Source of the DNA: Gracilinanus agilis
Lineage: Eukaryota
DNA length: 64,000 nt
NCBI RefSeq assembly: GCF_016433145.1
Contig: NC_058130.1
Coordinates: 84,838,545-84,902,544 of the forward strand
Reading direction: 5' to 3'
The position numbers were made by a program, and so were the translations under genes. Under the pieces are notes generated by a model. It saw nothing but the letters and a program-made list of their open reading frames with translations. It did not search any database and had not been told where the DNA came from. Shown here piece by piece: positions 1 to 64,000 of this stretch. Every line of letters starts with the position of its first letter. The stretch's first letter is position 1.

Positions 1-390
1 CTCAATTCTAGCCTTTAGGGACTGGTTTTCGGCTCTAAACTTTTCGTTTTCAGCTATGATCTTTTCAATCTGGTCATTTCTGGTGTTCAATTTGCTTATC
101 AGTTCATTTGATTTCTGAGCCTCACTTTCCAATTGCAAGATTCTACCTTTTAAACTGTTATTTTCTTGCCAGATCTCTTCCATCTTCCTCAGAATCTCAG
201 TTTTGAACTCTTCCATAGCTTGTGACCCGTTTTCCTTATTTGAGGAGGGTCCGGATGCTTGTTTGTTCTCCTCTTCTGTTTGCTCAGTTGTCTGAATTTT
301 CTCTGTGTAAAAGTTGTCGAGTGTTAAAGACTTCTTTTCCTTGTTGTTAATCTTTCTCTTCTGAACTTCCTGAGTCTGGGTAGCCATCAT
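1..390 (-). CDS. L1 ORF1p N-terminus (runs off left edge)
   Basis: Minus strand from ATG at 390 reads MMATQTQEVQKRKINNKEKKSLTLDNFYTEK...ENNSLKGRILQLESEAQKSNELISKLNTRNDQIEK... with no stop to position 1. Coiled-coil character; lies downstream of an L1 5'UTR. Absent from the ORF track because no stop is in the window. Confidence 0.85.
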   Translation of the reverse strand, partial: MMATQTQEVQKRKINNKEKKSLTLDNFYTEKIQTTEQTEEENKQASGPSSNKENGSQAMEEFKTEILRKMEEIWQENNSLKGRILQLESEAQKSNELISKLNTRNDQIEKIIAENEKFRAENQSLKARIE

Positions 391-1022
391 TAGCTCAGTA
401 GCTTCTCAGCTTTATCCTCGCCGTGGTCTTTTGGCTTCTGAGGTCTGCGTTCTGGTTTTTTCCAAGGTTAAGCCCCCTGGTGGACCCCCTTGCTTGATCC
501 TCTGGTGGAGGTTTACACGTCTCAGGGAGCTGCTTCCACAGTCGTATACCCGTCTGCACTGGTTCCCCACTCAGGGTTTCAGAGCTTTAGCTCCTGGCTG
601 TGTCTGCCTCCACCCACGCCTCCGCTGCGCCTGCGCTCTCCCGCACTCAAATTTCGGGTGCGTTCTTTGGCTTATTGGGGTCCCAAATCTTGCTGCTCTC
701 AGGAACAGGCCCTGTAGCTGCCAATGGCTCGATGGGTGCCCCAAACTTGCTCTATTTCTTTTTAACTGGCTTTGGCGCTATAGGTGGTGTGTGTGGAGGG
801 GGTGGGGGTGGGGTGGTTGCTCAGCCCGCGATTTAGTGAGAGCTGTTTCACCCCTTTATAGCATGGAAATGTCCTGATTCCACGTACCTTCCACACTGCA
901 CCCTGTTGTGGGGTTCCTCCGTTCGTCTGGACTTGTTTTTATGTCCCCTTGAGGAGTTTTGTGTGTTTTGGTCAGGAGAGGTTAAGAGCTGCTTTTTACT
1001 CTGCCGCCATCTTAACCTGGAA
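1..1022 (-). mobile_element. 5' end of a young LINE-1 (CpG-rich 5'UTR 391-1022 plus ORF1 start)
   Basis: Minus strand starts ...AAGATGGCGGCAGAGTAAAAAGCAGCTC, a typical L1 5' terminus with a YY1-like motif. UTR retains CpGs; ORF1 is open. Confidence 0.85.
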
Positions 1023-1036
1023 CCTGCATTTGGTTT

Positions 1037-1232
1037 ATATATATATTTTTTAATTTTAAACCCTTAACTTCTGTGTATTGACTTATAGGTGGAGGATTGG
1101 TAAGGGTAGGCAATGGGGGTCAAGTGACTTGCCCAGGGTCACACAGCTGGGAAGTATCTGAGGCCGGATTTGAACCTAGGACCTCCCGTCTCTAGGCCTG
1201 GCTCTCAATCCATTGAGCTACCCAGCTGCCCC
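1037..1232 (-). mobile_element. tRNA/CORE-type marsupial SINE (SINE1_Mdo-like)
   Basis: Reverse complement GGGGCAGCTGGGTAGCTCAATGGATTGAGAGCC...GGTTCAAATCC with A-rich tail; 14-bp TSD cctgcatttggttt at 1023-1036 and 1233-1246. Confidence 0.92.
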
Positions 1233-1246
1233 CCTGCATTTGGTTT

Positions 1247-3060
1247 TGCTAGTACTTGTTGTGTATTTTCTGCTGTTATGTTATGGTTTTGTATGTCTAT
1301 AACATCCTTGTCAATATGTACTGAGGATTTGAAGTTTGAATCTGTCCTTACTGGTACTTTGCATTTTGTAATATCCCTATCATTGTTTACTAATACAGTC
1401 ATTATGCTTGATTTAAAGTCTTTTGTAAGTACATTTTTGTTTTTCTCCTGTTTCTTTGAATCATTATCTTTTATCCCATAAATTCCATTTTTTATTTCTA
1501 TAACATCCCTTTCCATTTGATTTTCTTCCTCTATTTGCTCCCTAGATTTAATCTTTGCTTTTCCATCTCCACAGTACATTTCCTTGCCTAAGTCCTCTAT
1601 ATCTTGTTTTTCATTTCTATTCCCATTTCTACAACTCTTGTTTTTTCCTGGCTTGATAAGTTGGATTTTTTTTTCCTATGCCAGCGAGTACTTGGGAATA
1701 CCATGGCTTTGCACCCTGGGCAATGAAATCCTGCAAAGTCTTCAAGTCAGGGGTGTGACTCGAGCTTTTATAATTGTGATCACAACATTTATTTTCCCCA
1801 TTGTAAGTGTGATTGTATCTTGAATTCGTGTGAGTGTTATTGTAAGACCTTCTCTTGTTGTTGTTGTTCAAGTTTAATTGAGCTTTGAAATGACAAAAAT
1901 GTATGTGCCCTTGACGCCCACATAAAAAGCATCTCCTGTTGGAATTATTTGTTTTGTTGGTATCGTGTGCCTGCAAAGTTGCAAGATTTTTTTTATCTCA
2001 TCTATTTCTTTTTGTTTATTGGTTGACTTTGCTTCTTTAAGATGTTGCTTCAAATCTTTGATTATGTCATCTTTTTCCCTAGCAGATTCTTTGTTTTCCT
2101 TGTTTTCTTTGTCCCTAGAATAAACATAAGAGGCTGTTTTACATAGATCATCTAGGTTTAGTGTTTCCCATCCAGGACAGTGTAGTTTAAAATAGGTCTT
2201 GATGAGTAAATTGCTCCCCTTAATAAACTGTCTCCTAATATGTTGGAAATTGTCCTCATTCAAGTTTTGAAATCCTAGAATATTCTCCCCAGCCTCAACC
2301 AGTCCATCTAAGAATATGGATGGATGTTTCCCTGATTCCTGCCTCAGTTGCTTGAATTTCCCCCATGAATCAAGCCTTTTTGCAAATTATTTCATTGCCT
2401 CCCCAAGATCTTCCCTACATCTCCTCAAATACATCAAATTCTGATGGTTAGAAATTTCCAAATCACAGTATTCCTTGGGCCTTGACATTAAATTTGGATT
2501 CCTACGGGTTTCCTCAATGAACTGGGTTTTTTCCACTGGTATAAATAATTCTCCTAAAAGAATTTTAATATCCTAGAAGTTTGGATCGTAAAGATGGAGT
2601 GCCCTTTTAAATTCCTTTATGCATTTGAATGAGTCAAGGAAAAATTTTGGCATGCATCTTTTCAGGCTGTCCAGGTCCCCAGATGTGAAGAGTTTGTGTG
2701 TTTTTAAATGCACGACTCCAAAATCAGCCTGTAAAGTCATGTGATCACAAATAGGAAGAATCGAGATTGCTGCTTCTGCCCCTTCTGTGGTTTGTCATGT
2801 TGTTTCTTTGATGTTGTCTTCTGTTTGTGTGGCCATTTGTACTTTATTCTTTAATATATTTTCTTTTTCTTCCTTAAGCTGTTTGTTTATTTCTAACAGT
2901 TGTGCTATTTCCTTTCTCAAGGCAAGTATGAATACAGTGCCATCATCTCCATGAGAGAGGTGAGGTGGTAAATAGTAATGAGCCAGTGAGTTTGAATCTA
3001 TCAACCCTTCCCTCAAAGTACCACTAACACTTGACAAACTGAGGGTGTTTCTCCGAAATG
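1247..3060 (-). pseudogene. ERV gag remnant (class I-like), inverted relative to adjacent pro-pol
   Basis: Fragmented minus-strand ORFs 2795-3037, 1874-2263 (KTYFKLHCPGWETLNLDDLC), 1629-1976 with zinc knuckle CFLCGRQGHIHFC (1893-1931), and 1205-1579. Confidence 0.8.
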
Positions 3061-3630
3061 GTGACAGGTCGGAGGCAGGAGCTGGCGTTGAAGGACAGTG
3101 GGAAGGTTACCCTAATTGGTGAGGTGTGTAGAGACCCTGGCTGGACCAGCACAGCCCCTCGGTGAACTAAAGCACCCCAGGGTGGGGGGGGGAAGCGAGA
3201 ATGAAGGGGGGAAGGGGAGGGGTCAAGTCAAGCAACTGCTCACAGACCCTCTTCCCCTCATGGCCACACAGCCAGCCCCAGTGAGAAGTGTTTTGCCAGA
3301 GAGAAGAGTGATACATTTTTTTCCCATTGACCCCAGATAACATAAAGGGAAGCCAAAAAAGAAACTCAATTTCAAGCTCCAAAGCCTAATTCAAAAACCT
3401 CCCAAACACACATAGGCAACTTGGTATCTTTTCTTAACGCTGAAGCTGTAAGTTTCTAGCCTAGAAACAACGTACAAAGTCTCCCTGATTTAAAACGGCC
3501 AGCCACAGGAAAATTTCTTACAACGAGGTACCACTGCAAACCTCGGACTTTTCAGAGGCTGAGAGAGAAAGACAACCTCTCTTGGAACACAAATAACACC
3601 AAACTAACCCAAAATTAGAGCTGAGATATC
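3061..3630 (-). mobile_element. ERV 5' leader-like region (minus strand)
   Basis: T/G-rich non-coding sequence directly upstream of the minus-strand gag; boundary with the + strand ORF at ~3636 is approximate. Confidence 0.5.
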
Positions 3631-3635
3631 CTGGA

Positions 3636-4390
3636 GTGGTGAAAGGGGAGAACATTACATCCAATTCTTTCCCTGAAACCATAAAAGGAGACTCACAAAA
3701 GGCTCTAATTAGGGAAGAAAATGATCAGTTTCAAACTGCTGTTCCAAAGCAGACATGTTTGTCTGTTTCTCAAGGTTCCATCACAGGCAGAGAAACTCTT
3801 CAGCAAGGGGGAGGGGCAGAATCAAACACTTCACAGGAAGTGTGCATGGGGGTAGCCATCTTACCGGAAGTGCTCTGTCCAGATTACCATATATCTCCTA
3901 ATAGGGCAGCATTAGAATCTGAGACCATTACTGTAAAGCCACTATTACAAGAGAATGAAGTACTTTCTTTACATAATAACATCAATAATGAGCCATTGAT
4001 TAATATAGAAATAAAGAGGAAATTGATTTAAGGCCTTGATATAGGAGCAGACCTAAGCACAATGAAAGATCTTTCTACAGATTGTGAGATGCTAGGAAGA
4101 GTGCAAGTAAAGGAAGCATCTGGGATAACCAAACTGCAACCATGAATTCTTGTTTTTACCATCATGCCAAAATAATTTAATAGGGAGGGACACCCTATGC
4201 AAATTAGAAGCCACCATTTATTGTGAGCCAAATGGTGAGATCTATTTGCATCTCCCTAAAAGATCACTAAAGCATCATCCCTACCTGTGCTTAGATATAG
4301 ATGACTATAGCATATTAATACTGGAACAAGATACCATCTACAAAATTCCAGATACAATACCCAAAGATGTCTAGGCCACCAGTTCCTCAG
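3636..4390 (+). pseudogene. ERV gag tail and aspartic protease remnant
   Basis: ORF 3636-4031 leads into LINIEIKRKLI*GLDIGADLST (degenerate DTGA), then NLIGRDTLCKLEATI (flap/GRD motif). Confidence 0.8.
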
Positions 4391-5586
4391 ACATGGGTAG
4401 GATCCTGTCTGCCAAACCAATCAAAATCAAAGTGAAAGGGGGAATACCACCCAGGATTCCTCAATTCAAATTAAGAAAAGAAGCTGTGGCCGGAATAAAA
4501 CCAATCATCCAAAGCTTATTAGATCAAGGGATAAATATTGGTATATGGATTCTCAGAATTTAATATTCCCATCTTGCCCATAAAGAAGGCAAAATTAGAT
4601 GCTGAAGTTAATACCCAGTGGAGAATGGTTCAAGATCTACGAGCAATAAATAGTTACATGGAACAAATTCACACTATAGTTCCAAATCCATCCCAGCTGA
4701 TTGCAGAAATTCCACCAAATGCAAAGTGGTTCACTGTTGTGGATTTGGCAAGCACCTACTTCTCAGTGCCCATCCACAAGGATAGTCAAAAACTATTTGC
4801 ATTCTCATGGGAGGGCAAAACTGTTTTATGGAGTCAATTTCCACAAGGATTCATAAACAGTGCAAGCATCTTTTGCCAAATACTACAAAAAGATCTAGAA
4901 TCCATTTCTTTCACTGCCAGCAAAATGGTGCATTATGTAGACAACATCCTACTCATGTTACCAACAGGAGATATCTGTCAAAGAGACAGCAAACATTTGA
5001 TAGAGGAGCTGTATAAAAGAGGACATAAAATCTCCAGGAACAAAATCCAGTGGGTCAGAAATAGAATCGAGTTTTGGGGATCCATATTACAGGATGGCAC
5101 TAGAAGCATATCCCAAAGAAGAATAGATGACATACAAAACTTAAGCTTACCTAAAACCAAGAAGCAATTAAGAGCAATTATAGGCATGGCTAGCTTCTGC
5201 AGACAGTGGATCCCAGGCTACTCACTCATAGCCAAACCATTGACTGAGTTAACCAAGAAAGATATCAAGGAACCACTGAAGCTAACAAAAGAACATAAAC
5301 ATGCAATAAAAAAATTAAAAGCAGCCATATTGTCCTCACCAGCTTTAGGTATTCCTGACCACAATAAACCATTTCATCTGTTTATCCATGAGGATAAAGG
5401 AATTGCCTGTGCAGTGCTCATGCAATATTTAGGTAGCAACCTAAGACCCATAGCTTACTACAGCTCAACTCTCAATCAGGTTATGCAAGGAATGGTTTCC
5501 TGTCTAAAGATTATCACTACTGCCACTCTAATGGTTAGGAAAAGTTCAAAGCTAGTTCTGGGAGGGGAGCTGAGATTGTATTCCCA
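4391..5586 (+). pseudogene. ERV reverse transcriptase remnant (class I, YVDD type)
   Basis: PILPIKK, WRMVQDLRAIN, WFTVVDLASTYFSVP, FPQGFINS, YVDNILL, KKQLRAIIGMASFCRQWIPGYS, LRPIAYYS in ORF 4538-5758; the frame is broken by an LTR insertion at 5587. Confidence 0.93.
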
Positions 5587-5852
5587 TGTAAAGTTGAAAA
5601 GACCTTGTACCCCTTTAAACTACATTACCCAAACACCGTTTCACCACACCCATAATTCCTTAAGCCTTTTCCTATTGGTTGTGGATTTTGCGGGCGGTTT
5701 TGATATGGTTGTTGTGGGCATGGTGACGGGGCTTTTTGAAGAAGAGGCGGTGTGGTAAAGGGTGAGTTGGGACACTTTCCCTGTGCTTTTAATAAAATCC
5801 ATATAGATATCATACTTTGGAGGCACTGAATATTAATTTTAAAACTTACAGT

Positions 5853-5872
5853 TGGTGACCTTATGAAGGGAT
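5853..5872 (+). promoter_or_regulatory. Primer-binding site, probably tRNA-Arg type
   Basis: TGGTGACCTTATGAAGGGAT resembles the complement of the tRNA-Arg 3' end (TGGCGACCACGAAGGGA) with CpG decay and a 2-nt insertion. Confidence 0.5.
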
Positions 5873-7058
5873 CCTCAGATTCCCTGTGGAAATAGTTCCC
5901 AGCTGCACCCTACCTCCCTACCCCCCGCCAGTGGCAGAGCTTTCTGCTGTTTTTTTAAACCTTTGCTGAGCTGCTGCCTCCCACTTTTTCCCCTGATCTG
6001 TGCATTTTCCCTCCCAGGAGTCCTTCACATGCCTTCCCCACCCTCTCCACCCTTGCACTGGGCCCTCAGCCCCCTGCTGCCTCCCGGTGCCTTCCACGTG
6101 CTTTTTCCCGTTCCCTCAACTGACTTCTATTCTTTACCTCTGTGATTGTGTAAAACTACACATTTTGTTTGTTTGTTTTTCTTCCTACATGTGCAATACA
6201 GCATTTGATTTTTTTCTTTTCTTTCAATTTTTACATTTGAGGCACGTCACTAGCATTAAATAGACTCTTGACTGTTTTGATTTTTGCAATAAGAATAAGC
6301 TAAGATGTCCATTTGCCTAGCATATAAATTTATACTCAAAAAGCATTGGACTATAGAAACCTGCCAATAGTTATTTAATTATTATGAGACTTTTGCTCGA
6401 TGATTATGTCTAATCCAAGGAGAATTGGACCACAAAGGAGCACAGAGTTTTTGACCTGCAAAGTGGAAAATAAGCACATAAAGGAAAAAGACCAAACTAA
6501 TCCTATAAGGATTAATGACATTCTACGCAAAGACTTGATCCTGTGTGAGACTCGAGGTTGAGACCCTTAGCATATGTTAAGACGTAGGACTTTCTTGTAC
6601 CTCACTCAATATCAAGAACTCGACATCAATTATTCTGGCTCCATTATCTCTGAAAATGAAGAAAAGCATTGCACCAGGAAATGCCATTTCCCATTTGTCT
6701 CGAGATCTAGTCTCCTTTTTCCATTTCTTTCATGATGTGACAACTTACTGTAGTCCAGGCTGCTAAATTGGGTTAGTGAGTGATTGTTGTTGCAAAGCTT
6801 ATGGGACATGGATTGCTACAGGAACCTGCTTTGATTTGTGAATTTTTTCCTTTTTCTTGTTCCTAGAATTTTTTCCTTTCACATTTTTTAATACCCTATA
6901 TTTTCCTCAGAGGTTATTTTTTTTCTTTTTTCTTTTTTTCCTTTTTATTTTTCTTTGGACTCTTTGATGTTTTGAGAATTGATTCATATACCTTATGCCT
7001 TGACCATGTATTCCTGTGTGATTCCCATGTGTATCCCTGTATTTTCCTCAGGGGGGAA

Positions 7059-7441
7059 TGTAAAGTTGTTCTCCTCTAGGGGACTATGTTATTTCTGTGA
7101 ATTTGGACTTGAATTTGACCCTAATTTAGAACAGAAGACTACCTCCCAGAATCTAGAAGACACCATGAAGATTCCTGCAGAGACCACACACTGCACAAAA
7201 GATCCAGAGTGAATTTCAAGACATGGCGAATTTGAACTTTGTGGGGGTTGAATGTATTTATTTTGAATGGACACTTTATACCAGAAAGGGGACTGCCCCC
7301 TAAATGGCTTTTGTCAATGCACTGAACATTGGTTTTGTTCTTTCTCCATTTTATTTCCCTTTTATCTCTGAATTATTGTAAACTTTAATTTGATTATGTT
7401 TTCATGATCCATTGGGGAGACTTGTCTCCCAAAGGATTACA
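7059..7441 (+). mobile_element. Second, unrelated LTR-like segment inside the non-autonomous element
   Basis: Preceded by its own PPT (AGGGGGGAA 7050-7058), starts TGTAAAGTTG, ends TTACA, and is directly followed by the PPT of the true 3' LTR. Confidence 0.6.
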
Positions 7442-7713
7442 GGGGGGAATGTAAAGTTGAAAAGACCTTGTACCTCTTTAAACTACATTACCCAAACTCC
7501 CTTTCATCATACCCATAATTCCTTAAGCCTTTTCCTATTGGTTGTGGGTTTTGCGGGAGGTTTTGATATGGTTGTTGTGGGCATGGTGACGGGGCTTTTT
7601 GAAGAGAAGGCGGTGTGGTAAAGGGTGAGTTGGGACTCTTTCCCTGCGCTTTTAATAAAATCCATATAGATATCATACTTTGGAGGCATTGAATATTAAT
7701 TTAAAAACTTACA

Positions 7714-8536
7714 CCCAGCACAAATTTTTAATCACACTGAGGAATACAAATCTCTAAGCCTTTACATCACATCTCTCCCAGTTCCAAGCAATCTTACTAA
7801 CAAACAAGAACTTAACTTTCCACAGATGCAAGACCATTAACCCAGCAACTCTTATCCCTGAGTTACCATTAGAAGGGGATAGCCTGGGGCAGCTGGGTAG
7901 CTCAGTGGAGTGAGAGTCAGGCCTAGAGACAGGAGGTCCTAGGTTCAAACCCGGCCTCAGCCACTTCCCAGCTGTGTGACCCTGGGCAAGTCACTTGACC
8001 CCCATTGCCCACCCTTACCAATCTTCCACCTATGAGACAATACACCGAAGTACAAGGGCTTAAAAAAAAAAAAAAAAAGAAGGGGATAGCCTTCACAATT
8101 GAGATCATGCAGAAGACCAGAGAGATATCAGACATACTCATGGTCCAAGCAGACCTCACACTCTTCTGTGATGGCTCGAATTACCAACTTGGTGGGCAGA
8201 AATTTACAGGAGCCACAGTTTCAACTCAGAATGAAACCATATGGTTTTCAGCACTTGGGCCAAACATCTCAGCTCAAGGGGCAGAAATAATAGCTTTAAC
8301 ACGGGCACTCCATATTACTGAAGGCAAAGCTGTGAACATTTTTACAGACTCAAAATATGCTTTTGGTGTTATACATGCATCAGGGGAAATCTGGAAAAAT
8401 AGAGGTTTCGTGACTTTAAATGGGAAAGCAATAGCATATGGGAAACTAATCAATGAGTTATTTCAAGCCATACAATTACCATCCAAACTTTTTGTGATGC
8501 ACAGCCAAGCACATCAAAAAATCATGGAGCCAGTAT
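7714..8536 (+). pseudogene. ERV connection domain and RNase H remnant
   Basis: Removing the LTR insert restores ...ELRLYSQHKFLITLRNTNL...CKTINPATLIPELP. RNase H motifs LFCDGSN, SAQGAEIIALTRAL, VNIFTDSKYAFGVIH are present. Confidence 0.9.
7886..8077 (+). mobile_element. Young marsupial SINE (SINE1_Mdo-like)
   Basis: GGGGCAGCTGGGTAGCTCAGTGG head, poly(A) tail, 15-bp TSD agaaggggatagcct (7871-7885, 8078-8092). Confidence 0.93.
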
Positions 8537-8544
8537 AGTTAGGC

Positions 8545-8736
8545 CAGTGATTCCCAAAGTGGGCACAGCACCCCCTGGTGGGTGCTGCAGCGATCCAGGG
8601 GAGCAGTGATGGCCACAGGTGCATTTATCTTTCCTTTTAATTGCTATTAAAATTCTAAAAATTTAATTTCCAGGGGGCTAAGTAATATTTTTTTCTGGAA
8701 AGGGGGCAGTAGGCCAAAAAAGTTTGGGAACCACTG
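8545..8736. mobile_element. hAT-Charlie type MITE, copy 1
   Basis: TIRs CAGTGATTCCCAAAGT / AGTTTGGGAACCACTG; 8-bp TSD agttaggc with central TA. Confidence 0.9.
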
Positions 8737-8744
8737 AGTTAGGC

Positions 8745-10155
8745 AATTACCACATGCACATCAGTGCAAAATTTGCAGCTAGGTTTGGACCTAAGCAAAT
8801 ATTCCACTATCTTTAGTAGACAAAGATCAGTTTCAAGAAACTTACTCACAAAAGGAAGTGAAATATTGGCAAGAAAATTTTGGAGCCAATCTAGTAAATG
8901 GAGTGTGGATGTCCATCTCGGGAAAACCATTCTTGCCAAAATTACTGCACCACACAGCTTGTACAGCAAAGAGTTCTTGGGATGATAGACATAATTCAAA
9001 AAAGTTGGATCGGCCTTGGCATAACAATAGAAGCCAAAAGAGTATGTGACAATTACAGAGTCTCCCTGCAATTCAATCAAGGCCTAAGAAAAACAAAAGC
9101 TCATGGGGGAAAACCACTGGCATACACACCCTTCGAATGTCTACAAATAGACTATGTCACAGTGCCAAAATATCAGGGTTTTTGATACATACTCCTGATA
9201 GTGGACAAACTAACCAAATGGCCAGAAGCATTTCCAGCCAGACAGAATAATGCAGCATTTGTAGCCAAAGTCCTACTGAGAGAGATAATTCCCAGATTCT
9301 CTATTCCTGCAGTTATCTCATCTGACTCTGGGAGTCACTTTGCAAACTCCATTCTTAAGCAAGTCTAACAAGTGTTAGGAATCAAGAGACATCTAAGTTC
9401 CATTTATAGACCTCAGTCGTCTGTGGCCGTGGAACGTACCAACCAGAGTCTCAAAACCATGATCGGGAAGCTATGCACAGAGAACCATCTTAAATGGCCA
9501 GATGTCTTGCCAATGGCACTTTTCCACCTGAGAAGCCAACCACATAATACAACTCATTTATCACCTTTTGATATTATATGGGAAACTTCCATAGGTTGGG
9601 AAAGCACCTTAAGACACCAATTACCTATCATACCTTGGGATAGAGTGCAAAATCTATGAATATATCACTCTATTGAAAGAAAGACTGGGGAAAAAAAAGA
9701 AAGAAAGACTGGAAGAATTGCAGAAATTATCATTGATCCAACCAAGAGTTCCACTAGATTTAGCTTACATGATTTCAAACCTGGAGACAATTTATATTAG
9801 AAACTTCACAAGAAGATCAGTGTTAGAACCAAAATGGTACAGTCCTCATGAAATAATATTTGTAACACCTACAGCTGTAAAAATCAAAGGGAAAGATGCA
9901 CGGTATTATTACTCATATATAAAATCGTCCTCCAAACCAAGACCTCATTCAAGAATCCAACAAGAAACAGAGCCTGAGAACATAGAATCACACTTAAAAC
10001 CAAAGCCTCAGACACAAAAAGACCAAGACACAGATGCAGAGATAAGTGAAACACAAGATCACACAGACAGCCAAGACAAAGACCAACATCAGGAGCAAGA
10101 CACTCAAAGCATTGAATTAGACTACACAAATGCCTCAAAAACACATGAAAATTAG
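8745..10155 (+). pseudogene. ERV integrase remnant with Q/D/T-rich tail
   Basis: PFECLQIDYVTVP, IVDKLTKWPEAFP, PAVISSDSGSHF, YRPQSSVAVERTNQSLK, KWPDVLPMALFHLR, EPKWYSPHEIIFVTPTAVKIKG (GPY/F-like); several stops and frameshifts. Confidence 0.9.
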
Positions 10156-10989
10156 AAAGCCTATCCACACAAGGACTCAGCAGTGGTGAAGAATAATGAA
10201 CATTACACCAACAACATCAAAGACAAATGCAAAAACATAAAAATCTTAGAAGAAGAAAATTTGTGGCAACACAAAATTTAACACAACACTACACAATCAC
10301 ACACTGGTTCCTGATCTAGGGAATCTCTTCAAGCAAGTTGAGAACTGACAAAATGGGTATCTAGCAAAGGAGAAGAGGAGATGAGATTCCAAAGAGCCCA
10401 GAGATTCCAGAGACACCAGGACATCAGGACATCAGGATCAGTACAAGGACAACACAAGAGACATTGCACAAAGACTACACAAGGACCTGAACTGTGACAA
10501 CACCTATGTGACTTGGACAACATCACTGGAAGAATCACAACGGCAACAAGATCAGCTGACCAGGATTAGGTTTGAATGGTGCAAGGTTTACACATTCAGA
10601 CACAAATCAAAAAGCAAATGCACACACTAGAATGCATGCAACAGAATACAGGCTGATTGAGAGAATTTCTGGAAGAAGAAGGTGAGTATAAACCAAATAG
10701 CACATGCTAAGTCAGAAGTCCAACACATAGACACAGTAAAGTCATATCACATGTACATATTGTAAATAGATGTAAATAAGTTTGAGTACAAAGTACATTG
10801 GCCATACAATAAATAAGAGAACTCAAATTCCTTGTAAGGTCAAACAGTACTCATACTCTTTCAAAGGAACATCACATGAAAACCTTGTACATATGTATTG
10901 TATTGTTACTAACCAATAATGAATAGTTTACTAATCTGTAGGGAGAGAATAGTGAAAGGGAAGTTCAATTCTAGCTAGCAAAGGGACAG

Positions 10990-11755
10990 TGTAAAATAGT
11001 TCAAATATAACAATCAATAGGATTTTCATAATTTCCATAAAACAAAATGGCATTTATGTTAAAATCATTATCTGGGATAAGTTGGATGCCACCTTGACTG
11101 ACAGAGATGGCAGTTGAGAGATTCGGAATGTTCCCAGATGCCATGAGCCAGGGGCAAACATCGGTTGGCCTCACCCTATAAATACCCCCTAGGAATTACA
11201 GTTGGGGGTCTCAGAACTCAGAGCTGAGACTTGAGCAAACATCTCTTGGAGCAAGAACGAGGCAGAGGGAGTTGAAGGGTAAAGGGTGGTAGAAGAAGAA
11301 GAAGGGTAAGCCTGAACCTAAACCTGTATCCTGTGCTTGACTGTGAGAGAGCTAGTGATCCATTAATACTATTGGTAATAGAGCTGAGAGAATACTCAGA
11401 TCATCAATCCACATCTACATCAATAGCCTTCCCTATTCTCTGACTTAGCTGTGGTCAGGTCAGGTCAGGGATAGTGAGAGGGTGAAGATCTCAAGCCTCT
11501 ACCAGCCTAGCAGTCTCCAGTCCTGATCAACGTTTAGTTTAGTAGCCAAATTATAGCAATAGGGTTCCCAATCCCCAAACCTATTACCTTGTTATCCTTT
11601 CCCCAACAATAGATAATACAGTGATTCAACAAGTACCTTTCTGAGTGGTTATTCTATCACAGCCCTTGGGAAGGGAGAACTAATACGCAGTCAGATACCA
11701 ATCGTTTCCAAAACCAATCAATAGCCTATTAACAATTAATCCAAAGATATTCACA
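10990..11755 (+). mobile_element. Probable 3' LTR of the left-hand ERV
   Basis: Purine-rich tract before TGT at 10990, TATAAATA at 11177, ends ...TTCACA at 11755. No env is recognisable between IN and the LTR. Confidence 0.6.
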
Positions 11756-12249
11756 TGAATACGCCCCCTTCCTAATAAAGGCCCCATCTTCTCTGCAAGG
11801 ATCTTATCTAGTCTCCTGTCTGCTCATTAGAATGATTTCTGGGAGTGCAAGCTCCCAAAAAATTCCACTCCACACACCTTCTCCAAGTTGATATAGAGGC
11901 ATTAAAGCCAGTTCCACCAAGGAGTTCCACCAAGTTTTGAATCTGCATAATTGTGCTCTTAGTCTAGTCCCGGTAACTTCAACTGAGTTCTATGGCCATA
12001 CTACAAAAAGCCCTCACCATTCTGGTTACCCTCTGCCAGCAACTCTCTAGTTTGTCAATATCCCTTTTTTTTTTTTTTTTAAATGCGGTGCCCAGTCCCG
12101 AAAAACCAAGTACTTAAAATATTTTTTCAATAGAAATGAATCATTCGTCCAGGCCAACAATGGTCAGAACTGCAAGAAAAGGATTCGAGATTTTTATTTG
12201 AGTCCAAGAAGGCTGGAGAAAACAGTGTCTCCGAACAACTGGAAAAGAA

Positions 12250-12830
12250 CAAGACTGGATTAGGGTGCCGCTCAGAATCGAGTGCCGCCCCTGCCCCGCC
12301 CCGCCCAAATGAAGGGAGGAGGAGAGGAATATCATTGCTGGGACTGAAGGCGGGAGAGGGCGGAGTTAGGGGAGCGAGGACCAGAGAAGCTCAAGCAGGA
12401 GGGGCGGGGCCGATAGAGTCCAGAGAGAGGGAGAGAGGCAGGGCCAGACCGGGAGAGGCGTTCCCTCTCCCGCCCGCAGGCGGTGCTGTGGGGGCGGAGC
12501 TTAGGAGAGGGGGCGGTTCCTCCCTGCGGCTGGCGGGGTGCATCACCGGATGCAGTTCGGTGCCCTGTTTTCCGTGCCTCTGACAGTGGGTACCGAGCTT
12601 GGTTCTCCCAGGCTGGAGGAGACTAGGAAGCCATGGCCCCGGAGGCACCTGCTCCGGTAAGAGCGGCCTGGTCGGGCCGCAGAGGCCAGATATGGGGCTG
12701 GCGGTCCGGGGCGAGGGAGGCGGAGCTCTCAGGGAGGGCCCGCGGCCTGCGGGAGGGACAGCTCCCGGCCTCGGAGTGCGGAACCCGAGAATCCTTCAGG
12801 GAAGCCATTGAAGCCCCACCTTCTCATTTT
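12250..12830 (+). promoter_or_regulatory. CpG island promoter of KRAB-ZNF gene A
   Basis: GC/CpG-rich with several GGGCGG boxes; homologous to the promoters at 33.4-33.9 kb and 47.5-47.8 kb. Confidence 0.85.
12633..12656 (+). CDS. KRAB-ZNF gene A, coding exon 1 (MAPEAPAP)
   Basis: gccATGG Kozak context, donor CG/GTAAGA, phase 0; paralogous exons exist in genes B and C. Confidence 0.85.
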
Positions 12831-13169
12831 ACAGAGAGGCAAACTGAGGCCCAGAAAAACTGAGTCACCCAGCTAACAACACAGAGCTCACACGGGATTT
12901 AAACCCAGGCTTTCCTGGCCCCAACCCAGTGCCCCATCCCTAGCTCCAGAACCGGGGCCACTGGGAGGGATCCTTTAGGGTTGAAACTGAACACTTGCAG
13001 CCTCATACTCAGTTAACAAACATTTATTAAGCGCCTACTATGTACTAGGCACTGTCCTAAGCGCAGGAGATACAAAGAAAGACTTTTAAAAAGCAAAATG
13101 ATTTTTTTTAATCTTAGAACTAATAGGGGGCTTCTGAAGCTGCTTCTGTGTGTTTGTTTTTAATTTTTT

Positions 13170-13351
13170 AAAAATTAAATCCTTGCCTTCAGTTTTAGAA
13201 TCAATACTATGCGGTTCTAAGTCAGAAGATCGATATGGGCTAGGCAATGGGGGTTAAGTGACTTGCCCAGGGTTACATAGGTAGGAAGTGTCAGAGGCCA
13301 AATTTGAACTGTTAGACCTCACTCAGAATCCACTGAGCTACCTAGCTGCCC
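13170..13351 (-). mobile_element. Marsupial SINE (older SINE1-like)
   Basis: Reverse complement of the GGGCAGCTAGGTAGCTCAGTGG head and core. Confidence 0.8.
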
Positions 13352-13379
13352 TACTTCTGAAACTTCTTGAGCAGGAGAA

Positions 13380-14140
13380 TAACATAGTCAGAACTATATA
13401 CCAGGAGCAGCACTTTGAGAGTTGAGAGGGCCATGGACAGGACCCACCATCAACTTACATGAGTATTCCAGGTGTGAGATGATGAGGGCCTGATACCAGA
13501 CTTGTGGCAGTATCAGAGGAGAAAGAGAAGTACATAGACCATTTGTCAGGAAAGTAAAATAAACAATCCCTAACAGCAGATGGGATTTAGGGGATTTAGA
13601 GTGTTGTAAGCATGGGTGTCTGGGAGGATGGTGGTATTCTGTACAATAATAGGAAAGTTAAGAATATGGAGAACTTGGGGTGGGGAGGAATAATGAGTTC
13701 AGTTTTGCACCTACTGAGTTTAAGAAGTCTTTCAAATAGCCAGTTCAAGTCATCCCATAGGCATTTGGAGGTGCGAGACTGCAGATGAGGAGGGAGAATA
13801 AGATTGGATAAATAGATTTGAAAGTCATCTGCATCAAGATGATAATGAAATCTTCGAATGCTGATAAGATCGAAAAGTGAAATGATAGAAGAGAACCTTG
13901 GATTACATCCATGGTTAGTGGACAGAACCAGGATGAAAATCCAGTAAAGGAGACTGATGGGTGATGGACAGCATCAAAAATTGAAGAGATCAAGAAGGAT
14001 GAAGACTGAGAAAAATTCATTAAATTTGGCAATTAGGAAATTGTTAACTTTGGAGAGACCAGTTTCATCTGAATGATGAGGACAAAAGCTGGGCACAGGT
14101 TGTGGTTTTCATAAGTTTTCCCACTAAAAAGAGAGGCAAG
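13380..14140 (-). mobile_element. L2 LINE remnant
   Basis: Purine-rich degraded L2-like sequence (gagttcagttttg..., gtcatctgcat..., aaattcattaaatttggc). Confidence 0.65.
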
Positions 14141-14180
14141 ATAAAGGATGCTAACTAACTCAAAGATTCCAGAGGTGAGA

Positions 14181-14370
14181 GAGCAGCTTGTTGGCTCAGC
14201 GGATTGAGAGCCAAGCCTAGAGGTAGGAGGTCCTGTCTTCAAATCTGGCCTCAAACACTTCCTAGCTGTGTGACCCTGGACAAGTCACTTAACCCCCATT
14301 GTCTGCTCTTCTGCCATGGAACCAACACACAGCATTCATTTTAAGACAGAAGGTAAGAGGTTTTTTTTTT
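14181..14370 (+). mobile_element. Marsupial SINE
   Basis: GCAGCT..GGCTCAGCGGATTGAGAGCC head and CORE ctgtgtgaccctgg. Confidence 0.8.
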
Positions 14371-15078
14371 TTTAAAAGGGTTCCAGAGGTTACAGTTTTC
14401 TAGAGAAGATAGTTTGGGATGGGATCTAAAGTGCATGTAGATGGGACTGCCTTCACGAGTAGAAAGGCCATCTCTTCTTTTAAGATAGAGATGAAAGACA
14501 AGGAGGTGGAGAGGCATCTTAGTGAGATAAGATGAAGAGAAGCCCTCAGCAAATAACCTCATTTTTTTCAGTGAAATATGAAGCAAACTTCTCAGCTTAG
14601 AGAGTATAGAGAAAGAGTCATGGGAAGTTTGTGGACAAGCTAATGGCCATAATTTTGGGGAAAGAGAGAGAGGTGAGAGATCACCATTCCTGTGCTCCAG
14701 GGACAGAGGCTCAGCAGCCCCAGGTTTGTAGGATTTAGAGCAGGGAAGCAACTGGAAATTGTCTGGTGGTCTACTGACCAGAGAGGTCAGGTGATTTTTC
14801 CTAGGCTCTTAGATTATTTCCCTGCAGTTTGCCTCAACAAATGTTTTACAGTGTGCATCTGCTTTGCTTAACTGTTTGCTATTACACTCCTGGGAAGAAA
14901 AACCTTACAATCTTGGAAAAATAGCACCCAGGGCTTCTCTTTGTCTGGGATAAAAGTAAAATATGCCTGGTGGAAATCAGTTTATAGCTCTACCTGGTGT
15001 GAAAGAAATGAAATGGAAAAAAATACTTTCTGAATTGATGATGCAAAGTGAAAGTGTGACTCATGCTTATGGTTACAG

Positions 15079-15205
15079 GTGCCTGTGACATTTGATGATG
15101 TAACCATGTATTTCACAGCGGAAGAGTGGGGGACCTTGGAGGAATGGCAGAAAGAGCTTTACAAACATGTTGTGATGACCAACTATGAGACTTTGTTCTC
15201 CTTGG
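15079..15205 (+). CDS. Gene A exon 2, KRAB-A ([42 protein letters not shown])
   Basis: Canonical 127-bp KRAB-A exon, acceptor ttacag, donor G/GTAAG, phase 0-1. Confidence 0.95.
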
Positions 15206-17191
15206 GTAAGATGTTTTCATCATACATGTTGAATGTCTTCTAGGATCAGGTACTGGAAGAGGCTTCCAAAGATTATCCAGTCATTCCATCTACGACCTGG
15301 AAGTTGCTCTAGAAACCAATCCTGATTGAAGCTTTCCCCAATTTCACCTTTATTTAAAAGTTTTATGATACCTTTTATTTAACACCAGTCATTTCTCATT
15401 ATTGGTACCACTTTCCCTTGTAACAAAGAAAAACAGTTAAGCAAAACAAATTTTTAAAATTACTTGATAAACAGAGCATGTATCATTCTGTTTTCTTGGC
15501 CATCTCTTTTTACTGAGTGGGGGAAAATATATTGTGTCATCTATTCTCCTGGACTGAGATTGAACATTTCAATTAATCTGAATTCTATGGCTTTTTCATA
15601 TTATTTTAATTTATATAATTATCATATATTGTTCTTCCTGATTTTGTCTACTTCACACTCTACCATTTCTACAAGTTTTCTAATGTTTCTGAATTCTTCA
15701 ATTTTTTGTGGAGCAATAGTATTTTTTTACGTCCACATACCACTATTTGTTCACTTGTTTACCAATCACTGTGCACCTATTTTGTTTCCAGATTTGTGTT
15801 AATGCAAAAATTAGTGCTCCAGATATTTTAGTACATATGGGATAATATTATACCCATATGTATGTATGGCTTTTGTAAGAACCTTTGGACTTTAATGACT
15901 AGATGGGTAGATGGTGATGTTATTCAACTCAATAAATGTTAGAAGTATAATATATAATGCAGAAAGGAAAGAATAACCTTTAATAGCAGTCTTCATTATT
16001 TAGCTGGCTTGGAACACCTAGAATTGTAAAAATTTGTTCTTTGTACCTACACGGGCTGACCTGCTAGTCTAATCTACCTCACCTGACCCCTCTCCCATCA
16101 CTTCAGTTCTATAAAGTGTTCTTTAAATCCTATAGCATTTTCTTTTTTTCCAGTGGTGTTTACATGTCTGAGCTTGTCTAATATTAATCTCTCCCAGCCA
16201 TGGGGTCTCAAGTGCTATTTATTCCAAATCACCTCACTGCCCATTTTAGGCTTCCCAAAATATCTACTAATAAAAAATAGCAACTCAGATTTTCTAGCTT
16301 GTTATGTATTTTTCAGTTCTCTCTTTTAACATCTTTAGTGCATGATAAGTCACAAATAAAATTTTTCCCCAGTGTGTCCAACAAGAATTTCACATACCCC
16401 TTGTGGCTGGCTACCTATTGCGGTGGTGTGGAGGAACATTAGTTCCACTAATCAGTCAGTTGATTAATGCTTGTTTCAAGCCTTATCGAGGGCACTTTAT
16501 TAAATTACATTTGGAATAGAAATATAAAATAGAATGGATATTTGTCCTCAAGGAGCTTGGGTTCTGTTTGGAGCAATCATTAACAGAACATAAACATATA
16601 CAGCAGAAATAATAATACAAAAGATCAGCAACAGGTCACTACAGCAGAACAATACATGTCAGGAGGTAGTACCTGACTAATTGTCAATATATATTGTAAG
16701 CATTTGCTGTGCTTACAATATATATCAACAAATAGTCTGGGATGGGAAAAATAATGGTGCTCTCTTAAGTGTACTAAAAAGGGAATACACAAGAGGATAG
16801 TCAGATTTTTAAAATAATATTTGATGAACATAAGTTGCAGAAAGGCCAAAGAAGATATAAAATGAATAGCGGCCAATAATTTTAGCCAAGAGATATTTTC
16901 TGGTAACTAAATCACTGGCAATAAGGAACTCAAAAAACAAAAATAATAATTTATATGATTTGTGCATTGTACACAATAGTATACTTTACAAGGTGTGAAG
17001 AAATTAACTCATTGGTAGTTAAGATCCAGGTACACTGGGCATGGCTCTAGGAAATCATTGCTATGGTGTGGTCAATCATTTTGTTTTCTAGCACCAGAAA
17101 GTCCCCATTTTTTATAGATGGTCCCAAAACTTTTGCTTCTAGTGACCTAAAGAAAAGTCACATTGATACTTTGTATGTAACCTTTGTCCAG

Positions 17192-17347
17192 GCTATGCTA
17201 TTCCCAAACCAGACTTGATAATTCAGATTGAACGAGGAGAAGAGCCATTCATCAGAGATCAGGGACCTTTGAAGACACTAGAACTGGCCATTGGTTCCAG
17301 TGCTGATGGGCATCTTGGCTTGAAGAACATACAGATGCAGCTGTTTG
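17192..17347 (+). CDS. Gene A exon 3, extended KRAB-B copy 1 (GYAIPKPDLIIQIERGEEPFIRDQG...QMQLF)
   Basis: 156 bp, acceptor gtccag, donor G/GTGAGT, phase 1-1, open. Confidence 0.9.
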
Positions 17348-19428
17348 GTGAGTGAGAAGAGGTGAAAGAAGTGAAACCAAGGATGACGTGTTCAGATTCT
17401 CCTCCATCTGGGCTTTAAATCTTCCTTTTATGTTGAGCTGAGCTGGGGTTTGATTTCAGGGCAGGACTGGGCTTCAAAAGAATAAGAAATGAGACAAACT
17501 GTCCAGAACTCCAGACTCCAAACAATTTAATTGTTATGTGTGTCATATACACAGACAGGTGCTCTGCCCTGATTTTCTTATGATCAAAGATAAGGAAAAA
17601 AAGGAAAATTGTGAATAGAACACTCAGTTGTTAGCCTCATGAGGGTAGATCATATCAACTCCTGTTATTTCATTATTGATTTTCTGGTTGCTTAGAATTC
17701 AACTTCCTTTTAGTGATCTTTTCACTTATTTTGTCATTGTGTTTATTCTTTTAGTTCCTTTTACTCTGCATCAATAGATAAAAATCTCATTTCCCCGAAT
17801 CCTCACAGTCAACATTTCTTAAAATACAGTATTATTCTACTACATTCATATACATTGGTTTGGATTTTTTAAGCCATTTCTCAATTGAGGGGCACTTACT
17901 TTGTTTCCAGTTTTTTTTACTACCACAAAAAGTACTCCTATGAATATTGGTAACACACATACATATACACACACCTTTCTCTAGTGTACCAAACAGGGAT
18001 TTCACAACTTTCCTACCTACATCAAATGACTAATATTTGATGTTCATTCCTACTTTGTGAAGGACTCTTTAAATTCCAAAAATATATAGAAGTATAATAC
18101 ATATATTTTTCCAAAGAATTTGTTTGTTTACCTAAAATGTAAACAAATAGGACATAGCTATTTGAAAATGCAAATAACAATTCACTACAGCAATATAAGA
18201 CAGATCAGGAGACAATGCAATGATTACTTGCACATTTATCCAGTAATAAGTACTATAAATGTGCAGATGAGGTAGAGAGCATTGTTGTCTAGAGTGGACT
18301 CTGGAAAAACTTCACAGAAGAATCAGGAAGTTTTCAAAAGAAAAATTTGAGTACAAAAGTTGCAGAATGTTCAAAGAGGGTATGAAAAGAATAGAAGCTG
18401 ACTATAGCCAGAAAATTTTTATTGATGACAGTAACCATGTTGGGAGAATATAAGCTCCATGTGTATCGGGATTGTTTCATTCATATTTGTATCTGTGTGC
18501 CTGCTGTAGAGTAGGCATTTATTTAATAAACACTTATTCACTATTGGTTAGGATAGAAAATAGATTTAGGAGGACTGAGATGAAAATCTGGACTATGGCA
18601 ATCTGTGTTTTTATCAGATTTCTAGTAACACTATTAGAAGCCTAAATCACAACCCAAATAATTTTTTCTGCTTATGGTTTATAGTTTACAACTTACCGTA
18701 ATGGATTGTTTAGGAATAGTTTGGTGTAGTAGAAACTGAGGAGGACCTTGATTACAAAGAATTAGGAAACCTAAGTTTGAATGGTAAGCTCTATTATGTA
18801 TAGTATGACTCTGAATAAGTCAAAGTTACATCATATCTATGAGCCTCAGTTTCTTTATCTTTAAAATGGAGATATTGTACTTAGAATGTTAACCTCACAA
18901 GGTTGTGGTAAATAGAATTCTTTGAAAGCCTTAAAACACCATATAAATATGATGGGGGGGGCGGGTGGGGATAATGCAGCCTCTTAGTTCTGAATAGCAC
19001 AGTCCCATCCCATTAAGCCAAGGGGCAGTGGAATTGTCCATTAACAACTCTTCTGGGAACATTTCAGGTGAGGCCAATTGCTTTCAAAGCATAGTGTTTT
19101 GAAGGCTTGTTTTGGGACAGCACATCTTGAATCCCTTCAGGTTGTCTCTAGGAATTCTTAAAACAAAAGTAATTTTAGTTGACTTTATTAAATAACCATA
19201 AACTGCAGAAGTCTTTTAGAAATGTGAGCAATGTAGAGAAATCAAATGCCTCTTGGGTAGCTAGGAGGCAAATGAGTTAAACATCACTCCTATAATGTGA
19301 ATAGTTTTATTCTGCTTTATAGCCCCCCCCCCGAGTCCCCAGATTTTTGTATGTATTCTTATATCTTGTGCCTCCGATATAAGTCAAAAGAAAAGATACT
19401 GAATTGCTTTCTTGTGGCCTCTGTCCAG

Positions 19429-19587
19429 ACTGTGCCATCCCCAGGCCAGACTTGATAACTCAGATTGAACAAGGAGAAAAGCCTTTCATCAGCAATCAAG
19501 GGAACTTGGAAACAGAAGACTTTGCTATCTGCTCTAGTGATAATGAGCATCTTGGCTTGAAGAATACAGAGATGCAGAAGTTTTGTG
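19429..19587 (+). CDS. Gene A exon 3b, extended KRAB-B copy 2 (DCAIPRPDLITQIEQGEKPFISNQG...MQKFC)
   Basis: 159 bp, acceptor gtccag, donor G/GTGAGT, phase 1-1, open; paralogous to 17192-17347. Inclusion in mRNA is unproven. Confidence 0.75.
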
Positions 19588-20409
19588 GTGAGTTAGAAGG
19601 GATAAAAGAAGTGTTACTGAGGGAATCATGCTCAGGTTCTCTGCCATGATGGGCTAAGTTGGAGTTTGGTATGAGGGAGGACAGAGCTTCAAGGGATCCC
19701 AAAAAGAAATCACCCATTTAGTGCTACAGACCTAAAACAACATCACTAGGCGCTGATGTTCACTTCCATGCACAGAGATGAACTCTATTCAGTTTTTCTT
19801 ATCATGACTGGCAAATCTGAACTTCTCAATTCCAAGAAGTAAATAAATCCTCTTCAGAGAAAGAATCTTAGACTCATAGTTGGGACTTGATGTTACAAGA
19901 TTTGTATAAAGGCCTAACTGTGTCCTTGGAGTTATGTCTTACCTTGGATCTATGTATCCAGTTTAAATGTAGTTCAAGCACTGTAGTTATATTTGGTTAT
20001 GTTGATGACAAAGTAAATTTGAAGAAAGAATGATAGCTTCACTGGGAATGAAATTTGGAGAAAGAGGGACAAGGATTTTCAGTACAGGCCAAGTTAGAGT
20101 CTAACTTTGGTAGAGTCATGGAAAGATAAATTCAAGAAGCATTTAAATTTTTCTACATTAATGTGGAACTTTATAATTTCAAAAAATGGTGCAACATGCC
20201 ATTTGGTTTATACCATAACCCTGGTCAGTAATCCTACTGAGGTATAGAGGAGTCATACCACTTGTAAAGGGCAGAGCCAGAACTCAAACCTAGGTAATCA
20301 GATACCAAATTCAGTGCACTTTCCATTATGCCATATTGTCCCATGTTGAGAACAGTGCTAGGGGAGTCAGGAAGATAATGCTAGGAGAGATAGGAAGACA
20401 AATAAGACC

Positions 20410-22600
20410 TAGTCCCAAGGTAATTCCTGAATCTGCCTATGGCCTATTATTCTGACTCTCCTTAAGCCTTCGCCCTCTTAAGCCTGTTCTTTTCCCTCAT
20501 TTTGACCTCCAGTCCCTTCAGCCCTCTGCACTTTCTCAGACCATTACTCCTTTTCTGACTTCAATTTCCTCCCTTCACAGTCTTAACTGTATAGTTGACC
20601 AGTTCAACTCCACACTGTCCTTCGTAATTCCTCAAGCCCTTATCCTGTTGCCATACCCCAACCTTAAATTGTTTCCTTATGCTTCTCTTCCATTCCTCAT
20701 CATGGACTGCTGAATAAAATTGAAGGGAGCCATACAACAACCATAATAACCAGGGCCACTATAGAGTTGTTATCTAGCCCCAATTGAGTCCTCACTGAAG
20801 CAAAGTTCATCCTTTTCATTCAAAGTGTTTCCCTGTCCTACTACCAAAAGAAAGGCTACTCCAAACTTTCTGTCCATTCTTAAATTTTCTCATACACTCC
20901 TTCCTCACCCCACTTATCTCACTTAAACTCCTCACCTCTTAAACTTTACTAAAGAAATTAAGGCCATAATCTCCCTCTTCTCACCTTCTCTTTTTCTCCA
21001 GATCCAATTACAATAGCCTCCATTCATTTCTCCTTGACTCCATTTTCTGATAATGATGTGGCACTTCTAACCAATGTGACCTTTTTTCCATTGCCTCCAG
21101 TCTTTTTCCAGCAGACTATCCCTACTCTCATCCATTCTCAGACTCTAGTCTTCACTTTCTCCCTCTCTTTGCTTTGTTCCCCTACTGCCTTCACTTGTGC
21201 CTAAGTCTCCTTAGTCATCAGAAAACCATCACTGGACCTTAGGGGTTTCCCCTATATCTCTCCTCTTTTTCCCAGCCAAAGTCCTGGAACAAAGTATCTA
21301 TGCTTGTTACCTCTCCTAGTTACGCTCCTCTCCTTCATTCGTCACCTCTTGGCAATCCAGCTTCTCATTTCGCTTCCCTGAAACTTCTCTCCCCAAAATG
21401 ACCAATGATCCCTTAACTTCCAGTTCCACTGGTCTTTTTTCAGGCATTATCCTGCTCTACCTCTCTGCAGTTTTTGACCATATTGACCACCCTCTCTTCC
21501 TGAACACTTTTTGTTGTTTGGGTTTTTGTGGCACTACTCTTTCCTATCTCTCCTATCTAGTTATCATCCATATCACCCATTCTATATGTGAGTATACCCA
21601 GGCTCTGGCCCAGACCTTCTCTCTACATTTTTGATCTTTGTGACTTTATCAGCTGCACTGGGTTTAATTCTCTCTGTGCAAATATCTCCAAGATTCAGAT
21701 GCCAGCCCTAGTTTCATTCTTGAGCTTTAAGAACATATGAGACTGGATTCCTATGGACCATTCAAACCCAAAATATCCAGGAGAGAATTCATTTTCTTCC
21801 CTCTCCACCTGCCCTCTTTCAGATTTGCCTATTTTTGCTGAGGGTACCACTATTCTTGAGTCTCCCAGGTTCACATCCTCTTTATCCTCCAATCCTCATT
21901 CTCCCTCACCCTATCTATTTAACTAGTTCTCAAATCTTGCAGTTTCTCCCTCAATAATACCTCTTCTCATGTGAACCATTCTCCCTGCTCACACACCTAT
22001 AACTTTAATTCAGGCCTTATTCATCTCTCACTGAAACCATTGCAATAGCCACATAGCTGAGCTCCTTGCCTCAGGGTTGCCCCAGCTCCAGTCTAGTCTC
22101 TCTCTATCACTGCCAAAGGAATATTCCTTCAGCTCAGATGTAAACCCCACACACTACTCTGGTTTTAAAGCTCTTCATAGCCTAGTCCTAACCTCTTTTT
22201 CCAGGTTCCTTATACCTTCCTTCTCTTCCTTCACTCTGCAATCTAGCCAAATTGACCTTCTCACCAATTCCTACACAAAATTCCTTCCCTCTTCTCTCTG
22301 CCTTTGCACTGACTGTGCTCCATTCCTGGAATACCCTCAGTCCTCACCTCATCTCTGCCTCCTAAAATCCCTCATTTCCTTCAGAACTCATCTCAAACAC
22401 TACTGTCTATCTTTCTGGGTCCTCCAACTTCTGGTGTCTTCCCTCCTTCTCCAACTACTTTTGTTTTGAACTACCTTGTATTCGTTGTGTGTTTATTCTG
22501 AATAGTCTTAAATATGGACTTGTGTCTGTCCCCATAGACTTTAAGATCCTTTATATTGGGGACTTTCATTTTTTAAAATTCATATCCCCTGAGCCTGGCC
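20410..22600 (+). mobile_element. L2 LINE remnant
   Basis: Pyrimidine-rich L2 ORF2 remnant including ctctctgcagtttttgaccatattgaccac (LSAxFDxxDH RT motif). Confidence 0.75.
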
Positions 22601-22751
22601 CATAGTAGGCACTTATCAATGCTTATTGCTTAATTGATTGATTGTAAGTTCTTATATTTAAGGCTGACAATCAGGTCCAGCCCCCTTGTTTTATATATAA
22701 GGCAAAGCCAACCTCATTCAGAACTAAATACTGGGGAGGTGGGCTGGGGTA

Positions 22752-22910
22752 GAATAGCTAGGTGACTCAGTGGATTGAGAGCCAGGCCTAGAGACAAGAG
22801 GTCCTTGGTTCAAATATGACCTCAGATACTTCCTAGCTACTTGACCCTCGGCAAGTCATTTAACCCCCACAGTATTCATTCTAAGACAAAAAGGTTAAAA
22901 AAAAAAAAAA
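22752..22910 (+). mobile_element. Marsupial SINE (repeated at 27721-27879)
   Basis: gctaggtgactcagtggattgagagcc head and A-tail. Confidence 0.8.
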
Positions 22911-23060
22911 GGAAATGCTGATTGATTTACGTACCCAGGGTCACACAAGTAATAAGCATCAGAGCCAAGATTTAAACCTGATCCTGAAACTGCCAAAGTC
23001 CCTTGGTCCCACTGTAGTGCAGCCATGAGTTCCTGACTATATCTTTGTTTTTAATTCCAG

Positions 23061-23776
23061 GGGATTCTGGATCTTCAAGTTTGAGACAAAAGGAAAGCCA
23101 TGGACATGACCTCCAAAACCAGAACTGGTATAGACCCTTACCATTCCGCTGCAATGCATGCAGCAGGGGCTTCACCCACAAATCTCAGCTTGCCAATCAC
23201 ATTAGAGTCCATAGACCCAAGAAGCACTTTCAGTGCACGGAGTGTGATAAGAACTTTGCCCAAAAGTCTCGACTGCTCAGGCACCAGTGCCTGCACACAG
23301 GTGAGAGGCCCTTTCAGTGCCCCAAGTGTGACAAGAGCTTCCACCAGAAGGGGCATCTGCTCAAACACCTGCCCCTTCACACAGGGGAAAGGCCCTTCCG
23401 TTGCCCTGACTGTGACAAAAGCTTCCGAGTAAAGGGTGACATGAAGGCCCACCAGCGCCGGCATAGGGAGGAAAAGCCATTTTCCTGTAGTGAATGTGGT
23501 AAAGGCTTCACCACGCATCATTATCTTACTGATCACATCAGAATCCACACAGGTGAAAGGCCTTTCCAATGCCCAGAGTGTGGCAAGAGCTTCCGAGTAA
23601 AGGGCGACATGAAGGCCCACCAGCGAAGACATATCAAGCCCCGGTCATTCTGCTGCAGTGAATGTGATGAGAAATTCCACAAGCAATCTGAACTCACAGA
23701 CCACATTAAGGTGCACACAAAGAAACAGCACTACAGGGCTTTGCTGTTTGGACTGATGGATCTTGATTGGAGTTGA
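23061..23776 (+). CDS. Gene A terminal exon, 7 C2H2 zinc fingers plus LFGLMDLDWS tail
   Basis: Acceptor tttgtttttaattccag, phase 1; 7 CX2CX12HX3H fingers with TGERP-type linkers; stop at 23776. Confidence 0.95.
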
Positions 23777-25366
23777 GACCAAATCTATAGCATACAACAT
23801 GTGATTATCAAAGTCAAAGAGTTGAAAAGCATTTTAAACACTATCTAACCCTATTACATTCTTGACAAATGACCATTCAGCTTCTGCTGGACTATCTCTA
23901 GTAACAGGATCCTTAGTACCTTATAAAGCAGGTCATTCCATTCTGGGGTAGCTCTAATTGTTGAAAAGTATTTCCTTAGCTAGAACCAGAATCAGGCTCC
24001 CTATAACTTCACCTCTTAGTCATAGTTCTCCTCTTTGACCAAGCAGAAGTTTAGTAACCACATCACAACTGTTGAATATTATCTGTCCATTAAAGTGAAT
24101 GATGGAACTGGGTAATGCTGTTTTTTGCTTATTCTCTTTCATTAACAAGTTATAACAATTAAGTAATGATATTTATCTTGGTTCATAAAGTGTCTCCAAA
24201 GAGGCTACTGATATGTCATAGTGCTGAAATTCTCTCTCTGCATCACTCTTTTATTACTCTCTAAAAGCCAAAGAATTTCTTCCTAAAAGTCTAAGGCACA
24301 TCCCTTCATAAGTCTAAATATGAGAAATTGTTAGGCTGAGAGAAATGAAAATCTTTCTCCTGCTACTCCCAAACCTGAATAGGTAAGGCTGGTGATCATC
24401 TGAAGAACCTGAAAACTTGTTGAATGTAATCCTGAATGACTGCAACTGCTGTTGAAGCAATGGTTGGCGGGATGGTTTTCCTGCAGAGACACAATAAATG
24501 GAACATCCCTGAGTCTGAGTCTATCTTTCAGGATGAATATTACATCTCGCCCAATTTGAGGCAATGTCTAGAGACATTGAGGGGAGATGTGATAGAAATA
24601 GAAAAAGTAATGTTGCTCTCATCCATATGGTATATATACATAGGAACACTTAAAAAGAAACAAATCCCAGGTGGAAGTAGCAAGAACACTCTCCATACAA
24701 AAGCTCTGAGAACAGCCTGTAAAAAGAGTAAGAGAAAAACTTGGTGAAATATACCTGGAAAGGCTTCATGAAGGATTTTGAGCTAAGTTTGAAAGAAAGT
24801 AGGAACTATTTCAGGCAGTATAATTGCCATAGGGAAGTTTAACCACACCAAATTTGTTTGGAGAAAAGTGATGGCAGAGAGATTATTGAAAAATAAGTTT
24901 TTTGCAGTGACAGGAAAGTACAGAAATTCTGGTTTAGGGACTTAGGCTTAAGAGAGAAATTGTGATATGGTGGGAAAAAACATAGGAATTGAAGAAAGAG
25001 AGGTATGAATTTGGATCACTATCCAGAAATATATCAGCTTTTTCTGACTATGAACATTTAATTTATCTTAATTTCTACCTCCTCGATTTAATTCTAACAA
25101 ATGGAGATAACAATACCTATAGACCTACTTATCAGGTTCAAACTAGACGAAGCTTGTAGAACACTGAACATGTCAAAAGCATTAGATGAATGTCAAGTAC
25201 TATAAAGAATACTTGTGGAAACACATCCCAACTCCTTGTCTGGTTTCTTCTTGTTCACTTGTAGCCAAGGGCCCCTTAGGGCATAGTAGGAAGGAATAGT
25301 ATAACCTAATTTCACCAAGGTTCTTAAAAAAAAAACTGTCCCTGCTCAAACATTTGGGTAAATATT

Positions 25367-25660
25367 ATTGTTGAGTTGTTTTTCATTCATATCAGATTCT
25401 CCATGATCCCATTTGAGTTTTTCTTGGCAAAAATACTGGAGTGGTTTGTCATTTCCTTCTCCAGCTCATTTCACAGATGAGGAAATTGAGGCTAACAGCA
25501 TTAAGTGACTTGTCCAAGGTCACATAGGTAATAAATGTCTGAGGCTGGATTTGAACTCAAGTCTGCCAATCTGGAAGAGAATGTGAGGCTGATGACTTTA
25601 TGCAACTCTACCTCAAATACAATTTATGCAAGAATCAAAAGATATCACCTGTGTCTTTTG
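25367..25660 (+). mobile_element. MAR1-like (RTE-related) marsupial SINE (repeated at ~30336-30630)
   Basis: ttttcttggcaaaaatactggagtggtttgtcatttccttctccagctcattt...gatgaggaaattgagg signature. Confidence 0.7.
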
Positions 25661-26073
25661 GTTGTCTTTGAATGGCATGTCCTTGATTCCCTCCATTAGG
25701 ATCAATGATGGAAGTCAAACTTAACCAGACCTAACTTGATTTCTCCATCTAGATCAACAATCAGGCCTGTTATTCCTCCTCTAACCCCACCCCCATCATC
25801 ATGAGGAGATCAAGGAGAGACTGAAATATATTAGTTCATCTCATTAGATAATCACCAATGTGTTAGTTAAAATCACTTGGGGTTCTATTTGGAAATATTG
25901 AGCCTCAAGATATGTAGTATCTTACAAACTTCCTGTGGACATGTGGGGAACTTTGAAACTGCATTCCCCGTGATCCAGTGGGTTTCTGGTTTCTGACAAC
26001 AGGAACCAACGTATTAAATTCGAAGGGCCGGCTTGAGACGGTCTCTTTTGGTGGTAACTTTGAAGAGCTTTTA

Positions 26074-26166
26074 CCAGGTGTGTGGTCTTATATATATATA
26101 TATATTTATTTATATATTTATATATATATATATATGGTGTGTGGTCTTATATATATATATATATAT
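26074..26166. repeat. (AT)n-rich tandem repeat abutting gap
   Basis: Unit ggtgtgtggtctt(at)n seen twice, running into Ns. Confidence 0.85.
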
Positions 26167-26586
26167 NNNNNNNNNNNNNNNNNNNNNNNNNNNNNNNNNN
26201 NNNNNNNNNNNNNNNNNNNNNNNNNNNNNNNNNNNNNNNNNNNNNNNNNNNNNNNNNNNNNNNNNNNNNNNNNNNNNNNNNNNNNNNNNNNNNNNNNNNN
26301 NNNNNNNNNNNNNNNNNNNNNNNNNNNNNNNNNNNNNNNNNNNNNNNNNNNNNNNNNNNNNNNNNNNNNNNNNNNNNNNNNNNNNNNNNNNNNNNNNNNN
26401 NNNNNNNNNNNNNNNNNNNNNNNNNNNNNNNNNNNNNNNNNNNNNNNNNNNNNNNNNNNNNNNNNNNNNNNNNNNNNNNNNNNNNNNNNNNNNNNNNNNN
26501 NNNNNNNNNNNNNNNNNNNNNNNNNNNNNNNNNNNNNNNNNNNNNNNNNNNNNNNNNNNNNNNNNNNNNNNNNNNNNNNNNNNNNT
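26167..26586. other. Assembly gap (420 N)
   Basis: Run of N. Confidence 1.
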
Positions 26587-29500
26587 TCTCTCTACATTTT
26601 TGATCTTTGTGACTTTATCAGCTGCACTGGGTTTAATTCTCTCTGTGCAAATATCTCCAAGATTCAGATGCCAGCCCTAGTTTCATTCTTGAGCTTTAAG
26701 AACATATGAGACTGGATTCCTATGGACCATTCAAACCCAAAATATCCAGGAGAGAATTCATTTTCTTCCCTCTCCACCTGCCCTCTTTCAGATTTGCCTA
26801 TTTTTGCTGAGGGTACCACTATTCTTGAGTCTCCCAGGTTCACATCCTCTTTATCCTCCAATCCTCATTCTCCCTCACCCTATCTATTTAACTAGTTCTC
26901 AAATCTTGCAGTTTCTCCCTCAATAATACCTCTTCTCATGTGAACCATTCTCCCTGCTCACACACCTATAACTTTAATTCAGGCCTTATTCATCTCTCAC
27001 TGAAACCATTGCAATAGCCACATAGCTGAGCTCCTTGCCTCAGGGTTGCCCCAGCTCCAGTCTAGTCTCTCTCTATCACTGCCAAAGGAATATTCCTTCA
27101 GCTCAGATGTAAACCCCACACACTACTCTGGTTTTAAAGCTCTTCATAGCCTAGTCCTAACCTCTTTTTCCAGGTTCCTTATACCTTCCTTCTCTTCCTT
27201 CACTCTGCAATCTAGCCAAATTGACCTTCTCACCAATTCCTACACAAAATTCCTTCCCTCTTCTCTCTGCCTTTGCACTGACTGTGCTCCATTCCTGGAA
27301 TACCCTCAGTCCTCACCTCATCTCTGCCTCCTAAAATCCCTCATTTCCTTCAGAACTCATCTCAAACACTACTGTCTATCTTTCTGGGTCCTCCAACTTC
27401 TGGTGTCTTCCCTCCTTCTCCAACTACTTTTGTTTTGAACTACCTTGTATTCGTTGTGTGTTTATTCTGAATAGTCTTAAATATGGACTTGTGTCTGTCC
27501 CCATAGACTTTAAGATCCTTTATATTGGGGACTTTCATTTTTTAAAATTCATATCCCCTGAGCCTGGCCCATAGTAGGCACTTATCAATGCTTATTGCTT
27601 AATTGATTGATTGTAAGTTCTTATATTTAAGGCTGACAATCAGGTCCAGCCCCCTTGTTTTATATATAAGGCAAAGCCAACCTCATTCAGAACTAAATAC
27701 TGGGGAGGTGGGCTGGGGTAGAATAGCTAGGTGACTCAGTGGATTGAGAGCCAGGCCTAGAGACAAGAGGTCCTTGGTTCAAATATGACCTCAGATACTT
27801 CCTAGCTACTTGACCCTCGGCAAGTCATTTAACCCCCACAGTATTCATTCTAAGACAAAAAGGTTAAAAAAAAAAAAAAGGAAATGCTGATTGATTTACG
27901 TACCCAGGGTCACACAAGTAATAAGCATCAGAGCCAAGATTTAAACCTGATCCTGAAACTGCCAAAGTCCCTTGGTCCCACTGTAGTGCAGCCATGAGTT
28001 CCTGACTATATCTTTGTTTTTAATTCCAGGGGATTCTGGATCTTCAAGTTTGAGACAAAAGGAAAGCCATGGACATGACCTCCAAAACCAGAACTGGTAT
28101 AGACCCTTACCATTCCGCTGCAATGCATGCAGCAGGGGCTTCACCCACAAATCTCAGCTTGCCAATCACATTAGAGTCCATAGACCCAAGAAGCACTTTC
28201 AGTGCACGGAGTGTGATAAGAACTTTGCCCAAAAGTCTCGACTGCTCAGGCACCAGTGCCTGCACACAGGTGAGAGGCCCTTTCAGTGCCCCAAGTGTGA
28301 CAAGAGCTTCCACCAGAAGGGGCATCTGCTAAAACACCTGCCCCTTCACACAGGGGAAAGGCCCTTCCGTTGCCCTGACTGTGACAAAAGCTTCCGAGTA
28401 AAGGGTGACATGAAGGCCCACCAGCGCCGGCATAGGGAGGAAAAGCCATTTTCCTGTAGTGAATGTGGTAAAGGCTTCACCACGCATCATTATCTTACTG
28501 ATCACATCAGAATCCACACAGGTGAAAGGCCTTTCCAATGCCCAGAGTGTGGCAAGAGCTTCCGAGTAAAGGGCGACATGAAGGCCCACCAGCGAAGACA
28601 TATCAAGCCCCGGTCATTCTGCTGCAGTGAATGTGATGAGAAATTCCACAAGCAATCTGAACTCACAGACCACATTAAGGTGCACACAAAGAAACAGCAC
28701 TACAGGGCTTTGCTGTTTGGACTGATGGATCTTGATTGGAGTTGAGACCAAATCTATAGCATACAACATGTGATTATCAAAGTCAAAGAGTTGAAAAGCA
28801 TTTCAAACACTATCTAACCCTATTACATTCTTGACAAATGACCATTCAGCTTCTGCTGGACTATCTCTAGTAACAGGATCCTTAGTACCTTATAAAGCAG
28901 GTCATTCCATTCTGGGGTAGCTCTAATTGTTGAAAAGTATTTCCTTAGCTAGAACCAGAATCAGGCTCCCTATAACTTCACCTCTTAGTCATAGTTCTCC
29001 TCTTTGACCAAGCAGAAGTTTAGTAACCACATCACAACTGTTGAATATTATCTGTCCATTAAAGTGAATGATGGAACTGGGTAATGCTGTTTTTTGCTTA
29101 TTCTCTTTCATTAACAAGTTATAACAATTAAGTAATGATATTTATCTTGGTTCATAAAGTGTCTCCAAAGAGGCTACTGATATGTCATAGTGCTGAAATT
29201 CTCTCTCTGCATCACTCTTTTATTACTCTCTAAAAGCCAAAGAATTTCTTCCTAAAAGTCTAAGGCACATCCCTTCATAAGTCTAAATATGAGAAATTGT
29301 TAGGCTGAGAGAAATGAAAATCTTTCTCCTGCTACTCCCAAACCTGAATAGGTAAGGCTGGTGATCATCTGAAGAACCTGAAAACTTGTTGAATGTAATC
29401 CTGAATGACTGCAACTGCTGTTGAAGCAATGGTTGGCGGGATGGTTTTCCTGCAGAGACACAATAAATGGAACATCCCTGAGTCTGAGTCTATCTTTCAG

Positions 29501-31042
29501 GATGAATATTACATCTCGCCCAATTTGAGGCAATGTCTAGAGACATTGAGGGGAGATGTGATAGAAATAGAAAAAGTAATGTTGCTCTCATCCATATGTT
29601 ATATATACATAGGAACACTTAAAAAGAAACAAATCCCAGGTGGAAGTAGCAAGAACACTCTCCATACAAAAGCTCTGAGAACAGCCTGTAAAAAGAGTAA
29701 GAGAAAAACTTGGTGAAATATACCTGGAAAGGCTTCATGAAGGATTTTGAGCTAAGTTTGAAAGAAAGTAGGAACTATTTCAGGCAGTATAATTGCCATA
29801 GGGAAGTTTAACCACACCAAATTTGTTTGGAGAAAAGTGATGGCAGAGAGATTATTGAAAAATAAGTTTTTTGCAGTGACAGGAAAGTACAGAAATTCTG
29901 GTTTAGGGACTTAGGCTTAAGAGAGAAATTGTGATATGGTGGGAAAAAACATAGGAATTGAAGAAAGAGAGGTATGAATTTGGATCACTACCCAGAAATA
30001 TATCAGCTTTTTCTGACTATGAACATTTAATTTATCTTAATTTCTACCTCCTCGATTTAATTCTAACAAATGGAGATAACAATACCTATAGACCTACTTA
30101 TCAGGTTCAAACTAGACGAAGCTTGTAGAACACTGAACATGTCAAAAGCATTAGATGAATGTCAAGTACTATAAAGAATACTTGTGGAAACACATCCCAA
30201 CTCCTTGTCTGGTTTCTTCTTGTTCACTTGTAGCCAAGGGCCCCTTAGGGCATAGTAGGAAGGAATAGTATAACCTAATTTCACCAAGGTTCTTAAAAAA
30301 AAAACTGTCCCTGCTCAAACATTTGGGTAAATATTATTGTTGAGTTGTTTTTCATTCATATCAGATTCTCCATGATCCCATTTGAGTTTTTCTTGGCAAA
30401 AATACTGGAGTGGTTTGTCATTTCCTTCTCCAGCTCATTTCACAGATGAGGAAATTGAGGCTAACAGCATTAAGTGACTTGTCCAAGGTCACATAGGTAA
30501 TAAATGTCTGAGGCTGGATTTGAACTCAAGTCTGCCAATCTGGAAGAGAATGTGAGGCTGATGACTTTATGCAACTCTACCTCAAATACAATTTATGCAA
30601 GAATCAAAAGATATCACCTGTGTCTTTTGGTTGTCTTTGAATGGCATGTCCTTGATTCCCTCCATTAGGATCAATGATGGAAGTCAAACTTAACCAGACC
30701 TAACTTGATTTCTCCATCTAGATCAACAATCAGGCCTGTTATTCCTCCTCTAACCCCACCCCCATCATCATGAGGAGATCAAGGAGAGACTGAAATATAT
30801 TAGTTCATCTCATTAGATAATCACCAATGTGTTAGTTAAAATCACTTGGGGTTCTATTTGGAAATATTGAGCCTCAAGATATGTAGTATCTTACAAACTT
30901 CCTGTGGACATGTGGGGAACTTTGAAACTGCATTCCCCGTGATCCAGTGGGTTTCTGGTTTCTGACAACAGGAACCAACGTATTAAATTCGAAGGGCCGG
31001 CTTGAGACGGTCTCTTTTGGTGGTAACTTTGAAGAGCTTTTA
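26587..31042 (+). repeat. Copy 2 of ~4.45-kb duplication
   Basis: Begins exactly at the end of gap 1 and ends exactly at the start of gap 2. Confidence 0.95.
28030..28745 (+). CDS. Duplicate of gene A ZF exon (same protein); probably an assembly artefact
   Basis: Identical translation, one synonymous CTC>CTA change seen; no upstream KRAB exons of its own. Confidence 0.4.
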
Positions 31043-31171
31043 NNNNNNNNNNNNNNNNNNNNNNNNNNNNNNNNNNNNNNNNNNNNNNNNNNNNNNNNNN
31101 NNNNNNNNNNNNNNNNNNNNNNNNNNNNNNNNNNNNNNNNNNNNNNNNNNNNNNNNNNNNNNNNNNNNNNN
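31043..31171. other. Assembly gap (129 N)
   Basis: Run of N. Confidence 1.
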
Positions 31172-31392
31172 CAATAAAAATATTATTTTCTCTTGTAATA
31201 TCAGCCTTTATCATTTTTAATCATTATACCAATTAGAAATGTCTTGGGCTGTCTAGGGAGGGCTGAATAATGAGCTTGCAGATATGTATTTAAATGATTC
31301 AAGACTCTGGATGAATTGTCCATGATCACTGAGATATTGTGGACCTTAATTATTGGTTATTGCTAGCCTAATCAATAAAATGATTAAAAAAA

Positions 31393-31580
31393 AACTTAAT
31401 TTTCTGTCTTAGAATCAACACTAAGTATTGATTCTAAGGCAGAAGAGCAGGTTAATGGCTAGGCAATTGGAGTTAAGTTCCCCAGAGTCAAAAAGCTGGG
31501 AAATATCTGAAACCAGATTTGAACCCAGAACCTCCTGTATTTAGGCCTGGTTCTCTATCCACTGAGCTATCTAGCTGCCC
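31393..31580 (-). mobile_element. Marsupial SINE
   Basis: Ends ...ccactgagctatctagctgcccc, the reverse complement of the SINE head. Confidence 0.8.
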
Positions 31581-31789
31581 CAATAAATTGATTTTTCTTA
31601 TCCAGAACCCAGTCTCTCAGAATTTTTACACATCACAGTTCTTAGTGAACTACCTCCAAACAGATCCACATGGGCATATATAACTTACATGGGCAAAGCA
31701 CACAGATTACAAGACAGATCTCTTACATTTATAGTTAGGATGCAAGCAAAACTGGATATATTTAGACATACATATATATATATATATAT

Positions 31790-32480
31790 ATATAAAACAG
31801 ACTTGATGATCCCAAAAGATCTTGATAGATTAGGACCTAATTGTCTTACTCTAAATATAAAATGTTAAGTTTTGCACTTGAATTCAAAAAATCAACTTCA
31901 CAAATACAAGTTAAGGAAAGCATGGTTGGATGGACATTTTTCTAAAAGAAATGTGGAAATTTTATTGAACTGCCAGCTCAATGGTAACCAATAATGTGAT
32001 GTAACAGTCAAAAAAAGTGTGTTCTTGGGCAGTCATAGCAGTAATAAGAAGGTCCCACCATACTGGACCCTAGACAGACCACATCTGAAACATGGATTTC
32101 AGTTACAGGTAGCATATTCTAGGATAATGATAAAGTTGGAAAGTATCTAAAAGGACAAGGATGGGCAAGACTAACAGGTGAAATTAGTGCTAGACAATTA
32201 GAGATATAAGAACAAGTTAGATGACCTGACCTAAAGAATAGTCATTAAAGAGGCTTTGTCAAGCAGAAGAGAAAATTTGGAAAATGTGATAGCTGTGCAA
32301 TTATCTGAAGGGCTTTCATTTGGAAAAGAAATTAGGCTTTCCCCTCCTCTGTTTGGCCCCAAAGAACAAACCTTGGAATCATTATGCATGGAAATTACAA
32401 GACAAATTGAGACTTTGGGTGGGAAAACAAGCAAACAATTAGAAATTTCCAAAAGTGGGATATGCTGCCTTTGGAGACGT
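31790..32480 (+). mobile_element. CR1/L3 LINE 3' remnant
   Basis: ttttgcacttgaattcaaaaaatcaacttcacaaatacaag and agaccacatctgaaa...ttcagtt (RPHLEY-like) are typical of CR1/L3 ORF2 3' ends. Confidence 0.65.
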
Positions 32481-32489
32481 TGATTTGAT

Positions 32490-32730
32490 GAGTCATTTCA
32501 GTTGTGTCTGGCTCTGTGACCCCATTTTAGGGTTTTCTTGACAAAGATACCAGAATGATTTGTCATTTCCCTCTCCAGCTCATTTTACAGATGAGGAACT
32601 GAGGTAAAAGGAATTAAGTCACTTGCCCAGGTCACTCAGCTAGTTGTCTAAGGCCTAACTTGAACTCATGAAGATGTCTTCCTAATTCTAAACTCAGGGC
32701 TCTATCCACTGTGCCACCTAGTTGCCCTTG
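32490..32730 (+). mobile_element. MAR1-like SINE
   Basis: ttttcttgacaaagataccagaatgatttgtcatttccctctccagctcattttacagatgagg. Confidence 0.7.
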
Positions 32731-33419
32731 GAGTTCTGTCATGTTGTAGGTCTTCAAGTAAATGCTATATCACAACTTGTCAGATAAATTTTAGTGAAAA
32801 TTATTTTTCAGGTATGAGTTGGAATAAATGACTACTGATTATTTCCACCTTTGAGATTCTGTGATTCTGTATCTTTATCTGGATGGATGGCAAATTCAAC
32901 ATATTCTAAGTTATTTTTGCCCATCTTTCCATCAAACTTCTCTTTTTCTGTTAAAAGCACAACCAGTTTACCTCTCCTCCAGGTTCCCAGCCTTGGAGAC
33001 TTCTTGACTCTTTTCCTCCCTATCACTCTCACATATCCAATTAGTTGCCCAGTAGTGCTAAATCTTTCTTATCCATCCTCTTCTCTCTATTCATTAAATC
33101 ATAAGTTTTTTGAAGTCTGGGATTGTCTTTTTTTTTTTAACTTTAATACAATGTCTGGTACATAAAAAAAACTCTTTAAATTGATCTATATATGTATATA
33201 TTTATAATGCATAACATGTGTCTTCATATAGAACATTCTTTATCTCCTACCAATAAAAAGTAAGCTCCTTGAAAACACCTCAGATTTTTCTGTCTCTGGT
33301 GTCTAGCACTGTGCATTTAGCACATAGTAAGTATTTAGTAAATTTATTTTGTTTATTTTTTTTAATGAGTTGACGGTAAGAGTTTTTAGGACAGCAATAG
33401 AACCGGACTGAAGAGAAGC

Positions 33420-34330
33420 CAAGAAAAGAAGGGCGGGGCCGGGAGAGGGCTAGGCAGGAGTGGGGCCGAGACACCCCGGCAGGAGGGGCGGGGCCGGGAG
33501 AAAACTGGGCGAGGAGGTGCAGGGCCCAGAGACACCCCAGCAGGAGGAGCGGAGAGGGGTTGGGTCCTGCTCAGGGGCCTTTCCCCTCCGGCCGCAGGGG
33601 GCGCTGTGAGGGTGATGGGGCTTCGAGGCGGGGAAGGGGCGGCCCCTCCCTTCGGCCGGCTGGGCGCCCATCCCGGCTGCAGCACGGGTCCCAGTGCGTG
33701 GTGCAGGCGGAGTGGACCAACCGCACCTCCGGATACTCGGCTCTAGGCCGGAAGAGACGAGGAGGCCATGCCCCAAGGGGCGCCTGCTCCGGTAAGACCG
33801 GCCACTGGCAGCCAAGGCCGAAGGCGGGGCAGGAGACCCAGGAGGGAGGCGGAGCTCTCGGGGAGGGCCTGCGGCCTGCCGGAGGTACGGCTTCCGGGCT
33901 TGGGCCCGACACCGCACCTGGGAGGAGCCGTCGAGGCCTCACCTCCTCTTCTTACAGAGATAGAAACAGAAACCGAGGCCGGGGGAGACGGAGTCTCTCC
34001 ACCAACCCGAGCAGATACAGGATTTGTACTGGTCCCACACGGCGCCCTGAGGCCCGGGCGTAGGAGGACCGACGCTAGGGCCGGGCTTGCAAGGGAAGTG
34101 GGGGGCGCAGCAGCCGTCCGGGAGAGGGCGCAAAGAGGCTCTAGGGGAGGATTGCCGCCGCGCCACTACGGGTCCCAGGCTAGCGGCCACGTGGGGAGGA
34201 AGCGCTTGGCCGTAACCGCGTGAAACAAAACTAAATATTCCTTGACTGGCTGGCCCTTTTCAGCCTCAGACCTCAGGGCCGTAAAGGGCGCGGTGCCTTA
34301 AAGCCCTAGCCCACCTTTTTTTTTTTTTTG
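33420..34330 (+). promoter_or_regulatory. CpG island promoter / intron-1 island of gene B
   Basis: High CpG content, GC boxes, homology to the gene A promoter, CACGTG at ~34188. Confidence 0.85.
33768..33791 (+). CDS. Gene B coding exon 1 (MPQGAPAP)
   Basis: gccATG context, donor CG/GTAAGA. Confidence 0.85.
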
Positions 34331-35019
34331 GTCCTGTCAGTAATGTTAGTTTTTTTTACTAATAAGTAAAAGCCATTTGGGGCTTTCCCTTTTTTAAATA
34401 TTTAAAGTTTCGCATACTCTCACATTCCGGCCCACCTTATTTAACCCGGTGAGAAATCTGCGACCTATAGGCCACAGATGAGGACATTGAGCAGTTATTA
34501 AGTGCCTGCTCTGTGCAAGGGGTCACAGGAAGTGTAGGGAACTTGGAGTAAGCCAGTTTGGGTGTACACTGGGTGAGGTGGGGAAGCTGGATTATTCCGT
34601 GCTCTCTCCATTCTCACCTATCATCATCGGCCTGCCTTTGAAACAAGCCTTGGTGTATGGTTTCAGAAAGGCCGAAGCAGGCTGCCCAGGAGAGGAAGGT
34701 CGGGGTCCCTGAAAGTATAGAAAAAGGACCCTGTGAGCCAACGTCCTTGGGCAGTAGGAGGCGCTCATATGGGTAGCCCACACTTTGTCCAAGCATTCTC
34801 TGAGGTTAAGAAGCTGCCCAGCTGGTTCAGATTAGTGTGATTGGTGCCTTATCCATCTGGGAGTTCTGGCTTCAGGGGCACTCATCCATACCCCTAGGCA
34901 GCTTCCTCCAGCCCCCACAAAGACTCAACTTGGAGAATCCACCTCTTCAGGAAGCCTTCCTGGACACTGCTGCCTACATGGGTGGCTTTCTGCCTATTCT
35001 CTCTCTTGTCTCCTTCCTT

Positions 35020-37080
35020 CATAAACTGCCTTTCAAATAGATGAACTAGTATTTGCTGTTGTCTTTTTAAGTGCCAGGCACTGTACTAAGCACTGGAGTA
35101 CAAAGACAATACACCCTCCACTCAAGGAACTTCTGTTCTAATGGAGAAGAAAACATGCATAAATTCCCATATATCCAAGATTCAAAGTGGATCCAATACC
35201 CAGAAACTTTAGAGAAGACATTCAAAGCTGGTATTTGGGAGAAAGGGCACAAGAGGAGAAACAAGAAAGGCCTTCGGGTGGCTACTTAAGATAAGTTTTG
35301 AAGAGAGCCAAGAATTTCAAAAGGTAGAAGTGAGGAAAGAGCATTCCAAGCAAGGAGGATAGCCAGTGGAGGCATGGAGGTGGGACATGGAGTTTCCTGT
35401 GTGAAGAACATCAAGTAGACCAGGACTCCAGAGGGCCAGGAGAGGAGTAATGTATAATAAAACTAAAATGATAGAAAGAGGACACGTTTTACATGCCAAA
35501 TAATATAATATTTCATCCTTCAGGTAATAGAGAGCCACTGGAATTTTTTAAGCAATAGGAAAGGAATAAGATAACTCAACATTGTTCACGAGGATTATGA
35601 ATTTCTCATGTAAATACCACCTACACCCTGAAAAATGAATTCATTACATATACAGGAAAGGAAATAGATTTACTATTGGAACGCAAAACCACATTTTAGG
35701 CTTTAATGAATCATGATTTGGGGTTTTAGGAGAAGCAGTCCAACTCGGCTGTTTGCCTTGGACTTTGGAAAGTAATCAGATCTTTTATAAAGACCTTTTC
35801 CCACCCCTTAAAAGAGAATAAACTGACTCCCGCAGCTTTTGTGCTTGGAAATTTTTAATCCACTTTATAAATCTCCAGATTCTCTTCATCAGAATGACAA
35901 AGTGACGCCATTTTTCATACTGAATTTACTCCGATTTAATTATTCCCTTTCCAAAATATTTGTATTTGTATCCATTTTTCTTGCCGTATGAGTCAGCTTT
36001 TCAAAATACTTGAATTATGTCCAGCTCCCTAATGGACCTTCCTCTCTGTCTTACTGTCTCCTAGAAAATTTTAAATGCCTGTTCTTTTTATTTGCCACTG
36101 GCATATTAGAAAGATTTGATTGATACAGCATGAGGGAAGAGGACTGTTCTGTTCATCTGACTTACCACAGAAAACTTGATGGCTAATTAGATATTCAAGG
36201 AATGAGGAGTGAAAAAGCAGGGATCACTAACATTTCAGACTTGGGTTTTCTGGAAGAATGGCTTATGCCAGAAATATTATGAGGAAGAGTAAGTTTAAGA
36301 GAGAAGTAACAAATTCTGTTTTGGACATGATTGTTTAAGATAGTATCCACGTAGAGATCTCCTGCAAGCAGATGAAGTAGAACCAGAATTCAGGAGCAAA
36401 GGAGAGTGGTATATGTAGATTGGGAAATTATCTGTATGGAAAAGATAATTGACATGCAAACTGATAAGATCTGCAAGAGAATGTAGAAAGTGAAATACCC
36501 AAGCTAAGACCTAGAATACTCTCATTAAGGGGCAGAACTTGGATAATGATCCTTCAAAGAAGACTGAGAAGTAGTTGGACAAATTAGAGAATGACTGGAA
36601 GAGCACAATCTCAGTGCAGTTCCCCAAAGAGAGAATACCTAGGAGGAGAGGGTTGTCATCAGGGTCAGTGTTCTAACATGGAAAATAAGCCAAGAAGGAT
36701 GGGGGCCAAGAAAAGAGAACAGGATCAGTCAAGTGCTAAGGTTGAGAAATGAGTAGAAATTAAAGGAGTAAAGGCAGTGAATACAGATAGCTTCTTCACA
36801 GTTTGGCTGAAAAAGATAAGAGGAATAGAAGACTAGTTTGAGGATGTGGTATAGTCAAGTGAAGGTTCTTTTTTAAACTTGAGTGAGATTTAAACATTTA
36901 TAGGCAACTGGGGAGGAACCAGGAAATAAGAGACCAAAACTAAGAAAGAATGAGGAATGATTAAAGGAATAAACTTCCAAAGAACACAATTTGCTTGGCA
37001 CCTCTTCTAAGACTAGAACAAAGGAGGAGAGAATGGGTGTGATAGAGATTTTAGAATGTAAAATGAGGTTGGGATAGATG
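35020..37080 (-). mobile_element. L2 remnants (interrupted)
   Basis: gtgccaggcactgtactaagcactggag..acaaag L2 3' end signature at ~35070 and purine-rich L2 body at 36.2-37.1 kb. Confidence 0.6.
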
Positions 37081-37390
37081 GTCTCGGTGTTTTTTGTAAG
37101 GCATAAGCCAGAGTCTTATGTTGATGTGGTCTGGTGTGGATGGGTTGGCTGGGGACCAGATGGCAAGAGGATTAGTATTTGGCCACTGGGCCTGGTTTGG
37201 GCTTGATGGAAAGGAACAGGATGAGATATCAGAGTAGGATTTTTAAATTTGAGACCCAAAAGGAACTTAAAGATTGTATGGTACAACTGCCTCATTTTAT
37301 AGAAGGGGAAACAGGTTGGTGACTTCCCAAGGCTCTCAAGCTATACCTAGGAAATTTTTTTCTCCATTGGATAACAGGTGTTAGATTGTT

Positions 37391-37572
37391 GTTTTTTTAA
37401 ACCCTTAACGTCTGTGTATTGGTTTCTAGGTGGAAGAGTGGTAAGGGTGGGCAATGGGGGTCAAGTGACTTGCCCAGGGTCACACAGCTGGGAAGTGTCT
37501 GAGGCCGGATTTGAACCTAGGACCTCCTGTCTCTAGGTCTGACTCAATCCACTGAGCTACCCAGCTGTCCCC
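37391..37572 (-). mobile_element. Young SINE1_Mdo-like SINE
   Basis: Full head and tail; TSD tgttagattgtt (37379-37390, 37573-37584). Confidence 0.9.
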
Positions 37573-38491
37573 TGTTAGATTGTTTCACAATGTAAATCAC
37601 TTTATTTAATCATCTGCCACCAGCATTATTATAACATTTGGGAAAAGAGTCCTTGTTATCTTGGAAGATGTAGTTATACCCAACCCTTTTTGTGGGCTGC
37701 AGATAAAGTCACCTTTAACATGACAAAAATGCATCTTGTAGGAATCCATTTATAACATCCACTGTGTGCGAAAGTAATGAAATTGAAAGCAGATTTCTGA
37801 ACTGATGCAGAGTGAAGTAAGCAGAATCATGAAAACAATATATACAGTGACAAATTAAGAAAGAATGAAAAAAACCTAACTGATGTGTAATTAATATGAC
37901 CTCAAAGAAGAACAGGAGAAATCTTCTCCACACCCCTCTTTTCAGGAGTAAAGAACTATGGATGTCATGTGCTTAGATATCATTGCCATCTTCCTGCTAC
38001 ACTGCCCTCTTGCCTTGGACCCAATACCCCAGTTTCCATCCTGGAGTCCTCAACTCTTGATTAGAATTGTATCAATCATTTACCCTCTGACTTACCATAT
38101 CTGTGATTTCTCCTACCAAAACACTTCACCCTGACCACCAATCCCCTTTATCTTCCCCTGGGAGAAAATAAGTTCCTTTTTATATTTTTATCCCCAGTGC
38201 TTAGCACAAAGTCCAGCATACTGTTCTTTTTTAAATTTGTTTGATATTAATATTACGTTTTTAATAAATGAATGCTTTAAAATTTTTTTTCCTGTTGGTT
38301 TCGCTTAGCTGCTTTTTTCCCCCTTTTTATTCTTTTTTACAAGGGATGGTTCACTGAATTGGGGAAAGAAGGGCTATATTCAGAAATGAAAGCAACAGAA
38401 AAAAAGACATAAAAATATTAAAAGGAAATTTAAGAAAGGAAAAGCTGTTATTTTAATTAGTGGTGAATGTGTTTCATGCTTGTGGTTCCAG

Positions 38492-38618
38492 GTGCCTATG
38501 ACATTTGATGATGTGACTTTGTATTTCACGGAACAAGAGTGGAGGACCTTGGAGGAGTGGCAGAAAGAGCTTTACAAGAATGTAGTGAAGAATAATTATG
38601 AGACCTTAGTCTCATTGG
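38492..38618 (+). CDS. Gene B exon 2, KRAB-A ([42 protein letters not shown])
   Basis: 127 bp, ttccag acceptor, G/GTAAG donor. Confidence 0.95.
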
Positions 38619-39024
38619 GTAAGATGTTTTCATGAGGAATTTGGGGGTTGTTTTGTAATTCAAAGATATTTTTCCCAATTGCATGTAATAATAATTTTCA
38701 ACATGTTTTCCAAAATGATAAGATCCAAATCACCTCCCTTCCTCTCTTCCCTCCCCCACTTTGAAGACAATAAACAATTTGATCTGGGCCATATGTATAT
38801 TATCATACAAAACACATTTCCATATTGATCACTGTCAAAAGAGTACACTCATACAAAACCAAAATGTGATTGTTTTATAGAAATAAATACTAGAAGAGAC
38901 CTCAAAATGTGATCTAGCTTGACTACTTGGAACTTTATCTGTTTATTAAATTTATCAAGGTAGTAGATACTGGGAATACAAAGACAAAAATAGAACTGTA
39001 ACATACAACTGTCAATGATATTTT

Positions 39025-39215
39025 TTTAAACCCTTATCTTATGCCCTTAGAATTGATACTAAGAATTAGTTCCAAAGCAGAAAAGTGGTAAGGTCTAGGC
39101 AACTGGGGTTAAATGATTTGCCTATGGTCACATAGTTAGGAAATGTCTGAGACCAGATTTGAATCCAGGGTCCTCTGCTTCCAGACAGGCTCTCTTATCT
39201 ACTGAGCCACCTATG
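39025..39215 (-). mobile_element. Marsupial SINE
   Basis: tttaaacccttatctt...ggcaactggggttaaatgatttgcc pattern. Confidence 0.75.
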
Positions 39216-39871
39216 ATGCCATAGCTGCCATCAGTAATGAAGAAGATCACTTAGAAATAGAGATGTTGGATACTGTGCATGCTTAGGGTGCCATGCTGGT
39301 CTAACGTGTTACCACGCCACCTCCATCCTATCAAGTGAAATATCCCCCCCACAGCATTTTTCTATGTTTTTGGTGGTGCCTGTGTCTTTTGCTTGGCTAA
39401 TGTCACCCCCAAAAATAGAATCAGGCTAATCTTAATTACCTCATTTCTTTCACTTGGAGTCATCATCTTCATTTTAGTTCTATAAATATCTCATGAATAA
39501 CAGCAAGAACAAATGACAGCTTAAGTTTTTCATCCTGAAGTGCATCACCTCATTCTTTTCTTTTAACAGTTTTGTATCTCTGAATTTTGCATAGGCCTCC
39601 TACTTTATCCTGTATGGGAACATTAACCTTATATGACTGGCAACTACACTCCTACTGGATGAAGAGTACTATATTAGGTTTTGTGGTAAATTCATAGAAA
39701 TTTATTATGAAAATATATGTATGTATGTCTATATGTATATAGATTTCTTTGGGGGCAGGGCAAGACTTGAATCCAGGTCTTTCTACCTCCCCAAGGCCAA
39801 CTCTATCAGCTATCAAGAGTTATCAAACATATTGCCCCTAGGGAACCAGATGATTAAAATGTAAATGTGAG

Positions 39872-40070
39872 ACAGGCAAGTTGCTCAGTAGATAGAGTGC
39901 CAGACTTGGAGACAGGAGTTCCTGGATTCTCAAATCTGGCCTCAGATATGTCTTAGCTGTGTGACCCTAGGCAAGTCACTTAACCTCCACTGCCTAGCCC
40001 TTACAGATCTTTTGCCTTGAAACTGATACTTAGTATTGATCCTAAAAGACAGAAGGTTAGGGTTTTTTTT
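39872..40070 (+). mobile_element. Marsupial SINE
   Basis: gctcagtagatagag...ttagctgtgtgaccctaggcaagtcacttaac. Confidence 0.75.
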
Positions 40071-40389
40071 AATGTAAATGGAAAATGTTTAACAAAATAA
40101 AAATGCAATACAACATAAATAATGTTAATTTATGGTTTTCTAAGTCAATATTCTGCAAGCTAGGATCCATTTTTGTTTTGAGTTTTGACTTCTCTGCTCT
40201 AGGCCACTCTGCTTTTCTTACATATCAGTTTAAAAATAGAACCACCTAATTCTCCAGGAACTATTAGTCTCTTTGAAGAGACCTAAAACATCAGCAAATA
40301 GCATAGCATACATAGTAAAGGAGCTGAGATTTTGTGAGGATGGAGAATGTATGGCTTGAGAATTTTCCACACATGTCTATGATTTAGCA

Positions 40390-40583
40390 CAGTGATTCCC
40401 AAAGTGGGCACCACCGCCCCTTGGTGGGTGCTGCAGCGATCCAGGGGGGCGGTGATGGCCACAGGTGCATTTATCTTTCCTATTAATTGCTATTAAAATT
40501 TTAAAAAAATTAATTTCCAGGGGGCTAAGTAATATTTTTTTCTGGAAAGGGGGCTGTAGACCAAAAAAGTTTGGGAACCACTG
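40390..40583. mobile_element. hAT-Charlie type MITE, copy 2
   Basis: Same TIRs and body as 8545-8736; 8-bp TSD atttagca. Confidence 0.92.
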
Positions 40584-42313
40584 ATTTAGCAGATAAAACT
40601 TTAGAGAATTGCCCAGGATCCCCCAGCCGGTATCACTTACATCTCCTCCTTTTTACCTTCTGGTACCTGAACTTCCAGTCTGGGAGAGGTTCCTGAAGCT
40701 TGGGGAAAGTTAGTTTGCCCAGATAGTGTCACGGACAGGTTCTGACCCTTGGACTTCCCTACACCCTGTTCAACACTGTCTATTCTGCCACACTTTCTTC
40801 TAAATTACAATACAAGATAAATTCTACAGTGCAAGAGTTGCCAAGAGGTAAAGCAAATGCTATCAGTTGTAAGTGCTACAGTATCCAGAAGAAGAGAAAA
40901 CCACTGTGGGATAAAATAGGTTGGAAATGCCTCTTAGAACAATCGAGGAATTTTCAAAAGAAAAGTTTGCTTACCCGAGTCTACAAAGTGTCCAAAGAGA
41001 ATGTGAAATGAGTAGTGGCTGATGGTTTTAGGCTTTGACCCTCCTGGGAACAGTTGGAGCAGTGGTTCAATAGTAAGCTAGGTTTGAAGGAATGAAAATG
41101 AAAACTTGGACCATAGCCCACTCTGCCCACCAGCCTGCTCCTGTGCAGCAGCAAGCACCCTGCTGCATTTGCAACATAAGCAAGGGTGGCTATGTGGGAC
41201 TTGAAGACAGCTGGTTGTAGTGTAAACCTACAGTTTAATATTCAAAGCTCTTTACAAATTGGCCCTTCCAACCTTCTTGTGCTTTACCTGATCTTATGTA
41301 CTTTGTGGTCCACTGACAGGCCTCCTGGTTCTCCCTTGAACAAGACACTCCATCTCCTGACTCTAGGCATTTTTACTACCTGGCTCCCGTGCCAGGAAAG
41401 CTTTTTCCTCATCTCTGCCTCCTGGCTTTCTCCAAGTCTCAGCTAAAAATCCCACCTTTTAAGAGAAACTTTTCTTGACCTCCCTTCATACTAGTACCTT
41501 AAAGGCCTTCACTTGATTCTCTCCGACTTACTCTGTGTAGATTTTGTTTGTACAGAGTTGTTTGGATGTTGTCTTCCCATGTTAGACAGGGAGCTCCTTG
41601 AGGGCAGGGTCTGGCTTTTGCCTTTCTTTGTATCTTTAGTGCCTGGCACTAGTAGGAATCTATTTATTGACTGACTGATAAGTGCAGGAACTTGGGTAAG
41701 TAGACCTTCATTACAAGTCACATTCCCTATACTTAATATGACCACAAGCAAGTATTTTTATCTCTTTGCATTCTATTTCTTTATGATATTTAATATGGAT
41801 ACAATGACATTTGATCTAGGAACCTCATGGTTTGTGTAGACCTTAAAGCACTATATAAATGTAACTTATTGATGTGGAGTAGCCTTAAACAAGATAGACA
41901 GTCCATCTACTTGAGCCAGGTGATAATGAAAACATCACCAAGAACACTAAAGAATATTTCACCTAGAACCACTTGTTTTCAAGTCAGTCAGTAATTCAAA
42001 GATTGATTTTTATGGCCATCTGACACATCTTGAGTCACTTCAAATGGCTATTCAGGAACTCCCAAAACAAAAATAATAATTTAATCACTATATACAATGC
42101 TATACTTTTAAGAGAGACAAAGAAATTAACTCATGAACAGCTTAGAGCAAGATAGGCTAGACATCACTCTAGGAACTCAGTGATGGGATATGAATAGTCA
42201 TGTTCTGTTTTATAACACCTGAAAGCTTCTGTTTTTTATGTGTCCCCAAAACTTGTTCTTCTAGTGACCTAAAGAAAAATCAACTTAATTGCTATTTTGT
42301 AACCTTCATCCAG

Positions 42314-42472
42314 GGTATGCCATTCCCAAACCAGACTTGATAACCCAGATTGAAGGAGGGGAAGAGCCATTCATCAGAGATCAGGGACCTTTGAAGACAC
42401 TAAAATTGGCCATTGGTTCTAGTGTTGGTGGGCATCTTGGCTTGAAGAACACACAGGGGCAGCTGTTTTCTG
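42314..42472 (+). CDS. Gene B exon 3, extended KRAB-B (GYAIPKPDLITQIEGGEEPFIRDQG...QGQLFS)
   Basis: 159 bp, phase 1-1, catccag acceptor, G/GTGAGT donor; flanking introns are homologous to those of 17192-17347. Confidence 0.9.
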
Positions 42473-44004
42473 GTGAGTGAGAAAAGGTGAAAGGGGTAAA
42501 ACTGAGGATATGTTCAGATCCTCTTCCTTTGGGACTTAAATCTTCCTTTTATGTTGAGCTGAGCTGGGGTTTGATTTCAGGGCAGGACTGGGCTTCAAGA
42601 GAGCAGAGAAGGAGTTGAACTGTCCAGAGCTCCAGACATTAAACAACTTCACTATTACATGTGTAACAGTGACAAGCTCTGTCCTGATTTTCTTGTTTCA
42701 GAAAACTGAAATTCCAGCTTCCTCCCCCCAAAAAAACTGTCATGAGTTGGGAAGCAAATTTGTAATATAATAGAAAATGTTTTGTTTCATTTTTGGCTGT
42801 TGCCTTTCATTTGCCAGGAAGTAAACCACTAAAATAGAAAACTTTGCTCCTGGGTAAGGAAGCATTGAGTTCCTAATTAACTCTATAAGTGAAGAAGGAA
42901 AAGACATATAGTTCTTTTCAATTGGAGAATTTCCACCCACTGCATTTAGTTGGCTAAAATAAATTACCTATAATAAAAAAGTGGGGAGGGGTCCTGTGAT
43001 ATGACTGAGATGATTATTTCTCATGAGACAAAGTACTTAAGTATCTAGTTTCCTTTCCTGAAGGAACTCCACCTCTGTGAATTGCCACAGTGTTGTGCTA
43101 GAAACATTGGTTCCAGATCAATAAGAATTTGATGAAAAAACATTCTTAACAGACTCAGGAGCACAATTAATTTGTCAGCTTTCAATCTGCAAAGGAAGGA
43201 GAATGCAAGAAGGCAGTTTTTCCTAACCCCTTTTTGTTCAAGATTTCTAGAGAAGCAACATGGTATTATGGAGAGAATGTGCTGCACTCAAGATAACCTG
43301 AGTTATACTCCCATTGACCACAATTCATTAAATCTCTCTGAGCCATAATTTCCTCATCTGTGAAATGGGGATGATAATGCTTGTACCACATATAAATCAT
43401 TAACTCACAGAACTGCTGTACAAATTGCAGAAGATCATATATATAAGGCACTGGAGCCTCACCATTCTTCCAGAGTCAGACCTTCCTGGAAACTTTCCTT
43501 GGACATTGTAGTAGAATTTTTGAAATTAACACTTCCTCTGAGCATCCCTCTTTGACCTCCACAAGTCACATGAGAGACTGGGAAAAATGTAGTCACCATA
43601 TACATATATGTGTGTGTGTGTGTGTATATATATTCCAGCCTTTCAGAGTATTTTAATTCATATCAATGGCTACCTTCAGGGGAGGAAATTGGGGACTCAC
43701 AGTTAGGGCTTGATGTTACCAGATGTGGGGTTTCAAATCCTTGACTTTCTCACATGTATTGAAAGGGAGGGAGTAGTAAATAGGGTCCTAGCAATCTGTT
43801 TGTTCTTGATTGTGATAATGAAATGAAAAAAAGAATTTAGGAGCAAAGCAAGAGCATCTCTTGCAATGAAATTTAGATTTTTCTGACAACTTGGCATCTA
43901 ACTTTGGTAAAGACATAGAGAAGTCATTGCTTCAAAAAATATTAAGGGCTTCCATGTTGTTGCCAGGAATATTGATGGGATTTTTTGTTTGTTTTTAATT
44001 CCAG

Positions 44005-44702
44005 GGAATTCTAAATCTTCAAAAGAGCAGGAAAACCTTCAAAATCAGAACTCATCTTGGCTCTTGCCATTCCGTTGTAGTGAGTGTAACAAGGGCTTCA
44101 CCCACAAGTCTCAGCTAGCCAATCACATTAGGGTACACAGAGAGAAAAAGCCTTTCTTCTGCACTGAGTGCAACAAGAACTATGGCCGAAAGGACCGACT
44201 GCTCAGGCACCAGCGCCTGCACACTGGAGAGAGACCTTTCCAGTGCCCAGAGTGTGATAAGAGCTTCCACCAGAAGGGGCATCTTCTCAGGCATCTGCCT
44301 ATACACACTGGGGAAAGGCCCTTTCAGTGTCCAGAGTGTGACAAAAGCTTCCGAGTGAAAGCTGACATGAAGGCCCATCAGCGCCGACACAGTGGGGAAA
44401 AGCCATTCTCCTGCAGTGAGTGTGGTAAGGGCTTCACAAAGCATTGTCATCTCACTGAGCACATCAGATTGCACACTGGGGAGAGGCCCTTCCAGTGCCC
44501 AGAGTGTGACAAGAGCTTTCGCCTGAAAGCAGACATGAAGGGTCATCTTCGAATACATAGCAAGGCCAGATCATTCTGCTGTAGTGAGTGTGAGAAAACA
44601 TTCCCCAAGCAGTCTAAGCTCACAGCTCACATTAAGGTACACACAAAGAAACAGCACTACAAGGGTTTGCTGTATGGACTGATGGATCTTGATTGGAGTT
44701 AA
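44005..44702 (+). CDS. Gene B terminal exon, 7 C2H2 fingers plus LYGLMDLDWS tail
   Basis: Same acceptor context as gene A, phase 1; fingers align 1:1 with gene A. Confidence 0.95.
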
Positions 44703-47329
44703 AACCCCTAGCAGACAAGGGGTGGATATCAAATATACACTCCAAGAAGAGTTACAGTGGGAAAGGACTTCAGATATCATCTAACTCTACAACATCCATG
44801 ACCAAAGGTCTTTAAACACAGGGACACCTCCAGTAATAGGAAACTTGCTACCTCATGAGGCAGGCCATATTCCATTCTGGGATAGCTGTGATTGTTGCAG
44901 AGTTCTTAGATTGCACTAGAATCAGGGTCCGAGCCAGGTAGAAGGGAAGTTCCTTTTCCATAAGGTAGTTCTTCAGCTATTCAGGAACTTTGGCCAGTAA
45001 AGTTGGTGATCACACTGAGTGATGCTGGTTTTTGTTCAAAAATAAGATAAAACTGAGAATGAGCCTTGTGTTTTCATGTACCTCATGAACTGGCTCTGAA
45101 GAGGTTATCACTTCTTCAGATGTCATAATACTCCACTATTGGCAAATCCCTTCTTTGTACTCCCTAAAAACCAAAGAAATTCTACCAGAAAACTTGAGAG
45201 AGAACCAAGAATATAGACTAGTCTGCCAGGGAACATAGTCTTCCTTCTGCCCATCTCAAACCTGAACAGAGAAGGCACTTAGGCACTTCACAGCCTTTTA
45301 AAATGTCTTAAATGAATACAGTTGCATTTTAGGCCTTGTTTGGTGAAGTTGGTTTTGTTTTGGGAGGGGAGGTGTTTGCTTTTTTGCTGTAGTTTATTAA
45401 TGCCACAATAATAAAAAACATCTCTGAGTCTGAGGTGATTAGCTTGTATGAAGAGTCAGTGAGTGCTCTGTGTTAGCTACACAAAATCCCCTCAACTTGA
45501 GAGAAGCCCTCTGTTCCACTGAGTGAGGGAACAGTGAGCTTGGGAATTAGTTCCTGCTCTCTTAGCCTGAGTAAGATTTCCTTAAGCACATTTGAAAACA
45601 AATAATCACAAACAAATAGAACCAAATTCCCCTCAGCCATGACTGATCATAAAGGGTCCAGAGGATGCCTGATAAGATGGTGGATTGAACTGGGTGAATT
45701 TGTCTGGGAAGGCTTTATGGAGTACCTTGAGCTGTACTGAAGAAGAAGATAGACATTTCAGGAAGAAAAATGGGTTGGGGAAGTTCACTAAGGCCAAATG
45801 TATATGGCTGGAGAAAGATGATGAAAATGACTGTGAGGTTAGTGTTGAGGAAATTCAGTGTCTGTAGTGGGGGAGGAGAGATTGTCCCTGGAATTTCAGA
45901 CTAAGGAACATGAAGCCAAAAGAAAAAAGCACTACATTTGAAGTTTGTGAGACTTGAGTTTGAATCACCTAGCTTTGTGACCAAAGGAAAGGCATTTAAC
46001 CTCTGACCTTCAGTTTCCTCATCTGTTATGCAAATAACACCTCTGGATCTACCTCAGAAGTTTGTGGTCAGGATCAATCAAACAAACTGAAAATTTAATG
46101 GTTCAATCATTCATAATCTATTCTACTCTCACTCATTGTGGGCCAGATCCTCCAATGCACTTAACTGCACAGCACAGGCTTAAAATAATGGGTGTCCACT
46201 GACTCTGTCTCTGCCTTATATCTCCTCCTAATCTAGCCTGCATGATAATTTTTTCTCAAGCACCATTCTATCACAACATTCCCCTCTTCTGGTTACTTCA
46301 GTGATTCCTGGTTGACCCTCAGGACAGTCCCTTTGACTTCTTGAGTCTCTTTTAACAATCCCCAGCTGTGGGTCACTTTCACTGCCCATTCTGTCCCCTT
46401 CTGCCTCTGGGAGAATGAATGTTTCTGGAAAAATCTGAAATGCTGAACAAATTCATGGTATCTTACTCCAATTGTATTGTAATTGCTGTTCAGCTCAACT
46501 CATGTGGCTCCCTATTGTATTCCTCATAACAGTTGTTCCAGATCCTCCTCAAGCCCCTGGATAGATTAAGCCGCAAATACTGAATGCCCATCCTTGTACC
46601 AGACTGCTTGGCAGTGGGGAGACAAAAACATGGGACAGTCCCTACTCTTAGAGTTTTACATATCACTAAGAGACTGCAACACTTGTCGAAAAATGGCCCG
46701 GGAAGGACGCACTGGTTGGGCAGAGAGCAAGATGATCACGTCGGGATAGCTGGCAAAGGGGGATGAAACACCATGCAAGAGAAGGCAGCTGAAGTTTTGT
46801 TTTTTGTTTTTGTTTTTTTTTTTAAGGAGCTCCCCCACATCCTTACCTGCAGGCTTCAAACTAACTCTCCCCTTAAAATACCTGTCCATCTCTGTTTCTT
46901 TATGTCTAGCCCGCGATCTGTAGGATCCACAACAGCCTCCTTCTTCCTTCCCCTCACGATCCAGTTTCTCGAAGGGTTCACCCTCACTGACTACCCACTC
47001 ACTTCTAGCAGCAGTCTGACTCCTAGCCTTCTATTCCCACCTCTCTCCCACGACTCAAAGTACAGTATTTTCTCCTAGGTCCGGGCACAGGCATATTTAG
47101 GGACTTGGCGTCGGCTGCGTAAGGCTAAATCCGGTTACAAGCAGACGTGAGGAGCCCTACCGGAATTCATAGGAACTTGGCGGTGCCCCAACAGAGCAAA
47201 GGCACAGCCTTCGCTAATGGAATGGGGAGCCAAGAAGCACCAGGGTCCTAAATAAAAAAATCAGAAGGGGGCATTAAGGAAAGGGGAAAAAAAGGGAAAG
47301 GAAGCAAATTTGTAGGTACTGGGCTAGGG

Positions 47330-48200
47330 CCAGTTGTGGCACAGGGTCGCGTGAGTTCCAGAGGGAGGCTGAAGGATGAGAGAAAACGTGGAGGGTCGCG
47401 ATCACATTGCTGGACGACCTCGTAAGAGACACCTGGATCCTGCCGGGAGACAGGGACAGGCGGCCGTAGCTGCCAGGAGAAAGGAGAGAAGAAAGGGAGA
47501 GATACCAGTTGAGAGAGAAAGCGCTCCGGAGCCTAGAGAGGGACCGAGGGCGGGGCCGAGAGAAGGCGGGGCAGGAGAGGCGCAGACGGGAGGAGGAGGG
47601 GCAGGGAGAAGAGTTCCTCCTCCCGCCCTCAGGTGGCGCTGTGGGGGCGGAGTGCGGGAGAAGGGGCGGGCCCCTCCTTGAGGCCGACAGGTCGGTACCC
47701 CGGATGCAGGTCGCGTCCCAGACCACGAGGTCCCCAGACTGCTGGACCGAGCTCCGTGCTCAGTTGCCCCGGGCCGGAGGAATCCAGAGGCATGGCCGCG
47801 GGGGCGCCTGCTCGGGTGAGAAACGGGGCCGCGGGGGCGAGGGGTTGGAGTGAGAGGCGTGTCCGTAATAACTCCCTTATGAAGCTATTTAAAGTTTGCC
47901 GACACGTTATCTGTAATTCCTTAGAACTGTGCTGCAGCGACCTCTTCGGATATCCTAGACGAGAAGCCCGAGGCTCCAGAGGTTAAGCCTTTGGCGAGGA
48001 TCTCGGGGCTCGTGAGGGGCACAGTCTCCCGCTGCCACAGACTATCAGGCATCTCTTCTCCAGAGCCGAGGACGGAGAGACCGAAACGAACCCCGCTCTG
48101 AAGGAGGCCCCTGAGCCTCCCCGCCCTCGGTCCTCAGGGCTGACTTTGCCTACCCACCCCAGAGTAGGACTAGGCAGGAAGCCTCTGAGACCCACTGTTG
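47330..48200 (+). promoter_or_regulatory. CpG island promoter of gene C
   Basis: CpG-rich, GC boxes, paralogous core at 47610-47720. Confidence 0.85.
47792..47815 (+). CDS. ZNF786: Gene C (ZNF786-like) coding exon 1 (MAAGAPAR)
   Basis: ggcATGG context, donor GG/GTGAGA. Symbol is by recalled similarity and needs a reciprocal BLAST/synteny check. Confidence 0.8.
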
Positions 48201-48813
48201 GGGCTGGCTCGTGCTCTCTAAGAAATTGTTGGCCTTTCTCTAACATGAAAATATTGTCAAAGCACATTGCCCCACAATCATTTATGACATAGATGGGTTT
48301 TATTTTCCCCATTTTGCAGATGAGATAATTGAGGATTAGAATTTTAACTGATTTTCCCAAAATCGATTCGCTGAAAAGTGGTGTGAGAGGATTCGAACCC
48401 AGATTTCTATAGACCCAGCAGTTTTCCAATTACACCACACTCACACTGTATTTTCTCAAGGCAAACTTTCAGCATCCTAAAATGTCAGAGTATTGTAGTA
48501 AAATGTGTCTGCCCAAGATTCTGATGAACCTGGGGTCTAATTATCAGGAGTTCCATGAACTTTCACCTGATGAAAATCCACTTTACTTGAGAATTTGCCA
48601 CCATGTGTTATGCTTGGGAAAAAGAGGCCCTGCTTTCTTGGAGTTGTCTGTGTCCTGGATTTCTCTTGGAGTGCTCTGATCACCTTAAAAATGCTGAAAA
48701 TAGGCTTTCTGGGAATCAGTTTTGAAGCATCCTGTGTGAAATGAATGGGATTGAAAGAGTTTATATGAATTAGTAGTAATTAAAAGTGATTGGTTTCATA
48801 TTTGTAGTTCCAG

Positions 48814-48940
48814 ATACCGCTGACATTTGATGATGTGGCCATGTATTTCTCTGAGGAAGAATGGAGAAACTTGGAGGATTGGCAGAAGGAACTTTATAAG
48901 AACATAATGAAGTCCAATTATGAGACTTTGGTCTTCTTGG
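48814..48940 (+). CDS. ZNF786: Gene C exon 2, KRAB-A ([42 protein letters not shown])
   Basis: 127 bp, ttccag / GTAAG; close to human ZNF786 KRAB-A as recalled (LPLTFEDVAIYFSEQEW...[20 protein letters not shown]). Confidence 0.9.
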
Positions 48941-48957
48941 GTAAGATGCCTTAGAGA

Positions 48958-49696
48958 TGTAATAAGGAATTCTTTATTCTTTTTTTAATTTAATGGGGGA
49001 CCTGGAGGTCCTCTTACCATAGAGATGTGTGGGGATTAACCAATCCACAGTGACAGGAAGTAGAAACCATAGAGACAGAAAAAGGAACCATAGAGATAGG
49101 AAGTGAGATAGGAAAAGGTTATAAAAGGAGTCAGTTGCTGATAGGGCAGGCAGTTGCTGGGAAGTTGGCTGCTGGGATTGTGTTGGGTTAGTGGTTGGCA
49201 TTTGGTTGCTAGAATATAAAGGCAGGCCTGAGCTTACTAAGAAGACTTTTTGGCTTTATCCTTTAGAGGACTATTTGACCTTTTCTGGTTTGGGAGGTGG
49301 CTGGTCTTTGTTGACCTAATTGGGGTTAGAGAAAACACTGATTGGTTTGGTTTGGATTGGAACTTTGTAGGATGGTTCTTATTAGCAGTAGTTATAGGCA
49401 GTTATAGGTAGATATAGGCAGTTTTAGGAAGCAGTTATAGGATAACTAGTATAGACATTAGGAAATTTTCTCTCTCTATCTCCTATATTTCTCTCCTTTA
49501 CTACATTCACTTTACTATATTCTTTTACTATCTTTTAATTAAACTAAAATGTTAATTGTTAAAAGCTGCTAGAAGTTTTCTTTTCTCTGACTTAGAGGAA
49601 TAATATTAATTTACAACTCTGCTATATTCTCATTAAAACTTAAATTATTAAAAGCTGCTCTCTTAATTTGCCAAAAACCCTCATTTAACCTTTACA
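48958..49696 (+). mobile_element. LTR (probable solo) in gene C intron 2
   Basis: TGTAA...TTACA termini, TATAAAA 49120, ATTAAA 49538; no TSD identified. Confidence 0.7.
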
Positions 49697-50089
49697 TTTA
49701 ATTGGCGAACTTTATTGGTGATTTTCATGAAATCAGATTTCAGGAAAGGGGTTTTATGAAGTTATTCTTTGCTTTGCTTTGTCCTGACTTCTATAAGAAA
49801 ACTTGAAAGATGGTTTTTTAATATTTTTTTTTTGTCCTTGGACTTTCAACACTTGAGAGACTGAAATTAGTATATAAGAACATCTAATATATGGCATCAA
49901 TCATCTGAACCCCGCCACAAGGCAGCTTTCAAGGTCATTTTCTGGTACAATGTGGAGGCATATCCAGCGTGTTCAAATAAAACATCACGAGTATCCCATA
50001 ATTCACCAAATATTCAGCTCCTACTCTGTACCAAGGAACTGGGCTAGGTAATACAAAGACAAAAATTAAACAGTTCCTGATCTCACGTA

Positions 50090-50580
50090 ACTTTATATAT
50101 GTGCTTGTTTATGTGTATTTCCACTTATGCACACATAAATACTTTATATAAATATGTGTATATATATACATACAACATATAAGTGTATTGACACATTACT
50201 TCTATATTCTGTATGATGTATCTCTCTGCATGCATACATACACATGCTATATGGTATATGTAATATATAATGCATATGTCTACTTGTATATGGACCTTAT
50301 ATATAATATGTGCATATATACATTAAAAATAAGATAATAGTCATGTGTCTTTCTACTTGTATACACATGCATACATTGAATATTTTAAGTATAATTCATT
50401 TGTGTAGGCATACAAATATGTACATTTATGTAATATTCGTATCTTTCCATATATACATTGTATATTTAAAGATAATATATGTATGTTCATGTGAGTACAT
50501 ATATATTATATACATATACATATATATATAACATTCATATAGTGTGTATATTCCCTCATGTACACAAACATATATCTTCA
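50090..50580. repeat. Degenerate (TA/CA)-rich low-complexity tract
   Basis: Alternating purine-pyrimidine sequence. Confidence 0.8.
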
Positions 50581-51449
50581 GACATAGATATATTACAAAT
50601 GAAATTGTATAACAGCCAAGGATTTTTAAGACTTTTTCTTTTGGAATGCTTTCTGTGAGTTTGTCATCCTCAATGCAGACAAAGATTCTTTTTTCTCTTA
50701 TCTTTTTACCTTGCTTTTGGGGCTCTCATAATTCTTCAGTCAAATTCAAGAAAACTCTGTTGTGTGCCTAGTAACATTAAAGCTCCATTGGGGGGGGAGG
50801 CGGGGTATATTTTCTAGCATGATGCTGTTCCACTCTTTTATTGGGATCTTAGAGTTATAGTAGCCTGAACTCTGTACTAAATTACCTAGAAAACAAATAT
50901 GTCTACACTATGCCTAGGAGGTATACCTGGTAGAGAGGAGCCAGACAAAGATAGAGCCAGAGAGAACCAAACTGAGAGGAACTGCCTTTTTTGGACAGAA
51001 AAAATCTGAAGAAGAAGAGGACTAGTCCGTCACTTTGGAGCTGTAAATGGAATCAAAAAGTAATTTGCTGGGAAGTGCAAGAGCACCAAAAACATTATGC
51101 TATTATTGCCATTTTATGCAATGTATTTTCCCCTTTCTCCACTGCTTCCATCTTGATCTCTTCAACATCATGGATATGTGAAATAAAGGGTACAACAATG
51201 AATACACAAGGAAAAATAATGAATAGAAGTCCAAAAGTGAGGGACTTTTAGCCAAGTCATTATTCACTACTCTGCTGAGTACTTAGTAGTCTGACTAGGA
51301 GTTAGAGACAGACAAGTCGAGCTCATTGCCATTAAGTAATTAATAATATTTTAAAACTTTCTTTTGTATTAGGGATTTAATAAACAGCAATTATAAACAT
51401 TTCAGTGTACAAAGGTGTAATAAGGAAAAATTAGATATTAAATAGAATC

Positions 51450-52062
51450 AATAATTCAGATTGATTCCATAATTAAAATAGACCCAAGTCAGGATCGGGT
51501 TTAAGGTAGTTTATTTACAATTAGGAAGGGTAGAAGGTAGGGAAATAAAGAGAGGGAGAGGCTAGTCCAGGCCTGCAGAGGCCTGGACTGAGAGAGAGGG
51601 TTAAAAGGCTAATTAAACTAGATTACACGCCACTAGTCCTTAGCAATCAGAGAGGCAAGAGGCCTACTTAAGGTAGAGAGTCTGGAAAACGCCAAGATCG
51701 GCCAAGGAAGTCAGCCTAACTTACCCACGTGACCATTCAGAGTGGAAGCAGCCTGAGGACTCAGCTCAGATCCATCAGCACCAAGTTCAAAGTGGGAACT
51801 GCCCCAACAGGAAGTAACCAACATACTTGAAGAGATAGTGTCTCTCCTCACTTCCTGTGGGTCCACCTCTAATTCAAGTGGACAAATGGCAGCCTCTACA
51901 CTGATTTGGCTTGCCCAAAGGGCAGTCCCTTGTTCTTGATTTGTTACTTATTGTCACATGTGGGTAACATTTCCCCTCCCCACTAAGGGAGGTGGGGATG
52001 ACCTTATCTCTAGTGACTAGAGTTTTGACTATGAATGGGCTAGAGCTAATTCCATTTACACA
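51450..52062 (-). mobile_element. LTR, antisense
   Basis: tttattt poly(A) complement near the left end; minus strand begins TGTGTAAATGG; left boundary approximate. Confidence 0.6.
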
Positions 52063-54519
52063 ATGGAAAGCAAAAAGAGGATTGTATAAAGAACTGTGAA
52101 CTGTTTTATATTTTGACTTTTTTTCTACTTCATACAGCTTGGGATTTTTTCTTATTTAATTCAAATTTAACATGGTAGTTTCAGTGCTGCCTTACTTGTT
52201 TTTGACATATTCTGAGCTTCCTTCTGTTTATTTTTCTAATGAACCACTGATTCTTTTCTTTATTTTCTTCCTTTTTAGTGTGTTTAACAGTGTCTGAAAA
52301 TATATTTCTCATTCTGCACCTCTTAGATCTTGCTAAAGGGTAGGAGCAGTGATTCATCATCAATTTTCTAGAATCATGATTGATCATTGCATTGATTGTA
52401 GTTTTTGTCTTTCATAGATGTTTTTCTTTACTATTTATGTGGTGTTTGTAAGGTTCTGCTCAGAGTAACTTAAAGAATTATTGGAAGAAAAAAGACTTAT
52501 ATACATGAAATCTATAGGGAACAATATTAGACAGTAAATTATGAAATGCTAAATTTTGGTGGTAGAGAGCAAAAGTCCTACAGGAATTCAAATAAGGAAG
52601 CATAAGCTCTAATAATGTGAGCTAAAGTGGTCAAGAAAAGTGTCATGGAGGAAATGGATCTCAAAGGGCTTTGAAAGAAACATAGGATCCTTATTAGTAA
52701 GGCAAGGAAAGAATATTTGAGATGGAAGGAAACCATATGAGCAAATGTATAAAGACTGGCATGAATGAATGATAGTCCAATTTATTAGGCCCATGTTAAG
52801 TGTGCTATCTAGACAGTGAGACTACAGAGACAAAACCCAGTCACTACACTAAAAATGCTTACATTCTTCTTGAGAAGAAATATAGCTAACTCAAGGGGAG
52901 AATTCATGTTAGGGAATAATGAAAGTTAAAGTTGGATGAGTTAGACCAGCCTTGAAGTCTCATGTTAATGATTTTCATGAGACATGATGATATTGGGAAT
53001 TAATTAGGTATTAGTAGGTTTTATAGTAAAAAGTGACATGGAAAAGCATACTTTAGAAAGATTTCTTTAGCATTTCCTAGAAGGAGGAGGAGAGACAAAG
53101 CCAAAGTTAATTATACTTGAAGCATGAAGTGATAAAAGAATGAGCAAGAGTAGCATTGAGAACAAAGAGAAAGAAACACCAAAATCATGAATATCATCTC
53201 AGACAGTTCAGAGAAACCTAGAAAGATTTACATTAACTGATCCAGAAGTGAGAAGAACCAGAACAATTTATGTAATTTCTTTATCAATGCAAAGTGAAAC
53301 GACAGTTCCAAAAGACCAGTGATGAAGAATGCTGTCTACCTTCTGACTGAGAGGTGGGACATACATTTTCCTTCAGGGTCAATGTGGGAATTGGCTTTTC
53401 TTGACTAGGCTTATTTGTTACAGAGGTTTTGTTTTTCCTCTCCATCCCAGCTTTAAGGAGGAAGTAGGAGAGAAAGATTGGGTAGCAATAAGATTCCTGT
53501 CAAAAGAAGAAAGAAAAAAGGATCATCCAAGCATTTTTTTTTTAATGATTAGAAGAAAAACTTAGAGGAAACACAAATAAGCAGAACAGCTTTGAAAGTT
53601 ATATGTTGAATTTATTATATACCTAAATGGGAAAGCAAGCTATATATAATGGAGAGCCACAATTTCATGTATAATCTTCTTTTTCTTTACTTGTTTGGAT
53701 GTGGTGATATTAATTTTGTTTGATATCTAAGTTTTATTTTCTTTTATTTTTTTAAAGAAGACTCTGACTAGTTGGATGCCAGGGATAAAGGAGGAGGAGG
53801 CAAACAAGGCCTACTCTTTAATCCTAGGAATTAGGAAAATGTAGGTACCAGAATTACAAAAGCAATTTTAATTTACTTTTTAAAGCACTGTATATCATAC
53901 AGGGGACCACATGTTCTCTGAAATGAAGGATCATCTTTAGAGTCAAAAAGACTTGGTTTCAAATCATCCTAAATCTTCCCTATATTGGCTGTGTAAACAT
54001 GGGCATGTAGCGTTAATCCAATATCCTAGGAAACCTTCCAAGACTAAGGTACACATAGGGTATTGATTTGTATCAGTACCAGGAATTCTCTCATGCTAAT
54101 GAAATCATAAGCCTGGGACCCTCCCCCCCCCCCAAAAAAAAGGCTCAAATAGCATATTTAAAGATGTTAAGATGGCCTCAGACACTTCCTGGGTGAATCA
54201 CTTAACCTCAGTTGCCTAGCTCTTGCCATGTTAGAATCGATACTAAAATAGAAGGTAAGGGTTTGTTAGAAGTAGGAGAAAAAGAAAAAGAAGTAGTTAT
54301 GAGCATTAGATTAAGTCCAATAGAGAATTCAAATAGGTTGAAGCACACATTGTTGGGATGGGATCCCCAGGAATACCTCATTTTAGAATCTGCTTCGCTA
54401 TATTACTCCACACTTCTCTTGTTCTCCTAGGAAACCAGTTTAATTTAGTCATTATCAATATGATTTTCAATTCAACACACTGAATTTAAGTAAATTCCTT
54501 GTTTTGGGGCTCGATGCAG

Positions 54520-54678
54520 GCTTTGCCATTCCCAAGCCAGACTTGATCATCTTGATTGAACAGGGGAAAGAGCCATTCATCAGAAATCTGGGAAACTTGG
54601 AGAGAACAGACCTGGTAGTCAGCACCAATGCTAATGATCTTCTCAACTTGGAGAGCACAAAGGGGCAGCTGTTTTGGG
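54520..54678 (+). CDS. ZNF786: Gene C exon 3, extended KRAB-B (GFAIPKPDLIILIEQGKEPFIRNLG...KGQLFW)
   Basis: 159 bp, phase 1-1, atgcag acceptor, G/GTAAGT donor. Confidence 0.88.
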
Positions 54679-55072
54679 GTAAGTGAGAAAGAATGAGGGC
54701 AGTAAAACTAAAGAGAGCATGTTGAGAGACTTAAAAGCCTGAGGTGGGATTTGGTGACAGAGACACTAAGTAGATTTCAAAAGTGCCCATAGAGACCACC
54801 AAACAACTTCAGTTCAGTGTCAAACTGGGGACTTAATTCTCCAAGGGATGAGCTCTCTTCCCAGATTGGTGCCTCATCTTTTACTTCATTGTAACAGCTT
54901 TTAATGTAATGTTCCATAGCTTTCAGAACACTTTGCCTATGTTATGTTAGTGATTATTATTACAATTGTTTGTTTCTCATAAAAATCCTCAGTGTTAGAG
55001 CAGTATGGTCATCTTACAGCTGAGGAGGTGAAAACCTAACATCATATTTTCTGCAAGATTACACCTGATAGT

Positions 55073-55279
55073 GGGCAGCTGGGTGACTTCAGTGGATTGA
55101 GCGTCAGGCCTAGAGATGGGAAGTCCTGAGTTCAAATGTGGCCTCAGACCCTTCCTAGCTGTATTACCCTAAAGAAGTAACTTAACCCCCAGTACCTAGC
55201 CCTTACTACTCTTCTGCCTTGGAACCAATACAAAGTATTAATTCTGAGACAGAAGTTAAGAGTTTAAAAAAAAAAAAAG
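55073..55279 (+). mobile_element. Marsupial SINE
   Basis: gggcagctgggtgacttcagtggattgag head and A-tail. Confidence 0.85.
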
Positions 55280-55357
55280 ATTAAGCAAGACAAAAACCCC
55301 TGGTTCTGGTCAGAAATTGGAGAAAACAGCAAATCTGAATGGGTCTTCACCCTTGGG

Positions 55358-55559
55358 CTCTGGTGGCGAACCTATGGCAGAGGGGGCACTCACAGTCCTC
55401 TTTGTGGTCATGCATGCTTCACCCCAGCACAGAATTCACCAGAGTTTCATTACTAAAAAGCCAAAGGGACACAGGGCCAGGCTGCTCCCCTCTTCTTTTC
55501 CACAGGCACCTGAGACATTTCTCAAATCACCCACCCCTCTAAAAGGTTCATCATCACTG
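55358..55559. mobile_element. hAT MITE, OposCharlie1(OC1)-like
   Basis: Left end ...tggcgaacctatggca and right end aggttcatcatcactg match the recalled TIR CAGTGATGGCGAACCT; followed by ctctagtg (Charlie-type NTCTAGNN target). Left TIR/TSD partly deleted. Confidence 0.65.
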
Positions 55560-56670
55560 CTCTAGTGTATGATTAAATTGAGAGAGTTCAGAATCTGATA
55601 AAGTAGGGAAGATGTGGCTATTTATTCTCTATTTTCATACATCTTTTTCTACTCATGGTTTTTACCTTGGTAACAGCATTTTCTGTGTTCAAGTGCCCAT
55701 CTACTTATTTGTAAAAGTGCTTTAGAAAGTCCAGTTATGTTATTCCTTGGGGATTCCTTGAGTTTATTTCTTAGGCTAGCATTTTTCCTTAAAGGATAAC
55801 AGCCCTCAAAATCTTGTTTCTGTCAGTAATCCATTTTGGGGCTGTTTGGAAATAAGTAGATGAACATGATCTTCAAACACCCTTGTGGAGAACTTAGACT
55901 AGAGAAAATGTACCAGGTACTCAATACTTCAGTTCTCTAAGCATTTTTTAAATGCCTTCTTTGTGCCTGCATTAGACAATGAATACACAGTTTTCTCAAC
56001 CAGAATAATTTCTGCTCTTCCTTGAGTCCTTTGAGAGAATCTATATTCATAGAGTCAAGGCTTATTAACAACTACATGTACTCCTTTATGATCTCATTGT
56101 TTTCTATCCTTTATCTAGGTGTGGCTACATATTTGAACTTAGTCTCGCTAGTCTGGTTGTTTTTCGTTTAGTGAAGATTAAAATCCCACTTTGAGTGATA
56201 CCTCATTGTAATAAATTGCTGACCTTACAATATATTGAAATAATCTCAAAGGCTAGGTCAGCTGAGCACATGTTCTAGAAGATTCTACAAACCTAGAAAG
56301 GCTTTGAGTAATATACTGATCTGGTGACAGATTATTGACTTGAAAGCCATGTAGCTAACTTCTGAGAGACGTCTCTCCAGAAGGTTCATTATCAGGGGAT
56401 AAATGTTGAATGACCTCAACAACTAATGAAAGTGTTCATCAGGGAATAAAAGGATTGTTTTGTGTTAAGAGAGAGAGAAACTCATGCCAATAAAATCAAA
56501 GATCTTTTGGAGAAATTAAGAAAGACATCTTGAGACAGAGTAATAACTACCCTGAAAGTGAGGCTTAGAGAGAAAAGATTTTTTTTAGTTAACCCAGGTG
56601 AAAGGCTGAAATGAAAGCCTTATAAAGCACTTAGACTATTTAATGACTGGATTTTTGTTTTTAATTCCAG

Positions 56671-58301
56671 AGGATGAGGGGTCTATGAATTCACAAGAGG
56701 AAAAGCACTATTTTTATGATTCTCAAAACCAGGACTTACCTGAATCATTATCAGGAAAAAGAAGAGAAGCTTTCTTTACACTTGGTCAACAAGGCTCTTA
56801 TTTAAGGAGCCCATATAACCAAGATTCACAGTCTTTGGCTCCAAAAGCCCACAACATCAAGAAATCCAACTCATATAAGAGAGACTTGAACCACAAAACT
56901 GAGGGATCCCTTTCCTTCCAGAAAAATTTCAAGAGCCACAAGAAAGCACAAGAGGACCTGTCCAAAAGAAAGGGAGCATTTGTATTGGACCTTACCCAGA
57001 AGACAAAGCTCCCGGAACACAACAGATTGCATAAGAATAAGAAGCCCTTCTCCTGCCTCAAATGCAGCAAGAGCTTCGCCAGGAAGGACGTACTTAAGGT
57101 CCACCAGCGCCTACACAACAGTGAGAGGCCCTTCCAGTGCCCCCAGTGTGACACCAGTTTCCGCCTAAAGAGGCAACTACTCAGCCACCAGCGCCTACAT
57201 ATAGGCGATAGGCCCTTCCAGTGCCCCCAGTGTGACAGCAGTTTCCATCTAAAGGATGTTCTAAAAGCCCATCAGTGCACACATAGTGGAGAATGGCCTT
57301 TCTCTTGCAGTGAATGTGGCAAAGGCTTCATCAGACAGCTCCACCTCACAGAGCACCTCCGAATGCATACGGGAGAGAAGCCTTTCCGGTGCCCCCAGTG
57401 TGACAAGAGCTTCCGCCTAAAGGGCACCCTCAAGGTCCACCAGTATGTGCACAGCAGAGATCGGCCATTCTCTTGTGAAAAAGGTGGCAAAGGCTTCACC
57501 ACACAGTTCCACCTCACAGAGCACCTCCGAATGCATACGGGAGAGAAGCCTTTCCGGTGCCCCCAGTGTGACAAGAGCTTCCGCCTAAAGGGCACCCTCA
57601 AGGTCCACCAGTATGTGCACAGCAGAGATCGGCCATTCTCTTGTGAAAAAGGTGGCAAAGGCTTCACCACACAGTTCCACCTCACAGAGCACCTCCGAAT
57701 GCATACGGGAGAGAAGCCTTTCCGGTGCCCCCAGTGTGACAAGAGCTTCCGCCTAAAGGGCACCCTCAAGGTCCACCAGTATGTGCACAGCAGAGATCGG
57801 CCATTCTCTTGTGAGAAATGTGGCAAAGGCTTCACCACACAGTTCCACCTTACAGAGCACCTCCGAATGCATACAGGAGAGAAGCCTTTCCGGTGCCCAC
57901 AGTGTGACAAGAGCTTCCGCCTAAAGGGCACCCTCAGGGTCCACCAGTGTGTGCACAGAGATCGGCCATTCTCTTGTGAGGAATGTGGCAAAGGCTTCAC
58001 TCACCAACATAAATTAACTGAGCACTTCAGAGTACACAGTGGTGAGAAACCCTTTCAGTGCCCTGAATGTGACACCAGCTTTCGCTTGAAGAGTGGCTTG
58101 AATAACCATCAGCGCTTACACCACAAAGAGAGGCCATTCTCCTGCAGTGATTGTGGCAAAGGCTTCATTCATAAGTCTAGGCTCACTACCCACATCAGAG
58201 TGCACAAAAGGGAGAAGCCCCATGGTGACCTGAATAACTCTGATAAAAAAACAAAACCATGCCAGCTCTTTAGACTAACAGAGGAAGACTGGAGTTCCTA
58301 G
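56671..58301 (+). CDS. ZNF786: Gene C terminal exon: spacer, 14 C2H2 fingers (2 with Cys>Gly), QLFRLTEEDWSS tail
   Basis: Acceptor tttgtttttaattccag, phase 1, open to 58301; the last finger and tail resemble human ZNF786 as recalled (GKGFIYKSKLAEHIRVH...SQLFAMIEADWS). Confidence 0.93.
57341..57960 (+). repeat. 168-bp coding minisatellite (two-finger unit, ~3.7 copies)
   Basis: Units start at 57341, 57509, 57677 and 57845 and are nearly identical. Confidence 0.95.
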
Positions 58302-58381
58302 ATCCTGGAACTTGAGGACCGTAGAAATAATTTACCAATACTTTCCACTTATTTTACAAATGAGAAAGCTTGGTGTCTTCT

Positions 58382-58557
58382 TACCTGGTTGATCCTGGCA
58401 GTAGCATATGCTTGTCTCAGAGATTAAGCCATGCATGTCTAAGTACACATGGCCAGTTCAGTGAAACTGCAAATGGCTCATTAAATCGGTTATGGTTCCT
58501 TTGGTAGCTCACTCGCTCCTACTTGGATAATTGTGGTAATTCTAGAGCTAATACATG
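58382..58557 (+). pseudogene. 18S rRNA pseudogene fragment, nt 1 to ~176
   Basis: TACCTGGTTGATCCTG...GAGCTAATACATG starts at the mature 18S 5' end; about a dozen changes versus mammalian 18S, many CpG transitions. Confidence 0.95.
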
Positions 58558-59836
58558 GGTCTCTAATCCAAATTAAAGAATCTGAAACACAGAAAAGGCA
58601 GTTTAATAGGAAAAAACCTTAGTAGCAGTCAGACGGTAGCCATCTTGAATTAGCTCCACCCTTAATTACAGTTCCTCTATAGGAACAAAAGACAGAACAA
58701 GAACTATACTTATAGACAGAGACACGTTGGGAAAGACATTTACAAGCATGGAATGGGTAAAAGAACAAATGCTATTTAATTTGATCAGCAGTTCACTGTT
58801 GGTATACTCTTTCTGGTCTGTGATATGTAGGTTGTGGGTGGAAACGATTCCATTTTACTTATTGCAGGTGGTGCACTTTATAGACACATGGATGAAAATA
58901 GAGCTAGAGAGAGTGTTTGTGTATACCCCAACAGTGATGGCAGCTTTAGCATTCTTCCTGCAATTTTACTGGACAATGCAAAAACCAAAAGAGCTTAAAA
59001 GAATGGAAAATGGCCTAACAACTTATCTTCTCGGGACATAGAAAATCTGTTGGAGGAATTATTTACACTATCACAAGCACAACAGTTCATAAAAGAGACC
59101 AGAGACTACAATAGACTTACATCACAGCCAGAGGTTTACAATGATACTGAATTATCTAATCTTGATAACACTGCATACTTAGAAAGATGTGGGGAGGATA
59201 TTACTGAAGCGATGTCCAAGTTTGCAAAAAGGCCACATATCTGGGGTCAATTTGAGGCATTAAAGCAAAACATAGGAGAACATCCTAGTACCTTTCCAGA
59301 TAGGGTACTCAAAACTGGAGAATTAATTTTGGTGTTCAGGGACCTAGCCGAGACCAATCTGTAGCACATCCACAGACACATTGTAAAAGTCAGCAGTTTA
59401 CCCATAAAATCATATTTCCAAATGCATTGTCCTGGGTGGGAAGAGCTATCCTTAGAATTGAATTGAGAAAAACCACTACATATGTTTGTTCTGGGTCACT
59501 GGGGATAATAGACAAAGATAAACTGAAAAGACCAAGGATGAAACAATTATTGAACTCAAAAAACAATTAAAGGAAACAAAGCCAACAATCAAAGAGAAAT
59601 AAATAGAAGAAATTAAAAACTTGGCAACATTGCAAGCTAGGAATAACATCACTAGGACCCAGTATCAGCCAAGACAAAGTACTGATACAAGAAAATGTTT
59701 TTTATGTGGGAAACCAGGCCATCTTATAAGAAATTGTTATTATAAGCAACAAATCAATTTTAATAACACCAATAATAACAATAATAGGAGAAGAAACTAC
59801 ACAAATACATACGCCAACTCCAAGTACAGCCATGCA
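58558..59836 (+). pseudogene. ERV gag fragment (CA to NC), related to the gag at 1247-3060
   Basis: LEELFTLSQAQQF..., SYFQMHCPGWEEL, canonical knuckle CFLCGKPGHLIRNC followed by an N-rich tract; lacks its own 5' and 3' ends. Confidence 0.85.
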
Positions 59837-60301
59837 GACTCTAGAAAGAGCTATCAAGCTGTCAATCCTTTCCACTTCTGGGCTGGGTGAGGTTTCCCAT
59901 GTTGAGTCAAATTAAGCCACAGGCTCCACTCCTGGTGGTGGCCTTCCATCAATTCCTTTTAAGTTTCAGCCTTGCAATCATACTTCCCCCAGAACCCAAA
60001 GACTTTGGTTTCCTGGAAGCTGCCCAGGAGGTCATGGGAATAACACCTCCAGATTGCTAGTTGGCATCATTTATGGTCGGAACTACAATGGTATCTGGAT
60101 CATCTTCGAACCTCTGACTTTCATTCTTGAATAATGAAAACATTCTTGACAAATGCTTTCACTCTGGTCCATCTTGCGCCTGTCCAAGAATTTCACCTCT
60201 AGCAGCACAATACGAATGCACCCTAGCCATCCCTCTTAATCATGGCCTCAGTTCCAAAAGCCAACAAAATAGAACCAGGGTCCTATTCCATTACTCCTAG
60301 C
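59837..60301 (-). pseudogene. 18S rRNA pseudogene fragment, internal (approx. nt 860-1320), antisense
   Basis: Minus strand reads GCTAGGAGTAATGGAATAGGAC...GAGGTGAAATTCTTGGAC...GGCTTAATTTGACTCAACA..GGAAACCTCACC...GATAGCTCTTTCT, matching conserved 18S sequence with CpG decay. Confidence 0.93.
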
Positions 60302-60577
60302 AGGCTTACCACTCTTTAAGGGATGTGTTCTGGAAACCCCCTTGACTGAAAAGATATGGGCCCACGCTACTCTCACCATCCCTCCTTACTTGGGAGTCCC
60401 TTGGGGGTGTAGCACGTGAGGAGGTTCCCCAAAATGGATGTGCCAGGGTTAAGCCGGGTTTTTGAGCACAAGCCTCCCCCTATCCCAAACTGACTGTCCA
60501 CCAATATGGAGTTTGTGATCCTTCCACATGCCACCCACAAGATGCTGCCTCCCTCCTTGAAAACACTCTTCCAACTC

Positions 60578-61266
60578 TGTCTTAAAATAACTCAACAGGG
60601 GTTTATTCAGGAACAAGGCATTCAGGTATAAAGAAAAGGATTTCAGGAAAGAGGGTGAGGATGAAACTTAATAATCTATTCTCAGTCTCTCCCAGGGTTA
60701 AACAGTAATTAGATTTCTTCTGTAACTTTCAATCTTAGTTAACTGTTTCAGGACCCCAGTAAAACTCCTCTCCTAAAAGGTTACAAATGGCTAAAGAGGG
60801 AAAGGGAATCTCTAAACTCAACCCAGGCTTAGTTAGCCCCCAAGGGCCAGCTCCCTCCCACCAGAGTCTCTGGCTCCTTGGCAAACAGGAGAAGCTGCAA
60901 TATTTGTTTTCCAAAATTTTGACTGAAGATGTAGAATCAATTACGCTGGCTATAGTAACAGAAGGTCTGGCAAAATCTCAGATTTAGGCTTTTTGAGATG
61001 TTCAGGGTCCCAAGGAAACACTGCCTCCCACCTCCTTGTCCTTCCCAAAAGGTCCAGAGAACAGTGAGTGACCGTTGTCTTTTTTTAATTCCCAGCATTC
61101 TCAGCCTCAGCCCAACTGCCACCTCTCCTGGGTCCTCAGAATCCCATCCAAATGCAGTCTTGCTTGGTCCTTTTAGCTTAGCAGTCTGTTGCACAGGAGA
61201 ACTAAGTATCTACCCTAAAGTTGCATAGCTAAGTAAGTAGCAAATGCAAAACTGGAACCTAAAACT
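60578..61266 (-). mobile_element. LTR (antisense) with leader-like sequence at 60302-60577
   Basis: Plus strand starts TGTC, with tttatt (minus-strand AATAAA) at ~60602; interrupted at 61267 by another LTR. Confidence 0.55.
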
Positions 61267-61764
61267 TGTGATAATTTAATCTGTAACTCTCTTTTTAAAA
61301 GGAAAGTTTCATTTTGAATTTGAAAATCCATTTCAGTCTCACTCCCACCCTTTGAATTAAGAACAAGCCCTGAAGCTTAGCTGTATAAGGAGGATACATG
61401 CTCAGTGTAAGAAGCTAGAAGCTTCTTGGCTTTCTGGGATCCCAGAAGACACTTGCCTCTTGTCCCACGTAACTCCTTGTCTGAAAGACCAAACACTGAC
61501 CTGGACTGAGGTCAAGTTTGTCTGATCAAGGAGAACCAGAAAAGGGGGAAAGGGATAATAAGTTATGGCTTAAGGAAGCTCTCCAAAGTGTTCTGGCCTA
61601 GAAGTAGGACTGAATAGAGACTCAATGGAGCAGCTGAACTAGGGAAGAAAGTGTGTGACTTGGCCATGTGGCTATGTACATGCCTTTGCTTTCTCCAACT
61701 CACTTTTTCCTATTTAATAAATAACTATCAATTAGTATACATTTGCCAGAGAATTTTAATCATA
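61267..61764 (+). mobile_element. 5' LTR of an ERV1-like element
   Basis: TGTGA start, AATAAA near 61716, followed by a PBS-like tggtaaacatgaag at 61772. Confidence 0.65.
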
Positions 61765-64000
61765 GCAATTCTGGTAAACATGAAGTAAGAGTCTGAACTC
61801 TTCCTTTTTCTTGCCTTTTTTAAAGTTTTCTTTTCACATAAGCATAACTTACATGTGGTATCCCCAAAAAAGTATATATATTTATATATGTATAAAGTTC
61901 TAGGTTTCTGAGAAACTGAAATTATTGAGGAGAAACTTTGAGTGAGGTTACTTATTTTTGTGTGTGCATTTGCCAATTATTTGTTTTGGAATTTTTTGTT
62001 GTTGGGGAATGAAGCAAAAATATAAGTTAGAAGAGCAGCAAAGTAAGCAAGATAATTAGATAATAATAACTGAAATTAGAAAAGTGCATTAAAGATATAG
62101 GAGTAAGAGAGGTGACCTTCTGTTTTCTCTGTGCCTTTCTTTAATCATTTAAAAAAAGAAAAAACACAAATTAAGCTGGGCTTGGGAAGTTCAACAGAAC
62201 CACATTACCTCTACAGAGAGGTCTAAGGTAGAGACTTATTAGACAGTAACCAACAGTGTCTAATTTGGTTTTTATTGTTAACAGTTTCTAACCTTTTTGT
62301 GCGTGTTCTTGGTTTAGGATGTTTTTTGTGTGAAAATAGGAAATATACACAGTAAGAACCCAAGGATCTCTTTTTACATAGGCTGCTCATCTCTTGGGAA
62401 CAAGGGCTACTACCAAAAAAGCCAGAAATGACAAAAAACCAGGGCATTACCCTTTGTAAGAAATAATTTAAGACTATGACTACACCAGCTAGGGACCCCT
62501 TTTGATCCTGTTTTGGGTCTTTTGGCTTTAAAACATTAAGAGTTAAAATTAGCTATTGGAAATAAAACTCCCAAAGAACTATATTACTGATACATTTTGA
62601 CTGTGCTCCTTGATAAATCTACAAAGATTCAACTAAGTTTAAGTAGCCAAATTTTTAATAATTCTCCACTGCTTTTTCACATCCTTCTCATCTTATAACT
62701 GTTGTTCCCTCTCTGACCTCTCCCCCATTATCTCAGCCTGTTCCCCTTTCTATCTTTTTGGGGACCCTCTTTGCTCCTTCTCCTCTGGCCTCTCTCCCAT
62801 TGCCTTTTTTTAGGGACCCTCCCCAAAGTTTCTTCTGTCCCTCCCTTCCCTACATATTCTTTTCATCCACACTCTCTATTTCTTTTCACCATCCTGGGCA
62901 CTCCTCCACCCCACCCCCTGAGGCCTTTGCCATTTCCATCCCCCACCCCTTTCCAGGTGTATTGAGTCCTCTTTGACCACATCCTTTCATTCAGCTTCTG
63001 CTTCAGCTTCCCTGCCCACTCTCTGCACTCAGCTAACCAAGGGGAAGTCCTCACCCAGAGATGTCTCAGAATGAAGGAGGTTCATTTCCTCCTCATCTCA
63101 CCTGTCTCCACACAGATTTAAGACTCAGTAGTAGAAAATGAATCCCCTAAAGGCATTTTTGCTCTAAGGGAGGTTATCACACAGGACCTTAGAGGCAACA
63201 TGATGAGGTTAAGAAATTCCATCCCATTCTTTCCCACTAATCTCAGCATGTGGCACCAAGATATGCTTAGCTTCAACTGTGAGCCAATCATTGTTCTGAG
63301 ACAGTTTGAGGCCATATGGGGAAGTTTAAATGCAAACTGGGGTGATATAATAATGTAATGCATGCCTTACTGAGGGAGAAAGGCAATTTTTAAGACCACC
63401 AATAACTCAGAATGAGGATGGGAAACTGGCCATTACAGAACCCACAATGGGACTCCCATAATCCTAAGGACTACATGAAGTTACACCTCTGCTAAAAAAG
63501 AATGGGACTGCTCTGCTTGCCCAGAAAAATTAGCAAAAATGTGAATTTTAATTTGAAAAAAAAAAAAACCCAACTAGTTTTATGATCCAGTATACATGAC
63601 AGCTAAAAGATATGCAGTTTTCAAACCCTCTAAATCCAGTGATGCTTGTATCATAGGCACCATTGTGTGTACCATTCTTTTCCCAAAATAAAAATATTTT
63701 CACAAGCATTGTCCAGACTGGGCTATTATGAATTGTAATAGTTAAGAGTGGTTGCCAATTTATAATAATTAAATTTATGAGGCTGCTAGTAGCCAGGGGA
63801 AACGATTTATGATAGTACAAGAAACAGAAAGGGGTCTTAGAGTCTTAAGCATGGTGACTTTTTCTTCCTGGACCCTTATTCTTTACTCCCATTTATTCTA
63901 GTGTGTTCTCCCCCTAGAACAAGGCCTCATAAAACTCTTAATTTGGAAACACTTATTATGATTGTGTCTTGGACATTGGAACCTCCAAACCTGTCTTAGT
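61765..64000 (+). mobile_element. ERV1 internal region with decayed gag
   Basis: FALREVITQ...IPFFPTNLSMW...NANWGDI at ~63.15-63.36 kb resembles gamma-type CA (PF..sDL.NWK...PTW.D); proline-rich p12-like tract at 62.7-63.0 kb. Confidence 0.65.

Follow-up and report, generated by a model that had tools for sequence, protein, structure and literature searches.

The described systems that come closest to the locus analyzed here share parts of its anatomy, and one of them, the tailless retropseudogenes, was reportedly described by Schmitz in 2004. According to portions of the account by Noll et al. 2015 (PMC5322556), tailless retropseudogenes are found in therians, arise by internal priming from complementarity to the target (2-18 nt), and have TSDs. 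In the same portions, only two 18S copies are given among human tailless elements, both of them 5'-truncated, and the L1 and RTE systems are both described as probably active in marsupials. Endonuclease-independent L1 insertions are another kind, and in the sections of Sen et al. 2007 (PMC1920257) that bear on this, deletions accompany 18 of 21 of them. In a twin-primed 5' inversion, as outlined in parts of PMC2912911, two segments of one RNA are joined directly, with the 5' segment inverted, and both lie inside TSDs. Finally, one inversion at the primary reverse transcription end in a cancer genome (PD0270a, Fig. 4C of 10.1101/2024.12.14.628481, as presented in part of that preprint) holds genomic DNA as well as part of the insert.

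We analyzed a window of 64,000 nt from the opossum Gracilinanus agilis (contig NC_058130.1), which lies in a cluster of KRAB zinc-finger genes with many ERV remnants. Near its right end, a broken ERV gag stands between two 18S rRNA pieces that face each other. The order is an 18S piece on the plus strand (58382-58557), ERV sequence on the plus strand (58558-59836), an 18S piece on the minus strand (59837 to about 60302), and then leader- and LTR-like DNA on the minus strand. There is no second copy of this composite in the 64-kb window, and titles and abstract starts in the open-access literature yielded no description of an 18S/ERV-gag composite. The locus is probably a lone accident.

The composite lies directly behind a host gene. 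The last exon of a ZNF425-like KRAB zinc-finger gene (56610-58301, plus strand) was recognized by its open reading frame, Pfam hits and protein alignments: 489 of 490 aligned residues are identical to the Gracilinanus agilis protein P0017, and 421 of 487 to P0016, the orthologue from Monodelphis domestica. Both the exon's product and P0016 end in EEDWSS, so the stop codon is native. The next 80 nt (58302-58381), judging by their sequence, are probably a remnant of the 3' UTR; they gave no clear alignment to the UTRs of paralogous ZNF genes and revealed no pre-insertion state. The composite took the place of the 3' UTR of a gene whose frame is still open. On the plus strand from 58450 to 61300, the first AATAAA occurs at 59598, within gag, and ATTAAA is present at 58480 and 58572. 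As far as such motifs can tell, the ZNF mRNA may end within the foreign DNA (in the region 58302-59603), and it could include sense, and perhaps antisense, 18S sequence. Words sampled from 58240-61300 were present in four sequencing runs from one study (shares of 0.71, 0.27, 0.23 and 0.20), which says nothing about the junctions, and there were no RNA sequencing runs among the matches listed. The run with the highest share may come from the animal sample behind the assembly. The exon also includes four finger-pair repeats of 168 nt each, at 97% identity (57316-58000). Two Gracilinanus ZNF proteins, P0015 and P0018, are near-identical to this gene and both stop inside the finger-pair array. The gene may be duplicated, or it may be split in the assembly.

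We identified the 18S pieces with Rfam and by aligning the window to 96 animal 18S loci from metagenomes. These references were found with a loose pattern, are mostly of invertebrate type, and do not include the opossum's own 18S (a vertebrate-type 18S pattern had no match in viral or metagenome contigs). We number 18S positions on one of these loci, L044. Position 1 of the Rfam model SSU_rRNA_eukarya falls on window position 58382, on the plus strand, and 63 of the 67 left-block matches end at 58557, which bears out the initial annotation's claim of a sense piece that begins at nucleotide 1. This left piece corresponds to 18S 1 to about 172 and carries no 5' spacer. The antisense piece that was also claimed is there: it is a decayed copy of about 838-1295 that spans 59837-60302 on the minus strand, with the right edge placed at 60297 or 60305. 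The left block stops at 172 and the right block begins at 838, which leaves a gap of about 665 nt in the 18S sequence.

The left piece starts exactly at position 1 of 18S, without spacer sequence, which suggests that RNA was the template. The flank 5' of 58382 is also unlike the sequence upstream of 18S in the reference loci, but rDNA spacers are not conserved, so the telling point is the exact start and not the dissimilar flank. If rDNA itself had been captured at a break, either by end joining or by ectopic synthesis that began at the homology to gag described below, strand invasion could have exploited the same 48-nt match, and the absence of L1 hallmarks would be expected. However, the copy ends precisely at the mature 5' end, where copying of rDNA would have no reason to stop. 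We regard DNA as the source as highly improbable.

Both pieces have decayed. In the right block, changes affect 17 of 42 CpG bases and, outside CpG, 14 of 325 conserved bases; the left block, where tested, is changed at 4 of 60 non-CpG sites. The two non-CpG rates (4/60 vs. 14/325) do not differ significantly (P = 0.50, Fisher exact test). Both pieces are old pseudogene sequence of like age. Using the neutral rates that we assume for mammals, that age is roughly 10-25 million years; as the references are invertebrate, this is an upper limit. The CpG decay of 59837-60297 is biased by strand, with 13 C>T and 3 G>A changes on the 18S sense strand (P = 0.02). At 59908-59901, the copy retains the T of the reference in a GACTCAAC motif. 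We take this T to be modified in mature 18S, in a way that presumably hinders reverse transcriptase. The retained base may hint that the template was a nuclear precursor, insofar as one base and this assumption can.

An error in the assembly, with real but separate pieces joined or flipped, has something in its favor, as the window contains gaps, and 27-37 kb away there is a 4457-nt duplicate (21617-26073 and 26586-31042, 99.9% identical, with a ZNF exon in each copy) on the two sides of one gap. That duplicate is probably an assembly artefact. At the composite itself, though, both 18S pieces are diverged pseudogene sequence rather than collapsed rDNA, the longest exact words that any junction region shares with the rest of the window are 11-14 nt, and there is no inverted repeat at the inversion breakpoints. 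Nor would an assembler join sequences where there happens to be an imperfect complementarity of 48 nt, or precisely at position 1 of 18S. We find a misassembled composite hard to believe.

The sequence between the 18S pieces consists of a broken gag (58748-59836, plus strand) and the DNA upstream of its ATG (58558-58747, plus strand), which from its position and composition may be the distal part of an ERV leader. This upstream DNA is A-rich like the sense strand of gag (A content of 0.40 vs. 0.38). The gag was delimited by Pfam, protein alignments and an in-frame ATG. Pfam finds a CCHC zinc knuckle (PF00098) at 59690-59737. The capsid part (59026-59457) is 52% identical over 144 amino acids to residues 211-354 of the Monodelphis protein P0001, and 59537-59866 aligns to residues 376-491. 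At the other end, 58847-58984 aligns to residues 29-76 of P0001 (1 of 500 shuffles scored as high), and to P0025 as well; the other eight pairs of frame and protein in this test of the N-terminus were at chance level. There is an in-frame ATG at 58748, where the homologues begin, and the N-terminus that follows is hydrophobic. The ATG and the N-terminal alignment place 58558-58747 upstream of gag, so that the left break falls within 5' untranslated sequence. About 130 internal codons are gone near 58985-59025 (residues ~77-210 of P0001 are unmatched), about 30 final codons are absent, and there are stops and frameshifts inside. The initial annotation had described a gag lacking both ends: the sequence is gag-like and its 3' end is indeed absent, but the start is kept.

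A second gag in the window (2572-2150) is 51% identical to the broken gag over 141 amino acids. With a profile built from both, we matched 14 proteins among 1.84 billion. The best matches, P0001 and P0002 of Monodelphis, hit Gag_p30 (PF02093); the capsid piece of the broken gag has no Pfam hit by itself, so the assignment as capsid goes through these two proteins. Judged by this Gag_p30 capsid homology and the CCHC knuckle, the middle part of the composite is the gag of a gamma-like ERV. Other searches added little. A word-based protein search with a 121-amino-acid piece of gag confirmed 0 of 252 candidates, 0 of 8 viral contigs tested held a relative, and the two matches among solved structures were at chance level. 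The P0001 search brought up a single additional relative from 7996 candidates, and nothing close to the broken gag.

The Monodelphis group of P0001 (LOC103106438) and P0026 (LOC103101729) resembles the broken gag in its hydrophobic N-terminus, Gag_p30-like capsid and single CCHC knuckle, and the capsid part of the broken gag is 49-52% identical to this group. The frames of P0001 and P0026 are open (520 and 533 amino acids), while the gag in the window is broken, and it is too distant for orthology. P0001 and P0026 are 56% identical to each other and have hydrophobic N-termini where a recognizable matrix domain would be expected. They are either young ERVs or co-opted gag genes, and we found no paper that names them in its title or at the start of its abstract.

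The junction between gag and the antisense 18S piece has an unusual feature. The match to 18S does not end with the copy: past a skip of 12 nt beyond the start of the copy, it runs another 46-48 nt into gag. This gag 3' end (59788-59835, plus strand) is complementary to 18S 1309-1352 and may have been the primer. Its alignment score of 39 was reached by 0 of 3000 local shuffles (best 37), by 0 of 1000 shuffles against the whole 18S, and by none of the control windows from the broken gag (0/197, best 29) or the second gag (0/217, best 33). The predicted duplex has an energy of -42.4 kcal/mol, computed with RNA parameters as a proxy, and none of the 235 and 155 controls were as low (best -38.9 and -27.2).

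Is this segment simply more of the 18S copy? We disfavor this. It shares 9 of 15 residues with the second gag and, at the DNA level, 27 of 45 nt, and its differences from the second gag fall mostly at third codon positions (3, 4 and 11 at positions 1, 2 and 3, or 11 of 18 at the third). At non-CpG sites, it departs from conserved 18S more than the copy does (7/38 vs. 14/325, P = 0.003). Also, 8 of the 11 bases that differ from 18S agree with the second gag. One oddity concerns the frame that crosses the junction. It spells SH-x7-QAxN, the pattern of P0001 and P0025, whereas antisense 18S alone would encode QSVN (40/40 loci), and the base that gives the A is not the one present in the 18S loci (46/46). 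The original pairing may have extended to both sides of the 12-nt skip, although one base is weak evidence. An ancient 18S origin of the gag end, held in common with the second ERV, is rejected as well, as the matching segment of that ERV scores 16-18 vs. 39. At the 17 aligned sites where the segment differs from the second gag, it follows 18S at 14, in an alignment that was optimized for 18S. This agreement could reflect selection for a site that pairs, but partial conversion would produce it too, as would error-prone synthesis of a segment derived from 18S. The simplest reading of the junction is that the plus strand of gag, broken at this point, annealed to 18S rRNA and primed a cDNA. If the gag family kept a 3' segment of 50-80 nt that pairs with 18S, priming would have been repeated, and 18S-gag chimeras would form a small family of rRNA-carrying retroelements in opossums; we think this very unlikely.

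On balance we favor, with some confidence, a one-off repair scar, in which the 3' end of gag primed reverse transcription of 18S up to nucleotide 1 and an inversion with a loss of ~665 nt followed. The starting state would be a provirus that lay antisense behind the ZNF gene. A break near the end of gag would have freed a 3' end; this end pairs with 18S 1309-1352 and would have primed synthesis, with 12 nt of the rRNA skipped. A LINE reverse transcriptase, most likely L1 ORF2p acting without its endonuclease, would then have copied about 1.3 kb to nucleotide 1. The end of the cDNA would have been joined to DNA that lies 80 nt past the stop codon of the ZNF gene, and the remaining provirus would have been lost. 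Finally, to judge by the geometry, 58558-60302 would have been inverted, either at a later time or in the same repair, as that end was resected and annealed to itself. The product is decaying and has no means of moving.

When 58558-60302 is reversed, 18S 1-172 is followed by 838-1295, and the LTR, leader, leader and gag stand in order. The ERV parts fall into order because the left break is upstream of the gag ATG, with leader-like DNA on the far side of the block, and the position of that break supports the split of one leader. This scheme is close to one that the initial annotation had offered, in which an 18S retrocopy was joined to a minus-strand ERV and the block was inverted with a deletion. 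The break upstream of the ATG, the equal decay of the 18S pieces and the priming signature speak for it, but its loss of the gag start does not stand. Several points count against our favored explanation: it needs four junctions, as many as its main rival, the compositions of the leader pieces are unlike, 18S copies are so scarce among human tailless elements, and there is no significant homology at the inversion junctions. At the right inversion junction, there is a short match to the 18S sequence that precedes the block, but 188-563 of 2000 shuffles scored as high, as did 62 of 298 sliding windows. Homology at the left inversion junction is at chance level. Both junctions were compared with invertebrate 18S references.

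The main rival is a kind of inside-out twin priming, in which a leader-gag fragment was excised, both of its 3' ends were extended on 18S (the right end from ~1295 to 838, the left end from ~172 to 1), and the fragment was re-joined in inverted orientation. A single event would then explain why the 18S pieces face each other and why the 5' end is exact, along with the priming signature on the right and the equal decay of the two pieces. One RNA has been reported to yield two cDNAs at separate breakpoints (Figure S3C legend of 10.1101/2024.12.14.628481, from the part of that work cited above). However, the left junction carries no priming signature: 794-839 of 1000 shuffles had as much similarity, although this is a weak test, as the region is variable and the references are invertebrate. 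Two simultaneous breaks 1.28 kb apart would also be required, and a gap of ~665 nt would remain between the cDNAs. Of the initial annotation's second proposal, that both 3' ends of gag were extended on 18S, it is thus the right-hand end, with its signature at the gag/18S junction, that the data support. We rate the two-primer event as unlikely, though it deserves to be taken seriously.

The repair scar reading assumes that the LTR, the leader and gag come from a single ERV, and on this point the evidence comes from motifs and position. The LTR-like DNA on the minus strand (60578-61266) has a TG at 60578 (the CA end) and an AATAAA at 60607, 24 nt before that end, and a TGG lies 4 nt past the end, as after another LTR in the window. 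These motifs fit the 3' end of an LTR. No second copy of 60578-61266 is in the window. The leader-like DNA after it (60303-60577, minus strand) showed no canonical primer-binding site and does not significantly resemble the second ERV (24 of 300 shuffles scored as high). Its composition (A 0.25, G 0.31) differs from that of 58558-58747 (A 0.40, G 0.19). At 61266, the minus-strand LTR-like DNA is cut off and abuts another LTR on the plus strand (61267-61762). This plus-strand LTR has TG...CA ends, an AATAAA and its own gag-like sequence at 63122-63492, and it probably inserted into the minus-strand LTR at a later time.

The second ERV of the window (1230-10150) belongs to the same Gag group. 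Its gag is on the minus strand (2935-1690), and frames for reverse transcriptase, RNase H and an integrase-like protein are on the plus strand (4535-5758, 7999-8538 and ~9100-9900), so that the two sets meet head to head near 3595. This geometry could have arisen through another inversion or as a 5'-inverted retrocopy of ERV RNA, or there may be two elements. A small element with LTRs at 5586-5850 and 7449-7713 (95% identical) is nested in its pol.

Instead of a scar, the composite might belong to a multi-copy element derived from an ERV, which captured 18S by template switching in the particle or the cell and then spread. At its left and right junctions, ERV and 18S are joined sense to sense, as copy-choice gives, and pieces of host RNA do enter retroviral DNA via microhomology, as stated in part of PMC4997597. 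The region may also be duplicated, as two Gracilinanus ZNF proteins besides P0017 match our ZNF gene at 268/269 and 235/243 residues. On the other hand, the window holds one copy, its left end is the bare 5' end of 18S with no second LTR or TSD, the join of gag to antisense 18S is not a product of copy-choice, and the 18S copy decays at CpG sites like neutral DNA. The packaged rRNA named in the relevant part of PMC4997597 is 5S, not 18S. We consider a mobile element of this kind quite unlikely.

The locus also lacks the hallmarks of L1 insertion. We compared 58340-58379 to the gag end and obtained a score of 12, which 1274 of 2000 shuffles equalled, so a degenerate TSD at the left flank is rejected. 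The primer end has no TTTT or other T run and there is no oligo(A) at the insertion; with no T run ending the primer strand, the consensus target TT/WAAAAWW is not matched.

If our favored reading holds, this is a germline case in which a long imperfect pairing of DNA with rRNA apparently steered where reverse transcription began at a break. A 5'-complete 18S template of 1.3 kb is rare among tailless retrocopies. The inversion spans both target and new cDNA in the germline, and such inversions are otherwise described from cancer genomes and cell lines (10.1101/2024.12.14.628481, in the portion considered here). A single decayed locus leaves the general picture unchanged. It would carry more weight if the pairing were conserved in the ERV family or if the junctions recurred.

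Like the tailless retropseudogenes, the locus is a 3'-truncated copy from the 5' end of an RNA, without oligo(A), in a therian host: the 18S copy ends at ~1295 of ~1800 nt and adjoins gag. There is complementarity to the target at the truncation point, but it covers ~48 nt with gaps and is offset by 12 nt. Unlike them, the locus has no TSD and no TT/WAAAAWW site, and it is split by an inversion; because of the missing TSD and target site, we set it apart from that class. It also differs from the human tailless 18S cases, as given in that portion of PMC5322556, in its intact 5' end and its span of ~1.3 kb. With endonuclease-independent L1 insertions, it shares the lack of a TSD and of an endonuclease site, 3' truncation, complementarity at the junction and a probable loss of target DNA. 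However, the insert consists entirely of rRNA sequence and contains nothing from L1, and the target deletion is deduced from the reconstruction.

For a twin-primed 5' inversion, the 18S segments would be adjacent, but here they are 1.28 kb apart with their 3' ends facing inward. The initial annotation had noted that this is not the geometry of ordinary twin priming, in agreement with the description in the quoted part of PMC2912911. The L1-induced inversion PD0270a may be comparable: its inverted block consists of genomic DNA plus part of the insert, with deletions, and our locus would fit this geometry if its leader pieces come from one ERV. Our locus differs from it in being germline, in its rRNA template, and in having neither a TSD-like overlap nor significant homology at the inversion junctions. 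The rRNA/LINE-1 chimeras (PMC13174262) and SINE28 (PMC4994717) are also fusions of rRNA to a retroelement, and in the portions of those papers that cover this, twin priming explains the antisense partners. At our locus, the partner is an ERV gag and not L1 (the term "18S" does not appear in the main text of PMC13174262), and, unlike SINE28 as portrayed in part of PMC4994717, the locus shows no sign of multiple copies or a Pol III unit.
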